This document shows, one piece after another, positions 1-58,902 of a stretch of 58,902 bases of DNA. The stretch is from a virus. Its lineage: Duplodnaviria > Caudoviricetes. The position numbers and the translations under genes are program-made. The notes under the pieces are model-generated. The model worked only from the letters and a program-made list of their open reading frames with translations, was not told the origin of the DNA and made no database searches. Where the stretch lies: the IMG/VR virus record IMGVR_UViG_3300020200_000033, positions 1 through 58,902 of that record, one strand, 5' to 3'. Positions within the stretch are counted from its first letter, which is position 1, and each line of letters begins with the position of its first letter.

Positions 1-1266
1 CCAGATGAAAGTAAAGAAATCAGCAGTATCATTTCTATTACATCTTCAATTAATGTAAACTTTACATTACAAATTAGATCTAATATTGCAGTTCAAAGCA
101 GCGTAACTGCTGTAGCAAAAAGAATTGTATTTGCTAGTGCTTTGCTTAATGTTAATGGCGCAACGCTTACTCTTGGCCAAGGCATAAGGCGGGCATCAAT
201 AGCAATTTCTAGTAATTCAAGCCTTACAGTCTCAATATTGAAAAATGCTTTTGCTACAACACAAATTTCTGCAAATTCAAATGCTATTGTAAGTATAAAA
301 AAGACATCATTTGCTGCTTCTATAATTTCTGCAAATTCAAATGTTGTTGTCAAAGCAATAGAATTGCTACTTGCCGCCTCTAATACAAGTTCAAGTTCAA
401 ATGTAATCGTTACTGCTTTGCGATTGAAAATGGCCTCATCTGCTATTTCTATTCAATCCAATGCCACAGTAATCGCCAAGGAAATTCTATTTGCTTCTAC
501 ATCAATTTCAAGTGTTACATCAACTACAGCAATCGCACAAGAGATTTTGAAAGCTCAAGTTGCGATTAATGTTACAAGTAATGCAATTACAACAATTAAG
601 AAACATTCATTTGCCGCATCTATAATTACACCATCTGCAACAGTAACAACAATTGCGAAAAGAATTAAATTTGCATCATCTGTAATTAATATCAATTCAA
701 ACCTTATAGTTGTTGGCAAAGTTGTTTTGATGGTAGCAAAAATTAATCAACTATTTAACAATCTGTCAATTACGGTTCAAACTCTTAAATTTAGCAATAC
801 TGCTGTTGTATATAATTCAACAACAACTGTTGACTTTTCTTCAATAAGATCATTACTAGTTCTAGATGGAGTGCCATTGACAAATCAAAATAGAAAATTA
901 GATGTTTCTGCAGCACCGGTATTTATTGAAAATTTAAACTGGCAGGGTGATGCTTCTAGATATTATAAAAATGCATCGGCAAACTCAGCGGCTAAGAGGA
1001 CATTTAATCTCCAATGGAGTTTTATACCAAATTATGAAAATAAAACTGTTGATTTAAGAGCATCAAGAGACTTTTTAAATAAAAAATCAAAAGACGGTGA
1101 TGTTCATACGCTTACAATTTTAAAACAGGATGAGGCTGGTACGACACCGTACACCGAAGAAAATGTTGATGTTCTTATTACCAACTATTCAGAGAATTTA
1201 ATCCGCCGGGACTTGATTGATAATGTATACTATTTTGACTGCTCAATGTCATTGCAGGAGGTCTGA
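1..1266 (+). CDS. Minor tail protein, 5'-truncated; about 10 copies of a 20-aa repeat plus a C-terminal distal-tail-like domain
   Basis: Frame is open from base 1; repeats such as KKTSFAASIISANSNVVVKA and KRIKFASSVININSNLIVVG; abuts the next tail gene. Confidence 0.75.
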   Translation, partial: PDESKEISSIISITSSINVNFTLQIRSNIAVQSSVTAVAKRIVFASALLNVNGATLTLGQGIRRASIAISSNSSLTVSILKNAFATTQISANSNAIVSIKKTSFAASIISANSNVVVKAIELLLAASNTSSSSNVIVTALRLKMASSAISIQSNATVIAKEILFASTSISSVTSTTAIAQEILKAQVAINVTSNAITTIKKHSFAASIITPSATVTTIAKRIKFASSVININSNLIVVGKVVLMVAKINQLFNNLSITVQTLKFSNTAVVYNSTTTVDFSSIRSLLVLDGVPLTNQNRKLDVSAAPVFIENLNWQGDASRYYKNASANSAAKRTFNLQWSFIPNYENKTVDLRASRDFLNKKSKDGDVHTLTILKQDEAGTTPYTEENVDVLITNYSENLIRRDLIDNVYYFDCSMSLQEV

Positions 1267-4200
1267 TGATTACAGTTGACCAATACGGTAAAGACCTGTC
1301 TACAGATTTTAACACTGCGATTGCTGCAAAAGCTCAAAAAATTAAACCAAAAATTGTTGTAACTTGGCTAGATAGCAGACACCTTGATAATCTAGTCGTT
1401 ACAACAAACGACTCTCATGCCAATACCAGTTATCCAAGTATAGGGTTTTATTTTTCTAAATCTGAAGTTGCTAACGGGAACGAGCGTCAGTCGTTTACAT
1501 GGGGTGTAGCAGGCGCTAAGGATGTTAATGGCGATATTATAAAGGCAGATGGCACTTGGTACACCATGCCATCTTTAACAACGTCAGACCTTGCTAATTC
1601 ACGCATTGGTGGCAATCTAGAGTTTGGATGGTGGTCGGGGTCTAAAAGCAGTTCCTCAGCCAGCAATACCTACACAGGTTATGGTTTTGCTGTAGACCCA
1701 TATGTTGATATGGCTTTTACTACTCGAAAAGTCAATAAGATTAGGGTGATAACATCAGAATATTATGGGCAAATTTCAAACTATGAAATATTTGTTTATG
1801 ATGGCTCTAATAATTTAATAACAAATCAAACTGGTGTAATTTTACCAAATACTTATTATAAAGATCATTTAATAACTACTGCTTTATCAACACAGAATGT
1901 TGCAAGGATTAGATGCTATATTCGTAGCACAAAAAATCCACAAGATTATGCAAGAATACAAGAGATTGTCCCGTTATATGAAGAGGATATGACAAATTAT
2001 GTAATGTCTGTATCATTAAATAGAACCAGAGATGTACATGAAACAAGCTTGCCAATTGGTGGCAGTGAAACCTCCTCCGCCAGTATTAGTTTTGACAATA
2101 CAACAAAAAAATTTAATGTTTTTGATAATAATTCTGAATTTGGTAAATATATGAAAAAAGATTTAAAGGTTGATATATATAGCGGTTGGAGAATTAAAAA
2201 ACCAAATGAGGATTATATTAATAATACAGAGTTAACAACATTTTTAACCGCCAGTGCAAACACATCAGCAACATCGTTAATTGTTAACGATATTAGCATT
2301 TTTCCTACTGGCGGGGCCGGAAACAACTTTGTTGTCATATTGGATGATAATAATCAATCAGAAGAATATATTCTATGCTCGGGGACAACGCAACCCAATA
2401 TTCTAAATGTTGTGACCAGGGGATATGCTGGATCTTCTCCAGCGTCACATTCTATAGAGTCGTCGGTTGTATTTGATATATATGAGTATGTTAAGAGTGG
2501 AACATTTTACATTGATGAATGGGATGCAAAATCTTCTGATATGGCTGTTGGTGCAAGCATGCAAGATTGGACAAAATATCTAACTGAGTCAACTATTAAA
2601 TATGGCTTTCTTGAGCAAAACTCATATGTTGGAGATGCAGTTGAGGCTTTGCTATTAAGATCAAATTTTCCAAAAGCAAATATTGAAAAATTAAATACAT
2701 TTGGGCGAGGTGCAATACTTCGTGGTGCAATAGCTGGCTATAATTTTAAAGAAGAAAGCGTTGACAGAAGTGGAAATGAGTTAATATCTTCATCTGGGCT
2801 TCGGGCAAGATTTTGGGGAATGCCAACTAATAAAAAAAATACTATTGCAGTTAAAGATATTTTGGCTGATGCGTTAGATAAGAATTTAACAAAATTAGAT
2901 CTTGCTCTAGGGCAAACAACTTTTGTTAGTCCAACATATGTAAATCTGTCTAAGAACATCTCTACAAGCACATCCAATGCTCTACAGTTGTCAAATTATT
3001 CTTTTGTTGGTCAGGATAATAACACATATATTGAATACTTTAATGGGGTTTTTGATGGCTATTATATTCCTAGAAGCAGTGGCAATCAAGCCATTGTAAT
3101 CTATATTGAAAGCGGTGGTGTAAAAGTCTATTTAGATGATGTTTTAATATTAAATAAATTTTTTATGCATGAGGCAATTACCAGGCTACAAAGCACAACT
3201 GTTAATCTAACGGCCGGTGTTCCAAGAAAAATTAGAATTGAATTTTATCATGCACACAACAATTCTCTTGGTTCATCAAGTTTTTCTATAGCGCTGTATA
3301 AATTTATAACAGCGACTGCCGCTGAAACGATTGTTACAGCAGCGGAGTGTGTCACAATTGTTCCAATGGACAGCATTGGTGTTAGAAATGGATCAAATAA
3401 TTTTGCAACAGCTGACGCATATTTAATGAGAAATAATGGGATTTATATTAATGATCCAAAACTATCTCAAGCGAGTGGCTTAAATTTAAGTTCAAATATA
3501 TCCACTGATAAATCTGTTTTATTGGAATCTAATGCCTATATAAGAATTCCAAATCATGAAAGTTATAATTTTACAAATAGCAATGCTTCTCTCTATACCG
3601 GAAAATGGTCTGTTGAATTTTTTGGTAAATTTAGTAATTCCTCATTTAGTAATGATGGTGAGTATATTAGCACCTGGTCAAATTCTTCTCCAACTAACGG
3701 ATTTGAATTGTACAGCAATTCAACATCACACGGGTTTAAAATCAAGACGCTATCAAGTAATACTGTAATTACCGAAACGGCATCTTCCAATATTGCTCTT
3801 CAGAATAATACGTTTCATCACATCGCAGCCACATACGATGGAACATCAATGTCTTACTATGTTAATGGAGATTTAAAATCAAATGTTGTCCTTACGGGAA
3901 CTCCAATTAGTTTTACAGGAGATATCACGATTGGGGGTCGAGGGGCTAGTTATGTTGCAAATACTGGTGAGTCAGCGCCCGCAACAATAAGAAGTTTTAC
4001 GGCTGACGAATTGTATATTTACAATACATGTTTAAAAACAAAAGACATTAAAAATCGATACGCGGAAGCCAAAATTCAACCATTGACTAGATTTGCTTTC
4101 TTGTATGGCAATGATCGATCAATAAGGGAATTACTCAATGATATAACCTTTGCAGAATTAGGCAGGGTTTATATAAATGAATTCAATAATGCTGTTTACG

Positions 4201-5243
4201 AACATTATTATAGATTTTTTGAACCGAGTATAGAACAGCATTCTAATATTCAAGCCAATATGAGTGATTCAACAAATATTATTGATGCTTCATATTCGGT
4301 TCAACTTCAATGCAATAAAGTCACTGTTCCAATATCAAATTTGCAAAAAGCAACAAACAGACTGCAGGCTCTTTGGGTAGCCGACAGTGATACAACCGTT
4401 ACAGCGGTTCTTTTAACTTCAAATCTTACAGCAAATGCTAATGTTGCATATTATAGTGAATATAAAGATAATTTGAATACAAATATTCCATTTCCAGATG
4501 CTGGGTATATTAAAATCAATAATGAGATAATTAAATACAATGAAAGAAGGGGTGGCGCGTTTATGTCCCTTGAAAGAGGGCATTTTCAAACAACTCCAGC
4601 CGCACACAGTATTTATCATGCTAATGGGTCTTTAAATTATTTAAAGATAAGAGAAGTTAAGTATTACGATGTCCAATATCAAAAAACGCCGGCCTTTAAT
4701 GTTAAATCTCCATTCATTACAGCAATTGATATAGATGAGCCAAATTTAATAGAGATTCATAAGTTTATTCCATATTCCTATGGGGCAGAGTTAATTATTT
4801 CCGCATCGGAAAATGTTGATCACGGTAGAATTGTCTTTTTATCTGGCATAGATAGATTAACTAATTACCCATATGCAACATCTATTGCTGGAGTTGCTGT
4901 TGAAATTGAAGATCAAAAGAGCGATATTAAATCACAAACTAAATCAATTGCAGATAGTATTAAAAAATTTGGATTGAAAGATGTAACTATTGAAAGCACC
5001 TTCATCAGTGATGCAATTCACGCTCAAAAAATAGCAGATTTTATTATTGAAAAAACACAAATTCCAGTTCCAATACTAAATGTAAATACTATTTTAATTC
5101 CAAAAATTCAATTGGGGGACCGGGTTAGAATATCTAATCTAACATCTCTTGGTATTGTAAATACAGACTATTGGGTGATATCATATAGTAGATCAATTGG
5201 TGATAATTTTAGTCAACAAATGATATTAAGGCAGGTTTCTTGA
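1266..5243 (+). CDS. Large minor tail/baseplate hub protein with PA14-like and LamG (concanavalin-like) domains
   Basis: PA14-like FDGYYIP..GVKVYLDDVLIL..IRIEFY; LamG FHHIAATYDGTSMSYYVNG..DELYIYN; C-terminal IQLGDRVRI typical of tail hub proteins. Confidence 0.8.
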   Translation: MITVDQYGKDLSTDFNTAIAAKAQKIKPKIVVTWLDSRHLDNLVVTTNDSHANTSYPSIGFYFSKSEVANGNERQSFTWGVAGAKDVNGDIIKADGTWYTMPSLTTSDLANSRIGGNLEFGWWSGSKSSSSASNTYTGYGFAVDPYVDMAFTTRKVNKIRVITSEYYGQISNYEIFVYDGSNNLITNQTGVILPNTYYKDHLITTALSTQNVARIRCYIRSTKNPQDYARIQEIVPLYEEDMTNYVMSVSLNRTRDVHETSLPIGGSETSSASISFDNTTKKFNVFDNNSEFGKYMKKDLKVDIYSGWRIKKPNEDYINNTELTTFLTASANTSATSLIVNDISIFPTGGAGNNFVVILDDNNQSEEYILCSGTTQPNILNVVTRGYAGSSPASHSIESSVVFDIYEYVKSGTFYIDEWDAKSSDMAVGASMQDWTKYLTESTIKYGFLEQNSYVGDAVEALLLRSNFPKANIEKLNTFGRGAILRGAIAGYNFKEESVDRSGNELISSSGLRARFWGMPTNKKNTIAVKDILADALDKNLTKLDLALGQTTFVSPTYVNLSKNISTSTSNALQLSNYSFVGQDNNTYIEYFNGVFDGYYIPRSSGNQAIVIYIESGGVKVYLDDVLILNKFFMHEAITRLQSTTVNLTAGVPRKIRIEFYHAHNNSLGSSSFSIALYKFITATAAETIVTAAECVTIVPMDSIGVRNGSNNFATADAYLMRNNGIYINDPKLSQASGLNLSSNISTDKSVLLESNAYIRIPNHESYNFTNSNASLYTGKWSVEFFGKFSNSSFSNDGEYISTWSNSSPTNGFELYSNSTSHGFKIKTLSSNTVITETASSNIALQNNTFHHIAATYDGTSMSYYVNGDLKSNVVLTGTPISFTGDITIGGRGASYVANTGESAPATIRSFTADELYIYNTCLKTKDIKNRYAEAKIQPLTRFAFLYGNDRSIRELLNDITFAELGRVYINEFNNAVYEHYYRFFEPSIEQHSNIQANMSDSTNIIDASYSVQLQCNKVTVPISNLQKATNRLQALWVADSDTTVTAVLLTSNLTANANVAYYSEYKDNLNTNIPFPDAGYIKINNEIIKYNERRGGAFMSLERGHFQTTPAAHSIYHANGSLNYLKIREVKYYDVQYQKTPAFNVKSPFITAIDIDEPNLIEIHKFIPYSYGAELIISASENVDHGRIVFLSGIDRLTNYPYATSIAGVAVEIEDQKSDIKSQTKSIADSIKKFGLKDVTIESTFISDAIHAQKIADFIIEKTQIPVPILNVNTILIPKIQLGDRVRISNLTSLGIVNTDYWVISYSRSIGDNFSQQMILRQVS

Positions 5244-7006
5244 TGATAATTGGCGAAGCTGCAATATATTTTTACCCTGGCGGTGGTCATAGCCACGATG
5301 GGGTTGATTCAAGCCTCATTGACATGTCAGCCTATTCTATTTTTGATTTTGAGTGGCAGCCAGAAGGAGGCTCAACGCCACTGAGAAACGAACTCAGAAA
5401 TCAGAGGTATAATCAAGGTTTTATTCCGGCAATAAGAACTGAAATTTTTAAAATTCTTCATAAAGACGCTGGTATACATATTCAACCAGGATCTATTGCT
5501 GGCGGAATTCTTATTGCCAACAGTGTTACGGCAACCGAATTATCTGCAGATCTTGTTTTAATTGACAATGTTATACGAAGCAGTAACTTTGATGGAACAA
5601 TTGCAGAAAATGGTATTATAACATCAACTGGCACACAGGGCTGGGCTATAACATATGCTGGCGATTCCGTATTTAGACAACTTTCAATAGATGCAAACAA
5701 TTTTTGGAATGCAAATGGTTTTAAACTTGGTGGTAATACTGGTATTTACACAAGCGGTAATCAAGTAAGAATTGGTACAGATGTTGTCATTGAAGGCAAT
5801 CTTACTGCTGCTGAACTCGCAATTAATGCAAACAATTTTTGGAATGCTGATGGCTTCGAGCTTGGTGGTAATACTGGTATTCGCACAGCTGGTGGCATTG
5901 TAAGAATTGGTACAGATGTTATTATTGAGGGTACTGTTGCTACCGATGAAGTTGTTATCGATGAAGATAATTATTGGGATGCTGATAGTTTTAGTTTAAA
6001 TGGAGAAAATGGAGTTTCTACTGTACCAATAGGAGGCATCGGACAAGTTGTAAGACTCGGTTCTGATATTTATATCAATCCAAATGATGGCTCGATTTTT
6101 AGCGGAAGCGGGGCTTTTCAAGTTCAAAGCAATGGAGATTTATTTTCAAATAGTGGAAATATTGGGGGGTGGACAATAAATTCTGATAATATTGGATTTG
6201 CCAGTGCCGATGGAGCAACTATTATTAAACCAATTAGTGATTACCTTACTCCTTTTGTTTACGGAGGCAGCACATTTGCTAGAACAGAATTGTATTGGGG
6301 GATGATTGAGGTTTCCTCAAATGGTGCATTTGGTACAACAGTAACACAAATTACTCCAGCTTCAATAGTTCTTGATGCAATCACTTCAAGAATTAGTCTT
6401 GTTGGTGGTAATATTGATGCTACAGGAATAATTTCAGGAGCAGCAATTCATTCTGACGGTACAGTTACATCTGGTGGACAAATTGAATCTGGCGATAAGA
6501 TTACATCTGGAGGACAAATTGAATCTGACGATATGATTAGAGCTGGAGGAACCGGTGTTTATTACAAAGCAGAAAATCTTGCTGGGGAAAGATTTGGAAT
6601 AGCGTTTGGTTGGAGTAACGCTGCCGGCAGGCTGACATGTGTAGTCAACAATGACCTGTATGTTAGACCATTCTTTATCCCGTCTGGCTTTGATTCAGAT
6701 AGAAGATTAAAAGAAAATATTCAATCAATTACTCCTGATGTATTGCAAAAAATTTATAACACAAAAATCTATGAATTTGATTATAAAAAAGACATTTCCA
6801 GTTCTTGGCTTCGAGGCAAACATAGTGTTGGTGTTATGGCGGATGAATTAGAGGTTAATTTCCCAGAATTTGTAGAAGCCCCTCAAACCCCAGGAGGGTA
6901 TTATCAAGTTGTTTATGCAAAAATGATTCCGCATCTACTAGCAGCCATTGTAGATTTAAATAAAAGATTGCAGGCATTAGAGCAGCGTTTGGGGTATAAT
7001 AGTTAA
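5240..7006 (+). CDS. Tail fiber/spike with C-terminal intramolecular chaperone (peptidase S74-type)
   Basis: SDRRLKENI..GVMADELE..VVYAKMIPHLLAAIVDLNKRLQALE; internal 45-aa and 12-aa repeats. Confidence 0.85.
   Translation: MMIIGEAAIYFYPGGGHSHDGVDSSLIDMSAYSIFDFEWQPEGGSTPLRNELRNQRYNQGFIPAIRTEIFKILHKDAGIHIQPGSIAGGILIANSVTATELSADLVLIDNVIRSSNFDGTIAENGIITSTGTQGWAITYAGDSVFRQLSIDANNFWNANGFKLGGNTGIYTSGNQVRIGTDVVIEGNLTAAELAINANNFWNADGFELGGNTGIRTAGGIVRIGTDVIIEGTVATDEVVIDEDNYWDADSFSLNGENGVSTVPIGGIGQVVRLGSDIYINPNDGSIFSGSGAFQVQSNGDLFSNSGNIGGWTINSDNIGFASADGATIIKPISDYLTPFVYGGSTFARTELYWGMIEVSSNGAFGTTVTQITPASIVLDAITSRISLVGGNIDATGIISGAAIHSDGTVTSGGQIESGDKITSGGQIESDDMIRAGGTGVYYKAENLAGERFGIAFGWSNAAGRLTCVVNNDLYVRPFFIPSGFDSDRRLKENIQSITPDVLQKIYNTKIYEFDYKKDISSSWLRGKHSVGVMADELEVNFPEFVEAPQTPGGYYQVVYAKMIPHLLAAIVDLNKRLQALEQRLGYNS
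5680..6080 (+). repeat. About three tandem 135-bp (45-aa) coding repeats in the tail fiber
   Basis: IDANNFWNANGFKLGGNTGI..VRIGTDV / INANNFWNADGFELGGNTGI..VRIGTDV / IDEDNYWDADSFSLNGENG. Confidence 0.85.
6995..7000 (+). promoter_or_regulatory. -10 element of a probable leaderless promoter
   Basis: GGGG-TATAAT-6 nt-ATG(7007), no SD. Confidence 0.5.
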
Positions 7007-7684
7007 ATGGCATACGAAAACTACTCTCAAGTATCTTGGACAGATGGTAGCCCATTAACTGGAGAAAGGCTCCAGCAGATGTCCACCAACATTGAGCAAG
7101 TTAAAGAAGCAACGGATGACTCTCCACAGGGTCTTAAAAAGATTAAATCAAATCCTGATCAAGTCGGCTCAATATCAAGTTTTTCTTCAACAACAGAAAT
7201 TATTGCTCTAAAAGATGAATTTTCTACTGGTGGTAATGCAGATAATCGAGTAACAATTGATGCAAATAGATATTATCGAATAACTTTACATTTTACTGGT
7301 TTTCAAATAGATGCAAAAGGTGCTGAAGATTCTTTTTATCAAATCTCACTGCATGAAGGGACTCATGGTGGAGCAAATACGACATTGCATACGGTTTCTT
7401 TCACTCCGCCTATTTTTGCATTTATAAATGTCGCCACGCTTGCTTCGCAAGCAACGATTGCAAACATTGCTCTTCGTAGTGATGCTTACGATAGCAGGTT
7501 TGGAGCTGGCACATATTCTGTTGTTAAGCAAACTGGCTCATCTGCCTCAACCAATAAATCCTATTTTGCAGCAGTAACTAGATTTGCGGGTGCATCGCCA
7601 GCATATGCACCAAGTTACATTATTCCAACATCTGCAACGGCTCCTTTGCAATTATTTGTTGAAGATATCGGGGGAATCGCCTGA
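7007..7684 (+). CDS. Putative virion/tail-associated protein
   Basis: N-terminal YSQVSWTDGSPLTGERLQQM, like tail-fiber attachment motifs; beta-rich. Confidence 0.6.
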   Translation: MAYENYSQVSWTDGSPLTGERLQQMSTNIEQVKEATDDSPQGLKKIKSNPDQVGSISSFSSTTEIIALKDEFSTGGNADNRVTIDANRYYRITLHFTGFQIDAKGAEDSFYQISLHEGTHGGANTTLHTVSFTPPIFAFINVATLASQATIANIALRSDAYDSRFGAGTYSVVKQTGSSASTNKSYFAAVTRFAGASPAYAPSYIIPTSATAPLQLFVEDIGGIA

Positions 7685-8106
7685 GAAAACCAACACTTGC
7701 CTCTCAACGCAAAGATGTCAAATGGAACGATAAAGCGCCGACTGGTGAAGGCAGTCCAAATTATCGTGGTGGAAAATATATTGATGATAAAGGATATGTC
7801 CGGGTGCTAAAACCAGATCATCCCAAAAATATTCGTGGTTATACTTATGAACATCGTTTAGTTATGGAAGACTATTTAGGTCGATTTTTACAAGCGTGGG
7901 AAACGGTCCATCACATTAATGAAATTAAAATAGATAATAGGCTTGATAATCTATTTCTGTGTTCACACAAAGAACACAGCGCAATCCATAAAGAAGGTTC
8001 CCACCTATCAGATGATCATCGCAAAAAACTTCGTGAGATGGCTTATGCCAATAAGCCACACACAAGAAAAAGAAACTTTGCTAAAAATATCAATCAAAAA
8101 AAATGA
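7681..8106 (+). CDS. HNH endonuclease (probable CTG start)
   Basis: GEGSPNYRGGKYIDDKGYV..EHRLVME..ETVHHINEIKIDNRLDNL; frame open to CTG 7681 overlapping the upstream TGA. Confidence 0.8.
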   Translation: MRKPTLASQRKDVKWNDKAPTGEGSPNYRGGKYIDDKGYVRVLKPDHPKNIRGYTYEHRLVMEDYLGRFLQAWETVHHINEIKIDNRLDNLFLCSHKEHSAIHKEGSHLSDDHRKKLREMAYANKPHTRKRNFAKNINQKK

Positions 8107-8108
8107 AA

Positions 8109-8137
8109 TTGCCCCGTTTTATTCGTCGCAATATGAT
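8109..8137 (+). promoter_or_regulatory. Sigma-A-like promoter of the replication module
   Basis: TTGCCC-N17-TATGAT, then GGAGG before ATG 8166. Confidence 0.6.
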
Positions 8138-8165
8138 ATCCTTTCGCCGGAGGTGAAAAATCCTT

Positions 8166-9341
8166 ATGAAAATATGCCAAGCGGAGGGGTGTAGCCAGCA
8201 ATTTGAACCCAAGACCGCCAACCAAAAATACGCTGATAAAGAATGTCGTAGGTCAATCGATATCAGTGGTTTATGTCAATTTAGAAGAAAGAAAGGTTTA
8301 TTTGAAGTGCCAGCAAGCCCAATAACTGGGGAAGTCCCCGCAACAGATGCAGAATTAAAAGTTGCTTATTCCAAACTTTTGACTGAGTATAAAAAACTTA
8401 AAGACAAAAGTGACGATTTTGTTGATGCTATTTTTAGAGCCGTTAAGGAAGATATTGATTCTTCCAAGAAAGTTAAGATTCCAAAGCCAAAGTTAAGCAA
8501 GGCTAAAGGGTCACAAGAAGTAGCGGCAGCAATTTTATCAGACTGGCAACTGTCTAAGATTACACCAGATTATAATTCACAAATTTGTGAACAAAGAATC
8601 TACAAGTTTGCAGAAAAAGTTATACAACTTACAAATATCCAAAGAAAAGATCACCCAGTAAATGAACTTCATATTTGGGCTCTTGGTGATCTTATTGAGG
8701 GTGAACTTATATTTCCGGGGCAATCATTTCTGGTTGATGGTGGTTTGTATAGGCAAATTACTGTAGATGGTCCAAGAATAATGAAAAATTTTATTAATAT
8801 AATGCTTGAAAATTTTGAAAAGGTTACATTTGTTGGCGTTATTGGTAATCACGGTAGAATCGGTGGTAGGACAAGCAGAGACCACGACCCAGAAACAAAC
8901 GGAGACAGGATGCTGTACCGTATTACTCAGTTAATGTTTGAGAAAGAGCCCCGAATCAAATTCATTATTCCAGATGGTCGTGGAGAACGACATTGGTATG
9001 CAATTGATAAAGTTGGTCAATACAAAGCATTACTTTGTCACGGCGATCAGTTTAAAAGTTTTTCGTCTTTTTATGCCTTTCAAAAGAAAGCGTATGGCTG
9101 GAAGATTGGGGCTGTAGAAGAGGATTTTGATGACATTTATATTGGTCATTTTCATACCCCAACAAAGATGACTTTTAATACTGTTCAATTAAGAATTGCA
9201 GGAAGCCCAGAATCTGTTAATACATATGCTGCAGAAACCCTGGCTTCAGCAGGAAGACCCTCGCAATCGCTGGTATTTGTCCACCCAGAAAAGGGGATTA
9301 TAACAGCAGAGTATAATTGTTGGTTAGATGATGAAAAATAG
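8166..9341 (+). CDS. Calcineurin-like metallophosphoesterase (Mre11-like nuclease) with N-terminal Cys-rich domain
   Basis: LSDWQ, LGD, IGNHG, CHGD, GHFH motifs. Confidence 0.8.
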   Translation: MKICQAEGCSQQFEPKTANQKYADKECRRSIDISGLCQFRRKKGLFEVPASPITGEVPATDAELKVAYSKLLTEYKKLKDKSDDFVDAIFRAVKEDIDSSKKVKIPKPKLSKAKGSQEVAAAILSDWQLSKITPDYNSQICEQRIYKFAEKVIQLTNIQRKDHPVNELHIWALGDLIEGELIFPGQSFLVDGGLYRQITVDGPRIMKNFINIMLENFEKVTFVGVIGNHGRIGGRTSRDHDPETNGDRMLYRITQLMFEKEPRIKFIIPDGRGERHWYAIDKVGQYKALLCHGDQFKSFSSFYAFQKKAYGWKIGAVEEDFDDIYIGHFHTPTKMTFNTVQLRIAGSPESVNTYAAETLASAGRPSQSLVFVHPEKGIITAEYNCWLDDEK

Positions 9342-9579
9342 AATTGACATTCCAGATTTAAATGCATATTACTGCGTAAGGAGTAGGGATATACGTTGTC
9401 AGCATTGCGATAATAAAATGTTTGCCGGTAGTCAATATTATGCTGGCAAAAAAATTTGGATTGATTTTACATGTATTGGATGTGCTAGAGGAGTTGATAT
9501 TGAAATTAACCAATTCAACGCAATTCTAAAAGGGTTTAATTTTAAACAAAAGGCGGTTAGGTATGCTCTTTCAGAATAG
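9328..9579 (+). CDS. Zn-ribbon protein
   Basis: CQHC...CIGC. Confidence 0.6.
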   Translation: MMKNRIDIPDLNAYYCVRSRDIRCQHCDNKMFAGSQYYAGKKIWIDFTCIGCARGVDIEINQFNAILKGFNFKQKAVRYALSE

Positions 9580-10000
9580 AGTTATTACAAATAAGTTTTA
9601 TCAATATGCAAATCATTTTGTCAAAGTAAAAAAAATTAGCAAAACATCAAACAAAATTTTACTTTTAAATCTTCACGATGACTCTTCAATTGAAATTCCA
9701 ATCAAATCTTCAGATTTGTTGCTGAAACGCATTTATACGGTGGGAGAAGTTGCTAAGATTGTTGACCGACAGCCGAACACGCTGAGAAAGTATGAAAAGA
9801 AAAATCTTATTCCATCGCCAAAGAAGTTTGGAGATGATTATAAGGGTTACAGAAACTGGAGATATTACGAGGAAGCCGATGTGTACGGTATTGTTGAATT
9901 TTTTGGCAGTAGAGTACAGGGGCGACCAGTTAATAAATCTCAAGGTTTTGTTATAACAAAAATAAAATCATTAAACCAAAAAGTCAAGCTACACAAATAG
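9563..10000 (+). CDS. MerR-type HTH DNA-binding protein
   Basis: YTVGEVAKIVDRQPNTLRKYEKKNLIP..WRYY. Confidence 0.8.
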   Translation: MLFQNRVITNKFYQYANHFVKVKKISKTSNKILLLNLHDDSSIEIPIKSSDLLLKRIYTVGEVAKIVDRQPNTLRKYEKKNLIPSPKKFGDDYKGYRNWRYYEEADVYGIVEFFGSRVQGRPVNKSQGFVITKIKSLNQKVKLHK

Positions 10001-10007
10001 GAGATAT

Positions 10008-10214
10008 ATGAAAGACATTAATGGAACTGAAATCTGGGCCTCAATTGGAATTACCAAGAATCTTGGCAACTACGAGTCCCTCAGGCTAGACGCTGGGGGA
10101 AGAACCACTGCAAAATCTCTTGATGATGAAGATGCTTGGAAAAAACTTTGGGAGTCAATTGACTCACAAATTGAAGCGAAATTGCAAGAATTAGACAATG
10201 AAAAGCAGTCGTGA
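10008..10214 (+). CDS. Conserved phage hypothetical protein
   Basis: AGGAG RBS; ITKNLGNYESLRLD motif recalled from phage replication modules. Confidence 0.7.
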   Translation: MKDINGTEIWASIGITKNLGNYESLRLDAGGRTTAKSLDDEDAWKKLWESIDSQIEAKLQELDNEKQS

Positions 10215-10497
10215 TTGGCAAAAGTCTGCAGTTTGCCTAGGAGATAAAAACTCATTCTATTGGTTATCTTATAAACTAGAACATATCGAGTATGCTAAAA
10301 AAGGCTGCTCGGTGTGTACAGTTAAAGCAGAATGCCTAAATAATGCAATAAGCCAAGAAGTATATGTGGGTGTAAATGCTGGTATATCGGAATGGGATTT
10401 TTTAAATAAAACATGGAAGCGGGTGACAAATGCAAAGCGCTCTAACTGGTCAAGAAGTTCTTCAACACTTCATAAGTTGTTGCAAAAAAAGAAGTAA
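10198..10497 (+). CDS. whiB: WhiB-family transcription factor (divergent)
   Basis: WQKSAVC..AKKGCSVCTVKAECL..GVNAG. Confidence 0.7.
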   Translation: MKSSRDWQKSAVCLGDKNSFYWLSYKLEHIEYAKKGCSVCTVKAECLNNAISQEVYVGVNAGISEWDFLNKTWKRVTNAKRSNWSRSSSTLHKLLQKKK

Positions 10498-10741
10498 GTT
10501 ATTTGTTCCAGATACTCCTCGGCAAGAGCAAGTTTGTGATGCGCTGGGTGACTTTTATGAGATTGACATCTTATTTGATGCAATCGATGAATATGTCAAA
10601 GTAAACCCCGGCCCCTTCATTGTTTTTGATTTTGCCGTACAATCTAAAAAATATATTGATCATGTGATTTTAGAAAAAAAGTCTCGTGATAATTTTATAT
10701 TTATGGTCAAGGAAACTAAAAAGAGAATGGAGTTGGAGTGA
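10430..10741 (+). CDS. Hypothetical protein upstream of helicase
   Basis: Overlaps the dnaB start by GTGA. Confidence 0.65.
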   Translation: MQSALTGQEVLQHFISCCKKRSKLFVPDTPRQEQVCDALGDFYEIDILFDAIDEYVKVNPGPFIVFDFAVQSKKYIDHVILEKKSRDNFIFMVKETKKRMELE

Positions 10742-11955
10742 ATTACGAGGTAAGACTTTTAAATGCTATTGTTGATAGCGGAAGTTATATTGATGCAATA
10801 ACTGAGGGTGCAGAAAATGTTTTTTTGGAGTATAAGGACATTTGGGGATTTATTGTTAAGCACCACGATGAGCATCAAAAGACCCCATCTAAAGACACTA
10901 TAAAGCACCATTTTCCTGATTTTGATTTTGTTGCAACGCCAGAACCCCTGAAGTATTATATTAATGAAGCCAAAAAGGAATCACTCGCCTATCAGACAAG
11001 AATGATAGTTTCTAAGTCAAATAATATCTTGAATGAACTTGGTGCAAAAGATGCCCTATCCTTTTTGATGGAGCAAACATCAAGGCTGTATAAGTTCTCT
11101 AGCAGTCTTAAAGATACCGATCTTGCTGCTGAGTGGCAAGATAGGGCAAAAGACCTACGTGAGCGTTCGGAGCGCCCAGAAAAAGATTATATGGGTATCC
11201 CAAGCGGGATTACTGTTATAGATAGAACATTTGGGGGCTGGCTACCGGGTGACTTTATTGTGTTGCTTGGATGGACAGGCGTAGGCAAATCTTTTCTTGC
11301 AAGACTATTTGCAGCAAATGCTTGGAGGGCCGGGTACAGACCGTTAATTATTTCTCTTGAAATGAACAAGCAGCAAGAGGGGCAACGCCTGGATACTTTG
11401 CTAAGCAATGGAGAAGGTCATTTTACAAACACTGACCTTGTTCGGGCGAGTGCTGAAATTGTAGACGCTTACGAAGCATGGGCAGAAAAAACATTTGAAG
11501 GCAAACACCCAATTCATCTTATAACATCAGAAGGGCTTGAAACCGCAGATCAAATGATGGTGCAGGCTAAGATTGATCAGTATCATCCAGATATGGTAAT
11601 TCTTGATTATCATAGCTTATTTGATGATGCATCCGGTGCTAAGACCGAAACTGAAAAAGCCAAGAATCTTTCTAAGGCATTTAAACGCCTTGCTGTTAAG
11701 AACGCTGTGCCAATAATAGATGTTGCTGCCGTAACAATGGCTGACGGACATTCTGAAAGACCACCGGAATTAGAAGAAGTTGCTTGGAGTAAGCAGTTGG
11801 CATACGATGCAGATTTGGTGTTGGCAATACACCGTGAGCCATCGTCAGATCTTTTTCAAATTGTCTCAAGAAAAGTAAGAAGAGCAACACACTTTGCATT
11901 TTTCTTGAGATGGAATTTAGACACTGGAAAATGGACAGAGGAGTGGGATTTCTAA
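10738..11955 (+). CDS. dnaB: DnaB-like replicative helicase
   Basis: Walker A GWTGVGKS, ISLEM, ILDY, YDADLVL. Confidence 0.92.
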   Translation: MNYEVRLLNAIVDSGSYIDAITEGAENVFLEYKDIWGFIVKHHDEHQKTPSKDTIKHHFPDFDFVATPEPLKYYINEAKKESLAYQTRMIVSKSNNILNELGAKDALSFLMEQTSRLYKFSSSLKDTDLAAEWQDRAKDLRERSERPEKDYMGIPSGITVIDRTFGGWLPGDFIVLLGWTGVGKSFLARLFAANAWRAGYRPLIISLEMNKQQEGQRLDTLLSNGEGHFTNTDLVRASAEIVDAYEAWAEKTFEGKHPIHLITSEGLETADQMMVQAKIDQYHPDMVILDYHSLFDDASGAKTETEKAKNLSKAFKRLAVKNAVPIIDVAAVTMADGHSERPPELEEVAWSKQLAYDADLVLAIHREPSSDLFQIVSRKVRRATHFAFFLRWNLDTGKWTEEWDF

Positions 11956-12134
11956 TGAATATGATACTTGAAGGCGTTGCTCGGGATATAGAAACAATTG
12001 CAAGATTGCGACCGTGGATGGAGTCTGAGGCTCGAAGAGAATACGGTGACTTGGGAGAAAGCAAACTAATAACAGACTATGATAAAAACCAAAACTTATT
12101 TAGATTTAAAATCATTTTCGCAAATGAGTCTTAA
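11955..12134 (+). CDS. Hypothetical protein
   Basis: TAATG coupling with the helicase stop. Confidence 0.6.
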   Translation: MNMILEGVARDIETIARLRPWMESEARREYGDLGESKLITDYDKNQNLFRFKIIFANES

Positions 12135-13020
12135 AAATCAAATAGATACGCTATTTAAAGAATATCATATTGATATTCGTGCGCACAGCGGTGATGAATA
12201 TATTATTTTTTGTCCATTTCACAAGAATGTAAATACGCCATCTTTTTATATAAATTCCAAGACTGGTTTATGGCAGTGTTTTAATCCGTCTTGTGGTAAA
12301 AAAGGTAATTTTAGACAACTGTTTAGACATATTGCTGGGCGTTCTTTTAATTCATCAATTAAAATTGACCCCGTTGAGTTACAGAAGCGAATTGACGCTG
12401 GCTTCATTGAGCAAAAAGAAGATATACTCAATTTGTCAGCAATAGAGATTGATTACACCAGCGATGAGCAGATACAAAAAATTCAGCCGTTTGTTAAGCG
12501 CGGACTTTCGATAAGTACATTAAAATACTTTGAGATTGGGTTCTCAAATGCCAAATCTAGGATAGTAATTCCTGTTAGAGATCATCAGTATAAGGTTGTT
12601 GGCTTTATAGGTCGAGCAATTAACGAAGACCAAGAGCCAAGATATTTATACAATAAGGGATTTAAAAGAGCAGATGTCTTATTTAATCTACAAAATGCAA
12701 AGCATTATTCGGATGTGATTGTTGTTGAGGGTAGCGTTGACGCAATGAAAGTCTACGAGGCTGGATTTCCCAATGTTGTTGCGACTCTTGGGGCACAAGT
12801 TTCAGAATACCAAGCCTTTTTATTGCGAAAATATTTTGATGCCATTATAATTTTTTCTGACAATGATAGCGCTGGAGACGCTATGCGAGGTGCTATAATA
12901 GGTCTGTGCCGTGGAAAGAATATTTACACGACACAAATACCGCCGGGGCATAAAGATCCTGGTGATATGAATGCAATAGAAATACAAAATATCATAAATA
13001 ACAAACAAATTACATTATAG
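12124..13020 (+). CDS. dnaG: DnaG-type primase (CHC2 Zn finger + TOPRIM)
   Basis: CPFH..TPSF..CF..C; VVEGSVDA; FSDNDSAG; KDPGD. Confidence 0.92.
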   Translation: MSLKNQIDTLFKEYHIDIRAHSGDEYIIFCPFHKNVNTPSFYINSKTGLWQCFNPSCGKKGNFRQLFRHIAGRSFNSSIKIDPVELQKRIDAGFIEQKEDILNLSAIEIDYTSDEQIQKIQPFVKRGLSISTLKYFEIGFSNAKSRIVIPVRDHQYKVVGFIGRAINEDQEPRYLYNKGFKRADVLFNLQNAKHYSDVIVVEGSVDAMKVYEAGFPNVVATLGAQVSEYQAFLLRKYFDAIIIFSDNDSAGDAMRGAIIGLCRGKNIYTTQIPPGHKDPGDMNAIEIQNIINNKQITL

Positions 13021-13028
13021 GAGAAAAC

Positions 13029-13673
13029 ATGTCATTTACATCAGTTAAAACATTAAAAGACTTGGAGAAGCAAGTCGTACCAACAGGAAAGTCATCGGGA
13101 GCCAAGAAGTTCTTCTCGCTTCAATCTGGCGACTCGTTCAAAATTAGATTCCTTCAGGAACTAACAGAAGATGGCGCAAATTACAATGAAAAGGTTGGAA
13201 CAGCAATTACGGTTCCGGTCATTGTTTCGCCAATCAACTGGAAGTGGAAGGTTGCATCTACGGCATCACTTGAAAAGTATAACTATAGATGCTGGGGTAC
13301 TGAGCAATCAGTTCAAGACAAGGCGTGGAGATCAAAGCCACACTTGCTAGTGAATGTTGCTGTTGAGGTTGAGCCAAATAAATGGGAGGCTCGCGTCCTT
13401 GATACAACATTTAATCAGCGACACATTGGATTGACCCTGCTTGAATATGCCAAAGAATTTAGTACGATTACAGATAGATACTATAAATATTCTCGTACTG
13501 GTTCTGGGGCATCGGATACAAACTATAGCTTAATTCCTTTGGCTATAGGGGAGCAAAACGATCAAATTAAGCAACTTGTTATGCATGATCTTAACAATGT
13601 TTATATGACATTGCCATATGAAAAGCAACAGGTTTTTTTAACAACTGGCGAATTGAGCAAGGATAGCTGGTAA
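13029..13673 (+). CDS. Probable ssDNA-binding protein (gp32-like)
   Basis: KIRFLQELTED..ITDRYYKYSRTGSGASDTNYSLIP; follows primase; strong RBS. Confidence 0.65.
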   Translation: MSFTSVKTLKDLEKQVVPTGKSSGAKKFFSLQSGDSFKIRFLQELTEDGANYNEKVGTAITVPVIVSPINWKWKVASTASLEKYNYRCWGTEQSVQDKAWRSKPHLLVNVAVEVEPNKWEARVLDTTFNQRHIGLTLLEYAKEFSTITDRYYKYSRTGSGASDTNYSLIPLAIGEQNDQIKQLVMHDLNNVYMTLPYEKQQVFLTTGELSKDSW

Positions 13674-13681
13674 AACCAGCA

Positions 13682-13754
<73 letters not shown>

Positions 13755-13765
13755 CAAAGGAAAAA

Positions 13766-14305
13766 ATGAAACACGTTAACAAAGCGATTGTGATGGACCT
13801 TGATGGTGTCATTGCTGACATCGCAACTTCGCTAGAAGATGTTTTATTTGCCCTAGGTGATATAAAAGAAGGCAATTTTCAGGAATGGATTATTGGGAAT
13901 ACCAAGAATAAGGATATTCTAAAAATTTATAATGATCCATTATTTTGGAAAAATATGAAACCCTACTTTGATGCGTGGCATCAGGTAAACTACTGGTTCA
14001 GTCTTGGTTATGCAATTAATGTTATTACTGCCAGAAGGCAGCCGAATGCCGTACAAGAGACACTTCCTTGGTTGGAAAATTGGAACATAAATACTGCTAT
14101 GCCAATCTTTTGTGATTTGGGTGAAAAGATTAACTATATTCAAAAAATTGACCCAATTTTTGTTGTAGAGGACAATCCATTTGAAATTGAAATAATAGAA
14201 GCATCGGGGGTGAAATGCTATTTAAGGGCACAATTTTATAACCAAAAATATTGGAATGATTTTAATACCATTGAGTCACTATTTGAAATTAATCTGGAGG
14301 ATTAG
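13766..14305 (+). CDS. HAD-family 5'(3')-nucleotidase
   Basis: MDLDGVIAD, VITAR, VEDNP motifs. Confidence 0.8.
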   Translation: MKHVNKAIVMDLDGVIADIATSLEDVLFALGDIKEGNFQEWIIGNTKNKDILKIYNDPLFWKNMKPYFDAWHQVNYWFSLGYAINVITARRQPNAVQETLPWLENWNINTAMPIFCDLGEKINYIQKIDPIFVVEDNPFEIEIIEASGVKCYLRAQFYNQKYWNDFNTIESLFEINLED

Positions 14306-17300
14306 TGAGCAACTTTGTTCACCTTCACTGCCATTCTGAATACTCGTTGCTGGATGGGATGTCAACGCCAGAAGAGATTGCTAAAATTACAAGCACAAAT
14401 GGGCAGTATGCTGCCGCAATTACAGATCATGGCTCAATGGCCGGCGTATTGAGATTTCAAAACGCATGTGAAAAAACAAAAGTAAAACCGCTGTTTGGTG
14501 TAGAGGCATATTTTACTCCAGCAATAGAAAAAGATGGTGAGGGTAAACACGAACGGCATCATTTGATTTTATTGGCAAAAACAAATGAGGGGCTTGAGAA
14601 ATTATTTAAGATGTCCAAAATTGGCTGGACAAACAACTTTTACTACAAACCAAGAATTGATTTTTCAACACTTGAAGAAATGGTTGATGGAGACATAATT
14701 GCCCTGTCTGGTTGTATGGCAAGCACTGTTTGTAGGGCGCTAGAGGCAGACAATTATTCTCTAGCAGAACAGGCTTCTGAGCGGTTTATAAAAATCTTTA
14801 AAGATGATTTTTATTATGAAATGCAGGCTTGGAATAGCAAAAAGATTAATGATGGAATAATTAACCTAGCCAGTTCTTTTGGTAAAAAAATCGTGGCGAC
14901 TGCAGACTGTCATTTTCCCAATGTTCACGACAAGGGATGTGAAGAAGTATTGCTATGCGTTTCTCAATATCCCAGTTTTTCTCCAGCAGAATTAAGGCAT
15001 GCAACAGAGCAGGCTGAAAAGTTTGACAAGCACGAAAAGGATTTGTTGAAAAAGATTAACATCATGTATCCAGATCGTCAATTGCGATTTGATAGTATCA
15101 ATCCATATCTTGCCAAAGCAGAAGAGATTGCGGGATGGTTTAAAACCGCCGGGTACGATATCCCAGACACTATAGAAAATACCTTGGAAGTAGCCGAAAA
15201 ATGTACTGCCAAAATCCAAAAACGGCGTAATCTATTGCCAAAGTATATGAAGTCACTTAATTCCGACGATTATCTGAAAGAAATGGCAGAATTTAGGCTA
15301 AAAGAACTTGGTCTGGGTCAAGAGTATAAAGACAGGCTGGCTACAGAGTTAGATACGATTAAACAACTTGGATTTGCCGATTACTTTTTGATTGTGTGGG
15401 ACTTGGTAAAATGGGCTGACAACAACAATATTGGTAGGGGTACAGGCCGAGGCTCGGTGGGCGGTAGTATTTTGGCCTTTTTATTGGATATAACAAAGGT
15501 TGATCCCATCAAATATAGTCTGCTTTTTTCACGATTTATCAATGCCGAACGAAACGACTACCCCGATATTGACTTAGACTTTGAAGATAAGCGCCGGATT
15601 GAGGTTCGGTCATATTTGATTGAGCGCTGGGGGCGTGAAAATGTGGCGGCAATTACCACTTATGGTACATTTAAGCCCAAGAGTGCGGTAAAAGACGTTG
15701 CCAGGGTGCTACAGGTTCCATACAAGGAAACCAACAACATCACCCCATTTTTTGAAACAATTGAGGAATTGCAATCGACGGAAAAGGGCAAGTTGTTTTG
15801 CTCCAAATATCCCGATGTGCCACGGCTTGCAAAGCGTCTTGAGGGTCGTGTTCGTAATGCTGGCGTACACGCTGCCGGTATGGTCGTTTCGTCAATCCCG
15901 CTAACGCAGGTATGCCCAATTGAAACACGCAAGGATACTGACGGAGGTGGGCGTACCGTTGTAACGGCATTTGATATGACCGACGCAGAAGCGGTTGGGC
16001 TTATAAAAATAGATATTCTGGGTCTCAAGACGGTATCTGTGATTAAAGACGCTCTAGCGATGATTAGGAAGCGTTATGGGCTTGATGTGGAGTCGGTTTC
16101 GCTTGGGCTGGATGATCCAAGCGTTTATGAAAACTTTAACAATGGCAACACGGTTGGCGTATTCCAGACCGATGCCGCTGCTTATCGTAATCTTATTGAA
16201 AGAATGGGGATTGATAGTTTCAACGATCTTGTGGTGTCAAACGCGCTGGTTAGACCCGGCGCTTTGTTGTCGCAGGGGGAGAAGTATATTGAGCGCAAGA
16301 AGGGCTTCAAGCCAGCTTCTTATCCTGATAAGTCGGTACAAGAGATATTGAAAGAAACATACGGCACAGTTATTTTCCAAGAACAGTTGATGCAAATGTC
16401 AGTCAGCCTGTCAGGATTTACTTGGTCAGAAGCTGACAAGTTGCGTAAAATTATTGGTAAAAAGCGTGACGCTGCTGAATTTGAGCAATTTAAAGATAAA
16501 TTCATCAATAACTCAATTATTTCTAAGCCGGAAGCTAGGCAGATATGGAAAGAGTTTGAATTATCGGCTCTTTATATGTTCAATAAATCTCATGCGGTTG
16601 CCTATTCGATGCTTTCATATCAAACGATGTGGTTAAAGGTACATTATCCATCTGAGTATCTATGGGCTCTTTTGTACAATGAGGATGTTGGTGAAAAGAT
16701 TACAGCCTATCTCATGGAGGCGCAGAGGCTTAATATCCCAATTTTACCACCAGATGTTAATCTGTCGGATGAATTCTTTACAATTGATTATTCGGCCGAA
16801 AAGACAGCAATCCGATTTGGTCTTTCAAATGTATTGTCTTGTGGTAAAGCCGCAATCAATGAAATTTTGTCAAAACGACCATTTACCTGTTATGACGAAT
16901 TTGATGCCAAGTGTTCAAAGAGTGCAGTAAAGAAGCCCTTGCGAGAAAACTTTGATAAAGTTGGGGCGTTTCAATCCCTTGGATATATTTCGCAATATCA
17001 ACATAACAGATATTATTTGCCAATTTTAGGATTTTCTATTGGTGATACAGAAGCGAATGAAATTGATGTAATCTTAGACAAACTTTGTAATTTTCATGAA
17101 ACAAATTCTCCATTGATGTTAATCAAGGCAGTTGTTAGATCTACTAAAAAAACACCTCAATATCTTCGTGTTGAATTGGAAGACATATCTGGTTCTGCAA
17201 CGATATTTGCAGAAAGGAATACGGAACTTTCAACTAGGGATTATGTCTATGCGCTTATCGGTGATAGAACGCTGCATGGATTTTGTGATGCTTACAACTA

Positions 17301-17694
17301 TGTAGATACACAATTGCATAATTTTATCAAGTTAAAAATGCAGGGTAAGAATCATAAGTACGCATGGTTATACAATCATGGAATTGGTGGCATGAGTGAT
17401 GAAAAAACTTTGCTTTATATTTTTAATCTTAGAATATTTAAAACAGCAAAAGGCTTTGAGATGTGCAACATTTATTGCTGGGATGGCGAGAACATGTTTA
17501 AGATTGTTGTTTTTGCCTCGGTGCTAAAAAAGATTAAATTAATTATCAAGCCTAACGCATGGTTTGCTGCTAAAATTGAAAAAGTTGATGAAAAGAATCC
17601 CCTGGTTCAGATCGACTCATTCAAACTGTCGTCCGGCGATGGATTAATAACCGTTGATGATTTTATAAAAAGAAAGAATTTGGCTAAGGTATGA
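14305..17694 (+). CDS. dnaE: DNA polymerase III alpha subunit
   Basis: PHP HLHCHSEYSLLDG; GRGS; PDIDLDF; HAAG; KIDILGL; FNKSHA. Confidence 0.97.
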   Translation: MSNFVHLHCHSEYSLLDGMSTPEEIAKITSTNGQYAAAITDHGSMAGVLRFQNACEKTKVKPLFGVEAYFTPAIEKDGEGKHERHHLILLAKTNEGLEKLFKMSKIGWTNNFYYKPRIDFSTLEEMVDGDIIALSGCMASTVCRALEADNYSLAEQASERFIKIFKDDFYYEMQAWNSKKINDGIINLASSFGKKIVATADCHFPNVHDKGCEEVLLCVSQYPSFSPAELRHATEQAEKFDKHEKDLLKKINIMYPDRQLRFDSINPYLAKAEEIAGWFKTAGYDIPDTIENTLEVAEKCTAKIQKRRNLLPKYMKSLNSDDYLKEMAEFRLKELGLGQEYKDRLATELDTIKQLGFADYFLIVWDLVKWADNNNIGRGTGRGSVGGSILAFLLDITKVDPIKYSLLFSRFINAERNDYPDIDLDFEDKRRIEVRSYLIERWGRENVAAITTYGTFKPKSAVKDVARVLQVPYKETNNITPFFETIEELQSTEKGKLFCSKYPDVPRLAKRLEGRVRNAGVHAAGMVVSSIPLTQVCPIETRKDTDGGGRTVVTAFDMTDAEAVGLIKIDILGLKTVSVIKDALAMIRKRYGLDVESVSLGLDDPSVYENFNNGNTVGVFQTDAAAYRNLIERMGIDSFNDLVVSNALVRPGALLSQGEKYIERKKGFKPASYPDKSVQEILKETYGTVIFQEQLMQMSVSLSGFTWSEADKLRKIIGKKRDAAEFEQFKDKFINNSIISKPEARQIWKEFELSALYMFNKSHAVAYSMLSYQTMWLKVHYPSEYLWALLYNEDVGEKITAYLMEAQRLNIPILPPDVNLSDEFFTIDYSAEKTAIRFGLSNVLSCGKAAINEILSKRPFTCYDEFDAKCSKSAVKKPLRENFDKVGAFQSLGYISQYQHNRYYLPILGFSIGDTEANEIDVILDKLCNFHETNSPLMLIKAVVRSTKKTPQYLRVELEDISGSATIFAERNTELSTRDYVYALIGDRTLHGFCDAYNYVDTQLHNFIKLKMQGKNHKYAWLYNHGIGGMSDEKTLLYIFNLRIFKTAKGFEMCNIYCWDGENMFKIVVFASVLKKIKLIIKPNAWFAAKIEKVDEKNPLVQIDSFKLSSGDGLITVDDFIKRKNLAKV

Positions 17695-18419
17695 AATATA
17701 CGCATAAAGTATTTCACTTGGATGAGCATATTGAAAGAGAAAAATTCTATAAATCTATAAATAACTACATTAGTCAATATTCTTCTGAACTTGATGTGTC
17801 AACAATTAAAATTTCGTGCAAAGAAGATTTGGAAAACTATTATAAGAATTCAAATATTAGATTTACAAATGAAGGTTATTATGAATGCAATGCATTTGGT
17901 TGGAAATACAGTGAATTTGGTATATGGGCAAGCAATGTAAACGCATATAAAAAATTTCTCGAAACCGATTCAGATTATTTAATTTTGATGGAAGACGACA
18001 TTGTATATATTGATGGATTTTTTGAAAATCTTGTATTGTATATGTCGCAACTCCCAGATGCTTGGGATGCATTTTTTTATTACAACCCAAGTCATTATGA
18101 TGACGAGGTGTGTTTCTCTCCATTTGACACCAACCCATTACCATCGGTTGCTTCGGGTGTGTCGTCAAATAATTCAGATATATGCGAAGTTTACCAAAAT
18201 TGGTCAATGTTATGCTATATAATAAATAGAAGGTCTGCAAAAAAAATACTAGATGATGTTACGGTTAATCCAATCAATCTTCCATTAGACCATTATTTTT
18301 TACGGCAGCGCAAAAAATACAATTCATATACGATTGCAAAGAAATCTAAAATGTATTGTAATCTGGCAATGTTGGAATCAACATTTCAACATAGACAAAA
18401 AAGAGAGGTGTTAAGCTGA
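17691..18419 (+). CDS. Glycosyltransferase family 25-like
   Basis: EFGIWAS..LILMEDD..CYIINRRSAKKIL..PLD. Confidence 0.75.
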   Translation: MKYTHKVFHLDEHIEREKFYKSINNYISQYSSELDVSTIKISCKEDLENYYKNSNIRFTNEGYYECNAFGWKYSEFGIWASNVNAYKKFLETDSDYLILMEDDIVYIDGFFENLVLYMSQLPDAWDAFFYYNPSHYDDEVCFSPFDTNPLPSVASGVSSNNSDICEVYQNWSMLCYIINRRSAKKILDDVTVNPINLPLDHYFLRQRKKYNSYTIAKKSKMYCNLAMLESTFQHRQKREVLS

Positions 18420-18427
18420 GTAGAGAA

Positions 18428-19033
18428 TTGGCAGAAAAACTTCCTAACTGGTTTCTTGGAAATCAAACTGAAAAAGATTTTGAAAGACTGCTTTTAGAAT
18501 TTAAGGGTAAGCCCGATCTCCAATTTTTAGAAATTGGTTCATTTTGTGGTAATAGTGCTGCGTGGATGATGGGTAATATATTGACAGACCCATCATGTAG
18601 ACTTACATGCGTCGATCCCTGGAATGGCAATATAGCCCATGAAATATTTAGTTTTGCGGATGTTGAAGCAGCATTTGATCAACAACTTGAGCCATATAAG
18701 GATAGATTGATTAAGCATAAAATGTATAGCGAAGATTATCTCATGAGAAATAGAGATAAACAATTTGACTTTATTTATATTGATGGAGACCATATGCCGC
18801 AGGCATTCATGCTTGATGCTTTGCTTTCATGGGAATTGCTAAAACGGGGTGGAATAATGGCAATTGACGATTATGCATGGAGTCATCCACGTGGTGAAAG
18901 GTATAATCCAAAACAATCAATGGATTTATTTGTCAGCATGTATTCAGAGCATTGCGTTATTCTTGAAAAAAGATGGCAAATCTGGATCAGAAAAAATTCT
19001 AATTATATTAGACCAGAACACATACACGAATAA
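18428..19033 (+). CDS. Class I SAM methyltransferase (Methyltransf_24-like)
   Basis: LEIGSFCG, VDPW, FDFIYIDGDH, LKRGGIMAIDDY. Confidence 0.85.
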   Translation: MAEKLPNWFLGNQTEKDFERLLLEFKGKPDLQFLEIGSFCGNSAAWMMGNILTDPSCRLTCVDPWNGNIAHEIFSFADVEAAFDQQLEPYKDRLIKHKMYSEDYLMRNRDKQFDFIYIDGDHMPQAFMLDALLSWELLKRGGIMAIDDYAWSHPRGERYNPKQSMDLFVSMYSEHCVILEKRWQIWIRKNSNYIRPEHIHE

Positions 19034-19041
19034 GGAGATAT

Positions 19042-19956
19042 ATGTTAGTTGTAGATAAGCGCAAAGGCGATAGAATGCCAGTGCATGAGGTTATTCCAAC
19101 CCCAAGCATTGGATTGAATAGAGCACTAGGCGGTGGATTGCATACCGGGGCAAGTCATTTATTCTGGGGAACGCCATCTGTTGGTAAAACAACTATGTGT
19201 TTTAGAATTATTGCTGTGGCGCAAAAGATGGGTTATAGGCCGGTTATCGTTGATTCTGAATCATCGTATAATGACAAGTATGCAACCAAATGTGATATTA
19301 ATGTTGACGACATTGTTGTGGTTCAGTCAACTGTTGTTGAAGATATTTTAAAAAATATCTATGATTTCTTGATCCATCCAGAAGAAAAGCATATTTTCTT
19401 GTTTGATAGTATTTCTAATATTATCAAGGAAGAATTTTATGATAAGCCAGAAGGTGGCAAGGCAATGGGTCTTCAAGCAAGATCGCAAGGTTTCTTTTTG
19501 CAAAAACTAGTAAACTATTTACACAAAGAAAAAAATATCATGTTATTCGTTGCCCATCAAACAGTAGATCTCAGTGGTATGTTTGCTGTAACCAAAGGCA
19601 AGATTAGTAATACTGTCCATCACAACATGCATAGCATTGTCAAATTGTTTCTTTCAATGTCAAAAAACGAAATGGAAAGGGATGATAGCAATCTGATTAC
19701 AAGTCAAAAAGCAACTTGGACTATTGAAAAATCAAAACAAACACCAAGTATTGGAACTGCCGGATATTATTATGTTTTACCACAAGAGGGCAAGATTGAT
19801 ATGGACAGAGAACTTATTGACATTGCTGTGGATTCTGGTATCATTCAAAGAAAGGGTGCTTGGTATACCTATGGCGAAAGTAAATGGAATGGCCTTGCAT
19901 CTATAGATTTATCTTCTCATCAAAAAGAAGCGATTGAAAAGGTTATTTTGTCTTGA
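19042..19956 (+). CDS. recA: RecA-like recombinase
   Basis: TPSIGLNRALGGG, GTPSVGKTT, VDSE, IQRKGAWY. Confidence 0.9.
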   Translation: MLVVDKRKGDRMPVHEVIPTPSIGLNRALGGGLHTGASHLFWGTPSVGKTTMCFRIIAVAQKMGYRPVIVDSESSYNDKYATKCDINVDDIVVVQSTVVEDILKNIYDFLIHPEEKHIFLFDSISNIIKEEFYDKPEGGKAMGLQARSQGFFLQKLVNYLHKEKNIMLFVAHQTVDLSGMFAVTKGKISNTVHHNMHSIVKLFLSMSKNEMERDDSNLITSQKATWTIEKSKQTPSIGTAGYYYVLPQEGKIDMDRELIDIAVDSGIIQRKGAWYTYGESKWNGLASIDLSSHQKEAIEKVILS

Positions 19957-20252
19957 AAAGAACAGAGAGGGAAGAAATAAAGAAAGACAAGGCGGATGGT
20001 GTTAAGAATTCAGGGCGTGGTGTTAAAAAGGGAGATGCAACCTTGAATAAATTTCTTGTTGACTACAAACACAATAAAAAAACATTTACGCTTACTCTTG
20101 AAAATTGGCTTGAGCACCGTAAAAATTCTTGGAATTCAAACTATCGTTATCCCTGCATTTCTGTTGTATTTGGCGAACATTCCGAGACCAAAGTTGCTAT
20201 AGTGGAGTGGGATGTGTTCAGAGAGCTTATAAAAGGATCAGATTATGAATAA
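19953..20252 (+). CDS. PD-(D/E)XK Holliday junction resolvase-like protein
   Basis: KNSGRG..KGDA..LVDYK; follows recA. Confidence 0.65.
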   Translation: MKRTEREEIKKDKADGVKNSGRGVKKGDATLNKFLVDYKHNKKTFTLTLENWLEHRKNSWNSNYRYPCISVVFGEHSETKVAIVEWDVFRELIKGSDYE

Positions 20253-21843
20253 AACATTTGGTTCACTATTTGCTGGCATTGGTGGATTTGATTTGGGTAT
20301 GGAGCAGGCTGGTTGGGATTGCCAATGGCAAGTGGAGTGGGAAAAACACTGCCAATCAGTTTTGCAAAGGCACTGGCCTAGTGTTCCAAAATATTTAGAT
20401 GTAAAAGATGTTGATGGGGGAAAGATAGCCCCGGTAGATTGCATTGTTTTTGGCTCCCCCTGTCAGGACTTATCGGTTGCCGGTAAGGGTGGAGGTCTTG
20501 AAGGTGAAAGATCAAGTTTATTTCATGAAGCAATTAGGATAATAAAGGAGATGAGAAATGCAACTGGAAATCAATTTCCAAAGTGGTCAGTCTGGGAAAA
20601 TGTCCCAGGAGCCCTCACAAGTAATAATGGGAGAGACTTCGGGAAAGTCCTTGATGAAATGGCAAACATCGGGGCATTGGTCCTTGAATGGCACATCTTG
20701 GATGCACAATGGTTCGGAGTCGCCCAGCGCAGAAGAAGAGTCTTTGTGCTTGCTTGTTACGATTCTAGAACCGCTGCAAGATGTGGACAAGAAATATTAC
20801 CTGTCCCCAAAGACAGCAAGGGGAATATTAAACAGGGCAGGAAAAAAAGGAAACGAGTTGCCAGAGAAACTAAAGAAAGCGCTAATAGCCCTGTCCTCTA
20901 TGGTCAATCAGGACACGCAAGATGGGCAGAAGGCGGAGTAACCCTTAATGCTACTGATTATAAAAGACCGGAGCGAAATGTTGTTGCAGAGCCTTTTGTA
21001 AAAGTTAGACGCGCACAAAACACAGAAGATTTTGAAACATGGTCTGAGGGTGGTGTATCTCCAACGCTTAATGCATTTGATAATGGTGGGGAAAGTCGAG
21101 CAACCGTGCTCGTTTTTCAGCCAGGAGTTATGATTCGTCAAGGCGGTGGGGTATCTGAAGATGTAGTGCCTACTCTCAGAGCGGAGCATCACAATGGTGA
21201 TAATTTTCCACATATTGCAGTAGAGCCAATTTCTTTTCATTCAAAACAAGACCCCATTTCTTCTGAAAATGTTTCTCAAACGCTGTATGGGCAAAATGGA
21301 ATCGCTGTTGCTGTGCCACCAATTATTCTTGATGGTACAAGAACAAATGATATTCGTATTTATGACGATCAAATTGCTCCTACTCTTAAACATAGAATGG
21401 GAACTGGTGGAGGTCAAGTACCATTGGTGGGTATAGAACAACCTGTATTGGCTTACGATGGATATAATAATGCCGTTTCTGAGAATATTTATAGAACGCT
21501 TAGGATCGGTATTGATTCTGCAGACCATATTGCAATTCCAATTCAAGGCACAATTATTGGAAGATCGGATACAGCCGGCCCACAAGGCAAAGGATTTGGT
21601 GATGAAAATGATCCATCTTATACATTAGATACAATATCTCAGCATGGCGTAATGACGTCAGATCTTATTTTGAGAAGATTGACTCCGATTGAGTGTGAAA
21701 GACTGATGGGTTTTCCAGATGGGCATACTGAGTTTGCAGCAAGTGGTAAAAAAATAGCAGATACAAATAGATATAAAATGTGTGGCAATGCGGTAGCCAC
21801 ACCTGTAGCAAAATGGATAGGAGAAAAAATTTATGCGATTTAA
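20245..21843 (+). CDS. DNA (cytosine-5)-methyltransferase with long repetitive variable region
   Basis: FAGIGG, GSPCQ, ENV, QRRRRVF, RRLTPIECERLMGFP, GNAV. Confidence 0.93.
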   Translation: MNKTFGSLFAGIGGFDLGMEQAGWDCQWQVEWEKHCQSVLQRHWPSVPKYLDVKDVDGGKIAPVDCIVFGSPCQDLSVAGKGGGLEGERSSLFHEAIRIIKEMRNATGNQFPKWSVWENVPGALTSNNGRDFGKVLDEMANIGALVLEWHILDAQWFGVAQRRRRVFVLACYDSRTAARCGQEILPVPKDSKGNIKQGRKKRKRVARETKESANSPVLYGQSGHARWAEGGVTLNATDYKRPERNVVAEPFVKVRRAQNTEDFETWSEGGVSPTLNAFDNGGESRATVLVFQPGVMIRQGGGVSEDVVPTLRAEHHNGDNFPHIAVEPISFHSKQDPISSENVSQTLYGQNGIAVAVPPIILDGTRTNDIRIYDDQIAPTLKHRMGTGGGQVPLVGIEQPVLAYDGYNNAVSENIYRTLRIGIDSADHIAIPIQGTIIGRSDTAGPQGKGFGDENDPSYTLDTISQHGVMTSDLILRRLTPIECERLMGFPDGHTEFAASGKKIADTNRYKMCGNAVATPVAKWIGEKIYAI

Positions 21844-21970
21844 ATTTATTTGTGACAGATTATATGGATGGGTTGCGCTTGGCATCACTTTCAATTGGGA
21901 TGATGGTGTATACTTTGGTGTGTACATTGCGAATTGGCTTGTCGGGCTTCAGTTTTATAGAAAGAGATAA
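21833..21970 (+). CDS. Small aromatic-rich hypothetical protein (45 aa, not in ORF track)
   Basis: AGGAG RBS; MRFKFICDRLYGWVALGITFNWDDG..; fills the gap. Confidence 0.55.
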   Translation: MRFKFICDRLYGWVALGITFNWDDGVYFGVYIANWLVGLQFYRKR

Positions 21971-21972
21971 AT

Positions 21973-22293
21973 ATGCCAGATATGATAATTAATAGAGAAA
22001 TTTTGGCTAATCACATGGGTGATAAGGCTGAAGAATTCTTAGAATGCCTAAGAATAGTTGAGGATATTATTGAAAATCCAGATCGATATGTTGGATTTCA
22101 GGCAATTAAATATGCCAATGTTCTTGCTGGATATAGAACACTAATGATTGTAAAATCTCAAATGTATAAGAGAAAATCTACAATGATGTCTGAGCAAGAC
22201 AAATTTGTAAATGATATATGGAAAACCATGTATGAAGCATTAACAGAAAATATAAATGCACTAAAACTAGCAGCAAAAGGAGCAAATAATTAA
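21973..22293 (+). CDS. Conserved helical hypothetical protein
   Basis: Coupled to the Cas4-like gene by TAATG. Confidence 0.7.
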   Translation: MPDMIINREILANHMGDKAEEFLECLRIVEDIIENPDRYVGFQAIKYANVLAGYRTLMIVKSQMYKRKSTMMSEQDKFVNDIWKTMYEALTENINALKLAAKGANN

Positions 22294-23036
22294 TGAAATC
22301 ATTAAAGAAATTACGTGAAAAAAAAGAAGATGTCGTACAGGAAGTTGCTGTAGAGATTAGAAAAACGCTTGTTGAGGGCATAGATGAGCATTTAGAAAAA
22401 AGAAATACATCTGTATTTAAACAAATTAGTGGCTTTCATCCAAGTTACACAAACCAATGCACTAGATATTGGTATTATTTGTTTTCTGGGGTTCAAATGA
22501 AGTCGTCGTTCAGTCCTCAGACATATAGAATTTTTGATAATGGACACGGGGTTCACAACAGACTTTACAGTTATTTTAAAGATATGGGAATTTTACTAGA
22601 AGAAGAAATACCTGTAAAATACGATTCTCCGCCAATTGAAGGCACAGCAGATGGTATTATAGAATGGGGTGGTCGGAAGCTCATTGAATTGAAGTCAATT
22701 AGTTCCGAAGGCTTCCACTATAGAAAACTTTATAACAAACCAAAAGACGAGCATTATAGACAGGCTCAAATTTACATGAAATGTTTAGATCTCGATTCAG
22801 GGTATGTGATTTATGAAAACAAAAATAATCAAGAGATTTTATCAATTTACATTGAAAAAGACGAAAAATTTATCACAAAATTATTCAAAAAATATACAGA
22901 AATTTATAACAATTATCTGAATAATCAGATGCCTGAGCGACCATACAAGAGAACGTCGGCAAATTGTAGTTCTTGTGATTTGGCTGCTTTATGTTGGTCG
23001 GAGAATGTACAAGAAGGAAAAGAAGAAGTGTTCTAA
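22293..23036 (+). CDS. Cas4-like PD-(D/E)XK exonuclease
   Basis: FHPS..C.R; G..H; GTADG; IELKS; QAQIY; YENK; C..C..C. Confidence 0.85.
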   Translation: MKSLKKLREKKEDVVQEVAVEIRKTLVEGIDEHLEKRNTSVFKQISGFHPSYTNQCTRYWYYLFSGVQMKSSFSPQTYRIFDNGHGVHNRLYSYFKDMGILLEEEIPVKYDSPPIEGTADGIIEWGGRKLIELKSISSEGFHYRKLYNKPKDEHYRQAQIYMKCLDLDSGYVIYENKNNQEILSIYIEKDEKFITKLFKKYTEIYNNYLNNQMPERPYKRTSANCSSCDLAALCWSENVQEGKEEVF

Positions 23037-23310
23037 CCCCGAATGCAAGAAGATTTTCATAGCAAGAGTATACAACGCTGTCTACTGCTCCCCAGAGTGT
23101 AGAAGGGTTGTTACAAATAAAAATCTTCTTGCAAGTTATTATGAAAAGAAGGATAACAAAAATAAAAAACGAGTCTGCAAAACGCCAAATTGTGGAACGA
23201 TTCTTTCTCGTTACAATAAAGAAAAAATTTGTGAAAGCTGTAAAAGGGAAAGATATGTCAAACGCCTCATGTCGTGGGGATGGTCGGAGAAACAGGCTCG
23301 CGGTCAGTAA
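23005..23310 (+). CDS. Cys-rich Zn-finger protein
   Basis: CSNPEC..YCSPEC..CKTPNC..LSRYN..CESC. Confidence 0.7.
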   Translation: MYKKEKKKCSNPECKKIFIARVYNAVYCSPECRRVVTNKNLLASYYEKKDNKNKKRVCKTPNCGTILSRYNKEKICESCKRERYVKRLMSWGWSEKQARGQ

Positions 23311-23312
23311 AT

Positions 23313-23909
23313 ATGACAATTGGGAATCTTGTGGCATCAGTTAAGAATTCTAGGATTATAGCAATTGATCCCGCCTCTCATTCTTTAGCTTGGGTCATTT
23401 ATGATATAAAATCATCCAAGATATCTATTTTTGATTGCGGTAAAATTAATTATAAAGAGTGCAGGGGTGCGTCAGCAAAGTTTACTGTTATTGATAAAGA
23501 GCTTAAAGATATTTATAAAAAATATAAACCAAGAATTGGCATAATTGAGCAATCAATTTATGTGCAAAATTTTGAAACAAGTAGAATAATTTCTTACATT
23601 ATAGGATACTCCTGGGGTGTGCTAAATAACTTTGGTTGCCAAATTACAGATGTTAATCCATTAGTTTGGAAATCTGGCATTGGATATAAAAATTTAAACA
23701 AGAAGGAGCAGGAAATTATTGCCAATGACGGACAAAAGGGTTCTCTTGCAATAAAATTAAAAAAAGAAAGGAAGCGCCGGGTGCAGGAAATTGTAAAAAA
23801 TTACTTCACCGATATGCCGGAATATCTTAAGGATGATGATATCATAGATGCAGCAGGAATTGGTCTTTGGTACTGTAAAAAGGTTTTGGAGGAATCAAAT
23901 GCAAAGTGA
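23313..23909 (+). CDS. ruvC: RuvC-like Holliday junction resolvase
   Basis: IIAIDPAS, IIEQ, PLVWK, DDDIIDAAGIG. Confidence 0.85.
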   Translation: MTIGNLVASVKNSRIIAIDPASHSLAWVIYDIKSSKISIFDCGKINYKECRGASAKFTVIDKELKDIYKKYKPRIGIIEQSIYVQNFETSRIISYIIGYSWGVLNNFGCQITDVNPLVWKSGIGYKNLNKKEQEIIANDGQKGSLAIKLKKERKRRVQEIVKNYFTDMPEYLKDDDIIDAAGIGLWYCKKVLEESNAK

Positions 23910-24198
23910 ACCTTACAAGGATAAAGCTTTTTTATATGAAATGTATGTCAAAAGAAGGATGAATTTGACAGATATTTGTGCGCATCTTAAAAATACTTAT
24001 AGTATTGAAGTTACCCCGCAGGCAATTTATAACTGGGTAAAGAAATACGATCTTCTTAAATTTAGAGGCAAGGGCAGAAATTTGTCTGCAACGAGCATGA
24101 GAAGACCCCAATCCGCCGCTCAGAGGGCTGCTAATGAGCGCAAAAGGGAGATTCAAAAAAGAGTAAGGCAAAGAAGAAAGGAAATTAAGGGACGATGA
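23899..24198 (+). CDS. Basic HTH DNA-binding protein
   Basis: YKDKAFLYEMYV..LTDIC..VTPQAIYNWVKKY; Arg/Lys tail. Confidence 0.7.
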   Translation: MQSEPYKDKAFLYEMYVKRRMNLTDICAHLKNTYSIEVTPQAIYNWVKKYDLLKFRGKGRNLSATSMRRPQSAAQRAANERKREIQKRVRQRRKEIKGR

Positions 24199-24962
24199 AA
24201 TCAATGAGAAGAAGCGTTAGCGTAAAAGATATTACAAGTTTTGCAACTCTAGACATGATTTATAATCAAATTAGAGTGATTGAGGCAAAACAAAATGCAA
24301 CTCAATATAAATGCTTAGGTTCCGGAAATTGCTGCCGAATTGGACTAACCATTCACATGGCAGAGTGTGCAAATATTGCATTTAGCCTGCGTCAACAATA
24401 TTACTTAACATATGAAGATAAGGGCCAGCAAGTTGCTGATGATTGGATGGAAGGAGTAGTCAATAGTCTTAAGGAAGCAATGTACGATGCCGACTGGGAG
24501 CCGGGTGGAGAAACTAAAAGACATTGTGCTTTTTATAAGGGTGGATGCACGATTTATCGCTACAGACCGATGGTTTGTAGAACATTCGGAACAGTAACGC
24601 ATGTTGATGACTATTGCCCCAGAATTAGAAATGCCAATGGGAACATTGATTATTTTGCTGGCGATGGCGTTAAAAAAATAATTAGGGCTTTTCAAGATTT
24701 TTTAAAGGAGTATTCTTCCGATAAAGATCAGGGATATACTATGGTGGTTTATATGCCACTGGGGGTCTTAAGTTTCCTCTTGACCGACGAGGAGTTGATT
24801 GAATTAGAAAAAACAACAGATTCAAAATTTTGGATGGGAGTCGAGGGCTGGTTTAATTACAGAGTGCAGTACATCAAGATGCATGGATATGAATATGATA
24901 GACTAGATAGGGAAGCAAAGGCTGTTAAGTTGGAGTTAAGATTCCCCAAAGAAGAGGAATAA
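24195..24962 (+). CDS. YkgJ/CxxCxxCC-family Cys-cluster (putative Fe-S/Zn) protein
   Basis: CLGSGNCC..CAFY..CTIY..RPMVCRTFG. Confidence 0.8.
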   Translation: MKSMRRSVSVKDITSFATLDMIYNQIRVIEAKQNATQYKCLGSGNCCRIGLTIHMAECANIAFSLRQQYYLTYEDKGQQVADDWMEGVVNSLKEAMYDADWEPGGETKRHCAFYKGGCTIYRYRPMVCRTFGTVTHVDDYCPRIRNANGNIDYFAGDGVKKIIRAFQDFLKEYSSDKDQGYTMVVYMPLGVLSFLLTDEELIELEKTTDSKFWMGVEGWFNYRVQYIKMHGYEYDRLDREAKAVKLELRFPKEEE

Positions 24963-25538
24963 ATGACAGATGTTGAACCAGTGGTGGGTGCAGAGATAGT
25001 TCCTGCTGAAAAAACTATTATTGATGAACTGGCTGATATTGAGCAGGCCGGGTTGCTTCATGTAAAAGGTTATTCTTTTCACGAAATTAGTTCTTTAATG
25101 AACGCGCCACTTGAGCGCACTAAAGAAATGATTGGTGAATATAGAAAAATATTAAATAGACAGGCAGAGATTGACCCATACTTTCTTGAAAAGATACAAT
25201 TCAATACAATCAAGGCTTTGCAAGAATTTGATCAACTGAGCAAAGAAGCGTGGGAAACAATAAATATTGCAACAGATCACGGCATGGTTCCTGCAAGAAT
25301 ACAAGCAATTAAGTTAGCCGGGGAAATTGCAACCAAAAAAGCCCAGCTGCATAAGTTAATGGGTGGTAATCAAGCTGATGCCCAATACATTTCTAGAATG
25401 CAAAAGGCTGAAAATGTAAATCAAATCCTATCTAAAATCTTGAGAGATGTGATTGCTAAACATCCGCAAATTGCTGAGGAGGTCCGCCGAGAGTTGGAGA
25501 TTGCCTTTGAGATTATGGATGTCAGCGGGGCCGACTAA
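24963..25538 (+). CDS. Putative terminase small subunit
   Basis: N-terminal HTH-like GYSFHEISSLM, helical body, directly upstream of terL. Confidence 0.55.
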   Translation: MTDVEPVVGAEIVPAEKTIIDELADIEQAGLLHVKGYSFHEISSLMNAPLERTKEMIGEYRKILNRQAEIDPYFLEKIQFNTIKALQEFDQLSKEAWETINIATDHGMVPARIQAIKLAGEIATKKAQLHKLMGGNQADAQYISRMQKAENVNQILSKILRDVIAKHPQIAEEVRRELEIAFEIMDVSGAD

Positions 25539-25713
25539 AGAGACGGAAAAAAGTTTACATAAAGAGACGGAAAATGTCCCACATAAAGGTGTAAATTGCT
25601 TACTTAGATAGCCCTATTCTTTGATTTGTAAACTTGCGTGCGCGTAAGATTTCAAGTTTGTAATGTTACACGGGGGTAACATTACATCCGGGTAAGCTTT
25701 CATAGTGTATAAT
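25536..25713. promoter_or_regulatory. terS-terL gap: 24-bp-period repeats, GTAANNTTAC boxes and a TATAAT -10
   Basis: TAAAGAGACGGAAAA at 25536 and 25560; GTAATGTTAC 25660, GTAACATTAC 25676, plus variants; TATAAT 25708. Confidence 0.65.
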
Positions 25714-25726
25714 AGATTAGCACATT

Positions 25727-27457
25727 ATGTCGGATTTTGTTGGGCTAAATTTAGAATTTAATGATTTTGATCGTCTTTTGCGTCAAGACGATCTTATTGA
25801 AACGCCTGTGCCAGTTCAAATATTTGTTCAGGATAAAAAATATTTAGGATTACCACCTTTATCGGATATACAGGAAGAAATTGTAAAACACAGTACGCAA
25901 ATATTTAAAGAAAAGACACTGCTATCTATACACGGGGAGAAAGTAGGGCGTGAGTATTATGAAAAATATACTGCTAATGAAGTTATTTGCATGCTGGGTA
26001 AGGGTTCAGGAAAAGATCATTGTTCAAGAATTTCAATCGCTTATACATCATACCTACTCCATTGTTTAAGGGATCCTCTAAATTATTTTGGCAAAGCCCA
26101 CGGAGTATATATCGATATTCTAAATCTTGCCGTAAATGCACAGCAAGCGCAAAGGGTTTTTTTTGAGCCATTGAAAAATCTTTTGTTACAATCTCCATAC
26201 TTTAATGAAGTAGGATTTGAGCCAAGAGTTTCAGAAATATTTTTCTTTTCAAGACCAGTAAGATGTTTCTCAGGTCACTCTGAAAGTGAAGGTTGGGAAG
26301 GATATGAAGTATTAACTGTGGTATTGGATGAGATTGCTGCATTCAAAACAGATGCGGAATTAAAAGGGGAAATTAGATCAAAAGGCTCTGCTTCAGCGAT
26401 TTATAATATGAGTAAGCTATCTGTTATGTCACGCTTCCCAGAAGTCGGTAAAGTAATTCTTTTGTCATTCCCTAGATATAGAGGTGACTTTATTGAACAA
26501 CGTTATTATGGGGCTCGAGAAAAACAAGAACCAAAAACTTGGTTTATAAAAGCTGCTACGTGGGAAGTGAATCCAACGATTACGAGAGAGCAATTAGAAT
26601 CAGAATATATTAGAAATCCAGTTGAGGCAGCAGCAAGATTTGAATGTAATCCACCAAATATGGAAGATGCATACTTTAGAGATCCAGATTTAGTTAGAAA
26701 AGCTTTTACATATGGTGAAGATCCAACTAATGAAGATGGTACATTTAAAAAATGGTTTAATAGCACAGATCAGCATATTAGATTTATTCATGTTGACTTA
26801 GCTCTTAAAAGAGACAGAGCTGCATTAGCATTAGTCCATTCTCCCGGATTAAAAGAAGTCAAGACTCTAAATGGTTCAGAAAAACTTCCAGTAGTAAATG
26901 TTGATCTTGTTTATTCTTGGGAGGCCGGTATGAATCAAGAAATTAATTTTTCTGCAATTCGACAATTAATTATTGATTTATGTAAAAAATTTGATGTGGC
27001 TAAAGTTACATTTGACAGGTGGCAATCTATTGAAATGATACAAAGCCTGCGATCATTGTCCATAAACGCTGATTTTCATAGCGTTAAAAAAACAGATTAT
27101 GATACTCTAACATCTGCTATTTATGATGGTCGATTGCGTGGGTATTGGAATGAATTATTAGTTGAGGAAGAACTTCTAAAATTACGTCTGTTTTCAAATA
27201 ACAAAATAGATCACCCAACATCTGGGTCAAAAGATTTGGCCGACGCTATCGCTGGGTCTGTTTATAATTGCATAGAAAATATTTCGGTAAACACCGAGAT
27301 CGAAATTGAATTTTTAAAGCCGGATAAATTTTATGAAATAGATGAGGAAATGCCCGAATTTGGAACTGTTTCAATGTATAATGGTTCTACGGGAAAATTT
27401 GAGCGGGGATTTTCCAAAGGAAAATCGGAGGCGAATAAATGGCTGGAAACCCTATAG
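25727..27457 (+). CDS. terL: Terminase large subunit
   Basis: GKGSGKD Walker A, VLDEI Walker B, LSFPR, RNase H-like HVDLA, FDRWQS, SKDLADA. Confidence 0.92.
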   Translation: MSDFVGLNLEFNDFDRLLRQDDLIETPVPVQIFVQDKKYLGLPPLSDIQEEIVKHSTQIFKEKTLLSIHGEKVGREYYEKYTANEVICMLGKGSGKDHCSRISIAYTSYLLHCLRDPLNYFGKAHGVYIDILNLAVNAQQAQRVFFEPLKNLLLQSPYFNEVGFEPRVSEIFFFSRPVRCFSGHSESEGWEGYEVLTVVLDEIAAFKTDAELKGEIRSKGSASAIYNMSKLSVMSRFPEVGKVILLSFPRYRGDFIEQRYYGAREKQEPKTWFIKAATWEVNPTITREQLESEYIRNPVEAAARFECNPPNMEDAYFRDPDLVRKAFTYGEDPTNEDGTFKKWFNSTDQHIRFIHVDLALKRDRAALALVHSPGLKEVKTLNGSEKLPVVNVDLVYSWEAGMNQEINFSAIRQLIIDLCKKFDVAKVTFDRWQSIEMIQSLRSLSINADFHSVKKTDYDTLTSAIYDGRLRGYWNELLVEEELLKLRLFSNNKIDHPTSGSKDLADAIAGSVYNCIENISVNTEIEIEFLKPDKFYEIDEEMPEFGTVSMYNGSTGKFERGFSKGKSEANKWLETL

Positions 27458-27618
27458 AAGATGTTCAGGCGACACCTGAGGAAATTGCTGTCGTATTGTC
27501 TGGTGAATTGCAGAAGGCTCTTCTTCAGTTGGTTGCGTTAAAAATTGAAAATGACAAACTCCATCAAAAACTGAAGGAACTGACCGAAAATACGAGCAAG
27601 CCTTCTACAAAATTTTAA
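27439..27618 (+). CDS. Small coiled-coil protein (59 aa, not in ORF track)
   Basis: GGAGG RBS; MAGNPIEDVQATPEEIAVVLSGELQKALLQLVALKIEND.. Confidence 0.6.
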   Translation: MAGNPIEDVQATPEEIAVVLSGELQKALLQLVALKIENDKLHQKLKELTENTSKPSTKF

Positions 27619-27666
27619 ATTTTTTTTAAAAAAAAATTGTTTTGCCCCTGTTTTGGGTCTGGCGTG

Positions 27667-27675
27667 TGCTACTGT
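27667..27675 (+). promoter_or_regulatory. Extended -10 promoter
   Basis: TGC-TACTGT in an intergenic gap. Confidence 0.4.
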
Positions 27676-27735
27676 TCTTCTTGCTGGCATTCCGTCAGTG
27701 AAATAAAAAACCAACATCAAAGTATGGAGAAAAAT

Positions 27736-28062
27736 ATGGCAATCAAAATGAATAAGGTTGATAGTTTTCCTGAAATTACAAGGTCAGGAAGACAGTCTGA
27801 GGATTTGCAAACAATTGTTAATGCTTTGCATGAATCAGCAACTAGTGGACAAAAATTTAGCCTAAATGTTGAGCCGGGTAATCCGTATAACTCAATGCAA
27901 CAGAGAATTCGTGCGCAGGCTAAAAAGTATGGATACAAGATTATCATCAGATATGATGCGGCTACAAAGACGCTTTTCTTTAAGGCTAATCGTGGTGGTA
28001 ATACTTCACTTCCAACGGTTGATGTTAAGAACAAGGTTAGCACCGCCGTAAAGTCCAAGTAA
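27736..28062 (+). CDS. Small basic putative DNA-binding protein; distant member of the RGRKS cassette family
   Basis: GGAG RBS; SGRQS..GQKFSL..RIRAQAKKYGYKIIIRY aligns by eye with the 52364 and 53264 proteins. Confidence 0.7.
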   Translation: MAIKMNKVDSFPEITRSGRQSEDLQTIVNALHESATSGQKFSLNVEPGNPYNSMQQRIRAQAKKYGYKIIIRYDAATKTLFFKANRGGNTSLPTVDVKNKVSTAVKSK

Positions 28063-28094
28063 TCAATCAATAAAAAAAGAAAAAAATTTTTTTG

Positions 28095-28122
28095 AGTGGG
28101 GCGAAAGCCCCACTTTTTTTTT
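28095..28122 (+). terminator. Intrinsic terminator
   Basis: AGTGGGGC-GAAA-GCCCCACT followed by a T run. Confidence 0.9.
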
Positions 28123-28130
28123 GCTATAAT
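28122..28130 (+). promoter_or_regulatory. Extended -10 leaderless promoter
   Basis: TGCTATAAT-6 nt-GTG(28137), no SD. Confidence 0.65.
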
Positions 28131-28136
28131 GAAAGC

Positions 28137-28979
28137 GTGTTAACAACGGAAGATCAAAATATTGAGATTACGCCCGATCAAATTAAATCGTGGTGTCCTA
28201 TGATTGCGCTACCGTGTTATAATCGTGAATTGACTGAACCATTTATGATGTCGCTAGTTCAGTCAATAATGTACTTTAAGCAAATCGGTATGCGTTTTGC
28301 TATTAGCACCATAAGTGATTCACTAATTAGTCGATCCCGGTGTAATCTTGTTGCCAAGTTTATGGCCAATGAACAGTTTACGCATTTGCTATTTATTGAT
28401 GTTGATCTTAAGTTTAATTATAATGATATATTAAAACTTCTTTGGCATAATAAAGATGTGATTGCGGGAGCTTATCCGGTTAAAGATATTAATTGGGGAA
28501 AGGTTCATAAAATGGTACAGGCTGGTGTGCCAGCAGATAAACTAGCACAAAAAGCAACGCGATTTGTTGTAAATCCAGTTAAAATTGGTCAAAATCAAAT
28601 TGAAACCGATGAGGGCGCACTTTCTGTCTATGATGCGGGGACAGGGTTTATGTTGATAAAAAGAGAAGTCTTTATCAAGATGTTCGAGCACTATCCAGAA
28701 TTAAAATTTAATGACGATACCGGGAGTCTAAAAGATAAAGAAAGGGACTACACATACGCCTTATTCAATTCTTATGTAGATGAGGATCAAAAAAGATTTT
28801 TATCTGAGGATTACGGATTTTGTCGTTATTGGCAAAAGATGGGTGGCAAAGTTTGGGTTGATCCCGCTGTTGAGCTTGAGCATTTAGGTTATTTTGTGTA
28901 TAAAGGAAATATGATTGAGTATATTATTGATATTTCCCAAAAGGATTTGGAAAATGAGAATGCCATAAAGTCCACATAA
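28137..28979 (+). CDS. GT-A fold glycosyltransferase (phage type)
   Basis: SLISRSR, THLLFIDVD, GAYP.K, AGTGFMLIKREVF, LSEDYGFC, LEHLG. Confidence 0.85.
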   Translation: MLTTEDQNIEITPDQIKSWCPMIALPCYNRELTEPFMMSLVQSIMYFKQIGMRFAISTISDSLISRSRCNLVAKFMANEQFTHLLFIDVDLKFNYNDILKLLWHNKDVIAGAYPVKDINWGKVHKMVQAGVPADKLAQKATRFVVNPVKIGQNQIETDEGALSVYDAGTGFMLIKREVFIKMFEHYPELKFNDDTGSLKDKERDYTYALFNSYVDEDQKRFLSEDYGFCRYWQKMGGKVWVDPAVELEHLGYFVYKGNMIEYIIDISQKDLENENAIKST

Positions 28980-29030
28980 GGCTTTGATAAATATATTAAA
29001 ATTTGCTAAAAAATTGGCTAAACGCCAAAC

Positions 29031-29239
29031 GTATTATTACAAAGCTGTATTATTACACCGGACCGTGAGCTAATTTTTTAACTAAGCTCTTGGCCGGCTT
29101 TTTTAACTAAAACGAAAGATAAACGCCGGGATTTAGTGAACCGTTGTTTTCGCCATTGATCGCGCCTTATTGCCGACCCAAAAGAAATCTCAGAAATCTG
29201 TTTTTTGAGGTTTTTTTTGACTTGTTCGGGTGCTAGGCT
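29031..29239 (+). promoter_or_regulatory. Control region of the accessory operon; resembles 51060-51245
   Basis: GTATTATTAC x2, GAGCTAA, GCCGGGA, GATCGCG, T-run, then TGC-TAGGCT at 29231-29239. Confidence 0.6.
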
Positions 29240-29372
29240 GGTGGTTCTAATGGCGAACTATTACCTACACAATAAATCGCTTATTGTCTCAACAATTGCG
29301 TGGCGTATTGTGTCGTGTATTGTTTCGCACAATTTATCCGATAAAAGAACACATCAAGGTTAGGGGAAAAGT

Positions 29373-29810
29373 ATGAATTTGACTATTTTTGACGCTTTGA
29401 TAGGGTTATCTATCAAAGATAACAAAAAAGATTGGGGCAAGGTTCTAAAATTTGTTGCCGTTGAGACTGACGGTAAAACAAATGTTTTCGCTGTGCTTTC
29501 ATCTTTGACTGAGAGTGGCAAAAACAAAGCAGTTTCGCTCAAGTTTTTGTCTGAGTTATTGGCCTCACAAAAGATTTACCTACGTCGCAAAGATGACGGT
29601 AAATTTATTATTGTGGCTTATCCTGATGGTTACAAATACGCTAAGCGCGTGTTTTCAGGTAAGCGTTTCCATCATCATACAGTTATTGGTATGGGTACAG
29701 GTATCAGTAATCTTGCGCAAATTGATGGTGAAATAATCAACATTTCATCTCACGTTGCGTCTAATGAAAGCACAAAAATTCGCAAAAACGACATAGAAGA
29801 AAGGAAATAA
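29373..29810 (+). CDS. Hypothetical protein
   Basis: First ORF after the promoter region; AGGGG RBS. Confidence 0.7.
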   Translation: MNLTIFDALIGLSIKDNKKDWGKVLKFVAVETDGKTNVFAVLSSLTESGKNKAVSLKFLSELLASQKIYLRRKDDGKFIIVAYPDGYKYAKRVFSGKRFHHHTVIGMGTGISNLAQIDGEIINISSHVASNESTKIRKNDIEERK

Positions 29811-29811
29811 G

Positions 29812-30135
29812 ATGAATAATAACATCAGTAAAATTGGAGAACTAGCAATAGAAATATTCAGGTTTGACCATACTTATTACTTTTCAGATGACTTTCGTGT
29901 TTGGTCAAGTGGGGAGAATAGCAAAAAGAAATTGATTGATAAGGCCAAAGCTATGAATTTATCTATTCAGGATAAATTGTTTATGATTAGTGTATTTCAA
30001 TCGCTATGGGATGAAAATTATGAGAATGATTTCTCATCAATCAATAATGAGCACATTTATTGGCCATACAAATCAAGTATGTATCAAATTGCTGGAATTA
30101 CAAAAGATATACTTCAATATTCACCAATCCAATAG
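29812..30135 (+). CDS. Hypothetical protein
   Basis: AAGGA RBS; FDHTYYFSDD. Confidence 0.7.
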   Translation: MNNNISKIGELAIEIFRFDHTYYFSDDFRVWSSGENSKKKLIDKAKAMNLSIQDKLFMISVFQSLWDENYENDFSSINNEHIYWPYKSSMYQIAGITKDILQYSPIQ

Positions 30136-30150
30136 AAAGGTAAAACAACA

Positions 30151-30576
30151 ATGGAAAACGAACAAGAACAGGAACAGCAAATGACCGACCAACAAGAAAG
30201 GGATAGCATTATGCAAAATGATGTATCTTCATCTGACGATTTTACTATCGTCAATGAAGAAGATTTGGTTTTTGTTAGGCGAACAAAAAAGCCAGAAGTA
30301 AAACTTTACTTTGATGGTGGTACTTATTTGACTAATTATCCACATCACCGTGATGGTTGGACAAAAGCTGATTGGGATTTTTATGCTTCGCTTGTGCGAA
30401 TGAAAGTCGCAAGGAATACGCGAAAAGACAAACTTACGGTTCTTGATGACATCAAGGAATTCCGTATGATACCAACAAAAGAAGCAAATGAGCTTTGCCA
30501 ATACCTTTATGACACAGATTTGCTTTTTGTTGTTTATGAAGGTGATGAAATCAAAAGGAAAAGCCTTGGAAACTGA
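30151..30576 (+). CDS. Hypothetical protein sharing an N-terminal FxIVNExDLxF motif with cassette proteins
   Basis: DDFTIVNEEDLVFVRR. Confidence 0.7.
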   Translation: MENEQEQEQQMTDQQERDSIMQNDVSSSDDFTIVNEEDLVFVRRTKKPEVKLYFDGGTYLTNYPHHRDGWTKADWDFYASLVRMKVARNTRKDKLTVLDDIKEFRMIPTKEANELCQYLYDTDLLFVVYEGDEIKRKSLGN

Positions 30577-30781
30577 TAACTCATTTTCAGAAAATGTAAA
30601 AAAACAACTTCTGGATGAGCTTGAAAATTTGACGCGATTAATGGATATTCCATTGGTTCGACAAAAAGATCCAAAATGGCTATTGCAAAATGCTGGGATA
30701 AATAATCAAGGTCACAAAAATCTTGATAAAATTATTCGTATTTGTAAATTTATAATCTCAAATGACAAGGGAAATGTATGA
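30545..30781 (+). CDS. Hypothetical protein (start 30545 or 30566)
   Basis: Abutting chain; ATGA overlap downstream. Confidence 0.6.
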   Translation: MKSKGKALETDNSFSENVKKQLLDELENLTRLMDIPLVRQKDPKWLLQNAGINNQGHKNLDKIIRICKFIISNDKGNV

Positions 30782-31149
30782 CACTAGAAATAAATGATGA
30801 AAACGGTTGGTACAAATGCTCATCTTGTGGTGAAGCAGTAAAACCAGTGTTTTGGGGAAAAAATAACGAGTGGAGTGGATTTAGCCTGAAACAAGTTGAT
30901 AGCGGTATGTATTTCAAAATTTATGGTGGTTACGCTGAATTTTTTGATACATTTATTGATAGACCACCACTTGAAGTTTTGCTTTGCCATTCCTGTTCGG
31001 TTAAGGTAATGGAAATAATTGACCCTCAGATTACGCAAAAAGGTGGGCATCCGACAATAAATGAAGATGGCACTAAATGCTGCAAATGGGGTTGGACAAT
31101 AGAAGAGGGAAAAGCTTTAGACGAAGAAAATCTAAGGGAGGAGTGCTAA
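30778..31149 (+). CDS. Cys-rich hypothetical protein
   Basis: CSSC..GGYAEFFD..LCHSC. Confidence 0.7.
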   Translation: MTLEINDENGWYKCSSCGEAVKPVFWGKNNEWSGFSLKQVDSGMYFKIYGGYAEFFDTFIDRPPLEVLLCHSCSVKVMEIIDPQITQKGGHPTINEDGTKCCKWGWTIEEGKALDEENLREEC

Positions 31150-31505
31150 TGTTTAATAAAAAAGAAAACATCAGGAAATATCAATACAAGGGCGTAATTA
31201 TTACCTATTACAGAGTGTATCAAAAATATAGTAAGAATGATGTTTTTGCAAATGCTCCAGATAATTATATCCAAAATTATGAGATATTGCTTATTGACAC
31301 AATGACAGATGAAAAAATTAATATCAAAAGCAATTACTCATATGATATAAAATCAGCAATTGATTACGGCCTACAAAATGGTGGATATAGTGAAATGTGT
31401 AATCTACATTGCCATTCTAAAGTTATTGATCACATTTTGCAAATGAGAATGATTAATAAAATTAATAACAACGCACTAAAAGGCTTTGAGGAATATTGGA
31501 AATGA
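31149..31505 (+). CDS. Hypothetical protein
   Basis: GGAG RBS, TAATG coupling. Confidence 0.65.
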   Translation: MFNKKENIRKYQYKGVIITYYRVYQKYSKNDVFANAPDNYIQNYEILLIDTMTDEKINIKSNYSYDIKSAIDYGLQNGGYSEMCNLHCHSKVIDHILQMRMINKINNNALKGFEEYWK

Positions 31506-31747
31506 TACCAGAAGAGTACGAAAAATATGTAAAAAGAATAGCACGTAATATCAATAACAACCAAACAGAAAAAATCAAATGGAAGGGAAAAGAAATGAGT
31601 AAGAAACATTGGCAGAATTGGCAATACGCAACAACAAAAGAAGTGTTGGCAGTTCACGAAGTAATTGAACCATACGATTGGCAATTGGATATCCAAATGA
31701 ATGAAGACTTTGCCTTATGGCAAAAGGAAATGTGGGGCGATAAGTAA
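31496..31747 (+). CDS. Hypothetical protein
   Basis: GAGG RBS; abutting chain. Confidence 0.6.
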   Translation: MEMIPEEYEKYVKRIARNINNNQTEKIKWKGKEMSKKHWQNWQYATTKEVLAVHEVIEPYDWQLDIQMNEDFALWQKEMWGDK

Positions 31748-31754
31748 TTGTTAG

Positions 31755-31828
31755 GCTGCCATAGCTCAATTGGATAGAGCAATAGACTTCTAATCTGTAG
31801 GTTATAGGTTCAAATCCTATTGGCAGCG
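31755..31828 (+). tRNA. tRNA-Arg (UCU)
   Basis: GCTGCCA/TGGCAGC acceptor, GCTC/GAGC D arm, loop CTTCTAA, T arm ATAGG-TTCAAAT-CCTAT. Confidence 0.93.
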
Positions 31829-31874
31829 CAAAAGATCTCCTATCAATAATGGTAGGGAAAAACAAAGGAAAAAT

Positions 31875-32336
31875 ATGACAAACAAACTAGAGAGTGAAAA
31901 ATTTGAAGTTATTTCCAAAGATATTTTTGGAATGACTAATGAGATGAGAACAGACAAGAAAACCCAACTTGTTGGGATCAAGATGATTGAAGAAACACTT
32001 GTTTGTGAAAAAATCATAGAATACGGTGATATTTACGATATGCTTGGAGGTGCTAGTTCTCACTTAGAAAAGTTTGAGGGTTATGATTTAATTGCCGTTT
32101 TGACTGCTGGTTGGGCTGCGCCTAACGATAATGATGATTATCAGAATTTGCCGCCATCTATTCATCCTGAAAGAAGAAGAGTTAAATTGGCAATGATTGG
32201 ATATACATCTAATCAAACGGCATCCATTATGTCATTTGATGATAGTGACGGGTTGATTTACTCTTGTGGTGACGGTCAGGGTGCGCTTCAAGACGCATTT
32301 AAAGATATGCTTAATGATATTGGATGGGAAGAATAA
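31875..32336 (+). CDS. Hypothetical protein
   Basis: AAGGA RBS; GWAAP..PSIHPERRRV. Confidence 0.72.
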   Translation: MTNKLESEKFEVISKDIFGMTNEMRTDKKTQLVGIKMIEETLVCEKIIEYGDIYDMLGGASSHLEKFEGYDLIAVLTAGWAAPNDNDDYQNLPPSIHPERRRVKLAMIGYTSNQTASIMSFDDSDGLIYSCGDGQGALQDAFKDMLNDIGWEE

Positions 32337-32653
32337 TGGAATATCTTGAGTTAGGGTCAACGCCAACACACGAAGAATGTGCTCAAGTTGGAACTCCGGA
32401 ATTTGCTATTGAAGCACCAAAGGAAATGAAAGCCTATTTAAATCAACTAAAAAGGCAATTTCCTGAAATTGTTAGCAGCAAAACTTTGTCATTTTCAATA
32501 AAATGGTTTCCACACGACTTTGGAACTTATGGTGAAGTTGTAATTTACTATATTCCCGGCAGTGAGGAAGAAGATATTGTTTACAAAGTAGAAAAAGAGT
32601 TGCCCTTGTATTGGGATACAGAAGCAAGATTGGAGTTAGGACTTTTAGTATGA
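32336..32653 (+). CDS. Conserved phage hypothetical protein
   Basis: LELGSTP..EECAQVG..PHDFGTYGEV. Confidence 0.72.
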   Translation: MEYLELGSTPTHEECAQVGTPEFAIEAPKEMKAYLNQLKRQFPEIVSSKTLSFSIKWFPHDFGTYGEVVIYYIPGSEEEDIVYKVEKELPLYWDTEARLELGLLV

Positions 32654-33342
32654 CATTTTCTTATTCAGACAATCTAATTAGATGTGCTTCTGATGGCTTA
32701 CAAAAACCTTCTGACTTTGGTTATTGGGGGCCAAAAGATATGTTTAAAACTTGGGGTTTTTGTGGAATAGACAAAAATCGTGGTTCAAGTATTTTAGATA
32801 TTAGCAACTTTGATTATATCTCTAAAGAACTAATGGAAGAATTTCCAGATGACTTTAGAATTGAAAACTATAATCATTGGGCTGTCGGAAGCGAAACAAG
32901 ATTAGTTTGTCGGATACTTCATCGTAAAGGTATAGTTGAAGATAAAAATATAACTGATGCCTTCCGAAAAGCTATGAAATGGCTTGACGATTTGGCAGAC
33001 TATTTGATTGCTGATGAGAGTGACTATTTTGACAAACAACATCTAAGAAGAATTCAAGATTTACCTTATCTAGATGTTGTCAAAATGATCAATCAAACAG
33101 ACACGAATTGGGCTGCTGATATTATCTATCAAATGGAAACAAATGGTGATTATTGGGATGCCGAAACTGAAAGCCCTGATGATAATCAACTACTTATGGC
33201 AGCTTATGAATTAAGGTTATGGAATGCTGAATATCATCAAGAATGGTTTGATTGGGCTGATAAGAATAAAGTTCCAAGACCACCTTTTGATTTAGAAAGC
33301 ACTTCATATTGGAATAAAAATCAAGAAAGGTTATTTAATTAA
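32650..33342 (+). CDS. Hypothetical protein
   Basis: NHWAVG motif; ATGA coupling. Confidence 0.72.
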   Translation: MTFSYSDNLIRCASDGLQKPSDFGYWGPKDMFKTWGFCGIDKNRGSSILDISNFDYISKELMEEFPDDFRIENYNHWAVGSETRLVCRILHRKGIVEDKNITDAFRKAMKWLDDLADYLIADESDYFDKQHLRRIQDLPYLDVVKMINQTDTNWAADIIYQMETNGDYWDAETESPDDNQLLMAAYELRLWNAEYHQEWFDWADKNKVPRPPFDLESTSYWNKNQERLFN

Positions 33343-33695
33343 TGACACACGTAAGAAATTTTAATAATGAAATAGAAAAAAAATATGATTCAATTATCAT
33401 TGAGAAAGCAAGATATCAATATTCTAAAACCAATGATAGTGGCAAAATGACTGTCTATTTTAGGTCAGGCTTAGTTTATGAATTTATCAATGTAAAGAAA
33501 CCCTTTGCTGAGGCTTTTCTGAACTCATCAAGTCGTGAAATAGGCACTGCTTTTAATAAATATCTCAATGCTCATTTTGTCGTTGATAAAATTAGAAAGA
33601 CAAAGAAATTCAATTTAACGATGGAAAAAGCAAGAAAAATAGATCAACAAAGAAAAGAAGAGAAAGCGAGAAAAAAATATGCCAAATTGGTGTGA
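33342..33695 (+). CDS. KTSC-domain protein
   Basis: MTVYFRSGLVYEFINV..FLNSSS..GTAFNKY. Confidence 0.7.
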   Translation: MTHVRNFNNEIEKKYDSIIIEKARYQYSKTNDSGKMTVYFRSGLVYEFINVKKPFAEAFLNSSSREIGTAFNKYLNAHFVVDKIRKTKKFNLTMEKARKIDQQRKEEKARKKYAKLV

Positions 33696-34203
33696 AAATA
33701 CATTAAGGATACGTGGAAAGAAAGAAGACCTTGAAGCTTTTAAGCAAAAACTTCAAGATTCTAAAGAGAATGACAGGGAGATTTGTATTTTTAATACTTT
33801 CCGGCCAATGCCAAAAGAATTAAGAAATGACAAATCTCCTCAGGACGATGAAGCATTAGCAAACGAAAGGATTGCTAAATATGGTGCTTCTGATTGGTAT
33901 AATTGGGCAAATATTGTTTGGGGAACTAAGTGGGGTTGTTGTGATGTTCAATGGCGTAATGAAACGCCAATAGGAACAAATTACGATGATCTTTATGATC
34001 TTGAAATATATTATCAAACTGCTTGGGCTCCGGGTGATGATTGTCTTGAAGAAATCTTTCAAAAATTAAACAATCTATCATTCTTTCTTACATATGAAGA
34101 ACCAGGAATAGGCTTTGCAGGTTCTTTATTTGTAAGAAATGGCAAAACAGAATATAAAGAAACAAGAGAATATATCGCAGACAACATAGAAAGTCTATGG
34201 TGA
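33679..34203 (+). CDS. DUF1281/YubB-like (ferredoxin-fold) protein
   Basis: MPNWCEN..WYNW..WGTKW..TAWAP..YEEPG. Confidence 0.8.
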   Translation: MPNWCENTLRIRGKKEDLEAFKQKLQDSKENDREICIFNTFRPMPKELRNDKSPQDDEALANERIAKYGASDWYNWANIVWGTKWGCCDVQWRNETPIGTNYDDLYDLEIYYQTAWAPGDDCLEEIFQKLNNLSFFLTYEEPGIGFAGSLFVRNGKTEYKETREYIADNIESLW

Positions 34204-34207
34204 AAAA

Positions 34208-34708
34208 ATGGGATTAGATAACATTCCACACAAATATCCTTGTCACGCACAAGGTATTGCTTCTTTCTCAGAAGATGGAAGAATTGATTGTGATCAAACT
34301 ATAGCGAATGGCAATTGTCCTTGGAAAAATGAATTTGAAAAAGCAGTTCTGCTAAAAGAAGCACGTCCAACTTATGGAATGCTTGGAGCTGCTTGTTGGT
34401 ATAGAGGAAAATATGGCAATTTTCTTTTAGGTTTGCTTGAAGGCAATCCTGATGCTTACGCTGATACAAAATATTCATTCTATGGCGAAGGTATTGATGA
34501 AAATACTGAGGGTATGAGTAAAGATTATTGTTTAGATATGCATAACTATATGACAGAACATACCGAAGAATTTGCTCATCAAGCAAAAGAGTACTGTGAA
34601 AAAGAAGATGGGGGTGATGAAAAACAGATGATTAATGATTGGCTATACGCAACTTGGTGGTTAAAATTTGCTGCTGAGTATTGTGAAGGTTCATCCATTT
34701 GGTACTAA
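34208..34708 (+). CDS. Hypothetical protein
   Basis: MGLDN..YRGKY; abutting chain. Confidence 0.72.
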   Translation: MGLDNIPHKYPCHAQGIASFSEDGRIDCDQTIANGNCPWKNEFEKAVLLKEARPTYGMLGAACWYRGKYGNFLLGLLEGNPDAYADTKYSFYGEGIDENTEGMSKDYCLDMHNYMTEHTEEFAHQAKEYCEKEDGGDEKQMINDWLYATWWLKFAAEYCEGSSIWY

Positions 34709-34726
34709 CTTGTAGAAAAGAGGAAA

Positions 34727-35122
34727 ATGTTTAATCCCTACGATTTTAGCAATATTAATAAAAATGAGCCTGACGCAGTACCAGATGGTATAGTTGACGC
34801 TTCTGATTATCACGAATTGTTGAAACAAGTTACAGCATTCATAGAACAAACTGATTATGACGACTCTAATAGTCGTATGGTCGCTATGATGAATATTATT
34901 AACTTGTATCACGATGATGAAGATACAGTAGATGAAGATAAATTATACGGTGTAGTTATTGCGATTCTGTATCACATTCAATCAATTTTGTCTGGTACAG
35001 ATGAAGAAACAAGGCAAGAGTATTTCAGAATAACGAATGAAGAAATAATCCCGCAATTTGAAGAAGAATCTAAAATGCTACCATTCTATGAATCAGACTT
35101 TGGAAAGGATAGTGATGAGTGA
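34727..35122 (+). CDS. Acidic hypothetical protein
   Basis: AGAGG RBS. Confidence 0.7.
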   Translation: MFNPYDFSNINKNEPDAVPDGIVDASDYHELLKQVTAFIEQTDYDDSNSRMVAMMNIINLYHDDEDTVDEDKLYGVVIAILYHIQSILSGTDEETRQEYFRITNEEIIPQFEEESKMLPFYESDFGKDSDE

Positions 35123-35450
35123 TAACTATCAAATGGATGAAGTAAATATGGGTGAGAGTTGGAGAAGTAAAGCCTATTGTCTAAAATCGGCTACTCAGAT
35201 TGATTTTTACTCTGATGATAAGCACACAATTAAGTTGGCAAAAAGTATGTGTCATCATTGCGTTGTTGCTCACGAATGCCTAGTTTTTGCTGTAAGCAAT
35301 CAGGAAAAGTTTGGTGTTTGGGGTGGCTTTACGCCACGTGAAAGAGGTAAAATTACAAGATCAATTATTAATTTAACAAAGGAGGAAGCCAAGGAATTGG
35401 TGATTAAATATGGAAACGAAGTATTGTCTCAAAGTAACCAAAGAAACTGA
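35115..35450 (+). CDS. whiB: WhiB-family transcription factor
   Basis: WRSKAYC..AKSMCHHCVVAHECL..FGVWGGFTPRER. Confidence 0.9.
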   Translation: MSDNYQMDEVNMGESWRSKAYCLKSATQIDFYSDDKHTIKLAKSMCHHCVVAHECLVFAVSNQEKFGVWGGFTPRERGKITRSIINLTKEEAKELVIKYGNEVLSQSNQRN

Positions 35451-35580
35451 AATATATGCCAAAACATATGATGAGGCTCTTTCTATTGCTGATATGATGA
35501 TGGCAAGAGAAATGAATGACACTTTGTTTGGCAGTTTAGTAGTAGTAAGTAGTGATGTAATAGCAATATCCAACCAATAG
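35410..35580 (+). CDS. Small hypothetical protein (56 aa, not in ORF track)
   Basis: METKYCLKVTKETEIYAKTYDEA..; fills the gap. Confidence 0.5.
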   Translation: METKYCLKVTKETEIYAKTYDEALSIADMMMAREMNDTLFGSLVVVSSDVIAISNQ

Positions 35581-35589
35581 GAGGCAAAT

Positions 35590-36555
35590 ATGCCAAGGAA
35601 AAAGAATACCGTACAAACCAAAGAAAAGGAGAAGGCCGTGCTAAAACAAAACACTGCTGAAACAGTAACACAAAAAGAAGTCAAGAAAGTTGTAAATGTA
35701 GCAATTGCTACAAAATACGAATCTCTTGGCGCAAACTTTAATGAAGGACATATTTCAAAGATGTCGTCATTGGTCAAAGTCAGTGAAATGTTCGTTGATT
35801 ATACATATCAACGGAAGCCACTAAAAGCAAAGATCAATAGGATTGTAAAGAATTTCAATCCAGATTTGCTTGGCGTTATCACAGTCTCAATGCGTGATGA
35901 TAACACATTGGCAATCATTGACGGTAGCCATCGCTATCACGCTTTGAATGAGATGAATATGAAAGATGCAAATGTAAATGCGCTTGTGTATTTCGGTTTG
36001 ACTCTCCAAGATGAAGCGCAAATCTTTGCTCTTACCAATAAGGAACACACAAAGCCAACGCCTTCGCAAATCTTTAAGGCAGGCATTGTGTCTGGAGACC
36101 CAATTGCTGTTGGTATTGCAAATGTTGTAGCAAAAGTTGGTGCTTCATTTGAAGAAGGCCCCGGTATTAACAAAATCAGATGTGTTGCTACTGTTCGTAG
36201 AGTTTACACAAATGCTGGCGCTTCAGTTTTGGCTAAGACTTTGGAAACACTCAAAACTGCATATCCAAATAACACTGAAATGTACCGTGACCAAATGGTT
36301 TCGGCTCTTGGTTGCATTTATCATCGTTATGGTAAGAAAGTTGACCCAAAGCGTATGAGTGAAGTATTAGCCAAGATTGGCAATCCTTCATTGGTTATTG
36401 CTCAGGCTCAAGCTATGATTAGCAGTGGTCAAACAGTTACATTTACATCTTTGCCATTTCTTATTGTCAGCAGATACAACGTGAAATTGACGACAAATCG
36501 CCTTCCTGATTTCCCAATGAATCTGTTGCCACAACAGGTTTGGGCAAAAGCCTAA
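35590..36555 (+). CDS. ParB/Srx N-terminal domain protein (DUF6551-like)
   Basis: VDYTYQR..FNPDLLGVITVS.R..IIDGSHR..EAQIF..N; GGAGG RBS. Confidence 0.8.
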   Translation: MPRKKNTVQTKEKEKAVLKQNTAETVTQKEVKKVVNVAIATKYESLGANFNEGHISKMSSLVKVSEMFVDYTYQRKPLKAKINRIVKNFNPDLLGVITVSMRDDNTLAIIDGSHRYHALNEMNMKDANVNALVYFGLTLQDEAQIFALTNKEHTKPTPSQIFKAGIVSGDPIAVGIANVVAKVGASFEEGPGINKIRCVATVRRVYTNAGASVLAKTLETLKTAYPNNTEMYRDQMVSALGCIYHRYGKKVDPKRMSEVLAKIGNPSLVIAQAQAMISSGQTVTFTSLPFLIVSRYNVKLTTNRLPDFPMNLLPQQVWAKA

Positions 36556-36759
36556 ATGGCATCAAAGAAAGTACATAGCGTTTCGTTCAGTAGAAAGTAT
36601 TACTTTGCGCGTGGATATCACGACAGAATGAATAAAGTAGACAATCCACCTTCTGCTGAACTAAACGACTATTACTTAGATACTCTTAATATAAATATTA
36701 TTGAAGAATATATTAAGGGTAGAGAAATAGCTGAGCGAGATTTGGTCAACGGAATATAG
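36556..36759 (+). CDS. Hypothetical protein
   Basis: YYFARGYHDR; abutting. Confidence 0.6.
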   Translation: MASKKVHSVSFSRKYYFARGYHDRMNKVDNPPSAELNDYYLDTLNINIIEEYIKGREIAERDLVNGI

Positions 36760-36769
36760 GAGAAAATAT

Positions 36770-37237
36770 ATGACAGATAAAATAAGGTGTAAGGACAGAA
36801 TTGCTGGAGAATACAAATCCAGGAATGAGTCAATCAATAAAATGATTATGGCTACAAATGGTCAATTTGATGAACAGGTTATCGATGAGCGTGATCGTTT
36901 TGTTGAGGAATACACAAAGACATACAATGAAGAACCTGCTGAAGAAGCGGTTGATCAATTTGTTGAAGAGTATTACAAAAATAGTGAGTACAATGAATCA
37001 AGTTTATATGAGTTCCCATTGGGTCATTCCAAACAAACAGTTATCAGAATTGAATTGAGTACGGGTGGCCCTGCTGATTTTATTGAAGTTTATCTTGATG
37101 AAGATGGATTTATCAATAGAGCGGTTTATCATTTCCAAGATTGGTTTGATGGTGCTCAAATGGAAGTAAAAGATGACGATCCAATGATGGAATTTTGTCA
37201 GATGTATTGTGAATCTATCGGTGAAATATACCGCTAA
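36770..37237 (+). CDS. Conserved phage hypothetical protein
   Basis: IELSTGGPAD..YHFQDWFDGA; AGGAG RBS. Confidence 0.75.
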   Translation: MTDKIRCKDRIAGEYKSRNESINKMIMATNGQFDEQVIDERDRFVEEYTKTYNEEPAEEAVDQFVEEYYKNSEYNESSLYEFPLGHSKQTVIRIELSTGGPADFIEVYLDEDGFINRAVYHFQDWFDGAQMEVKDDDPMMEFCQMYCESIGEIYR

Positions 37238-37246
37238 GGAGAAAAT

Positions 37247-38119
37247 ATGGAATACCTAGAAAGAACAGAAACGGCAGGAAATACAGTAAACCCAAGCAAA
37301 CAGGAGACAAAAATGACACCAGAAGTACAAAGTAATCAGGTTGAAATCAAAATCAATCTTTCGCTAGATCAAGTAATTGAAGGACTTAAACAATCTGGAA
37401 CGCTTACAAATTTTGTTGTAAGCTCAGATGACTTTCGAGAAAAAGTTGATGAAATTGCTGGCACAGCGGCTGAAACAACTTTTGAAGAGAAAGCTGATGA
37501 TTGGATTAATGACTACATTTCAAGCAATGCTTACGAAATTGTTGATACACTAGAAACCAATATTGAAACAGTCATTGAGCGCAATATTGATATTAGTGAA
37601 ATTGCTAGTGAAGTTAAAGATGATATTGATGTAGACAGTCAAATTAACGAATGGATAGATACACAACTCCACAATTTTATTGCTGGTGGCACTTGCAATA
37701 CTGCTAAAGAAGCAGCTAGGGTTGTGATTGATGTAATTCGTTACGACTTGGCTATGCATTTGCGTGAAAAGCAAGGTGGTGCTGGAAGCACTTATGAACA
37801 TACCATTACTAATTCATTGAGACAATTCGTTGATGAGAGAATTGAAGTTCGTATCAACGAAGAGAAAGAAAAATATCTCAAGAATAAAGATGGTTATATG
37901 CAAGAAACTGTTGATAAATTGAATCAGCAAACAGTTACAGCTGAACTACACAATGAGCCATCAATTACTTCAGGATATCTTTCTGAACTATACAATGAGC
38001 CATCAATTACTGTTGAGCAATTCAAACAGTTTATTAATGGCTTGGATTTGTTCCAAGTTACTAAGGAAAGAATTATTGAAGAATTCAATAAGGTAACTAT
38101 TAACTTTACTAATAAATAA
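37247..38119 (+). CDS. Acidic helical hypothetical protein
   Basis: AGGAG RBS; contains a 42-bp-period duplication. Confidence 0.72.
   Translation: MEYLERTETAGNTVNPSKQETKMTPEVQSNQVEIKINLSLDQVIEGLKQSGTLTNFVVSSDDFREKVDEIAGTAAETTFEEKADDWINDYISSNAYEIVDTLETNIETVIERNIDISEIASEVKDDIDVDSQINEWIDTQLHNFIAGGTCNTAKEAARVVIDVIRYDLAMHLREKQGGAGSTYEHTITNSLRQFVDERIEVRINEEKEKYLKNKDGYMQETVDKLNQQTVTAELHNEPSITSGYLSELYNEPSITVEQFKQFINGLDLFQVTKERIIEEFNKVTINFTNK
37941..38011 (+). repeat. In-frame duplication, 42-bp period
   Basis: CTGAACTAYACAATGAGCCATCAATTACT twice (ELHNEPSIT/ELYNEPSIT). Confidence 0.85.
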
Positions 38120-38132
38120 CAGAAAGGTAATT

Positions 38133-39755
38133 ATGAAATACATCAGGATATCGAATAAGTCAGCCGGGGTTAATAGACTGCATTTGGAAAAACTTGGTCT
38201 TTCAACCAAAAGGTCAGACCCAGATACAATTGGTCAATTTGGCTCAGGTATTAAATATGCCCCAATCTCAGCATTGAGAATGAATATTGATTTTGTATTT
38301 GTTGGCTTTGACGACAAGGGTGATTATCAACTTAGATATAGATCAAGAGAAGAAGATGGAATTCAATGCGTTGTGTATGATTATGACACATATGTAAAAG
38401 AATCTTCTTTTACTATTGATGCTGGTACTTTGAGTTGGGATAGCGAATGGCAAATTTATCGTGAAGTTATCTCTAATGCCAAAGATAACGGTGAATGGCG
38501 CAAAGAACTTGTTGACGGAATTAAACAAGTTCCTTATGAATTTGCTGTATATATTCGTGCAACACCGAATATGTTTAAAATTTATAATGATCATGAAATA
38601 TATTTCTCTGAGAACAGAGAAGTCATTTATGACTGTGAATATAACGGGGTATCATTTCTTAAAAAGTATGATATGACTGAACGAATCTATCACAAGACAG
38701 TGTTGGTTCACAAATATAATGACAATGACAGAATTAGTTTGTTTGACTATTGCCTTAAAAATGCAGAAATGAATGAAGAGCGCGCTCTGAAATATCCTAA
38801 TACTGAGCGTGTCAAGATTTCAAAAGCTATTGCCCAGTGTCAAGATAAGGATCTAATTAAAAATTATTTGTTGGATAAGGTCATTAATTATAATCTAATT
38901 GAATTTACAGAGATTAGTGAAATTCATTGGGCATACACTTCGCCATCTAAATTGTGGAAAGAATGTTTTCACGAAGTTAATGGGAAAAATGCAGTAATCG
39001 TTTCACCACAGCAAGCACTAATTGCTGGCTTTATTTCTTTGGTAAAGACTGCTGGCAAAAGACCAATTGTTGTTACGACAAATGCTGCTTTTATATTTCT
39101 AACAATAGGTTGTGCTATTGACAAAGGTGAAGATTGTATCTCCGAAAGCGCTAAGTTCGATATCGAAGAAGATGTTGATCAATATCCAAAACTTGTTGAA
39201 GCAATGAAGATTGCATCATTTTTTGAACCGGGACTAGGTGAAATGCTGAATCCACTTGCTGTGTTTAAACCAAATGAAGAAGTATCTATTGAGGGCATTA
39301 CAATTAATATGTCAAGCAAGGAAGAAAGAAAAATTTTGATTTCTAAAGACTTGGCAGAGAACGGTACAATCAAAGCAATATTGGCAACAATAATTCATGA
39401 ATATGACCACTATTCAAGTGGTATTACTGATAGTATGTTCCGTGAGTTCCGCAATTTGGCAGACAAAAGATTAAGTCATCTTATGTTACAACTTTACAAG
39501 GAGACTCCGATTTCTCTCCATAAAGGTGAAATTAAAATTAAAACAATAGATTTGCCTTTGTATGGAACTCTGGATTATGTCATAGAATACCTACCAAATT
39601 TCGGTTGGCATTTAGTTCGTATTGGCAAGTTACTATTTAGGTTGGATTCAAACCACATTATTGATTCAAAATCAGGCGTATGTTCTGTTGATGAATCAGG
39701 TGAACATTTTATCATCAAAGTTCCACGAGATTCACAAATTAAAAGGGTGGGCTAA
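38133..39755 (+). CDS. GHKL-type ATPase (permuted motif order) fused to an HExxH zincin-like domain
   Basis: LGLSTK..IGQFGSGIK precedes REVISNAKD; TIIHEYDH near the C-terminus. Confidence 0.75.
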   Translation: MKYIRISNKSAGVNRLHLEKLGLSTKRSDPDTIGQFGSGIKYAPISALRMNIDFVFVGFDDKGDYQLRYRSREEDGIQCVVYDYDTYVKESSFTIDAGTLSWDSEWQIYREVISNAKDNGEWRKELVDGIKQVPYEFAVYIRATPNMFKIYNDHEIYFSENREVIYDCEYNGVSFLKKYDMTERIYHKTVLVHKYNDNDRISLFDYCLKNAEMNEERALKYPNTERVKISKAIAQCQDKDLIKNYLLDKVINYNLIEFTEISEIHWAYTSPSKLWKECFHEVNGKNAVIVSPQQALIAGFISLVKTAGKRPIVVTTNAAFIFLTIGCAIDKGEDCISESAKFDIEEDVDQYPKLVEAMKIASFFEPGLGEMLNPLAVFKPNEEVSIEGITINMSSKEERKILISKDLAENGTIKAILATIIHEYDHYSSGITDSMFREFRNLADKRLSHLMLQLYKETPISLHKGEIKIKTIDLPLYGTLDYVIEYLPNFGWHLVRIGKLLFRLDSNHIIDSKSGVCSVDESGEHFIIKVPRDSQIKRVG

Positions 39756-39893
39756 GTGTCAAAGTTTACATTTTTCTTGTGGTGTTGTTGGGGAATATTT
39801 TTGCTTTCAATTGGTTCAGTATTATTGATTCCAGTAGCAATACTTATTTTGCCTCTTGCTATCATAGTAGTAATAGCGTACATTTTGGCTTGA
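39756..39893 (+). CDS. Small membrane protein (45 aa, not in ORF track)
   Basis: GTG after AGGGTGG; almost entirely hydrophobic; fills the gap exactly. Confidence 0.55.
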   Translation: MSKFTFFLWCCWGIFLLSIGSVLLIPVAILILPLAIIVVIAYILA

Positions 39894-39894
39894 T

Positions 39895-40248
39895 ATGCCT
39901 AAATTTGATCAATACTATATTGTAGAATTTAGACTACCAGTTAAAGTAGATTCTATTAATTCCGTACAAGAAGCAGTTAGTAGAGCAAAACAAATGTGTG
40001 AAAATGAGTTTGGTTTTAAACCAGACAATTGGAACGCAAGAATATTTGAATATTCAACCGGCCAAAACAAAATTGGTCATCTTAAAGAATACTTTTATAA
40101 TCCAAATTCTTCCAATTACAGAGAATTAACAAAGAATATAGAATACTTTAATGATATTATACAGAAAGGAATGACCATTGCTGAATTTGAAAAAGCAATT
40201 ATTAGAGGCGATATTGGAAATGGAAAGAAAGGAGATGGTGATATATGA
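39895..40248 (+). CDS. Hypothetical protein
   Basis: Abutting chain. Confidence 0.68.
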   Translation: MPKFDQYYIVEFRLPVKVDSINSVQEAVSRAKQMCENEFGFKPDNWNARIFEYSTGQNKIGHLKEYFYNPNSSNYRELTKNIEYFNDIIQKGMTIAEFEKAIIRGDIGNGKKGDGDI

Positions 40249-40384
40249 TTACAAACAAGTCAGAAATACTTTAATTGGACAAAGTAGATTTGATTTGGTA
40301 GAATGGATAGATAACAATCGTATTGAATATACAAGGGCAATATTAAACAAGGAACATCAACTGATAGGATTTTATTATGAATGA
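40220..40384 (+). CDS. Hypothetical protein (start uncertain)
   Basis: Abutting chain. Confidence 0.55.
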   Translation: MERKEMVIYDYKQVRNTLIGQSRFDLVEWIDNNRIEYTRAILNKEHQLIGFYYE

Positions 40385-40757
40385 AGATTTTAAATGGGAA
40401 CCAGATGAACAAAATTTGAGTACAAATGATACTCTGTATACAGATTTCATTGCTCAATTAGTTTCTAGCTGGTTTACATCAAACACAAAAATTATTGGAT
40501 CCGTTTGCAAAAGCATAGGTAACGATATTGCGCATAACCCTAGTGGTATGCCAGGTCTATTATTTGGCTGTATGCTACACATTACGACTTTGATAGAAAA
40601 AATTGCAACAGAAAAAGGTATTAGTGCCAGAGAAGCCTGGTCGCAATATTTGGAAGAATACAATACAGATATTCGTCTTAGAATGGCAAATATTTCAATT
40701 CTTCACCCAAATCTTGCAGATAAGTTTGGCGAAGCACTATTTAAAGAAGATGAGTAA
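40377..40757 (+). CDS. Hypothetical protein
   Basis: AGGA RBS; abutting. Confidence 0.68.
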   Translation: MNEDFKWEPDEQNLSTNDTLYTDFIAQLVSSWFTSNTKIIGSVCKSIGNDIAHNPSGMPGLLFGCMLHITTLIEKIATEKGISAREAWSQYLEEYNTDIRLRMANISILHPNLADKFGEALFKEDE

Positions 40758-40878
40758 AGGAGGCTGATTATTATATCTAGATTAAGAAAGCGAAAGTAAA
40801 GTTGTTGATTTGCTTTCGGTTTCTTCTAAATGCTAATGCTAATGCGTTACAACGCAAACCCTAAAACTTTGGAGGAAA

Positions 40879-41412
40879 ATGAAGATAAAATCATCACCAA
40901 TACTTGGCACTATTGGTTTAATATATTGCGCTCTAATTGGTTTAGTAATTGGTCATACAACCACAAAAGGCTATTACAAATCATTAGAGCCGGAAATAGT
41001 TACTAAATATGTTGTACAACAAGTTGTCGTTGAAGTTGAAAAACCAATTGTTGAAAAACCAACTTATGTGCAAGAGCAAAAGATACTATCAGAAATCAAT
41101 AACGCGATTCCTCAAGATTTAACGAAAAGATGTCCTACTTGGGAAAATGAACTAAGGAATAGGGGCTTCCCTGTCGAATTGTTTTCCTATATTATGTGGA
41201 GAGAAAGTCGTTGTAATCCCAAAGCTCACAACAAAACATTAAATCGTGATAAATCTCAAGATCGCGGTTTATTACAGATTAATTCAACTTGGCAAAAAGT
41301 CACTAAAGATATTTGTGGCACAAACCTTGATGGATTATTTAAGCCCGACTGTAATCTAAAGGTTGCGAAATATCTTTACGATAATGGTGGGGCTAAACAT
41401 TGGTCAATGTAA
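40879..41412 (+). CDS. Membrane-anchored SLT-like lytic transglycosylase
   Basis: N-terminal TM; IMWRESRCNP..DRGLLQIN..NLKVAKYLY..W; GGAGG RBS. Confidence 0.85.
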   Translation: MKIKSSPILGTIGLIYCALIGLVIGHTTTKGYYKSLEPEIVTKYVVQQVVVEVEKPIVEKPTYVQEQKILSEINNAIPQDLTKRCPTWENELRNRGFPVELFSYIMWRESRCNPKAHNKTLNRDKSQDRGLLQINSTWQKVTKDICGTNLDGLFKPDCNLKVAKYLYDNGGAKHWSM

Positions 41413-41443
41413 TAATAATCAACTCACAGAAAGTAGATAATGT

Positions 41444-41944
41444 ATGGGATATTATGTCCGAATTGACGAGCACGACTTTAAAATTGCAAAGAAAGACTTT
41501 AAAAAAGCATATGAAGCGTGTGTTGCTCTAAACGATAGAGATGATTTAAAGTCAGGTGGTGGGGGAAGTTTTACTCTGCCAAATGGTAAAGCAATGAAAT
41601 ATGGTGATCCTCGACCAAAAGGTATGAGTTATCATCCAATGAAATGGTTTAGTTGGATGGAACCTAATTATCCAGAAATTTGTAAAACACTAAACGATAT
41701 ATTGGATGCACTTGGCTTTGAAACTGATTATGATAATAAAGGCAATATTATCGGCCTTGCTTATGATAACAAAGTTGGTGATGAGACATATTTTCTCCAA
41801 GCAATTGCTCCATTTGTAAAAACGGGATCGTTTATTACTTGGGTTGGAGAAGATGATACATATTGGAAGCAGATATTTAATGGTAAAAAAATGATAACAA
41901 AGACTGGACGTGTGGTATACGAAAAAGTATTAGATGACGAATAA
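41444..41944 (+). CDS. Conserved phage hypothetical protein
   Basis: MGY..WFSWM..IAPFVKTGSFITWVGED. Confidence 0.72.
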   Translation: MGYYVRIDEHDFKIAKKDFKKAYEACVALNDRDDLKSGGGGSFTLPNGKAMKYGDPRPKGMSYHPMKWFSWMEPNYPEICKTLNDILDALGFETDYDNKGNIIGLAYDNKVGDETYFLQAIAPFVKTGSFITWVGEDDTYWKQIFNGKKMITKTGRVVYEKVLDDE

Positions 41945-41947
41945 GGT

Positions 41948-42123
41948 TTGAAATACAAGCAGACGCTCTCTAACGGCTGAAAAGAGTTTTTGTTTAATCC
42001 CAAAAACTCGTTTTTGCATATTATATAAAAGTGTAGTTGAGTGCACTTTTGCAAACAGAAGTTCTCTAGCTGCTGAAAAGGGTTTTGTGTCGGATTAACA
42101 CAAAACTCGTTCTTGTATTTCAA
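41948..42123 (+). ncRNA. Candidate structured RNA 1 (pseudo-symmetric, kissing loops)
   Basis: 12-bp closing stem, two homologous hairpin pairs with a compensatory change, complementary loops TAATCC/GGATTA; G-U pairs favour the + strand. Confidence 0.65.
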
Positions 42124-42176
42124 TAATAAGAGCTATGCGGAATAAGTGAATGCGAGACATTCGTTTCCGTATAACT

Positions 42177-42386
42177 TTTATTAGTATTATTGGTTAGAGA
42201 TAGGCTACGGTATCCCTTTCAACCTTAAGGAAATTGTGCATTATTATATGTCCCCGAATTTATGTTGTTCTGATTCGGGTATCCACTCCCCTTATGGAAA
42301 TGGCAGTATAATAATGTCAAGCTACCTTTAACCGTTGTGGTTAAGCAAACAATTTCTGCTTATCTCTAGCCAATAGTGTTAATAAA
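42177..42386 (+). ncRNA. Candidate structured RNA 2 (29-bp closing stem, multibranch)
   Basis: 42177-42205 pairs with 42358-42386 with no mismatch (5 G-U); nested internal stems. Confidence 0.65.
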
Positions 42387-42398
42387 GAAAGGAATATT

Positions 42399-42635
42399 AT
42401 GGCAAAAAGCGAATCAATGGCTCTATTAGAAATAATGGAGATTGTATCTATGCCGGGTGAAATATATTCAGATGGCGATTGTTTAGATATGATCATTAAT
42501 GTTCTAGAAGAAGCCGGCCTTCCTGTAAAGGAAGAGATGAAAAGAATGCAAGAAGAATTTAGAAAGAATCAAGAATTAAAATGGGAAAATTTGGAACGGG
42601 AAGAAATCGTCAGGAAACTACAAGGAAGTAAATAA
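42399..42635 (+). CDS. Hypothetical protein
   Basis: AAGGA RBS; YSDGDCLD. Confidence 0.68.
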   Translation: MAKSESMALLEIMEIVSMPGEIYSDGDCLDMIINVLEEAGLPVKEEMKRMQEEFRKNQELKWENLEREEIVRKLQGSK

Positions 42636-42717
42636 TGGAGACAATACTTGCATTTATAATTGGGTTTCTATTAGCATCAATGATTGCATTATCAATTTCA
42701 AACAAAGGAGATAAAGA

Positions 42718-43134
42718 ATGACAACAATAAAAGATGAACTTGCAAATCTTAAAACAGATGAGCAAGTCTACAAATATGTAAGAGATTTTTTAATTAATCA
42801 AAATAAGAAATCGGAAAATACAAATGACGGTTGTGCTTATCGTGGAGAAGATGGTACAAAATGTGCTGTTGGTTGTCTTATCTTAGATGAATTTTATTCA
42901 GATGAATTTGAGGGTGGATTGCCAAATGAAAGGCTGGGAACAAGAGGTAAAAGAATTGTAGAAGCTATTTGCAAATCTCTTCCAAATTGGATATTCAATA
43001 TAAGTCTATTAGAGAATGTTCAAGAGATACACGACAATTATGAACCATACGCTTGGCAATACGAATTCAATCGTAGAGAAGAAAAATACGGTTGGTTTAC
43101 ATATCATTACTACAAAAATAAGGAGAATGTATGA
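42718..43134 (+). CDS. Hypothetical protein, CxY..KCAVG..IHD family (paralog 1)
   Basis: CAYRGEDGTKCAVGCLI..QEIHD. Confidence 0.75.
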   Translation: MTTIKDELANLKTDEQVYKYVRDFLINQNKKSENTNDGCAYRGEDGTKCAVGCLILDEFYSDEFEGGLPNERLGTRGKRIVEAICKSLPNWIFNISLLENVQEIHDNYEPYAWQYEFNRREEKYGWFTYHYYKNKENV

Positions 43135-43583
43135 CAGCATTTAGCCAAAATTTTCTAACGCAACTTAGCACCGATAAACAGGTGTGGCTTTGGGTTAAGG
43201 AAAGACTCACTGATCAAAAATCAAAGTCCTTTGATGAAGATGGTCATTGTGTCTATAAATCAGACACAGGATTAAAGTGTGCAGTTGGTCATCTAATAGA
43301 GCCAATTTTCTATGACGAAGAAATTGAAGGACACGCAATTTATAGCCATGAAGTTCAAAATATAATTAAAAAATCTGTTCCAAATTGGCAAATGAATGAA
43401 ATGCTCTTAAACAAACTTCAATGTATTCACGATAGTATGAGTCCATTTCATTGGGAAGAGGCTTTTGATGAACTTTGGTTTGATGAAAATGATAATTACA
43501 TTCATACCACAAGTGGATTTGCGCAATATCAGTTAACTAAGTGGAATATGGAAAAGAAAGTGGCAAGCAGTGCGACACTTTAA
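43131..43583 (+). CDS. Hypothetical protein, CxY..KCAVG..IHD family (paralog 2)
   Basis: CVYKSDTGLKCAVGHLI..LQCIHD. Confidence 0.75.
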   Translation: MTAFSQNFLTQLSTDKQVWLWVKERLTDQKSKSFDEDGHCVYKSDTGLKCAVGHLIEPIFYDEEIEGHAIYSHEVQNIIKKSVPNWQMNEMLLNKLQCIHDSMSPFHWEEAFDELWFDENDNYIHTTSGFAQYQLTKWNMEKKVASSATL

Positions 43584-43875
43584 TATTGAACCACATTATT
43601 CATTAGAATTGGTAAATGACTGGTATCTTGTTTGGGATTATCAAAGATCAAGTCCTAGTTTTCCAATTACTGATGAGAAAGTTTTGACTGTAAAAATATG
43701 GGAGTCGTCAGCCTTTGACAAAAGAAATCAAAGCACACTCAATTCTATGTTCGCCTATGCTGAGGTATCAGATGAAGCAGATGGTGAACTATGGCATCAA
43801 TCATTTTTTGGTGAAAAATCTGGTCACGATGCTTTTAAATGGGCAAATGACAAAGCAGACAAGGAACTAAACTAA
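43570..43875 (+). CDS. Hypothetical protein
   Basis: Abutting chain. Confidence 0.65.
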   Translation: MRHFNIEPHYSLELVNDWYLVWDYQRSSPSFPITDEKVLTVKIWESSAFDKRNQSTLNSMFAYAEVSDEADGELWHQSFFGEKSGHDAFKWANDKADKELN

Positions 43876-44177
43876 TGTATATTGACCTAGAAAATTATAA
43901 AACGATAGAAAACTTATCGGCTATGGTTGAAGATTTACGCAAAGAAGCGTATGCGATAGCAGGGTTTGAAAAGGCTATAATTAATTTCGTACAATCGGCG
44001 TATGATTTAACAGCGCATTGGGAGAACCTTCCAAAAAATATTGAGCCGCATATTACTATGTCTACTCGTTATCCTTTTGAAATGTCATTTGATGAACTTG
44101 TTTATGAAATGGGTATTTGGCTAGAAGCAACACAATCAAGAATACAATTATGGAAAGAAGGTAAATTAGATGTCTGA
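43875..44177 (+). CDS. Hypothetical protein
   Basis: AAGGA RBS; YPFEMSFDE. Confidence 0.68.
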   Translation: MYIDLENYKTIENLSAMVEDLRKEAYAIAGFEKAIINFVQSAYDLTAHWENLPKNIEPHITMSTRYPFEMSFDELVYEMGIWLEATQSRIQLWKEGKLDV

Positions 44178-44460
44178 AAGACACGGAAATATAGACAGAG
44201 AAGAACATTATTATGTTATTAAAGCGTGGCAAGATGATGATGGTAATAAATACTATCTATTTGATCACGATACTTGTGCCGTTAGGTTTTCGGACGGCCC
44301 AATTTTTAATAATCAATTAGGAATATGGATTAAAGCAAAAGACAACATCAAAGATGATGAATTTTGCGACGATATCTGGAGCAAATTGAATATGGATAAG
44401 GCAGCAGAAAAGATAATTATGGAGGTACAAGATGCCATTGAAGCGACAGAAAAAGGCTGA
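44170..44460 (+). CDS. Hypothetical protein
   Basis: Abutting chain. Confidence 0.65.
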   Translation: MSERHGNIDREEHYYVIKAWQDDDGNKYYLFDHDTCAVRFSDGPIFNNQLGIWIKAKDNIKDDEFCDDIWSKLNMDKAAEKIIMEVQDAIEATEKG

Positions 44461-44761
44461 GCAAAAGCAAGATGCCAAGACTGAATTTGAAGCAAGAATT
44501 CAGAGTCACATCAATTCACAGTATTCTTTGATTATGCCGGTAAAAGATGATACGGTCATTTGGATCAAGAATCCAGAAAATGCGAATCTTGTCAAATTGA
44601 AAGTCAATTCTGAAGAATACTATGACTTTCTTGACAAACTTATTGGCTATGGCCTTCAAGAAAAATTAGACAAAGATTTTGCTTGGGCAAGCCGATTTGG
44701 CAATAAATATAATGAATCATGGTTAGAATATAAAAACAAAAAAATAAAACAAGGAGAATAA
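44432..44761 (+). CDS. Hypothetical protein
   Basis: GGAGG RBS. Confidence 0.68.
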   Translation: MPLKRQKKAEQKQDAKTEFEARIQSHINSQYSLIMPVKDDTVIWIKNPENANLVKLKVNSEEYYDFLDKLIGYGLQEKLDKDFAWASRFGNKYNESWLEYKNKKIKQGE

Positions 44762-44762
44762 A

Positions 44763-45617
44763 ATGAAACAGTCAGAAATAGACATAGAAAAAATTGATCT
44801 GCAAGGTATGCTTGAAATATACGGCGATTATTATACCAAGAGATACACTGATAATTGTGAAAGTTCAAATATAAGATATGATCAATTGCAAACTGCTCTG
44901 AGTGCAAAAATGTATCGCGTACAGCAGCCAGATTACAATCAAGAAGCCTTTGATCGAGTTATTAAAGCTATTGAGTTGAATGGACTAACAAACTTCAATA
45001 TGACAACATTTTGGGGTAAAATTTCTTCTGCTGTATTTAAAAGAAATGAAAATAATGAACTAGATAGTCCAATTCATAAACTTAGTATGCATTATAGCGA
45101 GTGCTCTACTACTAAAAATATTCTTGATTCTTTTACTAACTCATTCAATTGTGATAGCGTAGGCTGTATTGCTGGCTTTGCTATGGCAGAAGCAGTAAAT
45201 TGGAAACAACCAAAATGGCTTAGAGAAGATTCAAGAGATTATCTTGAAGCATTTGAAGGTATTGCTTGCGCTTTTCTAAATATTCCGATACAGACTGGCG
45301 CAAAACTATTCTATGGTGATGGTGGGTGCATTTGGTCTTTTCTTACGTATCACGAACCAGAAAATTATGGTAGTTTAGAATGGGAAACTAGTGAGGACAT
45401 TGATTACCTCAATTGTGAATATCCTGATCAATGGACAGATGAAGCAATTGCATTGTCATCTATTTCGTTTAAAGAAGCATCGGATGCTTTGCGAAGACTT
45501 GCAAGTGGTGAAATCCTTATTGATAGCACTAATGATTTTCGACCACGCTATTCTAAAGAGCAGAAACAAAAGTTCCTAAACAAGCAATCCAGAGGGCGAG
45601 GAAAAAATAATGGCTGA
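44763..45617 (+). CDS. Hypothetical protein, FNM..CDSVGCIAG family (paralog 1)
   Basis: FNMTTFWG..FNCDSVGCIAGFA. Confidence 0.75.
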   Translation: MKQSEIDIEKIDLQGMLEIYGDYYTKRYTDNCESSNIRYDQLQTALSAKMYRVQQPDYNQEAFDRVIKAIELNGLTNFNMTTFWGKISSAVFKRNENNELDSPIHKLSMHYSECSTTKNILDSFTNSFNCDSVGCIAGFAMAEAVNWKQPKWLREDSRDYLEAFEGIACAFLNIPIQTGAKLFYGDGGCIWSFLTYHEPENYGSLEWETSEDIDYLNCEYPDQWTDEAIALSSISFKEASDALRRLASGEILIDSTNDFRPRYSKEQKQKFLNKQSRGRGKNNG

Positions 45618-45831
45618 TATAGTAGTTGGTCAAAAAATTACGTCAATACGCCATATGACAAAAGAAGAACTGGTTGATGAAGGTTGGGAATTGTGCAAGC
45701 AAATGTCTACAGTTGCTATTGTTTTATCAAATGGCACAATAATCTATCCATCTGCCGATGATGAAGGTAATGGACCGGGTGTGCTATTTGGTAAAACGAA
45801 AGATGTAGGTGGTATATATATTCACCCATAA
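45610..45831 (+). CDS. Conserved phage hypothetical protein
   Basis: IVVGQKITSIRHMT..PSADDEGNGPGVLF. Confidence 0.72.
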   Translation: MADIVVGQKITSIRHMTKEELVDEGWELCKQMSTVAIVLSNGTIIYPSADDEGNGPGVLFGKTKDVGGIYIHP

Positions 45832-45884
45832 AGTAGTAATGCAATATAAAACAATAAATAACACTAACAAAATAGGAGACAATA

Positions 45885-46706
45885 ATGTTCAAAAGTAGAA
45901 TACTACAAGCAGACAAGGTATCAGACAGGGATATCTTCAACTATATCTCTCAACAAATGCTCAAGCAGGGAGTCAAATCTCAAGAGCAGTGGTATGATGA
46001 AGAAGCAGATATAGTTGAAGATGGCGATAGCTGTCGGTACTTTGGTTATGATCTGAGAACAGAAACAGATTTGAGATGTGCTGTTGGTTGGATTATGAAC
46101 AGGGAAATCTTTGAAAAGTATCAAGATTTGCTTGGCGGTGAACTTGAAGGCAATGGCATCACAAATACAGAACCATTAGAAGTGGTAATTTTGTCAAATG
46201 AAAATTGGCAATTCACCAAAGAGTCTTGGGTGATGCTTAGCATTATGCAAAGAATTCACGATAATGCCAATGAAGCAGATTGGTCAGAAATCTTCTTGAA
46301 TATGTCATATTTGTTTGACTCTAATGGAACATTCTGTCCAAACTATGTGCAAAAAGATTCGTATGGTAATTCAGTTAATCATGAAGCATTGTATGAAGAC
46401 GTACAATATGTAACTGAAAAATCTGATGACGAGGATTGCGTACACTTTGTTGATTTTGAAGAACTTGGTATTTCATTCAAGATTCCACATCATAATCCTA
46501 ATGTTGTTAGCAAAATCAGCGATACTATTCTTGGTCCATCAGATGAATTCAACTCTTGCATTGACAGTAAGGCAATTGGTTTGAATATTCTTGATGCTGA
46601 GGATCAACAAACTGCTGATACAAGTGCTATGAATTTCTTGGATCTTATGGATGCAGTAAGAATTAAGAATCAAGAAAAGGAACTGGTTCCTAATGCTGGA
46701 GAATAA
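45885..46706 (+). CDS. Hypothetical protein, CxY..CAVG..IHD family (paralog 3, extended)
   Basis: CRYFG..LRCAVGWIM..MQRIHD. Confidence 0.75.
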   Translation: MFKSRILQADKVSDRDIFNYISQQMLKQGVKSQEQWYDEEADIVEDGDSCRYFGYDLRTETDLRCAVGWIMNREIFEKYQDLLGGELEGNGITNTEPLEVVILSNENWQFTKESWVMLSIMQRIHDNANEADWSEIFLNMSYLFDSNGTFCPNYVQKDSYGNSVNHEALYEDVQYVTEKSDDEDCVHFVDFEELGISFKIPHHNPNVVSKISDTILGPSDEFNSCIDSKAIGLNILDAEDQQTADTSAMNFLDLMDAVRIKNQEKELVPNAGE

Positions 46707-46762
46707 ATATTATTTCGTTTGGGCTGCAATTCTTTTTCTGTTGTATATAGGATTGAGGAAAT

Positions 46763-46915
46763 ATGCCAGACGAGACTAATGAAGAAAGGTTTGTCTTTGT
46801 CGACAAGGTGAAACTCCTTGTCGGCAAAGACAATACAATTTATGTAAAAAAATGCATAGAGTGTGGTAAAAAACTAACAGCAGAAGAAGCAAGTTATGGA
46901 CACGATTGTGAGTGA
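46763..46915 (+). CDS. Small Zn-finger-like protein (50 aa, not in ORF track)
   Basis: GAGG RBS; KCIECGKKL..EEASYGHDCE. Confidence 0.6.
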   Translation: MPDETNEERFVFVDKVKLLVGKDNTIYVKKCIECGKKLTAEEASYGHDCE

Positions 46916-47087
46916 TAAAATGACGAAATCTAAAGATACCTTAACGAATAAGTTATTGGAGATAAAACAATTAGAAGATGAGAATCACGCTATTGTAATG
47001 CAATCACTCGAAACAGTAACAGAAATTCTTACTACTCTAAACAAAAGAGTATCAGAATTAGAAGCTAGGATGTCAGATTATGAGTGA
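46908..47087 (+). CDS. Coiled-coil hypothetical protein (start uncertain)
   Basis: Abutting chain. Confidence 0.55.
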   Translation: MSDKMTKSKDTLTNKLLEIKQLEDENHAIVMQSLETVTEILTTLNKRVSELEARMSDYE

Positions 47088-47337
47088 AGTTATTGAAATG
47101 GATTATGATGTTTGGTTTGACAAGTATCAGCCATATTGTGAAAATGATCAGATCAAATATTATGAAACATATGGGGAAGATTTTGCTCTCTTAAAGACTG
47201 TAAATCCGCAAAATGTTTGGACGATGCTTGATAATAAATATATCTTAAATGGTCTGTATTTTGTTAACAGATTGGTATATATTATAACAACATTCCCTTG
47301 GGAAAAAGGTCAGGAAATAGAGGTTGAATATGAGTGA
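47080..47337 (+). CDS. Conserved phage hypothetical protein
   Basis: YETYGED..NVWT..FVNRLVYIIT..PW. Confidence 0.72.
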   Translation: MSEVIEMDYDVWFDKYQPYCENDQIKYYETYGEDFALLKTVNPQNVWTMLDNKYILNGLYFVNRLVYIITTFPWEKGQEIEVEYE

Positions 47338-47545
47338 CAAACAAGAATTAATTGACTACTACAAATCAGTGAGACAAGGTATGGATTGTGGAGAAAAAAT
47401 TAGATTCATCCAAGAAATCTTTTACGAATTGCGAGAGCAGGGTATTAGATTGCCTATGGGTGACTATAATGAAGTTGATCGCTATCTATATGAAGTAAGT
47501 AATAGAATACATTCACATACAAACCTAATCATTAAGGAGAAATAA
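47330..47545 (+). CDS. Hypothetical protein
   Basis: GAGG RBS. Confidence 0.62.
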   Translation: MSDKQELIDYYKSVRQGMDCGEKIRFIQEIFYELREQGIRLPMGDYNEVDRYLYEVSNRIHSHTNLIIKEK

Positions 47546-47546
47546 A

Positions 47547-48362
47547 ATGACAAGAATACAAAAACCATCAATTGGCGAACTTGTAAAAGCATTGCAAACT
47601 GTGACAAAATTTGATGAAGCTCATCTTCGCAATAAACACAATGATGCTTGGTTAAAAAGTAAGGCCGTACTTGATAAAAATGCAGAAGCTTTGAAAAAGA
47701 CCAGAGTTGAAGATATAGATAAGGAAAACCTCGCCAGAGTAATTGACCAAATTTTGGCTAATGGAAGAGATCACTTTAATATGTGTACCTTTATGGGTGC
47801 TATTTACCAAGAAGATAGAGAACTTATGTTAGAAGATAGTGGTGAGTTGGATATTAGCAAAATGAGTCCATCAGTATTTAAATCTAGTGGTTTGCTTAGT
47901 CCATACACAAAAACATTCAATTGCGATAGCGTCGGTTGTATTGCTGGTTTTGCATCTGCTATTGCTCTGGATTGGGATGATAAAAAAATTAGTGGTATGG
48001 ATAACAAAATTAATACATACAGAGGTTTTGAACATATTGCCTGCAATTACTTAAATATTGCACTTGGCATTGGCGAACTTATTTTCTTTGGAGAACCCGG
48101 TAGCATATGGTCATTCCTAAAAGTAGAGGCAAGTCCTGATTTTAATGATTTACAATGGGAAGACTCATCAGAGTTTGAAATTGAATCCGGAGAAATATTT
48201 GAAGATGATTGGACAGCGCTTACTGTTGAATTAAACTCAATCAACTATAAGACAGCAGCATCGGCTTTATCTATGATTTTGGAAGGTGAACTTTCATTTC
48301 TGAAAAGTAATGCTGGTTGGCATCCTATGCTAACCGACAGGTTTTACGGTCCACAACTCTAA
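47547..48362 (+). CDS. Hypothetical protein, FNM..CDSVGCIAG family (paralog 2)
   Basis: FNMCTFMG..FNCDSVGCIAGFA. Confidence 0.75.
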   Translation: MTRIQKPSIGELVKALQTVTKFDEAHLRNKHNDAWLKSKAVLDKNAEALKKTRVEDIDKENLARVIDQILANGRDHFNMCTFMGAIYQEDRELMLEDSGELDISKMSPSVFKSSGLLSPYTKTFNCDSVGCIAGFASAIALDWDDKKISGMDNKINTYRGFEHIACNYLNIALGIGELIFFGEPGSIWSFLKVEASPDFNDLQWEDSSEFEIESGEIFEDDWTALTVELNSINYKTAASALSMILEGELSFLKSNAGWHPMLTDRFYGPQL

Positions 48363-48438
48363 AATAAACATTCCCAATATTTGATACAGGTATTCATAAG
48401 GAATATTTTCATAAAACGAACACTTGTTCGGAGGAAAA

Positions 48439-48783
48439 ATGATAGCAAAAAATAATAAGTTTATCCCATCAGTCCCAGAGACATTTGAGGAATATCTATC
48501 TCTACCGGAAAATGTTAGAGATGATCTATCCAATTTTGTTTTGCGCGACGCAGTAAATAAGATAGCCAAAACTACTATTGATCCAGATGACCCAAATGGT
48601 CTTGAGAACGCTCAGGAAGCGTTTAATCAATTTCTAAATGAGCCATACGGGAAATTCCCCAAACAAGGGTTTTTAATTAAACTGGGGCAATCTGGAATGG
48701 ATAGAGCAGAGATATTTATGGACTGGCTCTATGATAAATACATGAAATTAGCCTATGCAATATACAGGAGAATATATGAGTGA
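48439..48783 (+). CDS. Hypothetical protein
   Basis: GGAGG RBS. Confidence 0.68.
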   Translation: MIAKNNKFIPSVPETFEEYLSLPENVRDDLSNFVLRDAVNKIAKTTIDPDDPNGLENAQEAFNQFLNEPYGKFPKQGFLIKLGQSGMDRAEIFMDWLYDKYMKLAYAIYRRIYE

Positions 48784-49030
48784 AGAACACACGGTCAGCG
48801 AAATAATTAAGACGCTACAAAGTACATACAAACCAGAAGAGAAAATCTTAGTAATGTGGTGGGATAGAAGCCTGCCATATTTCGAGCATACGCCATCAGA
48901 AAGTGTATGGGAAAGGGCTCTGGAAAGGATTTCAGATGGGGCCTTGGATTATCCTTCGAGTTTAGTTTGGGATACCATCGCAGAAGAAATTGACCTAATT
49001 TACAAGGAACTAGGAGAAAAATTAAATTAA
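48776..49030 (+). CDS. Hypothetical protein
   Basis: AGGAG RBS. Confidence 0.65.
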   Translation: MSEEHTVSEIIKTLQSTYKPEEKILVMWWDRSLPYFEHTPSESVWERALERISDGALDYPSSLVWDTIAEEIDLIYKELGEKLN

Positions 49031-49031
49031 T

Positions 49032-49277
49032 ATGGACAAGGCAGAAAGACTTAAAAGAAGCAGGGTATTTACAAAAATTGCCGAAATAAGAAAAGATGCG
49101 GCAAATGCAAAGAAATTCGCAGAATTAGATGGTAATTCAGAATATGCTTTTTGGGATGGATATCTTGAAGGAGTAGATTATGTTATGTTTGTACTTCAAG
49201 ACTTGAAATTCCAAAGAAATCAACCAAAACCAAAGAAAGCAAAGGGCAAATCAGATGGCAACAAAAAAACCAAGTGA
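49032..49277 (+). CDS. Hypothetical protein
   Basis: AGGAG RBS; FWDGYLEG. Confidence 0.65.
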   Translation: MDKAERLKRSRVFTKIAEIRKDAANAKKFAELDGNSEYAFWDGYLEGVDYVMFVLQDLKFQRNQPKPKKAKGKSDGNKKTK

Positions 49278-49464
49278 AGAAGAAGGCCAAAAACCAAAGC
49301 TATGGAATGTCCAATTTGTTGAAGATTTTGCCGTAATTACGGCAACATCAGTTGAAGCATTGGATGAAGAAGATGCTACGGATGAAGCAATACGAACTCT
49401 TGCAGATTACTATGATATTGATGTTAGTGGTTGGATGTTGAATGATGTTGAGGAAGTATGCTAG
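49255..49464 (+). CDS. Acidic hypothetical protein
   Basis: VEALDEEDA; abutting. Confidence 0.62.
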   Translation: MATKKPSEEEGQKPKLWNVQFVEDFAVITATSVEALDEEDATDEAIRTLADYYDIDVSGWMLNDVEEVC

Positions 49465-49584
49465 GTTTAAACAATCAATTTAAATCGACATTCCCTGAAT
49501 TTACAAAGTTGGTAATCGCTATGTGGATTGCCGGGGCAATAATTGGGGCTTTAATATGGTATTTATATAAGAAAGAAGGATGAA

Positions 49585-49884
49585 ATGGAACGCAAGACAA
49601 TCGTTGACTTGAAGGATTATGCCTTTGAGATAATGAATAATACCAACTCTGCCACAGAGCATTTCTTTTGGAAAGGTCAGTATTTGGCTTATTCTAATGT
49701 GCTGGATATAATTGATGAAAAGATCGAAGAAACAAGGGATATGGCTCAGGAAGATGAATGGGTTAAAATGGCTCAGGAAGATGAATGGGTTAAAAAGCGG
49801 GTTCGAGCAAAGAAACTGCTTGACGCAATCTTTCGGGCTGATGAAATAGGATTAGATGACAAATATGAGTTTAATAATGAGTGA
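49585..49884 (+). CDS. Hypothetical protein with exact 9-aa duplication
   Basis: AAGGA RBS; MAQEDEWVK twice. Confidence 0.65.
   Translation: MERKTIVDLKDYAFEIMNNTNSATEHFFWKGQYLAYSNVLDIIDEKIEETRDMAQEDEWVKMAQEDEWVKKRVRAKKLLDAIFRADEIGLDDKYEFNNE
49741..49794 (+). repeat. Perfect 27-bp tandem duplication
   Basis: ATGGCTCAGGAAGATGAATGGGTTAAA x2. Confidence 0.95.
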
Positions 49885-50071
49885 ACCTTCTTACGATAAC
49901 AGAATAGCACTCGAGCAAACAATTGTTGATTGTTCCAAGTTTTTATGGGGTGATAATTCAACAGAGTATGTGGTTGGCTTATTATCTAGTCTTATAACAA
50001 AAAAACAGTTAGAAGTATTGGCCGAGGCTTTAAAAGCCAAATTGTGGGAGATGCGCAAGGAGATAATGTAA
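49877..50071 (+). CDS. Hypothetical protein
   Basis: Abutting chain. Confidence 0.58.
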   Translation: MSEPSYDNRIALEQTIVDCSKFLWGDNSTEYVVGLLSSLITKKQLEVLAEALKAKLWEMRKEIM

Positions 50072-50090
50072 TTACTATAAGGAGGTATGT

Positions 50091-50348
50091 ATGATAAACA
50101 TAAGAAAGATTATAGATCATTGTATTCTTAACTATTCGCCCGGAGATATGGTGGATATAGAAGATATAATAAATGAGTTAAGGCATTTGAGTGATAATAG
50201 AGAAATTCGGTGGTGTGAAAACGGATGTGGATATAAGCTCCCAGAAGAATATGCCGAAGATGAGACAATTTGCGGGGCTTGTCTAAATGAATTGGAAGAT
50301 ACAAAGCGTCGTATCAAAGCAAAACAAAGAAAAATGCGGGGTAAGTAA
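50091..50348 (+). CDS. Cys-containing hypothetical protein
   Basis: AAGGAGG RBS; CENGC..CGAC. Confidence 0.65.
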   Translation: MINIRKIIDHCILNYSPGDMVDIEDIINELRHLSDNREIRWCENGCGYKLPEEYAEDETICGACLNELEDTKRRIKAKQRKMRGK

Positions 50349-50859
50349 TATGGATTGGGATAAATTAGTATTCTCTATATTTGTAATTGCTATGTTTGTA
50401 GTCGTAGCATTTGATTACTGGAAAGATCAATGAAACCAGAAAGCGGATTGATGAATAAGATCAAAGCATTTATTTGCGGGTTTAAAGAACATAAGTTATC
50501 TGTAACTACACATTATGGAGAAGACTTGATAGAGTGGTACGACAAAGGTAGACAATTGGCATGCCAATTGTTTCGTAGATAGAACTACATCTATTTATAA
50601 GCTTACGTCTCTTTGCAAAGAGGTAAAAAGCGCTCCATAATGCCTATAAATTTAATAATTTATATGGTGTATTATAAAAATATGGGTAAAAATCCACAAA
50701 AAGTAATCAAAAACCTTCACTTTTTCACAAGCCCATATAAAGAGACGGTTTTGACCCAGCATAAAGGGCCGGAAAAGATAAATAATTGAATAAGTGATAG
50801 TACTTAGGTAGGTATAGATGATTATAGAACTGAGATGATTTATCAAAGAACCCGGAACT

Positions 50860-50920
50860 AATTTACTCATACAATTACTCATACAATTTCCCATACAATT
50901 TCTCATACCGATTACTCATT
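50860..50920. repeat. Five degenerate 12-bp tandem repeats
   Basis: AATTWCYCATAC units. Confidence 0.85.
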
Positions 50921-51216
50921 AGATCGAAATTACATCTATGGAATTTGTCAGCGTTAGGGTTGCCTAACTGCCCAGGTAATAGGTGGGGTTATAGATGCCC
51001 CATAAAGGTATTACCTTCACTAAAACATTAGATAAAGAATGAGACAAAAATTTTTACGCACTCCACTGTAATATTACATCGTAATATTACCAACCGTAAT
51101 ATTACAGGGCCCGAAGCTAAAGAATAGATCGCGTATTTGCCGAATTATTTGGTAAAACAAAGCCGGGAGTTAAGCTCGCCCTATGGATCGCGTATTATAT
51201 TTTTTTTAGTTTCAGG

Positions 51217-51245
51217 TTGGTTTTTTTTAGATATGCTGGTAGGCT
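51217..51245 (+). promoter_or_regulatory. Cassette 1 promoter
   Basis: TTGGTT-N17-TAGGCT with TGG extension. Confidence 0.65.
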
Positions 51246-51319
51246 CGTCTCAGCCTTGCGAATAGGCTGAAATAAGTAAAAAAAAAGAAATAACAACAAA
51301 GAAAGAAAAAGGTAGCAAT

Positions 51320-51655
51320 ATGCCAAAGGAAATGGATAACAACAACAACAACGAATTCGAAATCGTGAACGAGAACGATTTGGAATTCACTTCACGTGGG
51401 CGAAAGTCAAAGATTTCCGATAAGGAAGTCCAAAACGTTCGGGTTCAGGTGGAGAAAAACCCAAATGGTTGGGTTCTCTTCAACGCAAAGGCAATTCCTT
51501 CGGGAATGGTTGATGCGAAAGAAATCCGAAACCACAAGGCAACGGTTAGCGCACAAATTCGCCAATTGGCAAAGAAATTGGGAATGAGTGTCGCAATTCG
51601 TTGGCACAAAGGTACAATTCCAGCCGCGAAATTCGGCAAGGGAAAAACCAAATAA
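51320..51655 (+). CDS. Cassette 1: small basic RGRKS-family protein
   Basis: EFEIVNENDLEFTSRGRKS..KATVSAQIRQLAKKLG..GTIP. Confidence 0.8.
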   Translation: MPKEMDNNNNNEFEIVNENDLEFTSRGRKSKISDKEVQNVRVQVEKNPNGWVLFNAKAIPSGMVDAKEIRNHKATVSAQIRQLAKKLGMSVAIRWHKGTIPAAKFGKGKTK

Positions 51656-51705
51656 TTCCGTAAGGAATTGACATAGCCTATTCGCAAGTCTAAGAATAAA
51701 GAATT

Positions 51706-51737
51706 GGGTGGGGAGAAATCTCCACCCTTTTTCTTTT
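51706..51737 (+). terminator. Intrinsic terminator
   Basis: GGGTGGGGA-GAAA-TCTCCACCC-TTTTTCTTTT. Confidence 0.88.
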
Positions 51738-52191
51738 GTATTGTGTCGAGTCCCGGATAAAACATTAGCTAAAACGCGATCTTTTTTTTTATTTTACAAC
51801 GGTGTAATATTACACTGTAATTTTACCGGCCATAAGGATAACCATAAAGATGAAATGTAAAATTACCAATTGGATAAAGGTTCACAACGAGCTTACCAAA
51901 TTGATTAGGATAAAGATTATTAAATTGTTGAGAGCCGGTGTAATATTACGATGGTTGTAATGTTACGGAAGCGTAACATTACACCCACGAAACATTACAT
52001 AAAGTATTCCATAAAGGTAATATTACCGCTAAGGAATAAGCACACTAAAAGTCTAAAAGAATGCTGTATTATTACCGTTGGTAATATTACGCTGGTTCGC
52101 ACAAAAAAAATCGGCCGGCGTAACTTTACGATCGTGTAAGTCAACGCCGGGGCAGTTGTGGTACGGGGCAGTTATGGTACACCGACAGAGC

Positions 52192-52264
52192 AAAAAAAAA
52201 TCGCCTAGCGATTGCGTAGTACAAGCGTGGTTAGTGCTTGTAAAACTACGCAACCGCTAGACGA
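52192..52264 (-). terminator. Long hairpin terminator of cassette 2
   Basis: 20-bp stem with G-U pairs on the minus strand followed by T9. Confidence 0.75.
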
Positions 52265-52363
52265 CCTGCTGTTGCCACCCAAAGGCTATGTCGGTTGCCA
52301 ACCCGACTAGTACTAAGAGCCGTAAGACGTTATCTTACAGAGATGTTAGCAATCGCTAGACGG

Positions 52364-52672
52364 TCACTTGCGTGAGCGTGAACGCAGACGCACGGTAGGG
52401 ATACCGTCGACCGTGAACTTGATGTCCACGACGACCCCCGCCTGCTTGCCTGCTGAGCGCAACTGTGCCGACACCGTAGCCTTACGGCTCTTGTCGGTCA
52501 AGTCAACACGCAACTTCTTGATTGTCAAAACTTGCCCTGGGGTAAGTTTTCCAATCATCGCAACGATGGCGGGGTCGGCTTGCGACTTCCTGCCACGGCG
52601 AGCGAAGTTGAGTTCGCTCTCGTTCACAATCTCAAACTCGTGGTCGTCAGCGTTGCCCGTGTTCTTGGACAT
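52364..52672 (-). CDS. Cassette 2: small basic RGRKS-family protein
   Basis: EFEIVNESELNFARRGRKS..KATVSAQLRSAGKQAG..GIPTV; GAAAGG RBS. Confidence 0.8.
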   Translation of the reverse strand: MSKNTGNADDHEFEIVNESELNFARRGRKSQADPAIVAMIGKLTPGQVLTIKKLRVDLTDKSRKATVSAQLRSAGKQAGVVVDIKFTVDGIPTVRLRSRSRK

Positions 52673-52921
52673 CGTTGTAACCTTTCGTGTGAGTAAGGGA
52701 ACTAACGGATAAGAACAGTAGTACCACTACTGCCCCTTGCTGTAAGTTTTGGTAGCCGTGTTCGTTACCTTACACGGCACTAGGGTTCGCTGACTGCCTA
52801 GCAATCCCACACTTGTGGTAAAGTTACCACACCATCACACCACGACCTAGCCGATGCTCGGCGGTAAAGTTACCGCCCGCCTACTAGGTTGACCGTGGTA
52901 CGGGTCAAGATGGCAAGAGCC

Positions 52922-52965
52922 ATTCTATCAGCCGATTGGCGAACCCCAACACGAACAGACGTTCG
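52922..52965 (-). promoter_or_regulatory. Cassette 2 promoter with LexA (SOS) box
   Basis: CGAACAGACGTTCG (52952-52965)-TG-TTGGGG-N16-TAGAAT. Confidence 0.72.
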
Positions 52966-53211
52966 CAAAAGAACCCATAAAGTTGACTGATTAGGTCGGG
53001 TATTAGCTGAAAGATTGGATTAGATAATGATCGTAAAGTAGCACGGCCGTAAAATTACGTTTGATTTCATAAAAGTTTTCCGGCCGTAAGATTACATTAG
53101 AATCGCGTACTCAAGTAATCTTACATGTGTGTATTGTTACAGTGGGCGTAATCTTACAGTCAGTGTAAGATTACGCCCCCCGTAATATTACCGAAAAATT
53201 AGGCGTAAGAA

Positions 53212-53243
53212 TACTCCCAGCGCCTGCCACTAGCGCTGGGAGT
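53212..53243 (-). terminator. Hairpin terminator of cassette 3
   Basis: TACTCCCAGCGC..GCGCTGGGAGTA just past the stop. Confidence 0.7.
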
Positions 53244-53263
53244 AAACTTACAGCCTTGCCAGA

Positions 53264-53551
53264 TTAGGCGAGAGTCACTTGGGGGATACCTGACGGACTC
53301 CACCCAATGCGAACCTTCTTACCTGCCTGCTTGCCTGCCTGACGGATAGTGGCACTGTGCTTTGCCTTCTCCGTTTTTGCCTTCGGGCTATTCGGGCTCA
53401 CTGCCATTGACTTTATGACTAGTGCCTTACCTTTGGTGAGGGATGAGATACCCTTCACCAATTCTGGGGATACTTGGGACTTGCGCCCACGCTTTGAGAA
53501 TTGTAGCGAGTCTTCACTCACTACCTCAAAGTCATCCTTACTCGTTGCCAT
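53264..53551 (-). CDS. Cassette 3: small basic RGRKS-family protein
   Basis: DFEVVSEDSLQFSKRGRKS..SATIRQAGKQAG..GIPQV; GAGGAG RBS. Confidence 0.8.
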   Translation of the reverse strand: MATSKDDFEVVSEDSLQFSKRGRKSQVSPELVKGISSLTKGKALVIKSMAVSPNSPKAKTEKAKHSATIRQAGKQAGKKVRIGWSPSGIPQVTLA

Positions 53552-53606
53552 TGTTGCCTTCTCCTCTGGAACCCTACTTCTTTTTCGGGCTCCGTTGTTA
53601 GATACC

Positions 53607-53635
53607 AAACTACTCCCGATACCGAACCTTTGCTA
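53607..53635 (-). promoter_or_regulatory. Cassette 3 promoter
   Basis: TAGCAA-N17-TAGTTT; near-consensus SOS box CGAACAAGTGTTTG at 53760-53773. Confidence 0.55.
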
Positions 53636-54006
53636 TTGGAGCGTCAGTCAGTACCCCCAAAAACCCCAATAAAAACAAGGGTTTTTGAGAGTGTGCCAAA
53701 AGTCACACCGAATTGGTTGTGTAGTTTTAGGCAAGTTGGAAAACCTACGCAGTCAATGGCGAACAAGTGTTTGCCACCATAAAGTAGCATTGTCGTAAAA
53801 TTACTTAGGTATTGGTTTCATAAAGTTTCCCGGCTGTAAAGTTACATAAACATACTCAATTTTCCCTGTATGATCGTAATGTTACTGAGGGCGTAACTTT
53901 ACGAACTCGTAAAGTTACGCCCGCGTAATATTACTTGATGACAGGCTGTAAAATTACGCCGGGGCTGGTTGCCCAACTTTGACGTAACTTTACTAGGCGA
54001 GTAACT

Positions 54007-54438
54007 TTACTCGGCTGTAACTTCTACTTCTGCCAAGCCCTTGATATATTGGTCGCACATCACCCAAAGAGTGTGCGTATTGTTACACTCATCACAGTCG
54101 CAACCCTGAGCGTACTTCTCAAACAGACTATGCCAAGTGTTCAGCATATCCGCAAACATCATCAGGTAAGAATACTCACGTGTCAGATTAGTACCGCCTT
54201 CGTTGGCGTGGTTCGTTGCGAATGTTAGCAATCCACGACGGTAGAAGTCTGCCCGTACCCGCTTGTCGTGTTCGTCAGGTTGGATATTCCAGATACCTAG
54301 GCGTAAACTTACGTGCCTAGCGTACTCACCTACTTCACGTCCGCACTCACGCACGGCTAGACGGAACTCCGTCTGTGTAAGCGGTCGGATGAAGTACGGT
54401 TCGTCGGGGTTCGGGCTGATTGGGTTGTCGTTGTTCAC
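54007..54438 (-). CDS. Cassette 4: helical protein with CDCDEC motif
   Basis: AAGGA RBS, own promoter, stop codon inside a GTAA box. Confidence 0.75.
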   Translation of the reverse strand: MNNDNPISPNPDEPYFIRPLTQTEFRLAVRECGREVGEYARHVSLRLGIWNIQPDEHDKRVRADFYRRGLLTFATNHANEGGTNLTREYSYLMMFADMLNTWHSLFEKYAQGCDCDECNNTHTLWVMCDQYIKGLAEVEVTAE

Positions 54439-54488
54439 TTGTGTATCCTTACGTGAGCCATATCATCGGCGGGGTTGCCGACGGGTTC

Positions 54489-54535
54489 AGTCTACCACCC
54501 CCCCGGACGCGTTCCAACAGTCCCAAGAATGGTAC
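54489..54535 (-). promoter_or_regulatory. Cassette 4 promoter with RTMCCA-N4-TGGKAY operator
   Basis: GTACCATTCTTGGGAC-TG-TTGGAA-N17-TAGACT. Confidence 0.75.
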
Positions 54536-54735
54536 TTTGTATTATTACATTAGATCATCTACCATAAAGATTTGGCCATTGTAATGTTACAATTGTGTAC
54601 TCCATAATGTTTATAAATGCGTAATATTACTACGGGCGTAAGATTTCAAAACCCCCAAATCTTACGCCCGCGTAATATTACAGTGCATAGAATGTAAAGT
54701 TACACCGGGGACTAAGGATTAGTTTTGGTGTAACT

Positions 54736-55161
54736 TTACTGCGCTGTAATGATTTCAGCGCTTGCGAGTAACTTTACAAAGAACTTTATGGCTTCGCCGT
54801 GAACCATAACGGTAGAACAAACATCACAATCACAGTTTTCTGTATTGTTACACGTCTGTTCAATTTCTTGCATTATCGCAACATTGTCTAGGAAGTTTGC
54901 TAGCACTTCAAGCGTCAATGGTGATTGCGCTGGAATGTTACTGAGTTGCCCGTCAAGTTGTATTCTTACACGACTTATCTTGTGCCCTAAGTCAATGTTG
55001 GCTTCAACCTGAGCGGTAAACTTACGGGTAAGTTCTTCACTCGGTGGTGTCTCGTCTTCGTCAAGTCTGAGTAAGACTACCTCGCAGTAGGTATTGAATG
55101 AACGACCTAGCGCTTGCCATAGCGCTACCCATTCATCACTCGTCATTCGTTCCACTCTCAT
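54736..55161 (-). CDS. Cassette 5: helical protein with CDCDVC motif (likely paralog of cassette 4)
   Basis: MTSDEWVALW..; leader identical to cassette 6. Confidence 0.75.
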   Translation of the reverse strand: MRVERMTSDEWVALWQALGRSFNTYCEVVLLRLDEDETPPSEELTRKFTAQVEANIDLGHKISRVRIQLDGQLSNIPAQSPLTLEVLANFLDNVAIMQEIEQTCNNTENCDCDVCSTVMVHGEAIKFFVKLLASAEIITAQ

Positions 55162-55210
55162 TGGTGTAATCTTTCTGTGAGTATTTCATCGACCCTTTGC
55201 CGATACGTTC

Positions 55211-55257
55211 ATCATAGCAGCCCTAGAAATGGCTTCCAACCATACCAAGAATGGTAC
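55211..55257 (-). promoter_or_regulatory. Cassette 5 promoter with the same operator
   Basis: GTACCATTCTTGGTAT-GG-TTGGAA-N17-TATGAT. Confidence 0.75.
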
Positions 55258-55426
55258 TTTGTATTGTTACGCGATCACCTGATTACATTATCCACCATAA
55301 AGGATTGGCCATTGTAATGTTACAATTGCGCATTCCATAATGTTTATAAGTGTGTAATGTTACTGCGGGTGTAAGGATTGAACCCCCCCAATCCTTACAC
55401 CCGCGTAATATTACCTGGATCAATTT

Positions 55427-55472
55427 GTAAAATTACGCCGGGGCTAGTTTCCTAGCCCTGACGTAACTTTAC
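55427..55472 (-). terminator. Hairpin built from two GTAA boxes after the cassette 6 stop
   Basis: 21-bp stem, GAAA tetraloop on the minus strand; homologues at 53948, 54694, 56985. Confidence 0.6.
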
Positions 55473-55484
55473 TGCGCCGTAAGT

Positions 55485-55856
55485 CTACGAGTTGGCAAGG
55501 CGGGCAATTGCGTCTTTGGCGAGCAAGTACCCTTCTTTCAATTCTTCCGTAGGTGTCAGATTACGGGTTAGGTAAGAGTAGTGCCACTCCACGATGTCTA
55601 GCATCTTGGCGAGATACTCAAACGAGTCTGCCGACCTTGCTGTAACACTACCAGACTCTAACGCTTCCGCAATTTCTACTCCCTGTGTTGCCATCTGTGT
55701 ACCATCAATGGCATCACACAACAATTGCTCAACATTGTCTTTAGTTACGGGGACGTCATTTTCGACGGTCAACGCAACTCTAATTGAGAATTCGGCAACG
55801 AGAAAGCAAGCGAAGCGCATCACCGTTAGCCATTCTTCCTTATTCATTTCTTCCAT
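55485..55856 (-). CDS. Cassette 6: helical protein (likely paralog of cassettes 4-5)
   Basis: MNKEEWLTVM..; leader TACTCACAGAAAGATTACACCAATG shared with cassette 5. Confidence 0.75.
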   Translation of the reverse strand: MEEMNKEEWLTVMRFACFLVAEFSIRVALTVENDVPVTKDNVEQLLCDAIDGTQMATQGVEIAEALESGSVTARSADSFEYLAKMLDIVEWHYSYLTRNLTPTEELKEGYLLAKDAIARLANS

Positions 55857-55905
55857 TGGTGTAATCTTTCTGTGAGTAGTTGTCCTGCCTATTGGCATTA
55901 CCCAT

Positions 55906-55952
55906 AGTCTACCACGCCCGGTAATCGCTTCCAACTATCCCATAAATGGTAT
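55906..55952 (-). promoter_or_regulatory. Cassette 6 promoter with the same operator
   Basis: ATACCATTTATGGGAT-AG-TTGGAA-N17-TAGACT. Confidence 0.75.
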
Positions 55953-56204
55953 TTTGTATTATTACGTTGAGTCAAAAGTAATATTACGTTTACATAAAGA
56001 CACTAAATTTGTAAAGTATCTTGCCTGTAATCTTACGGGTGTGGCGCGGGGGGTTTAGGCGCGCCACACCCGCCCGTAATGTTACCCATAAAGAAGTAAA
56101 TCCACTAAAATTACACAGCCGTAATACATAGCCCGCTTGGTAATATTACATAACATCAAAGCTATGCGCTAACTATTGTTAGCGGGCCGATAACAAAAGT
56201 ATCT

Positions 56205-56251
56205 GTACCATTTTTGGGATAGTTGTGGGTAAGGTTTTGGGCTGGTAGGCT
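56205..56251 (+). promoter_or_regulatory. Cassette 7 promoter with the same operator
   Basis: GTACCATTTTTGGGAT-AG-TTGTGG-N17-TAGGCT. Confidence 0.72.
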
Positions 56252-56300
56252 ATGGGCAACGGATTACGAAGGGTAGTCCCCAAACAAAGGATAAAACAAA

Positions 56301-56741
56301 GTGAAAAAAAAGAAGGTAACAAAGGCAACAACGGCAAAGGCAAAGGCATTTGCCAAAAAACTTAGTACCAAAATTGGTACTGCCAACAAGGTACTAGCAA
56401 AAATCCCAGCCAAACCCATTTACGATAGCGAGTATCTAAACCTTGCTATTGGCAAGGCACTAAATGGAATTGCTATGCCAGCAGACAAAAATGCTCGTGA
56501 GTGGTGCGCCGATAACGGTGTCGTTGTGGATGTACGCAAAATGGTACACGAAAACAAAGAAGGCAAAGTGTCGTGCTTGCGACCCGAAAACACGGTACGC
56601 CAGCGTTTAGAGACACTTAGCAGGGTAGATAGTCGGATAGCAAAAGTGGCGTACTGTCGCAAATTGGTAAATGGTACTAGTGACGCTTGCGACCCAACAA
56701 ACAACGATGCTTACCTAGTTTTCATTTACCTAACTAAGTAA
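56301..56741 (+). CDS. Cassette 7: basic RPENTVR-family protein
   Basis: AREWC..VH.N..VS..RPENTVRQR; AAGGA RBS. Confidence 0.8.
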   Translation: MKKKKVTKATTAKAKAFAKKLSTKIGTANKVLAKIPAKPIYDSEYLNLAIGKALNGIAMPADKNAREWCADNGVVVDVRKMVHENKEGKVSCLRPENTVRQRLETLSRVDSRIAKVAYCRKLVNGTSDACDPTNNDAYLVFIYLTK

Positions 56742-56755
56742 GTAGTACCAAAAAA

Positions 56756-56787
56756 GACACGGGGCAGAAATGCCCCGTGTTTTTTTT
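56756..56787 (+). terminator. Intrinsic (possibly bidirectional) terminator
   Basis: ACACGGGGCA-GAAA-TGCCCCGTGT followed by a T run; A run upstream. Confidence 0.9.
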
Positions 56788-57038
56788 GTATCCTATGATG
56801 TCCCATAAAGGGTACGGCCTTATAAAATTACATTATGTACCACAAATGGTACATAGGTGTAATATTACAAACTCATACTAAAAAAAATAAGAATAGGAAC
56901 CATTCTCAAACGGGTGTGTCAGAAACGCTGGCGCTGTCTGCTCCACCCGCGTAAGATTACCGTGTAATATTACCTATATGGCTTGTAAAGTTACGCCGGG
57001 GCGGGGGGTTCCCCAGCGTAACTTTACTGCTGTGTTAT

Positions 57039-57347
57039 TTAACTGTTGCCCCAATCGCAACCGTTATCGTCATCGGCATCGCAAGTCATCCAGACATACC
57101 CGCATTCGGTAGTCTCATCTTCGGTAAAGTGACAGAACTTGCAGGGTAGCATCCCCTCATCGTAATGGTAGTGCTTGCGATACCAAGCACGGATTCCGAC
57201 TAGCGATGCCATACGCTGACGGTCAGTATCGGTGGATTGCTCTATCCATTCCCACTCTTCGGGTGTAAACTTACTTGCGTCAATGATGACCAAGTTATCG
57301 GCAGAACCATAAGTCCCGTCAGTTGTGAAGTAATATTTCCTAGTCAC
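57039..57347 (-). CDS. Cassette 8: acidic Cys-rich hypothetical protein
   Basis: YFTTDGTYGSADNLVIIDAS..; GAAAGG RBS. Confidence 0.75.
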   Translation of the reverse strand: MTRKYYFTTDGTYGSADNLVIIDASKFTPEEWEWIEQSTDTDRQRMASLVGIRAWYRKHYHYDEGMLPCKFCHFTEDETTECGYVWMTCDADDDNGCDWGNS

Positions 57348-57397
57348 GTTGTAAAGTTACCTTTCTCGTGGTTGAGTGTACCTATTGGCACGCCATT

Positions 57398-57442
57398 AGT
57401 CTATCGGATATCCAATAGCCTTGCAACACGAACAGATGTTCG
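57398..57442 (-). promoter_or_regulatory. Cassette 8 promoter with LexA (SOS) box
   Basis: CGAACAGATGTTCG (57429-57442)-TG-TTGCAA-N17-TAGACT. Confidence 0.8.
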
Positions 57443-57744
57443 CTTTATGGCTGGTTTATGGGAATGATTCTCATAAAGGATTATGCTGTGTAAACTTACA
57501 TTAAAGAAATGAGGCTTATGTAATATTACGCCAGTCAAAAGTATTCTATTAGTATCTCATAAAGAAATAAACACACTAAACTTACCCGATCGTAACCTTA
57601 TAACCCGCTTGGTAACATTACACAGAGCGGGACATAAATGGTACGGGACAAGAATGGTACACTTCACCGATCGCGCCTAGTCGACGTGGCAGAAAGAGAA
57701 AGAACCCCGTACCATTCTCGGTACGGAGTTCGGCTGACTATCGG

Positions 57745-57783
57745 TAGAAACAGAAAGAGCCCGACTCTTGCGAGTCGGGCTCT
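57745..57783 (-). terminator. Intrinsic terminator of cassette 9
   Basis: AGAGCCCGACTC-GCAA-GAGTCGGGCTCT-TTCTGTTTCT. Confidence 0.82.
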
Positions 57784-57801
57784 CTCTTGCGAGAGTGTCT
57801 C

Positions 57802-58278
57802 TCAGTTCTTGCGAACGATAAACACTTTCTTCGCATCAGCATTCTTCGAGTCGGTGGCAGTCGGTGAACCGTTCTGAACGAATCGGACATACGCCAGAGT
57901 CTTCACCAGAGCGAGAGCGTTGCGCTCTTTCTGATTCAGTTTCTTCATCACTTCTTTCTCGCTCGTCAGATTCACGAATGTGAGAATGCGAGCCCTAACC
58001 GTGTTCTCTGGTCGGTTCGTGCTAACACGCTTCACATGGTTCTTGTGAACGATGGAATCCACCGATACCACGAACGCCTCATTAGCGAGACACCACGAAC
58101 GAGCGTCAGTCTCATTCTTCGGCATCACTTTCTTCGTGAAGAGTGCTTCACTCATCGCATTCAGAAGAACGAGCGACACATAGACACGCTTAGAGCGCAT
58201 CTCAGCCCGAACCTCATTCGTCTTGGTGATGACTGAAAGCATCAGTTTCACCCACTCTTTCTTACTCTTCTTACTCAC
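57802..58278 (-). CDS. Cassette 9: basic RPENTVR-family protein (paralog of cassette 7)
   Basis: ARSWC..VHKN..VS..RPENTVRAR; GAGGA RBS. Confidence 0.8.
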   Translation of the reverse strand: MSKKSKKEWVKLMLSVITKTNEVRAEMRSKRVYVSLVLLNAMSEALFTKKVMPKNETDARSWCLANEAFVVSVDSIVHKNHVKRVSTNRPENTVRARILTFVNLTSEKEVMKKLNQKERNALALVKTLAYVRFVQNGSPTATDSKNADAKKVFIVRKN

Positions 58279-58326
58279 TTCGTTATCCTCTCTCTTAGGG
58301 CTCGCCCGTTGCGAACCGTTGAGAGC

Positions 58327-58371
58327 ATTCTAGCCGACCCAGAAGAGCCTTGCTACACGAACGAATGTTCG
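58327..58371 (-). promoter_or_regulatory. Cassette 9 promoter with LexA (SOS) box
   Basis: CGAACGAATGTTCG (58358-58371)-TG-TAGCAA-N17-TAGAAT. Confidence 0.78.
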
Positions 58372-58594
58372 TATGATTACGCATAACTATACGAGCTGAC
58401 GCATAATAATACACTACGCATAAACATACACCGTAATGTATGATTACGCGATCTACCATAAACGGTACATCGGTGTAAGATTACGAATGCGTATTCCATT
58501 TCTGGTATGTACCATTTATGTCCCAACGGGTGCGTCTGCTACGTGAAACTGGGCAGCTCCACCCGCGGTATTATTACATAAAGGTGGATCGGTT

Positions 58595-58750
58595 GTAAAA
58601 TTACATGTTAAAAATGAGACACTCAAGGACACTACAAGGTTTGGTGTTGTAATCTTACATCCATTAAAAATGAGACACTCAAGGACATTATAAGGTTTGG
58701 TGCTGTAATATTACACATACTAAAAATGAGACCATAAACTGTAATGTTAC
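58595..58750. repeat. About 2.6 tandem 54-56-bp repeats, each starting with a GTAA box
   Basis: GTAANNTTAC..TAAAAATGAGACACTCAAGGACAYTAYAAGGTTTGGTGYT. Confidence 0.88.
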
Positions 58751-58828
58751 GCTGGGCGTGTTGGTCGTCAGACTGCGGGCTTGGTGTTGGTCGTCAGATT
58801 GCCCGCTCGACTGAACCCCATAACGCCA

Positions 58829-58864
58829 GAACCCCCGCCTACCCTTGCGGGCAAGCGGGGGTTC
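58829..58864 (-). terminator. Hairpin, probable terminator of a further cassette beyond the window
   Basis: GAACCCCCGC..GCGGGGGTTC with a GCAA loop on the minus strand. Confidence 0.5.
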
Positions 58865-58902
58865 GGGGGGGGGTTGTAGCGGGTGCTACTTGGTGCGGAA
58901 CA

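Follow-up and report, generated by a model that had tools for sequence, protein, structure and literature searches.

A candidate two-unit structured RNA module in an intergenic gap of a clade of freshwater phages

The window, by which we mean the whole stretch of DNA analysed, is IMG/VR record IMGVR_UViG_3300020200_000033, 58,902 bases that are estimated to be 56% complete. It is AT-rich (G+C about 0.32–0.40 up to 51 kb), its long open reading frames (ORFs) lie almost all on the + strand, and its genes include those for a pol III alpha-like DNA polymerase, a DnaB-like helicase, a large terminase and tail proteins, together with tRNA-Lys(UUU) and tRNA-Arg(UCU). The polymerase has 174 relatives in IMG/VR, with complete relatives spanning 105–109 kb, and the sequencing runs that contain the stretch are lake-water metagenomes. 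Between a 166-aa and a 78-aa ORF lies a 454-nt gap (41945–42398) which, folded whole, reaches a z-score of −8.08 (equalled by 0/100 shuffles) and comprises three stacked domains. The first of these, domain 1, is a two-unit element of 176 nt (41948–42123), which in the window follows the stop codon of the 166-aa gene and precedes domain 2, a terminator-like hairpin; no tRNA gene accompanies it at this locus, although one does so in single-unit relatives. The features of the region are as follows.

41444–41944, + strand: 166-aa ORF upstream of the gap, matching phrog_38862, a family without assigned function
41948–41959, + strand: 5′ arm of P1, the outer closing stem; 12/12 complementary to 42112–42123
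41960–41979, + strand: hairpin A of unit 1; 3-bp base CAG/CUG, A·G mismatch, loop with UCUCUAA
41980–42012, + strand: hairpin B of unit 1 (B1); 9-bp stem, 8-nt loop UUUAAUCC
42013–42055, + strand: central arm; 6-bp inner closing helix and 8-bp capping hairpin, from the ViennaRNA fold
42056–42075, + strand: hairpin A of unit 2 (A2); loop UCUCUA
42076–42111, + strand: hairpin B of unit 2 (B2); 11-bp stem with one G·U, loop CGGAUUA
42112–42123, + strand: 3′ arm of P1; 12/12 complementary to 41948–41959
42124–42183, + strand: domain 2; long hairpin, then a U-rich stretch, from an inverted-repeat scan and the gap fold
about 42185–42386, + strand: domain 3, directly upstream of the 78-aa ORF; covarying fold with a long-range closing helix
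42399–42635, + strand: 78-aa ORF downstream of the gap, no family

An initial annotation, made from the letters of the sequence, had proposed a 12-bp closing stem around two homologous units joined by a central arm, and this anatomy was recovered in full: the arms of P1 are 100% complementary; the unit pattern, with up to three mismatches allowed, matches exactly twice in the window (0.00 expected from 100 shuffles); and ViennaRNA folded the central arm as described, pairing 42013–42018 with 42050–42055 and 42028–42035 with 42042–42049. The units are direct repeats, of 35 nt (83%) and 17 nt (88%), at a spacing of 96–99 nt. Taken alone, B1 folds at −9.3 kcal/mol (z −5.8) and B2 at −12.7 kcal/mol (z −4.8), and the base of B1 is extended by AAA.G/C.GUU, which includes a conserved A·G mismatch. 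Hairpin A alone reaches −1.7 and −2.6 kcal/mol in the two units, values equalled by 69/200 and 87/200 shuffles; its conserved feature is its sequence, not its stem.

P1 forms a perfect 12-bp terminal inverted repeat, with the word AATAAG on both sides of the element. The outer helix (P1) and the inner helix at the base of the central arm are paralogues of one another, with differences on both sides at two positions, so that the nested pairing is Watson–Crick throughout. Local closing of each unit would instead give a mismatch and a wobble, and the nested, pseudo-symmetric topology is therefore favoured.

Domain 1 is non-coding. As had been claimed, the + strand is free of ORFs here (none of at least 30 aa in 41945–42235), and a − strand ORF (41761–42123) is not conserved, with frame shifts in L176 and stops in all frames in L119. 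Over a stretch of 191 nt the + strand has a folding energy of −53.8 kcal/mol (z −4.83; 0/200 shuffles equal), but the − strand folds about equally well (z −5.16), so folding energy cannot choose between them, and the + strand was assigned from gene orientation and from G-U pairs. The latter had been put forward as a strand sign in the initial annotation, and in this respect they serve: there are three on the + strand (in A2, B2 and the central hairpin) versus one position that would be G-U on the − strand, while energy alone favours neither strand. Exchanges between wobble and Watson–Crick pairs among relatives also fit a + strand RNA, a G·U in B2 becoming A-U in L179 and a closing U-A becoming U·G in one contig variant.

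Syntenic relatives of the locus were reached via a 540-aa protein encoded 2 kb upstream; of the gap, nhmmer recognised domain 3 alone in these relatives. The domain 3 motif retrieved four IMG/VR and 11 metagenome loci which, with the window, make 16 syntenic loci. The unit is present in nine of the 16, doubled in five and single in four, and is absent from seven. The gap takes four forms.

Form I: nothing between the gene and domain 3 (L114, L174, L178)
Form II: terminator-like hairpin and tRNA-Arg(UCU) (L115, L116, L175, L177)
Form III: hairpin, tRNA-Arg and one unit with its own 11–12 bp stem (L119, L172, L180, L181)
Form IV: two nested units, then the hairpin (window, L173, L182, L179, L176)

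Where the unit is single, it lies about 11–14 nt 3′ of tRNA-Arg(UCU), between the tRNA and domain 3. Single or doubled, the module is invariably followed, a short distance downstream, by domain 3. The distinct sequences number four for the two-unit form (about 95% identical) and three for the single-unit form.

A covariance model, R1, describes the unit as a closing stem followed by CAG-A...UCUA...G-CUG and then (A/U)AAAG-hairpin-CGUU. It gave 14 matches, eight of them distinct, at 37–77 bits and from nine sources, single-copy homologues included. The window units score 75–77 bits, both having served to build the model; matches in 7/11 metagenome loci and in one of 45 other phage records score 65–77 bits, with 37 bits for a degraded unit 2 in L176. 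Among 46 phage records R1 placed the unit solely in the window and in G034, a complete 105-kb genome (the L119 contig), at one locus in each, and the 44 other related records gave no match with E below 0.04. Matches of 13–20 bits in G007, G011, G023 and G045 are attributed to chance; the one examined further, in G011, lies inside a 216-aa ORF.

Pattern and similarity searches drew the same narrow circle. In IMG/VR the strict unit pattern matched once, by chance, in a coding frame of L002, and the two-unit pattern matched nowhere; a looser pattern picked out 29 stretches, of which 28 were tested with R1 (L002 being left out) and one alone, L142 on the G034 contig, was real. Two pattern matches in representative prokaryote genomes (23.3 and 19.9 bits) were without hairpin B and are likewise ascribed to chance. 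No match to 41900–42420 was obtained by blastn against 50,697 phage records, and the gap DNA compared with 29 related records (L004 left out) gave a best E of 0.054, merely chance matches of 14–22 nt. In 11 more distant loci, the sequence 3′ of the 166-aa gene’s orthologue showed neither the unit nor any similarity, a set that leaves out L113 with its weak partial protein match (E 7e-7), and a pattern scan of viral contigs found no relatives of the 166-aa protein. The unit family is real but tiny, and is restricted to a single clade of freshwater phages with genomes of roughly 105 kb. From its absence in sister phages where the flanking gene and domain 3 are both present, the module looks dispensable.

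Comparison of the forms reveals compensatory change in several helices. P1 is invariant in 4/4 distinct two-unit sequences, and the closing stem of the single-unit form (11–12 bp) differs from window P1 at 6/11 positions on both arms, yet is fully paired; for this comparison the P1 arms of forms III and IV were aligned by hand, from the inner end. One contig variant has an altered P1 3′ arm, its 5′ arm lying outside contig coverage. B1, too, is invariant in 4/4 distinct two-unit sequences, and between single and double forms two pairs of hairpin B change on both sides (GC:5/AU:3; UA:4/GC:3). At the level of the unit, 84.0% of cells pair, compared with 77.4% in shuffles (0/500 as high), and the covariation score of 0.167 exceeds the 0.084 of shuffles (1/500 as high), figures for single versus double forms that draw on very few independent events. 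In the central hairpin one pair is U·G in the window, U-A in L173, L179 and L182 and C-G in a low-depth contig variant, and another is G-C, or A-U in the low-depth variant.

Hairpin A behaves differently. Its lower three pairs and its A·G mismatch are invariant in 8/8 distinct units, whereas its upper pairs are unpaired in two, three and five of the eight. A C-G to A-T exchange singled out in the initial annotation as compensatory does distinguish the two window units, but it belongs to this upper stem and the pair fails in some homologues. Some of the ‘unpaired’ cells of A2 in L176 are alignment artefacts, and the CAG/CUG base of A2 is intact there. Other changes go uncompensated: in L179, beside the G·U to A-U exchange, one U to A change breaks another B2 pair, and in unit 2 of L176 the lower stem of B2 is broken and the A2 loop altered. 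The central arm of L176 is shortened by deletions of 9 nt and 1 nt, with its hairpin retained. Form IV by itself (four distinct sequences) contains no pair changed on both sides, and shuffles match its observed values. Compensation is seen in P1, hairpin B and the central hairpin, and none in the loops or within form IV alone. Taken together, the comparisons lend moderate support to an RNA structure in domain 1.

The element also changes slowly. Domain 1 differs from its counterpart in L173 at 1/176 positions and from that in L179 at 3/176, compared with 15 and 14 differences, respectively, over the final 300 nt of the neighbouring gene, and 29/237 in the 78-aa ORF. Against L176, identity is 95.4% for P1 plus unit 1, 92.4% for the gene and 88.4% for unit 2, which marks unit 2 as the less constrained half. 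Domain 1 appears at least as conserved as the adjoining coding sequence, as fits purifying selection. The near-identity with L173 and L179 could instead reflect a recombination mosaic with a boundary inside domain 3, because domain 2 is equally similar.

The loops of B1 and B2 had been proposed to be complementary, and they are so over six contiguous bases, a property kept in all four distinct two-unit sequences. Were the loops random in sequence but matched in length and local composition, six such bases would arise with a probability of 0.0026 for this pair, and of 0.012 for at least one of the pairs that the five loops can form. The contig variant, too, retains the GGAUUA core of B2, the first base of the loop varying between C, U and G. 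Since the six complementary bases never vary, covariation is absent from the loops. Over 6–7 bases, the B2 loop reads as the reverse complement of that of B1, and an inversion of the loop after duplication, through recombination between the stem arms, would explain the complementarity equally well; plastid genomes offer known examples of such small inversions. A duplex between the two loops would be weak, at about −4.9 kcal/mol. In the single-unit form, where the B loop has no partner loop, a 6-nt palindrome stands at the aligned position in 3/3 distinct sequences, the chance probability of such a palindrome in a 16-nt loop being 0.19.

By analogy with known RNAs, kissing in cis is geometrically plausible for two hairpins with stems of 9 and 11 bp that rise from a shared junction. 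Loop contacts between parallel hairpins of a single junction occur in the purine and lysine riboswitches and in the hammerhead, where structures and covariation back them. B1 and B2, with stems of these lengths, could touch in the same manner; domain 1, in contrast, shows only the conserved six-base complementarity.

The two domains downstream differ from domain 1 in their distribution. Domain 2 is likely an operon terminator or stabiliser, and hairpins with a similar apical motif stand directly 3′ of the flanking gene in zero- and one-unit loci. Domain 3 is present in 16/16 syntenic loci; RNAalifold predicts 37 pairs in it from 12 of the 16, and 22/37 keep pairing through two-sided changes, which makes domain 3 the conserved core of the region. 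Its outer helix shows a further A-U to G-C change in contigs from other lakes, and it matched no Rfam family. A duplex of about −12 kcal/mol can be drawn between the hairpin A loops and the 5′ strand of this outer helix. We regard that pairing as speculation only and set it aside: the loops did not track the A-U to G-C change, the complementarity falls in L176, and 8-nt matches are common in the region.

Known RNA families offer resemblances of form. The Rfam search that had been called for returned no match at the gathering score over the window and no credible match to domain 1 at E up to 10 over 41850–42450. VR-RNA, the best of nine sub-threshold matches, reached 24.8 bits where the gathering score is 100, and was set aside as AT-rich hairpin noise. 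No riboswitch, pRNA, GOLLD or ROOL family was matched in Rfam, nor did Rfam support a retron ncRNA, a self-cleaving ribozyme or a tRNA-like origin, and the neighbouring ORFs that were scanned contained no reverse transcriptase. No printed description of domain 1 was found in the literature, which is weak evidence, since the element has no name to search by.

The pRNA of phi29 is a phage-encoded RNA of about 170 nt with a three-way junction and two mutually complementary loops, and is bound to the portal for DNA packaging. Domain 1 shares the three-way junction and the complementary loops, a likeness of form only; unlike pRNA, it is internal, intergenic, dispensable in relatives and built of two repeated units, and the phage, at about 105 kb and with a large terminase and a pol III alpha-like polymerase, does not belong among the phi29-like podoviruses. 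Riboswitches with tandem or pseudo-symmetric aptamers (glycine, NAD+-I, guanidine-II) likewise set homologous units with conserved unpaired bases in series, and domain 1 in the window has two homologous units followed by a terminator-like hairpin. It differs from them in its occurrence in few phages as one, two or no copies. In the window it lies after a stop codon, apparently not in a 5′ leader, and in single-unit relatives between a tRNA and domain 3. T4 species 1 and 2 RNAs are small, stable, structured RNAs beside phage tRNA genes, a setting that the single-unit form beside tRNA-Arg(UCU) shares; the window locus has no tRNA. GOLLD and ROOL are often found near tRNA genes, and form III has a tRNA neighbour as well. 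They are several times larger than domain 1 and make up separate Rfam families, the phage or lake origin being common to all. GOLLD and ROOL are reported to be large RNAs, phage- or lake-derived, whose function is not established and which assemble via loop contacts (PMC12286853, PMC5737381).

We class domain 1 as an undescribed phage-encoded structured RNA, of a general class without assigned function. The initial annotation had called it an undescribed ncRNA, and what holds of that description is the absence of an Rfam match and an architecture kept among homologues; it has to be amended in that the element is a clade-restricted module and not a free-standing, widespread ncRNA. The reading that we favour, and in which we have about even confidence, is that domain 1 is an accessory structured RNA module, restricted to this clade, of a transcribed intergenic region. 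A unit of about 55 nt would have been tandemly duplicated to give domain 1, a non-coding + strand RNA. Each unit would form a three-way junction of a closing stem, a short hairpin A and a longer hairpin B closed via ...CGUU, with hairpin A carrying the invariant junction and loop bases (CAGA ... UCUA ... GCUG-AAAG). After duplication, the four closing-stem arms would have re-paired, outer with outer (P1) and inner with inner (the central arm), leaving the units nested. The product would most likely be a compact folded platform, on which the invariant unpaired bases of hairpin A and of the junction present a putative factor-binding surface; in the doubled form, pairing between the B1 and B2 loops may lock both halves in cis. 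We infer that the region is transcribed; the loops may kiss, a partner may bind, and domain 3 or the 78-aa ORF might be affected.

Several observations would also be expected of functionless debris, that is, a cassette that was tandemly duplicated, had one loop flipped and is now drifting. Presence of the unit varies among close relatives, as does its placement with respect to the tRNA and the terminator hairpin; L176 has a decaying unit 2; inverted repeats bound the element, with AATAAG on both sides; and the B loops, reverse complements over 6–7 bases and without covariation, are what an inversion predicts. We nevertheless judge this account unlikely. Drift sits poorly with one or three differences in 176 positions where flanking coding sequence differs by about 5%, with compensatory changes in the nested helices and the central hairpin, and with a GGAUUA core that is held while the first loop base varies. 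There is no sign of active mobility, each genome having a single locus, and the left flank, AATAAGGTT, is common to single and double forms and is thus part of the element and not a target duplication, a further point against debris. A MITE-like mobile element was rejected: the 12-bp terminal inverted repeats are there, but neither multiple copies nor differing target-site duplications were found.

That B1 and B2 are tandem rho-independent terminators, each after a small hairpin and with the nested fold incidental, strikes us as quite unlikely, even though a consensus scan flags exactly these two hairpins (two found, 0.6 expected), each has an A-tract before and a U-rich tract after its stem, and in the window the element directly follows a stop codon. 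The single-unit B hairpin has a 5-bp stem, a 16-nt loop and no U-tract, so the terminator features are not the conserved part. The U-rich tails of B1 and B2 are themselves paired arms of P1 and of the central helix, with compensatory changes; a separate terminator-like structure, domain 2, stands downstream and is common to relatives without units; and the invariant bases of hairpin A would be left unexplained.

The element may also be read as a self-associating RNA, of which the single form would dimerise in trans through its B-loop palindrome while the doubled form would be a fused pseudo-dimer, with stems swapped and with loops that diverged to become complementary and kiss in cis. We hold this to be distinctly improbable. 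Were it true, an RNA quaternary contact would have been turned into a tertiary one by gene duplication, and the product might be a folded platform or decoy that works with domain 3.

A role at the level of DNA, with the 8-mer TCTCTA(A/G)C as a protein site or the region as a cruciform or origin-like structure, is in our view very unlikely. The 8-mer does occur in both A loops and on both strands of the domain 3 outer helix, making three direct copies and one inverted across the gap, and the − strand folds as well as the + strand. Yet matches of eight bases are common by chance (five perfect 8-nt inverted matches in 701 nt), and the domain 3 copies covary as a helix, from A-U to G-C, without keeping the word. 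The three G·T positions would be mismatches in DNA hairpins, and the changes seen obey the wobble rules of RNA. Absence from most relatives also counts against this account, and means that the element is not an essential origin. Assembly in trans, in which B loops would pair between molecules, head to tail or through the single-form palindrome, to give dimers or rings, accords with loop complementarity in 4/4 distinct two-unit sequences and with the aligned palindrome in 3/3 single-unit ones, but we consider it most improbable given the chance probability of that palindrome (0.19), the lack of loop covariation, a duplex of about −4.9 kcal/mol, the absence of pRNA, GOLLD or ROOL matches in Rfam and the dispensability of the element in sister phages.

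To return to the accessory RNA module, its practical value is limited, the unit occurring in a handful of lake-phage contigs with no cultured host. Domain 3 has much stronger comparative support and is probably a better target than domain 1, which should itself be studied together with the rest of the 454-nt gap, as a single unit. If real, the module would add to the few phage-encoded structured RNAs without known function. Should both the fold and the loop contact prove real, it would offer a tractable case of an RNA module duplicating, swapping its closing helices and gaining a loop–loop contact.

The RNA elements of the gap between the 166-aa and 78-aa ORFs are as follows, with the counterparts of domain 3 in three of the syntenic loci.

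42124-42183, window: domain 2, long hairpin with a U-rich tail
42185-42386, window: domain 3, structured RNA (~200 nt) that immediately precedes the 78-aa ORF
about 9924-10128, L114: domain 3 counterpart
about 9966-10170, L115: domain 3 counterpart
about 10061-10265, L119: domain 3 counterpart

Domain 3 was found in all 16 syntenic loci and had no match in Rfam. Two nested long-range helices enclose a conserved one-sided internal loop (~23 nt), and compensatory changes were seen at 22/37 predicted pairs. As judged by sequence comparison, domain 3 is better supported than domain 1, the two-unit structured RNA. Its inner part is a variable hairpin within a conserved frame: contigs from other lake runs carry 66 other nucleotides in place of window positions 42248-42309. 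Domain 3 resembles a leader RNA or a riboswitch; alternatively, it may be a separate ncRNA.

Domains 1 and 3 have an 8-mer in common, present in the window at four positions.

41967-41974: 8-mer
42063-42070: 8-mer
42193-42200: 8-mer, inverted
42363-42370: 8-mer

The copies in both hairpin A loops of domain 1 are identical to the 3′ strand of the domain 3 outer helix and can therefore be matched base for base with the 5′ strand of that helix. Such a duplex, at about −12 kcal/mol, could give the two domains an alternative way of pairing. Against this, 8-nt matches are frequent in the region, and a compensatory change in the domain 3 outer helix is unmatched in the hairpin A loops.

Domain 2 is likely to be an operon terminator or 3′ stabiliser, although it was not among the hits of a consensus terminator scan. 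In relatives without the units, hairpins that share a similar apical motif lie directly 3′ of the 166-aa gene orthologue.

Elsewhere in the window, two neighbouring paralogous ORFs (42718-43134 and 43131-43583; phrog_17693, function not known) have distant relatives, likewise in tandem, in large Pseudomonas, Xanthomonas and Ralstonia phages. From about 52000 to 58902, G+C is 0.43-0.51, up from about 0.35, GC skew falls to approximately zero and the longer ORFs mostly shift to the − strand; possible explanations are a different genome module, an acquired island and an assembly join.

The gap also accommodates tRNA-Arg(UCU), the gene for which lies inside it in 8/16 syntenic loci.

9878-9952, L115: tRNA-Arg(UCU)
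7722-7796, L116: tRNA-Arg(UCU)
9897-9971, L119: tRNA-Arg(UCU)
101-175, L172: tRNA-Arg(UCU)
2197-2271, − strand, L175: tRNA-Arg(UCU)
9553-9627, − strand, L177: tRNA-Arg(UCU)
20-94, L180: tRNA-Arg(UCU)
22-96, L181: tRNA-Arg(UCU)

Where a locus has a single unit, the closing stem of that unit starts about 11-14 nt downstream of the tRNA 3′ end. In the window, tRNA-Arg(UCU) is encoded outside the gap, at 31755-31829, and the gap itself contains none. The gap between the 166-aa and 78-aa ORFs is a hot spot for the swapping of small-RNA modules.

Follow-up and report, generated by a model that had tools for sequence, protein, structure and literature searches.

Positions 42177–42386 of the window (the whole stretch of 58,902 nucleotides analyzed here) encode a plus-strand member of a conserved family of structured RNAs carried by uncultured freshwater phages. 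The RNA is closed by helix P1 and has a three-way junction, in which the linkers UA and UAAG are invariant. Its small hairpin P2 displays a CCUUUC loop, and its P3/P4 helix is accompanied by hairpin P5. The family comprises 36 distinct RNA sequences of 115–216 nt, from lake-metagenome and IMG/VR phage contigs, one of them clipped by the end of its contig. We propose, with a probability of roughly 40%, that it is a stable non-coding RNA freed from a longer transcript, whose C/U-rich loop acts on purine-rich RNA resembling Shine-Dalgarno (SD) sequences.

Genomic location of the RNA

The window corresponds to a 58.9 kb IMG/VR virus record with an estimated completeness of 56%, from an uncultured tailed phage that encodes a DnaE-type polymerase, a primase, a helicase and a terminase. 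Its G+C content is approximately 0.35 and nearly all of its genes are on the plus strand. The RNA lies within a spacer of 454 nt (41945–42398); where coding is dense in the window, no gap between open reading frames is longer. Directly 3′ of P1 are the SD sequence GAAAGG (42387–42392) and the ATG at 42399 (together 42387–42401, plus strand), which start a 78-aa ORF at 42399–42635. The helix ends at 42386, and thus just ahead of this ribosome binding site, as an earlier note on this DNA had described. The same order of P1, SD and 78-aa ORF is found in five of the related loci (L034, L036, L040, L015 and L002).

The upstream part of the spacer contains the element called ‘RNA 1’ (41984–42108, plus strand), identified by repeat and terminator prediction as a duplicated unit of about 96 nt with two terminator-like hairpins (41984–42009 and 42080–42108). 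Behind the first of these, and upstream of the 42177–42386 RNA, there is a TATA-like sequence, TTTTTGCATATTATATAAAAG, at 42011–42031. We considered this motif as a general promoter of the phage and rejected it: the intergenic copies in the coding part are only those at 42022 and, in a weaker form, at 45813. A further hairpin between ‘RNA 1’ and the RNA, which the earlier note placed at about 42132–42177, is predicted at approximately 42132–42176 (plus strand) in the fold of the whole spacer. It is outside the conserved family: L040 retains it, but L015 and the short forms do not. It is also not a recognizable decayed tRNA, having a tRNA-similarity score of 24 compared with 19.8 ± 4.4 for shuffled sequences.

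The suggestion that all of this forms a single RNA of about 440 nt, of which 42177–42386 would be one domain, is not supported. ‘RNA 1’ is separable, it contains two terminator-like hairpins, and it is restricted to relatives of at least 87% identity (L033–L037), while an RNA of the 42177–42386 type is present without it in L040 and in every distant relative.

Identification of homologues

The ORF upstream of the spacer encodes a 166-aa protein belonging to PHROG 38862, which has no assigned function and has 44 homologues in a large protein collection. A search with an alignment of 29 of these homologues (A1) yielded 31 loci from viruses and 73 from metagenomes, chiefly freshwater ones; searches of viral contigs with the single proteins of the two flanking ORFs gave no related loci. 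Comparison of the spacer with the retrieved loci by blastn gave three grades of conservation: L034–L037 match the full spacer at 87–93% identity, L040 retains only the part containing the RNA studied here (79%), and L002 and L015 retain short conserved blocks. A covariance model, R1, was built on six sequences. Of 99 sources searched with it, 42 gave plus-strand matches, at E values between 1e-60 and 1e-4 and always downstream of the 166-aa gene.

A pattern describing the conserved core was then run against all IMG/VR contigs, where it gave 21 matches, of which 16 pass R1 and seven are on new contigs. The same pattern in 185,579 prokaryote genomes produced 72 matches, which is about the number estimated to arise by chance, and none of these passes R1. 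Among 50,697 records of cultured phages, blastn with the window spacer and two short forms found no match. At the seven loci found by the RNA pattern alone, the 166-aa gene is never present; its association with the RNA is consequently a by-product of the way in which the loci were retrieved, and we discarded this gene as a functional partner. Its product gives a confident AlphaFold model (pLDDT 89.8), for which a Foldseek search of the PDB returned no match at E values up to 0.001.

Structure of the window RNA

The 42177–42386 sequence is predicted by RNAfold to have an energy of −69.5 kcal/mol on the plus strand, compared with −40.9 ± 4.0 kcal/mol for 200 dinucleotide shuffles (z = −7.08), and no shuffle folds as well. 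The minus strand folds less well, at −61.3 kcal/mol (z = −5.8). The two arms of P1, at 42177–42205 and 42358–42386 (plus strand), are supported by an inverted-repeat search, by RNAfold and by covariation. All 29 positions pair, in 24 Watson-Crick and five G-U pairs with no mismatch, exactly as read by the earlier note; the G-U pairs are at helix positions 8, 9, 11, 18 and 27, and the inverted-repeat search returns the same 29-nt arms with 83% complementarity. The stems which that note had nested within P1, namely GAAATTGT/ACAATTTC, CATTATTATA/TATAATAATG, CCCGAATT/GATTCGGG, TCCA/TGGA and TTAACC/GGTTAA, are all reproduced by RNAfold, and the two unpaired C/U-rich tracts that it pointed out are likewise present, as ATCCCTTTCA (42212–42221) and CTCCCCTTA (42286–42294).

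Moving inward from P1, the first junction, J1/2 (42206–42208, plus strand), is UAC in the window and UAA in most members, its U and A being invariant in 31 of 31 sequences. It is followed by the P2 hairpin (42209–42224, plus strand), whose loop, at 42212–42221, contains the near-invariant family motif CCTTTC at 42215–42220. Its six columns are conserved in 31, 31, 29, 31, 31 and 29 of the 31 sequences, respectively. Junction J2/3 (42225–42228, plus strand) is UUAA in the window. The family consensus here is UAAG, which includes the first G of P3, with T in 31/31, A in 31/31, A in 28/31 and G in 31/31 sequences. The 5′ strand of P3 (GGAAATTGT, 42229–42237) pairs with its 3′ strand (ACAATTTCT, 42349–42357), both on the plus strand.

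The P4 domain (42238–42317, plus strand) is identified by RNAfold and as an inverted repeat. It has a base helix formed by 42238–42248 and 42307–42317, and two inner hairpins, P4a (42253–42279) and P4b (42282–42298), which are restricted to the long forms and are observed in the window, L034, L036, L040 and L015. The loop of P4b, at 42286–42294, is the second C/U-rich loop. P5 (42321–42346, plus strand) is a hairpin of the form GCT…TTAACC GTTGT GGTTAA…AGC, seen with RNAfold and in the family folds. The family motif YCRUUG lies in its loop region, as CCGTTG in the window and as TTCATTG in the short forms. By-eye inspection of the P2 and P5 loops for internal pseudoknot partners revealed no conserved one. 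The open reading frames within 42177–42386 are all 31 codons long, and the only one on the plus strand is disrupted by an indel of 1 nt that distinguishes L034 from L036, which argues against protein coding.

Architecture and covariation in the family

Family members share a common plan, consisting of closing helix P1, the UA linker, P2, the UAAG linker, P3 stacked on P4, and hairpin P5. In folds read by eye, P1 measures about 9–12 bp where the RNA abuts a tRNA, compared with 24–29 bp in other forms. P2 is a hairpin of 3–5 bp with the loop (A)ACCCUUUC, and P3 is 9 bp long. The clade to which the window belongs has an enlarged P4 with the two additional hairpins, and five of the six long forms have a second C/U-rich loop, UCCCC(U/G)U, which is UCCCCUU in the window's clade. 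The C/U-rich loop CCCUUUC of P2 is the best-conserved unpaired element of the family. In total there are about 17 invariant columns, clustered in junctions and loops.

Covariation was counted on a MAFFT alignment of 31 sequences, using a hand-drawn structure of 31 pairs that covers the inner part of P1, P2, P3 and the base of P4. P5 and the inner part of P4 were omitted because MAFFT loses register there. With this structure, which was derived from the same 31 sequences, standard pairs occupy 95.1% of 960 cells, compared with 75.4 ± 0.9% in shuffled alignments (none of 500 reaches the observed value); sliding the partners by 1–3 columns reduces pairing to just 39–47%. Changes on both sides are seen in 24 of the 31 pairs, amounting to 190 cells compared with 46 in shuffles. 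They affect 12 of the 13 pairs counted in P1, three of the four in the P2 stem, and five of the nine in P3, where 99.6% of cells are paired; the 5 bp counted at the base of P4 also covary. The homologues conserve both the helix and the core, with many compensatory changes, and so bear out the reading of this region as a structured RNA.

The same count settles the strand. G-U pairs make up 124 of the 960 cells (12.9%), and therefore the same columns read on the minus strand show only 82.7% pairing. Two G-U pairs are themselves conserved: the first pair of P3, which is G-U in 24 sequences and G-C in the other seven, and one pair in the base of P4, conserved in 27 of 31. This asymmetry, together with the z score of the plus strand, upholds the earlier assignment of a structured RNA read from that strand. 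It also bears on the idea of an element acting as DNA (an origin, a packaging or recombination site, or a cruciform), which we regard as highly improbable: the arms form a long inverted repeat, they lie in the largest gap without coding sequence, and the minus strand also folds well, but in a cruciform or on the opposite strand the G-U cells, including the two conserved G-U pairs, would be A-C mismatches, and the orientation is always that of the flanking genes and tRNA.

Population variants also fall in P1. Contigs from four lake-water metagenome runs (X5–X8; DNA contigs with differing study codes, possibly from one campaign) carry the allele 42198 A>G, and its pairing partner 42365 shows T>C in X7 and X8. 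Two further changes in X7 and X8, G>A at 42378 and T>C at 42379, convert G-U to Watson-Crick pairs.

Linkage to tRNA-Arg(UCU)

The main contextual clue, which the earlier note missed, is a linkage to tRNA-Arg(UCU) in relatives. ARAGORN identifies a tRNA-Arg(tct) gene no more than 100 nt upstream, on the same strand, in 25 of the 36 members, many of them without any spacer. It is downstream of the RNA in one member (L032) and absent in ten: L070, L119 and eight members of the window's clade. The loci recovered with only the RNA pattern show the same linkage, the tRNA abutting the RNA in six of seven. The short, tRNA-linked group and the window group are bridged by L002 and L003, which are long forms with the tRNA 4 nt upstream.

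The window has its own tRNA-Arg(UCU) at 31755–31829 (plus strand; ARAGORN, anticodon tct), 10 kb from the RNA, and behind it there is merely a plain hairpin. The window's clade has thus lost the link to tRNA-Arg(UCU). By eye, reduced forms with P1, the CCCUUUC hairpin and one more hairpin stand behind tRNA-Arg in L018, L019, L020, L024 and L080; there is a plain hairpin in this position in L096, and no element in L026 and L093. The tRNA-Arg genes do not encode CCA. We infer that the RNA is co-transcribed with the tRNA; in L006, where only 6 nt separate the 166-aa ORF from the start of the tRNA, there is no space for the tRNA to have its own promoter. Taken together, the RNA is an independent unit, which occurs without ‘RNA 1’, with four groups of downstream genes, and with the tRNA before it, after it or absent.

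Comparison with known RNAs

A search of the whole window with Rfam 15 (4227 models) at the gathering threshold returned two tRNAs only. At E values up to 10, positions 41800–42500 gave seven weak matches at chance level, none spanning the RNA and all far below gathering; at E values up to 1, nine member loci gave nothing but tRNAs and mirror matches of tRNAs.

The closest parallel in position is in phage T4, where rnaD and rnaC, of 119 and 139 nt, are on the same strand in the order tRNA-Arg, 1 nt, rnaD and then rnaC; this tRNA-Arg presumably has the anticodon UCU. The family resembles rnaD in being directly 3′ of a phage tRNA-Arg, within 100 nt in 25 of 36 members, although the window copy is not. 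We rejected homology to rnaC and rnaD, as R1 run with filters off gave no significant match over positions 70908–71171; the best R1 match elsewhere in the T4 region (E = 0.0066) is a plain hairpin. Read by sequence, the T4 RNAs also lack the CCUUUC hairpin and the GGCUAA…UAAG junction of the family. The small stable RNAs of T4 are described as having been known for decades to be made together with the phage tRNAs, with their roles still unassigned (PMC3014915).

There is a similar resemblance in setting to GOLLD, which was reportedly first seen in lake metagenomes, and to ROOL. Both are described as structured RNAs without assigned function that are frequent in phages or prophages, often beside tRNA genes and possibly co-transcribed with them (PMC5737381). 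Membership of either class would entail a length of more than 500 nt and an Rfam match, whereas the family is 115–216 nt long and matches no Rfam model; ROOL RNAs have a reported mean length of 581 nt and are rich in junctions and pseudoknots (PMC5737381).

A different comparison is suggested by the loops. In Gram-positive bacteria, the C-rich loops of the regulatory sRNAs RsaE/RoxS and of the actinobacterial 6C RNAs are reported to pair with G-rich SD regions (PMC2790875, PMC6486639). The family is similar to these in having a conserved unpaired C-rich motif in hairpin loops, of which the long forms carry two. It differs in that its motif is CCUUUC rather than UCCC or CCCC, in its closed multi-helix fold, and in being phage-encoded and tRNA-linked; nor does it match them by sequence or by Rfam model.

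Fremin et al. (2023) used covariation to predict 8,495 uncharacterized phage RNA candidates of 29–151 nt in IMG/VR, one of which, DNAVirus_2961, sometimes overlaps predictions of tRNA-Arg (PMC10690425). Neither an architecture nor a tRNA-Arg linkage nor a conserved loop like those found here is presented in the main text of that paper. The family thus matches none of the described RNAs that we searched, with the proviso that the comparison with this catalogue is to its main text, so that this RNA, or part of it, may already be catalogued there. As a kind, the tRNA-linked phage small RNA is already known from T4 rnaC/rnaD and from GOLLD/ROOL, as these are described in PMC3014915 and PMC5737381.

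Proposed function

The transcription, ends and stability of the RNA are inferred here from sequence. We suggest that it is made within a longer transcript, which in the relatives would contain the 166-aa gene, tRNA-Arg and the RNA, and that the nucleases that trim the 3′ end of the tRNA would then set it free. In the window's clade, with its 29-bp helix and no tRNA, release could be by a cut of the RNase III type in the long helix, or the RNA may simply persist as a protected 5′ domain; in either case it would be protected because its ends are locked in P1. RNase III sites are uninterrupted double-stranded RNA of about 20 bp or more. P1 reaches this length in the window (29 bp), whereas the by-eye folds of the tRNA-abutting forms have only about 9–12 bp, so that RNase III cannot be the maturation route of the whole family. 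The exposed CCCUUUC loop, with UCCCCUU in the long forms, would then pair with SD-type sequences resembling GAAAGG(G) in phage or host mRNAs.

The P2 loop is complementary to GAAAGG(G). It also resembles the 3′ tail of many 16S rRNAs, CCUCCUUUC. The CCC of the loop would mismatch a canonical GGAGG. A scan of the loop against the 75 translation-start regions of the window gave a mean of −5.0 kcal/mol, compared with −7.2 kcal/mol for a 16S-type anti-SD, and is not discriminating. One candidate target in trans, a 10-nt complement of the P2 hairpin at 30196, was rejected as a chance occurrence because the related record, that of L015, does not retain it. The conserved junction nucleotides would equally suit a fold that binds a protein or a ligand.

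The alternative that has to be weighed most carefully is that the RNA acts in cis, as the 5′ UTR of the gene that follows it (mostly DUF3846; the 78-aa ORF in the window), and controls its translation, read-through or mRNA stability. Variants of this idea are a 5′ stabilizer left after excision of the tRNA, pairing of CCUUUC with the SD, and a ligand or protein switch with P1 as the terminator stem. Of the 35 loci examined, 30 have an ORF of at least 45 codons no more than about 200 nt downstream of the RNA, at a distance of 9–41 nt in 26 of these and 72–136 nt in the other four. Twenty-two of the ORFs form one cluster, of which the four tested are all DUF3846 proteins. In the window, the SD begins 1 nt after P1 and its GAAAGG complements CCUUUC; the 42399 start region ties for third of 75 in the pairing scan, and riboswitch aptamers, like this RNA, typically have conserved nucleotides in their junctions. 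Such a leader would be expected to precede one constant gene family and to have an alternative pairing, but the downstream ORFs of the 35 loci fall into four unrelated groups (besides the large cluster, the 78-aa family at six loci of the window's clade, and two other groups at three loci), and a search for a conserved alternative, anti-terminator pairing found none. Moreover, the RNA is followed by the tRNA in L032 and by no SD in L056.

The signals around the RNA fit a leader in part. A run of at least five U residues occurs at or after P1 in 16 of 31 members, which favors the terminator-stem variant and at the same time suggests that the transcription unit ends at the RNA there. It occurs in none of the six members of the window type, and in the window itself there is no U-run after 42386 and no terminator is predicted there. 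The TATA-like motif follows the RNA in 21 of 31 members (doubtfully so in L002). In relatives the U-run and this motif thus stand between the RNA and the gene, but the motif is upstream of the RNA in the window, so that the position of the RNA relative to this signal is not kept. In the short forms the loop could pair with an SD behind P1. Such pairing is sterically unlikely in the window, where the SD is at the far end of the 29-bp helix, at an estimated distance of about 80 Å from the P2 loop. On balance we consider a cis-acting leader doubtful, though worth keeping in view.

It is rather unlikely that the RNA instead works by binding a host or phage protein as a decoy, or that it is a new self-cleaving or ligand-binding RNA. 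Conceivable binding partners are ribosomal or RNA-processing factors and nucleases that normally recognize the pyrimidine-rich 3′ tail of 16S rRNA. With about 17 invariant columns in junctions and loops and five helices in 130–210 nt, the family is comparable to riboswitches and ribozymes, and its site at a processing junction right after a tRNA would suit a ribozyme cleaving at its 5′ end. Against this, the Rfam searches of the window spacer (E up to 10) and of the nine member loci (E up to 1) gave no ribozyme or riboswitch, and a Pfam scan of 73 ORFs of the window found no RNA-related protein.

A simpler role, as an elaborate terminator or cleavage platform (or both) that sets the 3′ end of tRNA-Arg(UCU) and has no function of its own, we judge to be unlikely. 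It would account for the 25 of 36 members that stand close behind the tRNA, often without a spacer, for the short P1 (about 11–12 bp in folds read by eye) followed by a U-run in the abutting forms, and for a position identical to that of rnaD behind the T4 tRNA-Arg. However, the window's clade (eight of 36) retains the RNA, with compensatory changes, where there is no tRNA nearby and no U-run; the order is reversed in L032; and a plain hairpin suffices in L096 and nothing at all is present in L026 and L093. A role of this kind also leaves the invariant loops and junctions unexplained.

A stable non-coding RNA acting through its C/U-rich loop is the reading that we retain. We also venture a bolder idea, which we regard as a long shot: that with this RNA the phage mimics the pyrimidine-rich 16S 3′ tail, displaying it as a decoy on a nuclease-proof scaffold, or else that the RNA is a new ribozyme or ligand sensor involved in maturation of tRNA-Arg(UCU). 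A 16S-tail mimic might sequester the SDs of a class of mRNAs and so reprogram translation during infection. It might instead divert a host factor or defense nuclease whose substrate is tRNA-Arg or the anti-SD end of the ribosome.

Significance

With this family, tRNA-linked phage small RNAs gain a second example beside T4, one that is independent and far better constrained. It extends the catalogue of structured RNAs in uncultured freshwater phages, in which most of the neighboring genes have no assigned function. It offers dozens of natural variants, a fold backed by covariation, and a single invariant loop as a pointer to the active site, besides natural minimal and expanded versions and a clade, that of the window, in which the RNA has become uncoupled from the tRNA. 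With these features, the role of a tRNA-linked RNA would be directly testable once a phage and its host are in culture.

Flanking genes and repeats

The ORF upstream of the spacer (41444-41944, 166 aa) corresponds to PHROG 38862, and more than 100 freshwater phage contigs carry homologues of it; further homologues, 39-44% identical, are present in nine Arthrobacter phage records representing eight distinct phages. The family has 22 invariant residues, among them those of the motifs DDLKxGG and YHPxKWF. AlphaFold gives a confident model of the protein (pLDDT 89.8), for which Foldseek returned no fold match in the PDB.

RNA 1 (41945-42130), the spacer stretch upstream of the structured RNA, consists of two copies of a unit of approximately 96 nt, with blocks that are 83% and 88% identical. 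Each unit carries one terminator-like hairpin (41984-42009 and 42080-42108), and the whole is closed by a 12-bp helix (41948-41959/42112-42123). Covariation evidence is absent for RNA 1, because it is present only in relatives at least 87% identical. We note that the first hairpin is followed by a U-run and the motif TATATAAAA, and that a similar motif lies 3′ of the structured RNA in other phages.

On the other side of the structured RNA, just 3′ of the 78-aa ORF that directly follows it, lie two paralogous neighbours of 138 aa (42718-43134) and 150 aa (43131-43583), both of which match PHROG 17693.

The end of the window (51000-58902) has a G+C content of 0.45-0.48, compared with about 0.35 before it. 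Its ORFs are short, sparse and for the most part on the minus strand; seven of them gave no Pfam match, and this part of the window gave no Rfam match. Many copies of the palindrome GTAATATTAC / TGTAAnnTTACA crowd it, and three copies of a unit of approximately 722-747 nt lie in the interval from about 53.1 to 56.0 kb. This region may be a cassette of small genes that has been repeated, along with sites resembling operators or promoters.

tRNA genes and the DUF3846 module

The window contains tRNA genes for Lys-UUU (13682-13755) and Arg-UCU (31755-31829). In five related phage loci (L018, L024, L096, L026 and L093) there are clusters of tRNAs for A/U-ending codons, namely Leu-UAA, Ile-UAU, Lys-UUU and Arg-UCU. 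The CCA end is not encoded in the tRNA genes.

The window has neither the tRNA-Arg gene nor a DUF3846 gene at the place corresponding to that of the module found in its relatives. There, 30 related loci have an ORF 3′ of the structured RNA, and in 22 of them this ORF belongs to a single cluster of proteins of 107-128 aa (for example L006:3723-4109, L016:4146-4508 and L095:559-894), and all four cluster members tested contain DUF3846 (PF12957, E 1e-12 to 1e-20). The module of tRNA-Arg, structured RNA and DUF3846 gene is a conserved unit of these related phages.

Follow-up and report, generated by a model that had tools for sequence, protein, structure and literature searches.

A family of tRNA-adjacent structured phage RNAs with a loop resembling the 3' tail of 16S rRNA

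What occupies the 454-nt non-coding gap that separates the stop of a 166-aa ORF (41944) from the start of a 78-aa ORF (42399) in this phage sequence? The window, by which the whole analysed stretch of 58,902 nucleotides is meant, is a 58.9-kb IMG/VR virus sequence with a completeness rating of 56% and approximately 35% G+C. Nearly all of its genes as far as about 52 kb are carried on the + strand, including those for a DnaE-type polymerase, terminase, and tail proteins. The first-pass annotation had placed in the gap a candidate non-coding RNA of 210 nt, to be read as an RNA released by RNase III, a decoy, or one domain of a longer RNA of about 440 nt. Comparison with homologues identifies the element as one member of a previously undescribed family of structured phage non-coding RNAs.

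A blastn search of 41900-42450 against GenBank phages returned no match, searches for the locus with each of the two flanking ORFs singly yielded zero relatives, and tblastn with the 166-aa protein matched only distant Arthrobacter phages. No + strand promoter was found by a promoter scan of 41900-42400, nor any terminator in the scan of 42358-42400. Rfam 15, run over the whole window at gathering thresholds, recognised two tRNAs only; ARAGORN likewise gives two, of which the tRNA-Arg lies at 31755-31829. A permissive Rfam 15 search (E up to 10) of the 801 bases at 41800-42600 produced no overlap with the core at E<1, the best E being about 1 and consisting of noise from eukaryotic snoRNA and miRNA models. 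The same library applied to four other members of the family (E up to 1) found their neighbouring tRNAs only. A coding role for the 31-aa ORFs within the element is unlikely, since close relatives differ there by a 1-nt indel (209 nt in L060 against 210 nt in L043).

The predicted fold in the window

The element is laid out as follows, with positions given in the coordinates of the window and the basis of each assignment in brackets.

about 42132..42175, + strand: upstream hairpin with loop GCGAGAC, outside the family core (fold)
42176..42205, + strand: 5' strand of P1, the closing helix, 30 bp including U42176-G42387 (pairing and family covariation)
42206..42227, + strand: P1a, the junction hairpin, stem 42206-42211 with 42222-42227, one C-U mismatch in the window (fold and covariation)
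42212-42221, + strand: P1a loop, AUCCCUUUCA (fold)
42215..42220, + strand: CCUUUC motif of the P1a loop, anti-Shine-Dalgarno-like (motif conservation, predicted unpaired)
42229..42237, + strand: 5' strand of P2, GGAAAUUGU (fold and covariation)
42239..42316, + strand: P3, 42239-42248 with 42307-42316, enclosing two hairpins (fold, inverted repeat)
42253-42279, + strand: first hairpin within P3 (fold)
42282-42298, + strand: second hairpin within P3, C-rich loop CUCCCCUUA at 42286-42294 (fold)
42328..42344, + strand: apical hairpin UUAACC/GGUUAA (fold; retained in L043, L060, and L069)
42349..42357, + strand: 3' strand of P2, abutting P1 with 0 unpaired bases between (fold and covariation)
42358..42387, + strand: 3' strand of P1 (pairing and covariation)
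42387..42401, + strand: Shine-Dalgarno sequence GAAAGGA and ATG (42399) of the 78-aa ORF, directly 3' of P1

The closing helix of 29 bp, annotated with five G-U pairs and no mismatch, is exact. Positions 42177-42205 pair with 42358-42386 through 24 Watson-Crick and 5 G-U or U-G pairs with zero mismatches, and a U42176-G42387 wobble lengthens the helix to 30 bp. It ends just 5' of the ribosome-binding site of the gene at 42399, as had been claimed, P1 stopping at the G of GAAAGGA. When all 58,902 bases were scanned for helices of at least 18 uninterrupted Watson-Crick or G-U pairs enclosing 80-260 nt, P1 (30 bp) and a single 18-bp helix were the only + strand candidates to pass, and the - strand had none. 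Folding of 42177-42386 with RNAfold gives -69.5 kcal/mol for the + strand (z = -7.08), and the comparison with shuffles that the first-pass annotation had suggested as a check bears the structure out, as 0 of 200 dinucleotide shuffles were as stable. The - strand of the same interval reaches -61.3 kcal/mol (z = -5.81).

All of the nested stems read by eye (GAAATTGT/ACAATTTC, CATTATTATA/TATAATAATG, CCCGAATT/GATTCGGG, TCCA/TGGA, and TTAACC/GGTTAA) recur in the minimum free energy (MFE) structure. The first pair corresponds to P2, 42229-42237 with 42349-42357, and the second to P3. Both C/U-rich tracts that had been called unpaired are unpaired in this fold, and one of them, CCCUUUC, contains the CCUUUC motif of the family. 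The separate hairpin described upstream of the helix is also present, at about 42132-42175; similar hairpins stand 5' of tRNA-Arg in L003 and L007.

A different outcome awaited the suggestion that the element belongs, as a domain, to an RNA of about 440 nt that includes the upstream RNA 1. RNA 1 comprises two repeats spaced by 96 nt with terminator-like hairpins, together with one further hairpin, and these repeats are restricted to the window and its three nearest kin, L043, L060, and L069. No other member has RNA 1; the 210-nt element therefore does not form part of a 440-nt RNA, and its distribution among homologous loci marks it as an autonomous module.

Family members and covariation

The family was assembled by several routes. 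With the 540-aa protein encoded at 38133-39755 as a query, 19 related viral loci were obtained. Searches with nhmmer, using the intergenic region and then a first alignment, located the element in L002, L003, L004, and L007. In L009-L011 they recovered its 5' half; the closing helix there has a wholly different sequence yet is again a perfect duplex, of 26 bp. Inspection of the sequence 3' of tRNA-Arg genes added L012, L015, and L016; at L016:9997-10079 there is also a tandem mini-copy of the element. IUPAC patterns derived from the conserved junction, in which CCTTTC was required, were then used to scan viral contigs (10, 12, and 22 stretches) and metagenome contigs (42 stretches). In bacterial and archaeal contigs (one genome per species), the pattern scan gave 5 stretches, none with a closing helix: three from SAR86, one from a Bacillota MAG, and one from Congzhengia, all of which resemble chance or coding matches. 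As these stretches have no helix, that pattern reveals no member of the family in cellular genomes.

A covariance model, R1, was built from 11 sequences (alignment A3). It scored the element in L017 and L018, two contigs from the protein search in which the element occupies a different genome site with no tRNA nearby. Five relatives of these two (L094 and L097-L100), picked up by the motif-pattern scan, also match R1. In total, 63 instances were collected from viral and metagenome contigs, representing 37 distinct sequences of 123-212 nt, with members called by a script that extends P1 outward from a conserved GC. Thirteen pattern-matching loci were left out of this set (L025, L027, L029, L038-L042, L059, L068, L081, L044, and L048). 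Of these, L025, L027, L029, and L038-L042 appear to be chance pattern matches, and L059, L068, and L081 are truncated by contig ends, yet match R1. L091 was rejected, as it matched the pattern but not the covariance model. Each of the genomes G001-G004 (rated 90-100% complete) has one sense hit, and the window record, at 56% completeness, also has exactly one sense-strand hit.

Members follow a common plan: P1, an unpaired UA, P1a, an AAG junction, P2, and then P3 with 1-3 further hairpins that vary by clade. P1 is free of bulges, and its run lengths among the 37 members are 26 bp (11 members), 11 bp (10), 27 bp (6), 13 bp (3), 17 bp (2), 24 bp (2), and 30, 19, and 10 bp (once each), so that 20 of 37 have a P1 of 24-30 bp and 14 of 37 one of 10-13 bp. 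P1a has a stem of 4-6 bp and a loop of 8-13 nt containing CCUUUC. P2 is 9 bp long, and its 3' strand runs into the 3' strand of P1 without an unpaired base. The junction bases GCUA and UAAG are invariant, and stacking of P1 on P2 can reach at least 20 bp in all members. The predicted fold is thus a three-way junction on a rod, in which P1 is stacked end-to-end on P2 and P1a projects.

The pairing was assessed in MAFFT alignments, which are not fitted to structure, against a control in which pair partners were displaced by 1-3 columns. In A3 (11 sequences), 97.7% of 399 cells are paired, compared with 40-48% in the slid controls, and 29 of 40 pairs have changed on both sides; in A4 (37 sequences), the values are 94.0% of 1622 cells against 41-47%, and 42 of 51 for pairs altered at both positions. 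None of 500 column shuffles of A4 attained any of five measures. The structure string was taken from the members' own MFE folds and is thereby favoured over the slid controls, and kinship inflates the shuffle test; despite both, the margin of covariation in these alignments is very large. By helix, A4 has 99.5% of cells paired in P1 (24 of 27 pairs changed on both sides) and 100% in P2 (5 of 9), and 3 of 4 pairs of the P1a stem have changed on both sides. For example, the P1a stem is GGU/ACC in the window and GGC/GCC in L043. Homologue covariation, also proposed at the outset as a check, therefore upheld the structure, the closing helix and core both being kept across the 37 sequences.

Conserved G-U pairs are common: columns 54/197 hold GU in 29 of 37 sequences, and columns 60/191 hold UG in 26 of 37. 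R1 scores the window at 107.3 bits in the sense direction and 23.8 bits in the antisense direction, and L010 at 164.2 and 51.6 bits. Sense scores range from 97 to 164 bits, and antisense scores, where they pass, from 39 to 53. Because of the conserved G-U pairs and the higher sense scores, the element is identified by its sequence record as an RNA read in the gene direction. The first-pass annotation had taken the G-U pairs of the closing helix as strand-specific evidence for RNA. That view is sustained by the homologues, which keep the helix and core through compensatory changes, and by a + strand model score far above that of the - strand.

The CCUUUC loop and its genomic setting

CCUUUC is the one conserved single-stranded motif, present in all 37 aligned sequences. 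Its invariance arises partly by selection, because the scan patterns required CCTTTC; the only independent tests of the motif come from L017 and L018, reached through protein homology and then R1, and both contain it. The mean predicted unpaired probability is 0.85 for CCUUUC compared with 0.29 for whole elements (39 sequences). Thirteen of 39 members, among them the window copy, have a second C-rich hairpin loop.

The motif resembles part of the anti-Shine-Dalgarno region of the ribosome. A 16S 3' tail of the B. subtilis type, GAUCACCUCCUUUCU (CCUCCUUUCU), includes CCUUUC (PMC5732282), although this tail may not be that of the host. Longer identity to the Bacillus-type tail is found in L018 (CUCCUUUCU), in L002 and L017 (CUCCUUUC), and in L016 (UCCUUUCU). 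Most members have CCUUUC without the CCUCC core of the anti-Shine-Dalgarno sequence. The ribosome-binding sites of genes in the window are of the AAAGG, AAGGA, or GAAAG type, their counts not being independent, as the choice of start codons was partly guided by the Shine-Dalgarno score.

No conserved pseudoknot partner for CCUUUC was found inside the RNA, and the downstream Shine-Dalgarno sequence is its only recurrent complement. A complement of at least 5 nt lies in the downstream Shine-Dalgarno sequence of approximately 20 of 37 members, and 10 of 37 have none downstream. The loop is unchanged where the downstream sequence differs, as with GGAGG in L007, L072, and L076 and UAGGAG in L051. 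Within the window, the best extended target of the loop is a 10-mer at 30196, of which about 0.8 would be expected by chance on our estimate; as this is near chance level, no specific target emerges. Kissing between the P1a and P3 loops, a possible route to oligomers, was rejected for the family as a whole, since the mean longest complement was 2.37 nt compared with 2.35 nt in shuffled sequences (38 sequences). A subgroup of L009, L010, L011, and L079 alone has a P1a-P3 loop complement of 4-5 nt.

The element is often a neighbour of tRNA genes. In 28 of 37 members, the 400 nt upstream include a tRNA (two others have too little upstream sequence to judge); 26 of these tRNAs are tRNA-Arg(UCU) and 2 have the anticodon UUA. 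The gap from the tRNA end to P1 is 0-2 nt in 16 members, 9 nt in 2, 28 nt in 2, and 92-102 nt in 8. The element and the tRNA genes are always co-oriented, and no CCA is encoded after the upstream tRNAs. In L015, L016, and L077, the tRNA begins 6-8 nt past an ORF stop, and ORF, tRNA, element, and next ORF therefore constitute one packed, co-oriented unit. Other arrangements occur. There is no tRNA in L002, L045, and L064, where an ORF stop lies about 12 nt 5' of the element, and an ORF stop likewise precedes it in L017 and L018. In the window, L043, L060, and L069, tRNA-Arg is missing at this site and RNA 1 occupies the space. In L019, a simple terminator alone follows tRNA-Arg, and in L018 nothing stands 3' of tRNA-Arg.

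On the other side, most members have a ribosome-binding site and start codon 1-40 nt past the end of the element, with 12-40 nt separating it from the start codon. The genes that follow have no relation to one another: a 78-aa ORF without a Pfam family in the window, DUF3846 in L009, and a 121-aa ORF without a Pfam family in L018. No single functional class of downstream genes, the criterion for a riboswitch or cis-regulatory leader, emerged among them. In 26 of 37 members, P1 is followed by a U-rich stretch and then UAUAUA(C/A)A. A sigma-70 promoter after P1 was rejected, as the conserved UAUAUA has, by inspection, no consistently spaced -35. In the window clade, the ribosome-binding site comes directly after P1, with 0-1 T in the next 8 nt; with 1 T in 8 nt, the window helix is therefore not an intrinsic terminator. 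The corresponding 8 nt contain 4-7 T in many other members, for which the terminator criterion could hold.

Possible modes of action and comparable RNAs

How such an RNA might act is a matter on which several readings compete. Placed first, if tentatively and with less than even confidence, is a stable, processed, trans-acting phage RNA whose anti-Shine-Dalgarno-like loop would bind Shine-Dalgarno regions. A trans-acting RNA, whether its loop binds Shine-Dalgarno regions or another conserved partner, holds this rank because the neighbourhoods are unrelated, the junction and apical features exceed the needs of a cleavage site, and L016 has a tandem mini-copy. The RNA would be transcribed within a polycistronic or tRNA-containing precursor, and its 5' end could be freed by an RNase Z-type cut at the 3' end of the tRNA, leaving P1 blunt and fully paired. 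A cut of this type is proposed because no CCA is encoded after the tRNA, and tRNA 3' maturation by RNase Z-type cleavage when CCA is not encoded is established enzymology. For copies with a long P1 (24-30 bp, including that of the window), RNase III may provide an alternative 5' release, in line with the earlier suggestion of an RNase III-released RNA; such cutting cannot define the family because P1 is only 10-13 bp in 14 of 37 members. Once released, the CCUUUC loop would mimic the 16S rRNA 3' tail and pair with GAAAGG-type Shine-Dalgarno sequences, the second C-rich loop may do likewise where it occurs, and the outcome of such pairing would be blocked or altered initiation of translation on mRNAs of host or phage. 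Several observations sit uneasily with this scheme. A seed of 6 nt is short, and the ribosome-binding sites of the phage itself would be targets as well; the best extended complement in the window is near chance level, and most members lack the CCUCC core. A position just 5' of start codons in most members equally suits a role in cis.

A cis-acting intergenic mRNA element, in which a flush P1, exposed by tRNA excision or by an RNase III cut, would form the 5' end of the downstream message and shield it from 5'-end-dependent RNases, and the loop would modulate the adjacent ribosome-binding site, is possible but doubtful. It would account for the start of P1 0-2 nt past the tRNA in 16 of 37 members, the ribosome-binding site and start codon 1-40 nt downstream in most, the almost spacerless packing of tRNA and element among co-oriented ORFs, and the complement of at least 5 nt between loop and downstream Shine-Dalgarno sequence in about 20 of 37. 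The same comparison, however, finds at least three unrelated downstream genes, 10 of 37 members without such a complement, and a loop that does not covary with the Shine-Dalgarno sequence. In the window, the Shine-Dalgarno sequence is at the base of the 30-bp helix with the loop about 30 bp away, and their pairing would presumably need the unfolding of a -69 kcal/mol structure. A plain stabiliser, moreover, would not require the conserved junction, P2 sequence, and apical domain. The invariant loop, covarying stems, and invariant junction bases are typical of a specific binding site, and this is what would be expected of a protein- or ribosome-binding decoy or scaffold, in which a loop like the 16S tail, carried by a rigid duplex, sequesters a factor that normally recognises the anti-Shine-Dalgarno sequence. 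Such a factor may be a ribosomal protein, an initiation or hibernation factor, or an rRNA-directed defence nuclease. The ribosome pull-down reported for GOLLD and the proposed sequestration of RpsU by OLE (bioRxiv 10.1101/2024.12.08.627333) offer precedents. This reading is nevertheless unlikely, in that no partner gene co-occurs beside the element, and genes for a Ro/TROVE protein and a reverse transcriptase are absent from the window record and from three relatives rated 100% complete.

It appears improbable that the element only separates transcription units, as a site of RNase III processing or a structure at the end of a transcript, and has no further function. Hairpins of this kind are classical cleavage sites in polycistronic phage mRNAs, as in T7, and the perfect duplex of 24-30 bp in 20 of 37 members, the P1-P2 stack of at least 20 bp possible in all, and the U-rich stretch and UAUAUA 3' of P1 in 26 of 37 would all fit. 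P1 is, however, just 10-13 bp in 14 of 37, the stretch of 8 nt beyond it contains 0-1 T in the window clade, and the conserved loop, junction, and apical features go beyond what cleavage needs. Least probable by far is an element acting at the level of DNA (a cruciform, single-strand origin, or packaging signal) or a chance inverted repeat. An inverted repeat is inherent in DNA, and the - strand fold also beats its shuffles (z = -5.81), but conserved G-U pairs become A-C mismatches on the opposite strand, sense R1 scores are far above antisense scores, and the element lies flush with tRNA genes and is always co-oriented with them. Chance is ruled out by the covariation.

Several known RNA systems invite comparison with this family. 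The nearest analogues are GOLLD and ROOL, structured phage RNAs whose function is described as not known and which are often found near tRNA islands, according to one preprint (bioRxiv 10.1101/2024.12.08.627333). The same preprint is reported to place one GOLLD directly 3' of tRNA-Met, give GOLLD members as often >800 nt, and report that GOLLD pulls down ribosomes and that OLE has been proposed to sequester RpsU (bioRxiv 10.1101/2024.12.08.627333). The new family shares with GOLLD and ROOL that it is phage-encoded, structured, backed by covariation, and tRNA-adjacent (in 28 of 37 members, though not in the window copy). It differs from them in its length of 123-212 nt (against often >800 nt for GOLLD) and has no Rfam match. 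In contrast to the multi-pseudoknot fold of GOLLD and ROOL, its predicted structure is a simple three-way-junction rod, and its test for loop-loop complementarity was negative.

RsaE/RoxS and the hairpins of RNAIII are Gram-positive small RNAs with C-rich loops complementary to Shine-Dalgarno sequences. The new RNAs probably resemble them in having unpaired C/U-rich loops, two in the window fold, that are complementary to ribosome-binding sites of the type used by genes in the window. Unlike them, they have no Rfam match, are phage-encoded and tRNA-linked, and carry CCUUUC rather than UCCC or CCCC; their loop is displayed on a closing helix of 10-30 bp, and their target pairing is predicted only. 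RNase III sites of the T7 R1.1 type and of SP82 are simple hairpins with internal loops. Like these, the element is a long intergenic duplex among co-oriented phage genes (30 perfect bp in the window), but it differs in its conserved junction hairpin, P2, and apical domain, and in 14 of 37 members P1 alone is too short for RNase III, so that a regular duplex of about 20 bp would depend on P1 being stacked on P2. RNAs C and D of the T4 tRNA cluster and 3'ETS-leuZ are non-coding RNAs that derive from tRNA precursors and are freed by tRNA processing. Compared by description only, they provide a model with which the 0-2 nt tRNA spacing is consistent, although the new element also occurs without a tRNA in the window, L002, and L018.

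Bacterial Y RNAs (YrlA, with Rsr/Ro60), some of which are phage-encoded, have a multibranch domain closed by a long stem between their two ends, and the 5' and 3' ends of the new element pair in the same manner. A Y RNA reading was rejected. TROVE/Ro60 (PF05731) was found in 0 of the 4 records G000-G003, three of them rated 100% complete, while positive controls were detected in 2 of 14 genomes, and the element has no tRNA-like module (by ARAGORN, and with no tRNA-clan Rfam match). A retron msr-msd was likewise rejected, with reverse transcriptase (PF00078) in 0 of the 4 records. A search of the literature on phage anti-Shine-Dalgarno mimics and tRNA-linked phage RNAs, which did not extend to supplementary motif lists, found nothing describing the motif.

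Taken together, the alignments and model scores establish a genuine new family of tRNA-adjacent structured phage non-coding RNA with an unusually clear candidate functional site. GOLLD and ROOL represent an established class of structured, tRNA-adjacent phage RNAs, and the new family is a small, simple, and very well supported example. Its six-base loop, which resembles the sequence by which the ribosome docks mRNA, offers a functional handle, and a size of approximately 130-210 nt suits direct probing, mutation, and expression. tRNA genes may serve as processing handles for adjacent non-coding RNA within phage polycistronic transcripts. A bolder and rather unlikely suggestion is that the RNA is a phage mimic of the 16S 3' tail, processed in the manner of a tRNA and acting as a decoy for host mRNAs that bear Shine-Dalgarno sequences or for a factor or nuclease that reads the anti-Shine-Dalgarno sequence. 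The decoy would be held on a rigid rod, with CCUUUC extending to CUCCUUUCU in some members, and the phage would by this means reprogram or protect translation initiation during infection. If the loop does pair with ribosome-binding sites, or decoys a reader of the anti-Shine-Dalgarno sequence, the family would represent a new route by which phages seize or shield translation.

tRNA genes beside the element

The structured RNA element (210 nt in the window) is preceded by tRNA-Arg(UCU) in most relatives, whereas in the window and in L002 (one of the viral or metagenome contigs carrying relatives, here given L numbers) this gene lies ~10 kb upstream, which implies that a rearrangement parted the tRNA from the RNA element in these two. 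In two other contigs, L053 and L077, the tRNA flush with the element is not tRNA-Arg(UCU) and has the anticodon UUA; labelled 'tRNA-Stop' by ARAGORN, it is a possible ochre suppressor. The tRNA genes and the small structures found around them are as follows.

Window 31755-31829: tRNA-Arg(UCU)
L003:13878-13952: its counterpart
L053, upstream of 5016-5138, - strand: tRNA with anticodon UUA
L077, upstream of 4539-4666: tRNA with anticodon UUA
Window 42132-42175: hairpin with loop GCGAGAC
L003 ~13840-13875: hairpin of the same type
L007 ~13860-13895: hairpin of the same type, loop GCUGAGAC
L016:9997-10079 (also in L031, L036): mini-element directly 3' of tRNA-Arg
L020:14546-14620: mini-element directly 3' of tRNA-Arg

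The GCGAGAC-type hairpin is located directly 5' of tRNA-Arg in L003 and L007, and directly 5' of the element in the clade formed by the window, L043, L060, and L069. The L003 copy has a T run behind it, resembling a terminator set directly before the tRNA. The mini-elements consist of a closing helix of 6-9 bp enclosing a hairpin, whose loop carries CCCCUUUCA. That of L016, which stands in tandem with the full-size element, also contains an additional UCCCC-loop hairpin. The mini-elements of all four contigs were missed by R1, the covariance model of the element built from 11 sequences.

Conserved sequence around the element and tRNA

Of the 37 distinct family sequences, 26 carry a conserved motif in the 20-25 nt that follow the closing helix P1, ahead of the next ribosome-binding site: a run rich in U and then UAUAUA(C/A)AA(A)CA (L009, L012, L015, L046, and others). 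The window clade lacks this motif, for which a terminator tail, an RNase E/Y site, and a phage promoter element are possible roles. Directly 3' of the element, clade B has a gene for a DUF3846 protein (L009:14333-14695; Pfam E = 1.3e-10).

Conservation also extends upstream of tRNA-Arg. Four contigs (L012, L058, L062, L080) share a region with TGTATAAT, similar to an extended -10 element, ~115 nt 5' of the tRNA, and ~100 nt of conserved non-coding sequence lies in between. Together, these may represent a dedicated promoter plus another RNA element.

Repeats and 3'-terminal part of the window

Window 41956-42118: unit of ~65 nt, two copies spaced 96 nt

Each copy comprises a conserved TCTCTARCKGCTGAAAAG, a terminator-like hairpin, and AAAACTCGTTYTTGYAT, in that order, with hairpin stems that are unlike each other; the pair could be closed by a 12-bp helix (41948-41959 with 42112-42123). 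The unit, which has no Rfam match, is kept solely in L043, L060, and L069, and a partial match occurs directly 3' of the 540-aa gene (window 38133-39755) in L003, L004, L016, and L018.

At 51700-58902, G+C rises abruptly from ~35% to 43-51%. This region contains no ORF >175 aa under the standard code, and none >~240 aa with any single stop codon read through. Short tandem repeats are present, and TGTAATATTACA-like palindromes recur. The region could represent an end region that is non-coding or regulatory, or else DNA of foreign origin.

Follow-up and report, generated by a model that had tools for sequence, protein, structure and literature searches.

A short palindrome repeated throughout a probable terminal-repeat module of a lake phage may form a multi-site operator

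The palindrome array and its module

The window, by which we mean the entire 58,902-nucleotide record IMGVR_UViG_3300020200_000033, derives from a lake phage and carries approximately 60 copies of the palindrome GTAANNTTAC within a half-empty stretch of 8 kb. G+C content is raised in this ~8 kb module, of which only 44% is coding. In the orientation of the window, three RGRKS genes are followed by variable cargo and then by RPENTVR genes, and every conserved module gene has its own terminator (Table 1). Neither a repressor nor an integrase was seen in this phage.

Table 1. Features of the array module and of the two related sites elsewhere in the window.
Feature	Position	Strand	Remarks
GTAANNTTAC array	51068..58750	.	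62 exact sites
Polar co-motif CATAAAG	50760..58583	+	16 copies on + strand, 3 on -
RGRKS paralog a	51320..51655	+	111 aa; own terminator 51706-51727
RGRKS paralog b	52364..52672	-	102 aa; terminator 52199-52213
RGRKS paralog c	53264..53551	-	start taken as ATG 53551; listed ORF reaches 53608
Cargo gene 1	54007..54438	-	CDCD motif; no relative in ORFs of 7 related records
Cargo gene 2	54736..55161	-	CDCD motif; no relative in 7 related records
Cargo gene 3	55485..55856	-	likely ATG 55856; third unit of tandem cassette
RPENTVR paralog a	56301..56741	+	two-way terminator 56757-56780
Cargo gene 4	57039..57347	-	Cys-rich, 102 aa; no relative in related records
RPENTVR paralog b	57802..58278	-	158 aa; terminator 57702-57731
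terL mini-cassette	25558..25685	+	CATAAAG x2, then the 25660/25676 pair, forming a 10-bp-stem inverted repeat
29.3 kb operon mini-cassette	28964..29056	+	CATAAAG, then two GTATTATTAC one-mismatch sites 16 bp apart

Exact matches to GTAANNTTAC number 66 in the window, whereas dinucleotide shuffles of the whole window average 1.23 and reach 4 at most. All but four of the matches (62/66) fall within 51068-58750; first-order Markov simulation of this stretch by itself (300 runs) averaged 0.35 sites and peaked at 3. The roughly 60 copies in 7.7 kb reported in a preliminary description thus hold against a Markov background, and 36 one-mismatch variants were found between position 50001 and the window end. 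Despite the coding share of the stretch, 58 of the 62 array sites are intergenic, and those lying wholly within ORFs are the same four (54303, 54768, 55016, and 57265) that had been listed before. Spacings of 13 (three cases), 15 (one), 16 (three), and 17 bp (five) occur between neighbouring sites, in agreement with the earlier claim of clustering at 13-17 bp. In a separate tally of 56 close neighbour pairs, 34 have a spacing of 16-17 bp. Several sites can compose longer palindromes, often of 30-60 bp, such as the one with four sites at 53131-53191. The majority of sites do not overlap recognisable promoter-like elements but are found 60-260 nt upstream of them, a placement unusual for a simple repressor, and the ribosome-binding region of each leftward gene carries one near-site.

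Outside the array, exact copies had been noticed only before terL. The pair at 25660 and 25676 is present there, but two more exact copies, about a chance number, were detected at 1836 and 35347. The variant pair described before the accessory operon was also recovered, at 29031 and 29047, with one mismatch each. Each pair belongs to a mini-cassette at the start of an operon, one before terL and the other at 29 kb; the terL cassette has a TATAAT 22 nt downstream.

The palindrome forms a fixed composite with the heptamer CATAAAG, which in the whole region across the array set is confined to one strand (110 versus 7 copies) and precedes a GTAANNTTAC site by 8-11 bp in 41 of 78 cases. The gap depends on the lineage: it measures 8-9 in G001 and L136, whereas L135 shares the 10-11 nt that are frequent in the window. 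The orientation of CATAAAG remains constant regardless of the direction of the neighbouring gene, which points to a region-wide process with one direction and is not explained by gene-by-gene operators. This co-motif was absent from the preliminary description, as were the multi-site palindromes, the clade-wide conservation of the module, and its probable nature as a long direct terminal repeat.

Conservation of the sites and candidate binding proteins

Ten arrays with 12-62 sites each were found in related phage contigs, a set that includes the near-identical G003 and G004. Complete contigs have about 105 kb; in G001 (complete, 105,669 bp), 43 of 44 copies are located at 82.4-90.3 kb. The array and its module are conserved across the phage clade: RPENTVR genes accompany all ten arrays and RGRKS genes nine of them, in conserved order, and the co-occurrence of motif and candidate genes envisaged earlier is thereby borne out.

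The window was compared with L134 (70% DNA identity) over a 3.3 kb orthologous alignment. Half-site bases are conserved in 88% of cases (205/232), the central two bases in 67% (39/58), and the 5-bp flanks in 60% (146/243), while coding DNA is 73% and other intergenic DNA 67% identical; 19 of 29 sites remain exact in place. The difference between half-sites and flanks is highly significant (Fisher p ~1e-12). Because the flanks are less conserved than the half-sites, recent tandem duplication, which the preliminary description had raised as a possible origin, does not explain the motif, and a duplication artefact was rejected.

A dimeric protein site had been proposed from fixed half-sites around a free centre. 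The conservation figures support site-like behaviour, but the centre does not vary freely, as none of the 66 window sites has GC, CG, GG/CC, or AT in this position. When 267 sites from 8 arrays are tallied, TA leads with 88 centres, followed by CA/TG (46), AG/CT (40), GA/TC (34), and AA/TT (29), and more rarely AC/GT (25), GC (3), or CC/GG (2), with AT and CG absent. The flexible pyrimidine-purine steps TA and CA/TG are thus favoured (134/267). This preference and the missing AT and CG centres would be compatible with indirect readout by a protein.

As candidate binder we rank the RGRKS family first, because its R-G-R motif, which is invariant across 48 RGRKS sequences, sits in a flexible N-terminus; RPENTVR is the second candidate. 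Both are orphan families for which no Pfam, fold, or name match and no known DNA-binding fold or family was found, and the model of RPENTVR paralog b (pLDDT 90) has no structural neighbour. The array is missing from L138 and L139, nearly identical loci that encode one distant RGRKS relative, so the RGRKS family can exist without the motif.

Possible functions of the array

In our estimate there is an even chance that the array is a multi-site operator of a dimeric phage protein controlling a probable terminal-repeat module. GTAANNTTAC would then be the recognition site of a sequence-specific DNA-binding protein of two-fold symmetry, whose gene most likely belongs to the phage itself. The 16-17 bp spacing and the 30-60 bp super-palindromes could enable many dimers to load side by side, and these would cover the spacers from the stop of one gene to the promoter of the next. 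Such occupancy might switch the transcription of the whole module at once, with its small, probably early genes shut off, insulated, or roadblocked, and may act jointly with a reader of the polar CATAAAG upstream of many sites.

TerL is nearest to that of Streptomyces BE-cluster phages (39-41% identity over 90-95% of the length), and Coruscant (41% identity over 90%) is among the nearest cultured relatives. This phage has a direct terminal repeat (DTR) of 12 kb (PMC7650747). Judged by TerL similarity and gene order, with a leftward ThyA block running into the repeat or module in both phages, our module probably matches the Coruscant DTR and would be a long direct terminal repeat or its counterpart. 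Per-contig depth is about twofold from ~50.99 kb on, compared to 49.0-50.8 kb, in all four of four lake runs (in X2, 126.8 versus 247-329), and the window contig stops at the far edge of the array. The same observations favour an alternative in which the array and CATAAAG serve a long terminal repeat as cis signals and are not transcription operators; they could function in terminase recognition or repeat duplication, staged DNA entry of the kind proposed for the T5 injection stop region, end protection, or recombination between repeats. The strand polarity of CATAAAG also agrees with this; a heptamer array of the same family beside the terminal repeat of T7 likewise has one orientation. The left terminal repeat of T5 offers a further parallel, since its untranslated part abounds in repeats, palindromes, and inverted repeats (10.1101/866236). 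However, the depth step may equally reflect strain variants splitting the region at 49.5-50.4 kb, where loose ends occur; no record has the module at both ends, G001 being classed as linear without end repeats; and mini-cassettes at internal operon starts do not suit an end-only role. We regard such a DNA-end function as unlikely in place of operators, but the two are compatible and not mutually exclusive.

Alternatively, repeated promoter-terminator cassettes might be recombination substrates for the swapping of cargo, and the palindrome merely a part of these cassettes. The module contains a tandem gene-plus-spacer cassette of three ~700 bp units whose spacers are 68-88% identical, the four cargo genes have no counterpart among seven related records, and contigs from other lake samples contain joints that skip or repeat 700-1663 bp within 54.0-55.9 kb. 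A precedent is the PeSL model in T4-like phages (PMC4122927). The sides of the joints are short (24-46 letters), however, and may be repeat artefacts. Moreover, recombination needs long identity and not a strict 8-base core with free flanks, and the conservation footprint reflects selection on the core itself. It is likely more a side effect than the primary function, and as an explanation of the array we consider it improbable.

The sites could also be promoters, with TAANNT on both strands serving as a TANNNT-type -10 element. In that case the array would supply numerous early promoters, which might act in both directions, or would serve as a host RNA polymerase sink. TAANNT retains the three strongest positions of the -10 consensus. 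In addition, each gene of the Coruscant DTR cassettes is preceded by a TTG hexamer with TGTAAGCT 17 nt downstream of it, GTAAGCTTAC sites exist in G003, and scanning detected TTGTAA-N18-CATAAT twice, at 54579 and 55312, where a half-site supplies the -35. The sites nevertheless are without canonical -35/-10 geometry: hexamers resembling a -35 were present 16-18 bp upstream of TAANNT in 19 and 14 of 223 site orientations, as opposed to 16-52 in shifted controls, no -10 was found at a fixed distance downstream of the sites, and a sigma-70 type scan of the region gave 18 hits versus 14.2 expected, which is no enrichment. Three to four sites in 40-60 bp cannot all work as promoters, the cargo genes possess separate promoter-like sites of the form TTGGAA-N17-TAnnnT (for cargo gene 2, TTGGAA-N17-TATGAT at 55239-55211), and it would be left unexplained why the 10-mer is symmetric and why its outer G and C are under selection. 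Promoter function appears very improbable.

Slightly less probable again is binding by a protein of the host, for instance a global regulator or nucleoid-associated protein, which the array would titrate or borrow, as proposed for DnaA boxes in T5. The half-sites TGTAA/TTACA presumably resemble those of several bacterial operators, the RGRKS and RPENTVR families yielded no phage binder by Pfam, fold, or name match, and the motif is kept although these candidate proteins are merely 30-50% identical between the phages concerned. Yet the extended motif and the CATAAAG gap vary by phage lineage, which a co-evolving phage protein explains more easily. The least probable explanation is a structural role as DNA cruciforms, or as RNA hairpins that act as terminators or processing sites: many sites do form part of the stem of a GC-clamped hairpin whose arms measure 13-16 bp (e.g., 53889-53922, 54633-54670, and 56985-57027), but with only two bases at its centre the 10-mer is unable to fold alone, only 5 of 56 neighbouring pairs are mutually reverse-complementary, the hairpins have no U-tracts, terminators in the region are not enriched (8 found, 7.9 expected), and Rfam gave no match there.

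Comparison with other phage systems

The stoperators of mycobacteriophage L5 are dozens of copies of a short site in short intergenic spaces, and one phage protein blocks transcription through them. The array in the window similarly consists of many copies of one short site between genes. L5 stoperators are, however, asymmetric, oriented with transcription, distributed genome-wide, and serve a lysogenic repressor, whereas the window site is symmetric and confined to one module of a phage in which neither such a repressor nor an integrase was seen. T7, an unrelated podovirus, has approximately 15 CCTAAAG-type heptamers in bases 1-360, three of which are CATAAAG. These arrays, which we take to be those named SRL and SRR, belong to the same heptamer family as the window co-motif and also adjoin a terminal repeat (160 bp long in T7), all in one orientation, but no GTAANNTTAC accompanies them. 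To our knowledge, their function has not been established.

PeSL elements of T4-like phages are described as single promoter and stem-loop units that flank variable genes (PMC4122927). They share with the module repeated composite regulatory spacers around small variable genes, which could mediate exchange, but the window element is a short palindrome under its own selection, occurs many times per spacer, and is associated with conserved core genes as well. T5, a large siphovirus with a long terminal repeat, is comparable as well. The untranslated region of its left repeat, where the injection stop signal lies, is a mostly non-coding stretch dense in repeats, palindromes, and inverted repeats; its layout is conserved among relatives, and small (pre-)early genes adjoin it (10.1101/866236). 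The boxes named for T5, however, are 8 host DnaA boxes, whereas the window phage has 40-60 copies of an unrelated 10-bp palindrome over all spacers of an 8 kb module whose terminal-repeat status we only infer. No protein similarity to T5 was found, and PHROG matches were generic.

Coruscant encodes no RGRKS or RPENTVR homologues detectable by tblastn, and hhalign against its Lsr2-like protein gave a probability of 0.4%. Its palindrome GGCGCCNGGCGCC differs in being G+C-rich, 13 bp long, and present in one copy per gap, as opposed to 5-12 in the window array. Besides the gene order, the likeness lies in the placement: GGCGCCNGGCGCC is restricted to the two DTR copies (24/24), where it occupies the intergenic gaps of small single-gene units beside promoter- and terminator-like elements.

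Distribution and conservation of the palindromic site

The 10-bp palindrome GTAANNTTAC, with fixed half-sites around a two-base centre, occurs in 66 exact copies in the 58.9 kb window (1.23 expected and at most 4 in shuffled sequences), and 62 of these fall into the array, a stretch that makes up 13% of the window. This agrees with the approximately 60 copies estimated for this region in the preliminary description; 300 first-order Markov simulations of the stretch yield 0.35 copies on average and never more than 3. The positions reported there for four sites inside ORFs (54303, 54768, 55016, 57265), for a pair before terL (25660, 25676) and for a pair of variants (29031, 29047) also proved correct. 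From position 50001 to the window end, 36 further sites with one mismatch are present. The array has a higher G+C content (0.45–0.48) than the rest of the window (0.33–0.41), its coding share is only 44%, and 58 of its 62 sites are intergenic. Neighboring sites are preferentially spaced 16–17 bp apart (34 of 56 close pairs), larger palindromes are built from several sites, and GC-clamped inverted repeats contain a site in their arms. The two central bases, previously thought to vary freely, are in fact restricted: GC, CG, GG/CC, and AT are absent from the centres in the window, and among 267 sites in eight arrays TA (88) and CA/TG (46) are commonest and none has AT or CG.

A pattern scan of viral contigs yielded relatives in which this motif is likewise dense. 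The ten arrays compared, which are those of the window and of the related contigs G001, G002, G003, G004, G006, and L134–L137, hold 12–62 sites each; G003 and G004 are near-identical to one another, and G005, near-identical to both, was left out of the count. Within the array of G001 lie 43 of the 44 sites of that genome, and G+C is raised there too. Positions 50717–53994 of the window align collinearly with L134 at 70% identity. In this alignment, 205 of 232 half-site bases are identical (88%), as are 146 of 243 bases in the 5-bp flanks (60%), 39 of 58 central bases (67%), 67% of other intergenic DNA, and 73% of coding DNA, and 19 of 29 sites are retained in place as exact sites. The excess in the half-sites corresponds to a Fisher p of ~1e-12 against the flanks and 3e-7 against coding DNA. 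Recent tandem duplication, which the preliminary description had considered and which predicts flanks as conserved as the half-sites, is thus ruled out as the whole explanation. The array is real, conserved, and selected.

Coordinates of features in the window and in the sequences compared with it
Sequence	Feature	Position	Strand	Remark
Window	tRNA-Lys(ttt)	13682-13755		main gene block
Window	tRNA-Arg(tct)	31755-31829		main gene block
Window	tandem unit before terL	25540-25590		GAGACGGAAAA, 8-9 nt, CATAAAG; twice
Window	small-gene block	49000-50900		contigs of other lake samples diverge
Window	polar CATAAAG	50760-58583
Window	array (module)	51068-58750
Window	RGRKS a	51320-51655	+
Window	RGRKS b	52364-52672	-
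Window	palindrome of four sites	53131-53191
Window	RGRKS c	53264-53551	-
Window	cargo ORF 54007	54007-54438	-	stop codon within a GTAANNTTAC site
Window	cargo ORF 54736	54736-55161	-	stop codon within a GTAANNTTAC site
Window	cargo ORF 55485	55485
Window	RPENTVR a	56301-56741	+
Window	cargo ORF 57039	57039
Window	RPENTVR b	57802-58278	-
Window	two 56-bp tandem repeats	58608-58719		site at end of each
Window	duplicated GGTGTTGGTCGTCAGA unit	58760-58902		then G-run at contig end
G001	tandem unit before terL	~7980-8060	reverse	GAGACGGAAAA, 8-9 nt, CATAAAG; twice
G001	tape measure protein	36987-46190	-	3067 aa
G001	match to PHROG annotated tryptophan halogenase	51129-52589	-	E = 5.5e-106
G001	array	82.4-90.3 kb
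L139	distant RGRKS homolog	4830-5450		metagenome contig
Coruscant (L140)	GGCGCCNGGCGCC cassettes	800-11300 region
T7 (L141)	heptamer array	1-360		left end

A polar motif and the probable terminal repeat

The most strand-asymmetric word in the arrays is CATAAAG, which occurs 16 times on the main coding strand of the window and 3 times on the other, and 110 versus 7 times over the ten arrays; its orientation is independent of the direction of the neighboring gene. In 41 of 78 cases from seven non-redundant arrays, CATAAAG is followed after a gap of 8–11 nt by a site (allowing one mismatch), and the gap is typical of the genome (10–11 nt in the window and L135, 8–9 nt in G001 and L136). Since terL is preceded by two CATAAAG copies without a proper site after them in both the window and G001, CATAAAG and the palindrome are separate elements, although often coupled. 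In both genomes these copies belong to a tandem unit directly before terL. The second CATAAAG of G001 runs directly into the ribosome-binding site of terL; in the window, ~130 nt containing a site pair and TATAAT are inserted between the two. Direct reading of the left end of phage T7 revealed an array of the heptamer family to which CATAAAG belongs (CCTAAAG, including three CATAAAG), in and beside the terminal repeat and in one orientation throughout, like the polar CATAAAG of the window.

Two gene blocks converge at the module, a long rightward one and a leftward one of ~10 kb (the ThyA block). The closest cultured relatives of TerL belong to Streptomyces phages of the BE cluster (39–41% identity over 90–95% of the length). 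In Coruscant, a phage of this cluster, a direct terminal repeat of 12 kb was recognized by a two-fold rise in coverage (PMC7650747). This repeat contains small leftward single-gene units, with ThyA just inside it, the same arrangement as in the present phage, where the ThyA block is directed into the module as that of Coruscant is into the repeat. A terminase related to that of a phage packaging long direct terminal repeats coincides with matching gene order. In Coruscant, all 24 copies of GGCGCCNGGCGCC are confined to the two copies of the repeat, with a single one in each intergenic gap. They are part of a cassette comprising a GC hairpin followed by a T-run, an AGATG/CATCT inverted repeat, a TTG hexamer, and TGTAAGCT (AGCTTACA 11 times); this repeat-restricted palindrome adjoins promoter-like and terminator-like elements.

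In all four lake-water runs analyzed, per-contig depth is approximately doubled from ~50.99 kb onward compared to 49.0–50.8 kb, a step that variant contigs of the left flank could also produce. Flank and module depths were 126.8 versus 247–329 (X2), 8–11 versus 16–36 (X6), 9–10 versus 18–27 (X9), and 5–7 versus 12–43 (X13), but in this comparison of flank with module the flank depth could equally be divided among variant contigs, which have loose ends at 49499, 49946, and 50422. Joints skipping 179 and 683 bp occur in the same stretch, and the divergence of contigs there indicates variation among co-occurring strains in the block of small genes immediately preceding the array. None of the records shows the module at both ends. 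The 105,669 bp genome G001, rated 100% complete and classed as linear without end repeats, has a single array; a repeat collapsed in short-read assembly would look alike, so this is compatible with a direct terminal repeat. We regard the module as a probable terminal repeat. The end of the window itself is probably an assembly break, because contigs from other samples have poly-G loose ends at 58865. All 24 runs holding the array are metagenome DNA from lake water, and none is RNA.

Genes of the module and candidate binding proteins

The window, an IMG/VR virus record rated ~56% complete, encodes a siphovirus-type gene set (tail protein, tail fiber, SbcD-like exonuclease, DnaB-like helicase, primase, DNA polymerase of 1129 aa, DNA methyltransferase, TerL, and DUF6551/ParB-like protein). 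G001 is collinear with it in reverse and adds portal, protease, ribonucleotide reductase, ThyA, and a tape measure protein whose size implies a very long tail. Neither a phage RNA polymerase nor sigma-70 region 2 was found, and no Sigma70_r2 domain is present in G000 or G001. ARAGORN predicted no tRNA in the array and only two elsewhere in the window, Rfam gave no match in the array at gathering thresholds, and neither the array nor the 20–40 kb stretch had a DNA-level match in the phage collection. Pfam matches were absent for nine array proteins and almost absent for 20 further proteins of the window.

Each conserved gene of the module has its own terminator-like hairpin. The four cargo ORFs have no relative in the seven related records searched. 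Three of them lie within a tandem gene-plus-spacer cassette with a unit of ~700 bp, and the spacer families D3, D5, D7, and D9 are 68–88% identical to one another. Promoter-like and hairpin elements are found in each spacer; upstream of the cargo genes 54007, 54736, and 55485 the promoter-like element is TTGGAA-N17-TAnnnT, at ~75 nt and apart from the palindromes. In two of the four runs (X9 and X13), joints at 54.0–55.9 kb skip 1095 or 1663 bp or go back 700–722 bp, with sides of just 24–46 letters. The proteins encoded by ORFs 54007 and 54736 have a common cysteine motif, CNNT...CDCD.C, near the C-terminus.

Both gene families that the preliminary description had put forward as binders accompany the motif. 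RPENTVR is present in all ten arrays and RGRKS in nine, with two or three paralogs in the order and orientation a(+), b(-), c(-); the tenth array is truncated at the end of its contig. Two near-identical short loci of one distant RGRKS relative, found in a metagenome scan (L138, L139), both lack an array, which weakens the case for RGRKS without abolishing it. Two scans of viral contigs, each for a single protein, yielded no genomic context for such relatives. In L139 the distant homolog likewise stands alone as a single-gene unit within a long non-coding stretch, and its flanking hairpins GGGCGGAAG...CTTCCGCCCGCC resemble the GGGCGTAAG...CTTACGCCCGCC hairpins of the array with T/A replaced by G/C.

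Neither family matched any known family or fold. The RGRKS proteins (412 metagenome homologs, 138 clusters at 50% identity) carry an invariant R-G-R in a less confidently modeled N-terminal stretch, followed by a small alpha/beta domain. For the three paralogs of the window there was no Pfam match at E ≤ 0.01; the best solved-structure sequence reached only E = 0.44, Foldseek gave no match at E ≤ 0.001, the best hit of a wide VIA search (Z 6.1) was not above background, the ESM Atlas returned only unnamed viral clusters, and tblastn found none in cultured phages. Hits to large HEAT, WD40, and CARDB proteins, obtained in the representative search, were repeat artefacts. An RGR motif plays a role in Lsr2, which belongs to the Lsr2/AT-hook-like class of minor-groove binders, and the R-G-R of RGRKS would fit contacts in the minor groove at the A/T-rich centre. 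Assignment of RGRKS to the Lsr2 family was rejected: hhalign against the Lsr2-like protein of Coruscant yielded a probability of 0.4%, Pfam gave no match, and only the short RGR is in common. The predicted RGRKS homodimer scored 0.01, a value without weight either way. The AlphaFold model of RPENTVR is confident (pLDDT 90, pTM 0.84) and may represent a new fold; Foldseek found no structural neighbor at E ≤ 0.001, the best VIA hit had a Z of 4.2, and the Atlas offered nothing usable.

Interpretation and comparison with known systems

The site is two-fold symmetric, with conserved half-sites and a less constrained centre and flanks, as in an operator. Because of this symmetry, the selection on its eight outer bases, and its flexible-step centre, together with phased spacing, multi-site palindromes, and intergenic placement, it is, judged from sequence, a candidate site for a dimeric DNA-binding protein loading at many adjacent positions. 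In the best reading, the module is a probable terminal repeat bearing a putative operator-like array of multiple sites, which is linked to a polar motif common to T7. The sites span the spacers from the stop of one gene to ~60 nt upstream of the promoter-like element of the next, and each leftward gene has a near-site overlapping its ribosome-binding region. Occupancy of the sites would exert block-wise control of module transcription by shut-off, insulation, or a roadblock. As CATAAAG is one-directional, a DNA-end or other directional process stays in play beside transcription control, and the two readings are compatible.

A more far-reaching alternative, which we consider improbable, is that the module forms a self-contained terminal-repeat "chromatin" unit. 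Here, RGR-motif paralogs encoded in the repeat would polymerize over its 40–60 palindromes, aided by polar CATAAAG, and the resulting nucleoprotein domain, on DNA that enters first or is packaged last, would gate entry or packaging and shield or silence the repeat genes. If true, this would provide a function for hitherto unexplained end-proximal repeats such as the T7 heptamers, the T5 stop region, and the Coruscant palindromes.

The sites are not canonical promoter elements: a -35-like hexamer lies 16–18 bp upstream of TAANNT in 19 of 223 site orientations on the main and 14 of 223 on the opposite strand, below most shifted controls (16–52), no -10 element was found at a fixed distance downstream of the sites, and a promoter scan of the region showed no enrichment (18 versus 14.2 expected). 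Mycobacteriophage stoperators, which are asymmetric, oriented with transcription, and dispersed genome-wide, are ruled out for a palindrome with 62 of 66 copies in 13% of the window.

In T5, SPO1, the Streptomyces BE cluster, and other large virulent phages with long terminal repeats, the genes that act first are located in these repeats, whose cis signals are, to our knowledge, poorly understood. The present clade, widespread and uncultured, offers an unusually clean case, in which a single short palindrome shows measurable selection and has a strictly polar partner motif at a fixed distance, alongside two conserved orphan families, one of them confidently modeled without structural neighbor. 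Identifying the binder would establish a new DNA-binding family and provide a tractable model for the switching, insulation, or handling of terminal-repeat modules at DNA entry and packaging. The array belongs to no described family. Like PeSL-type mobile regulatory cassettes, the module has repeated spacers with promoter and stem-loop on either side of variable ORFs, and the known kinds to which the array is akin are such repeated regulatory cassettes and repeat-rich terminal-repeat regions.
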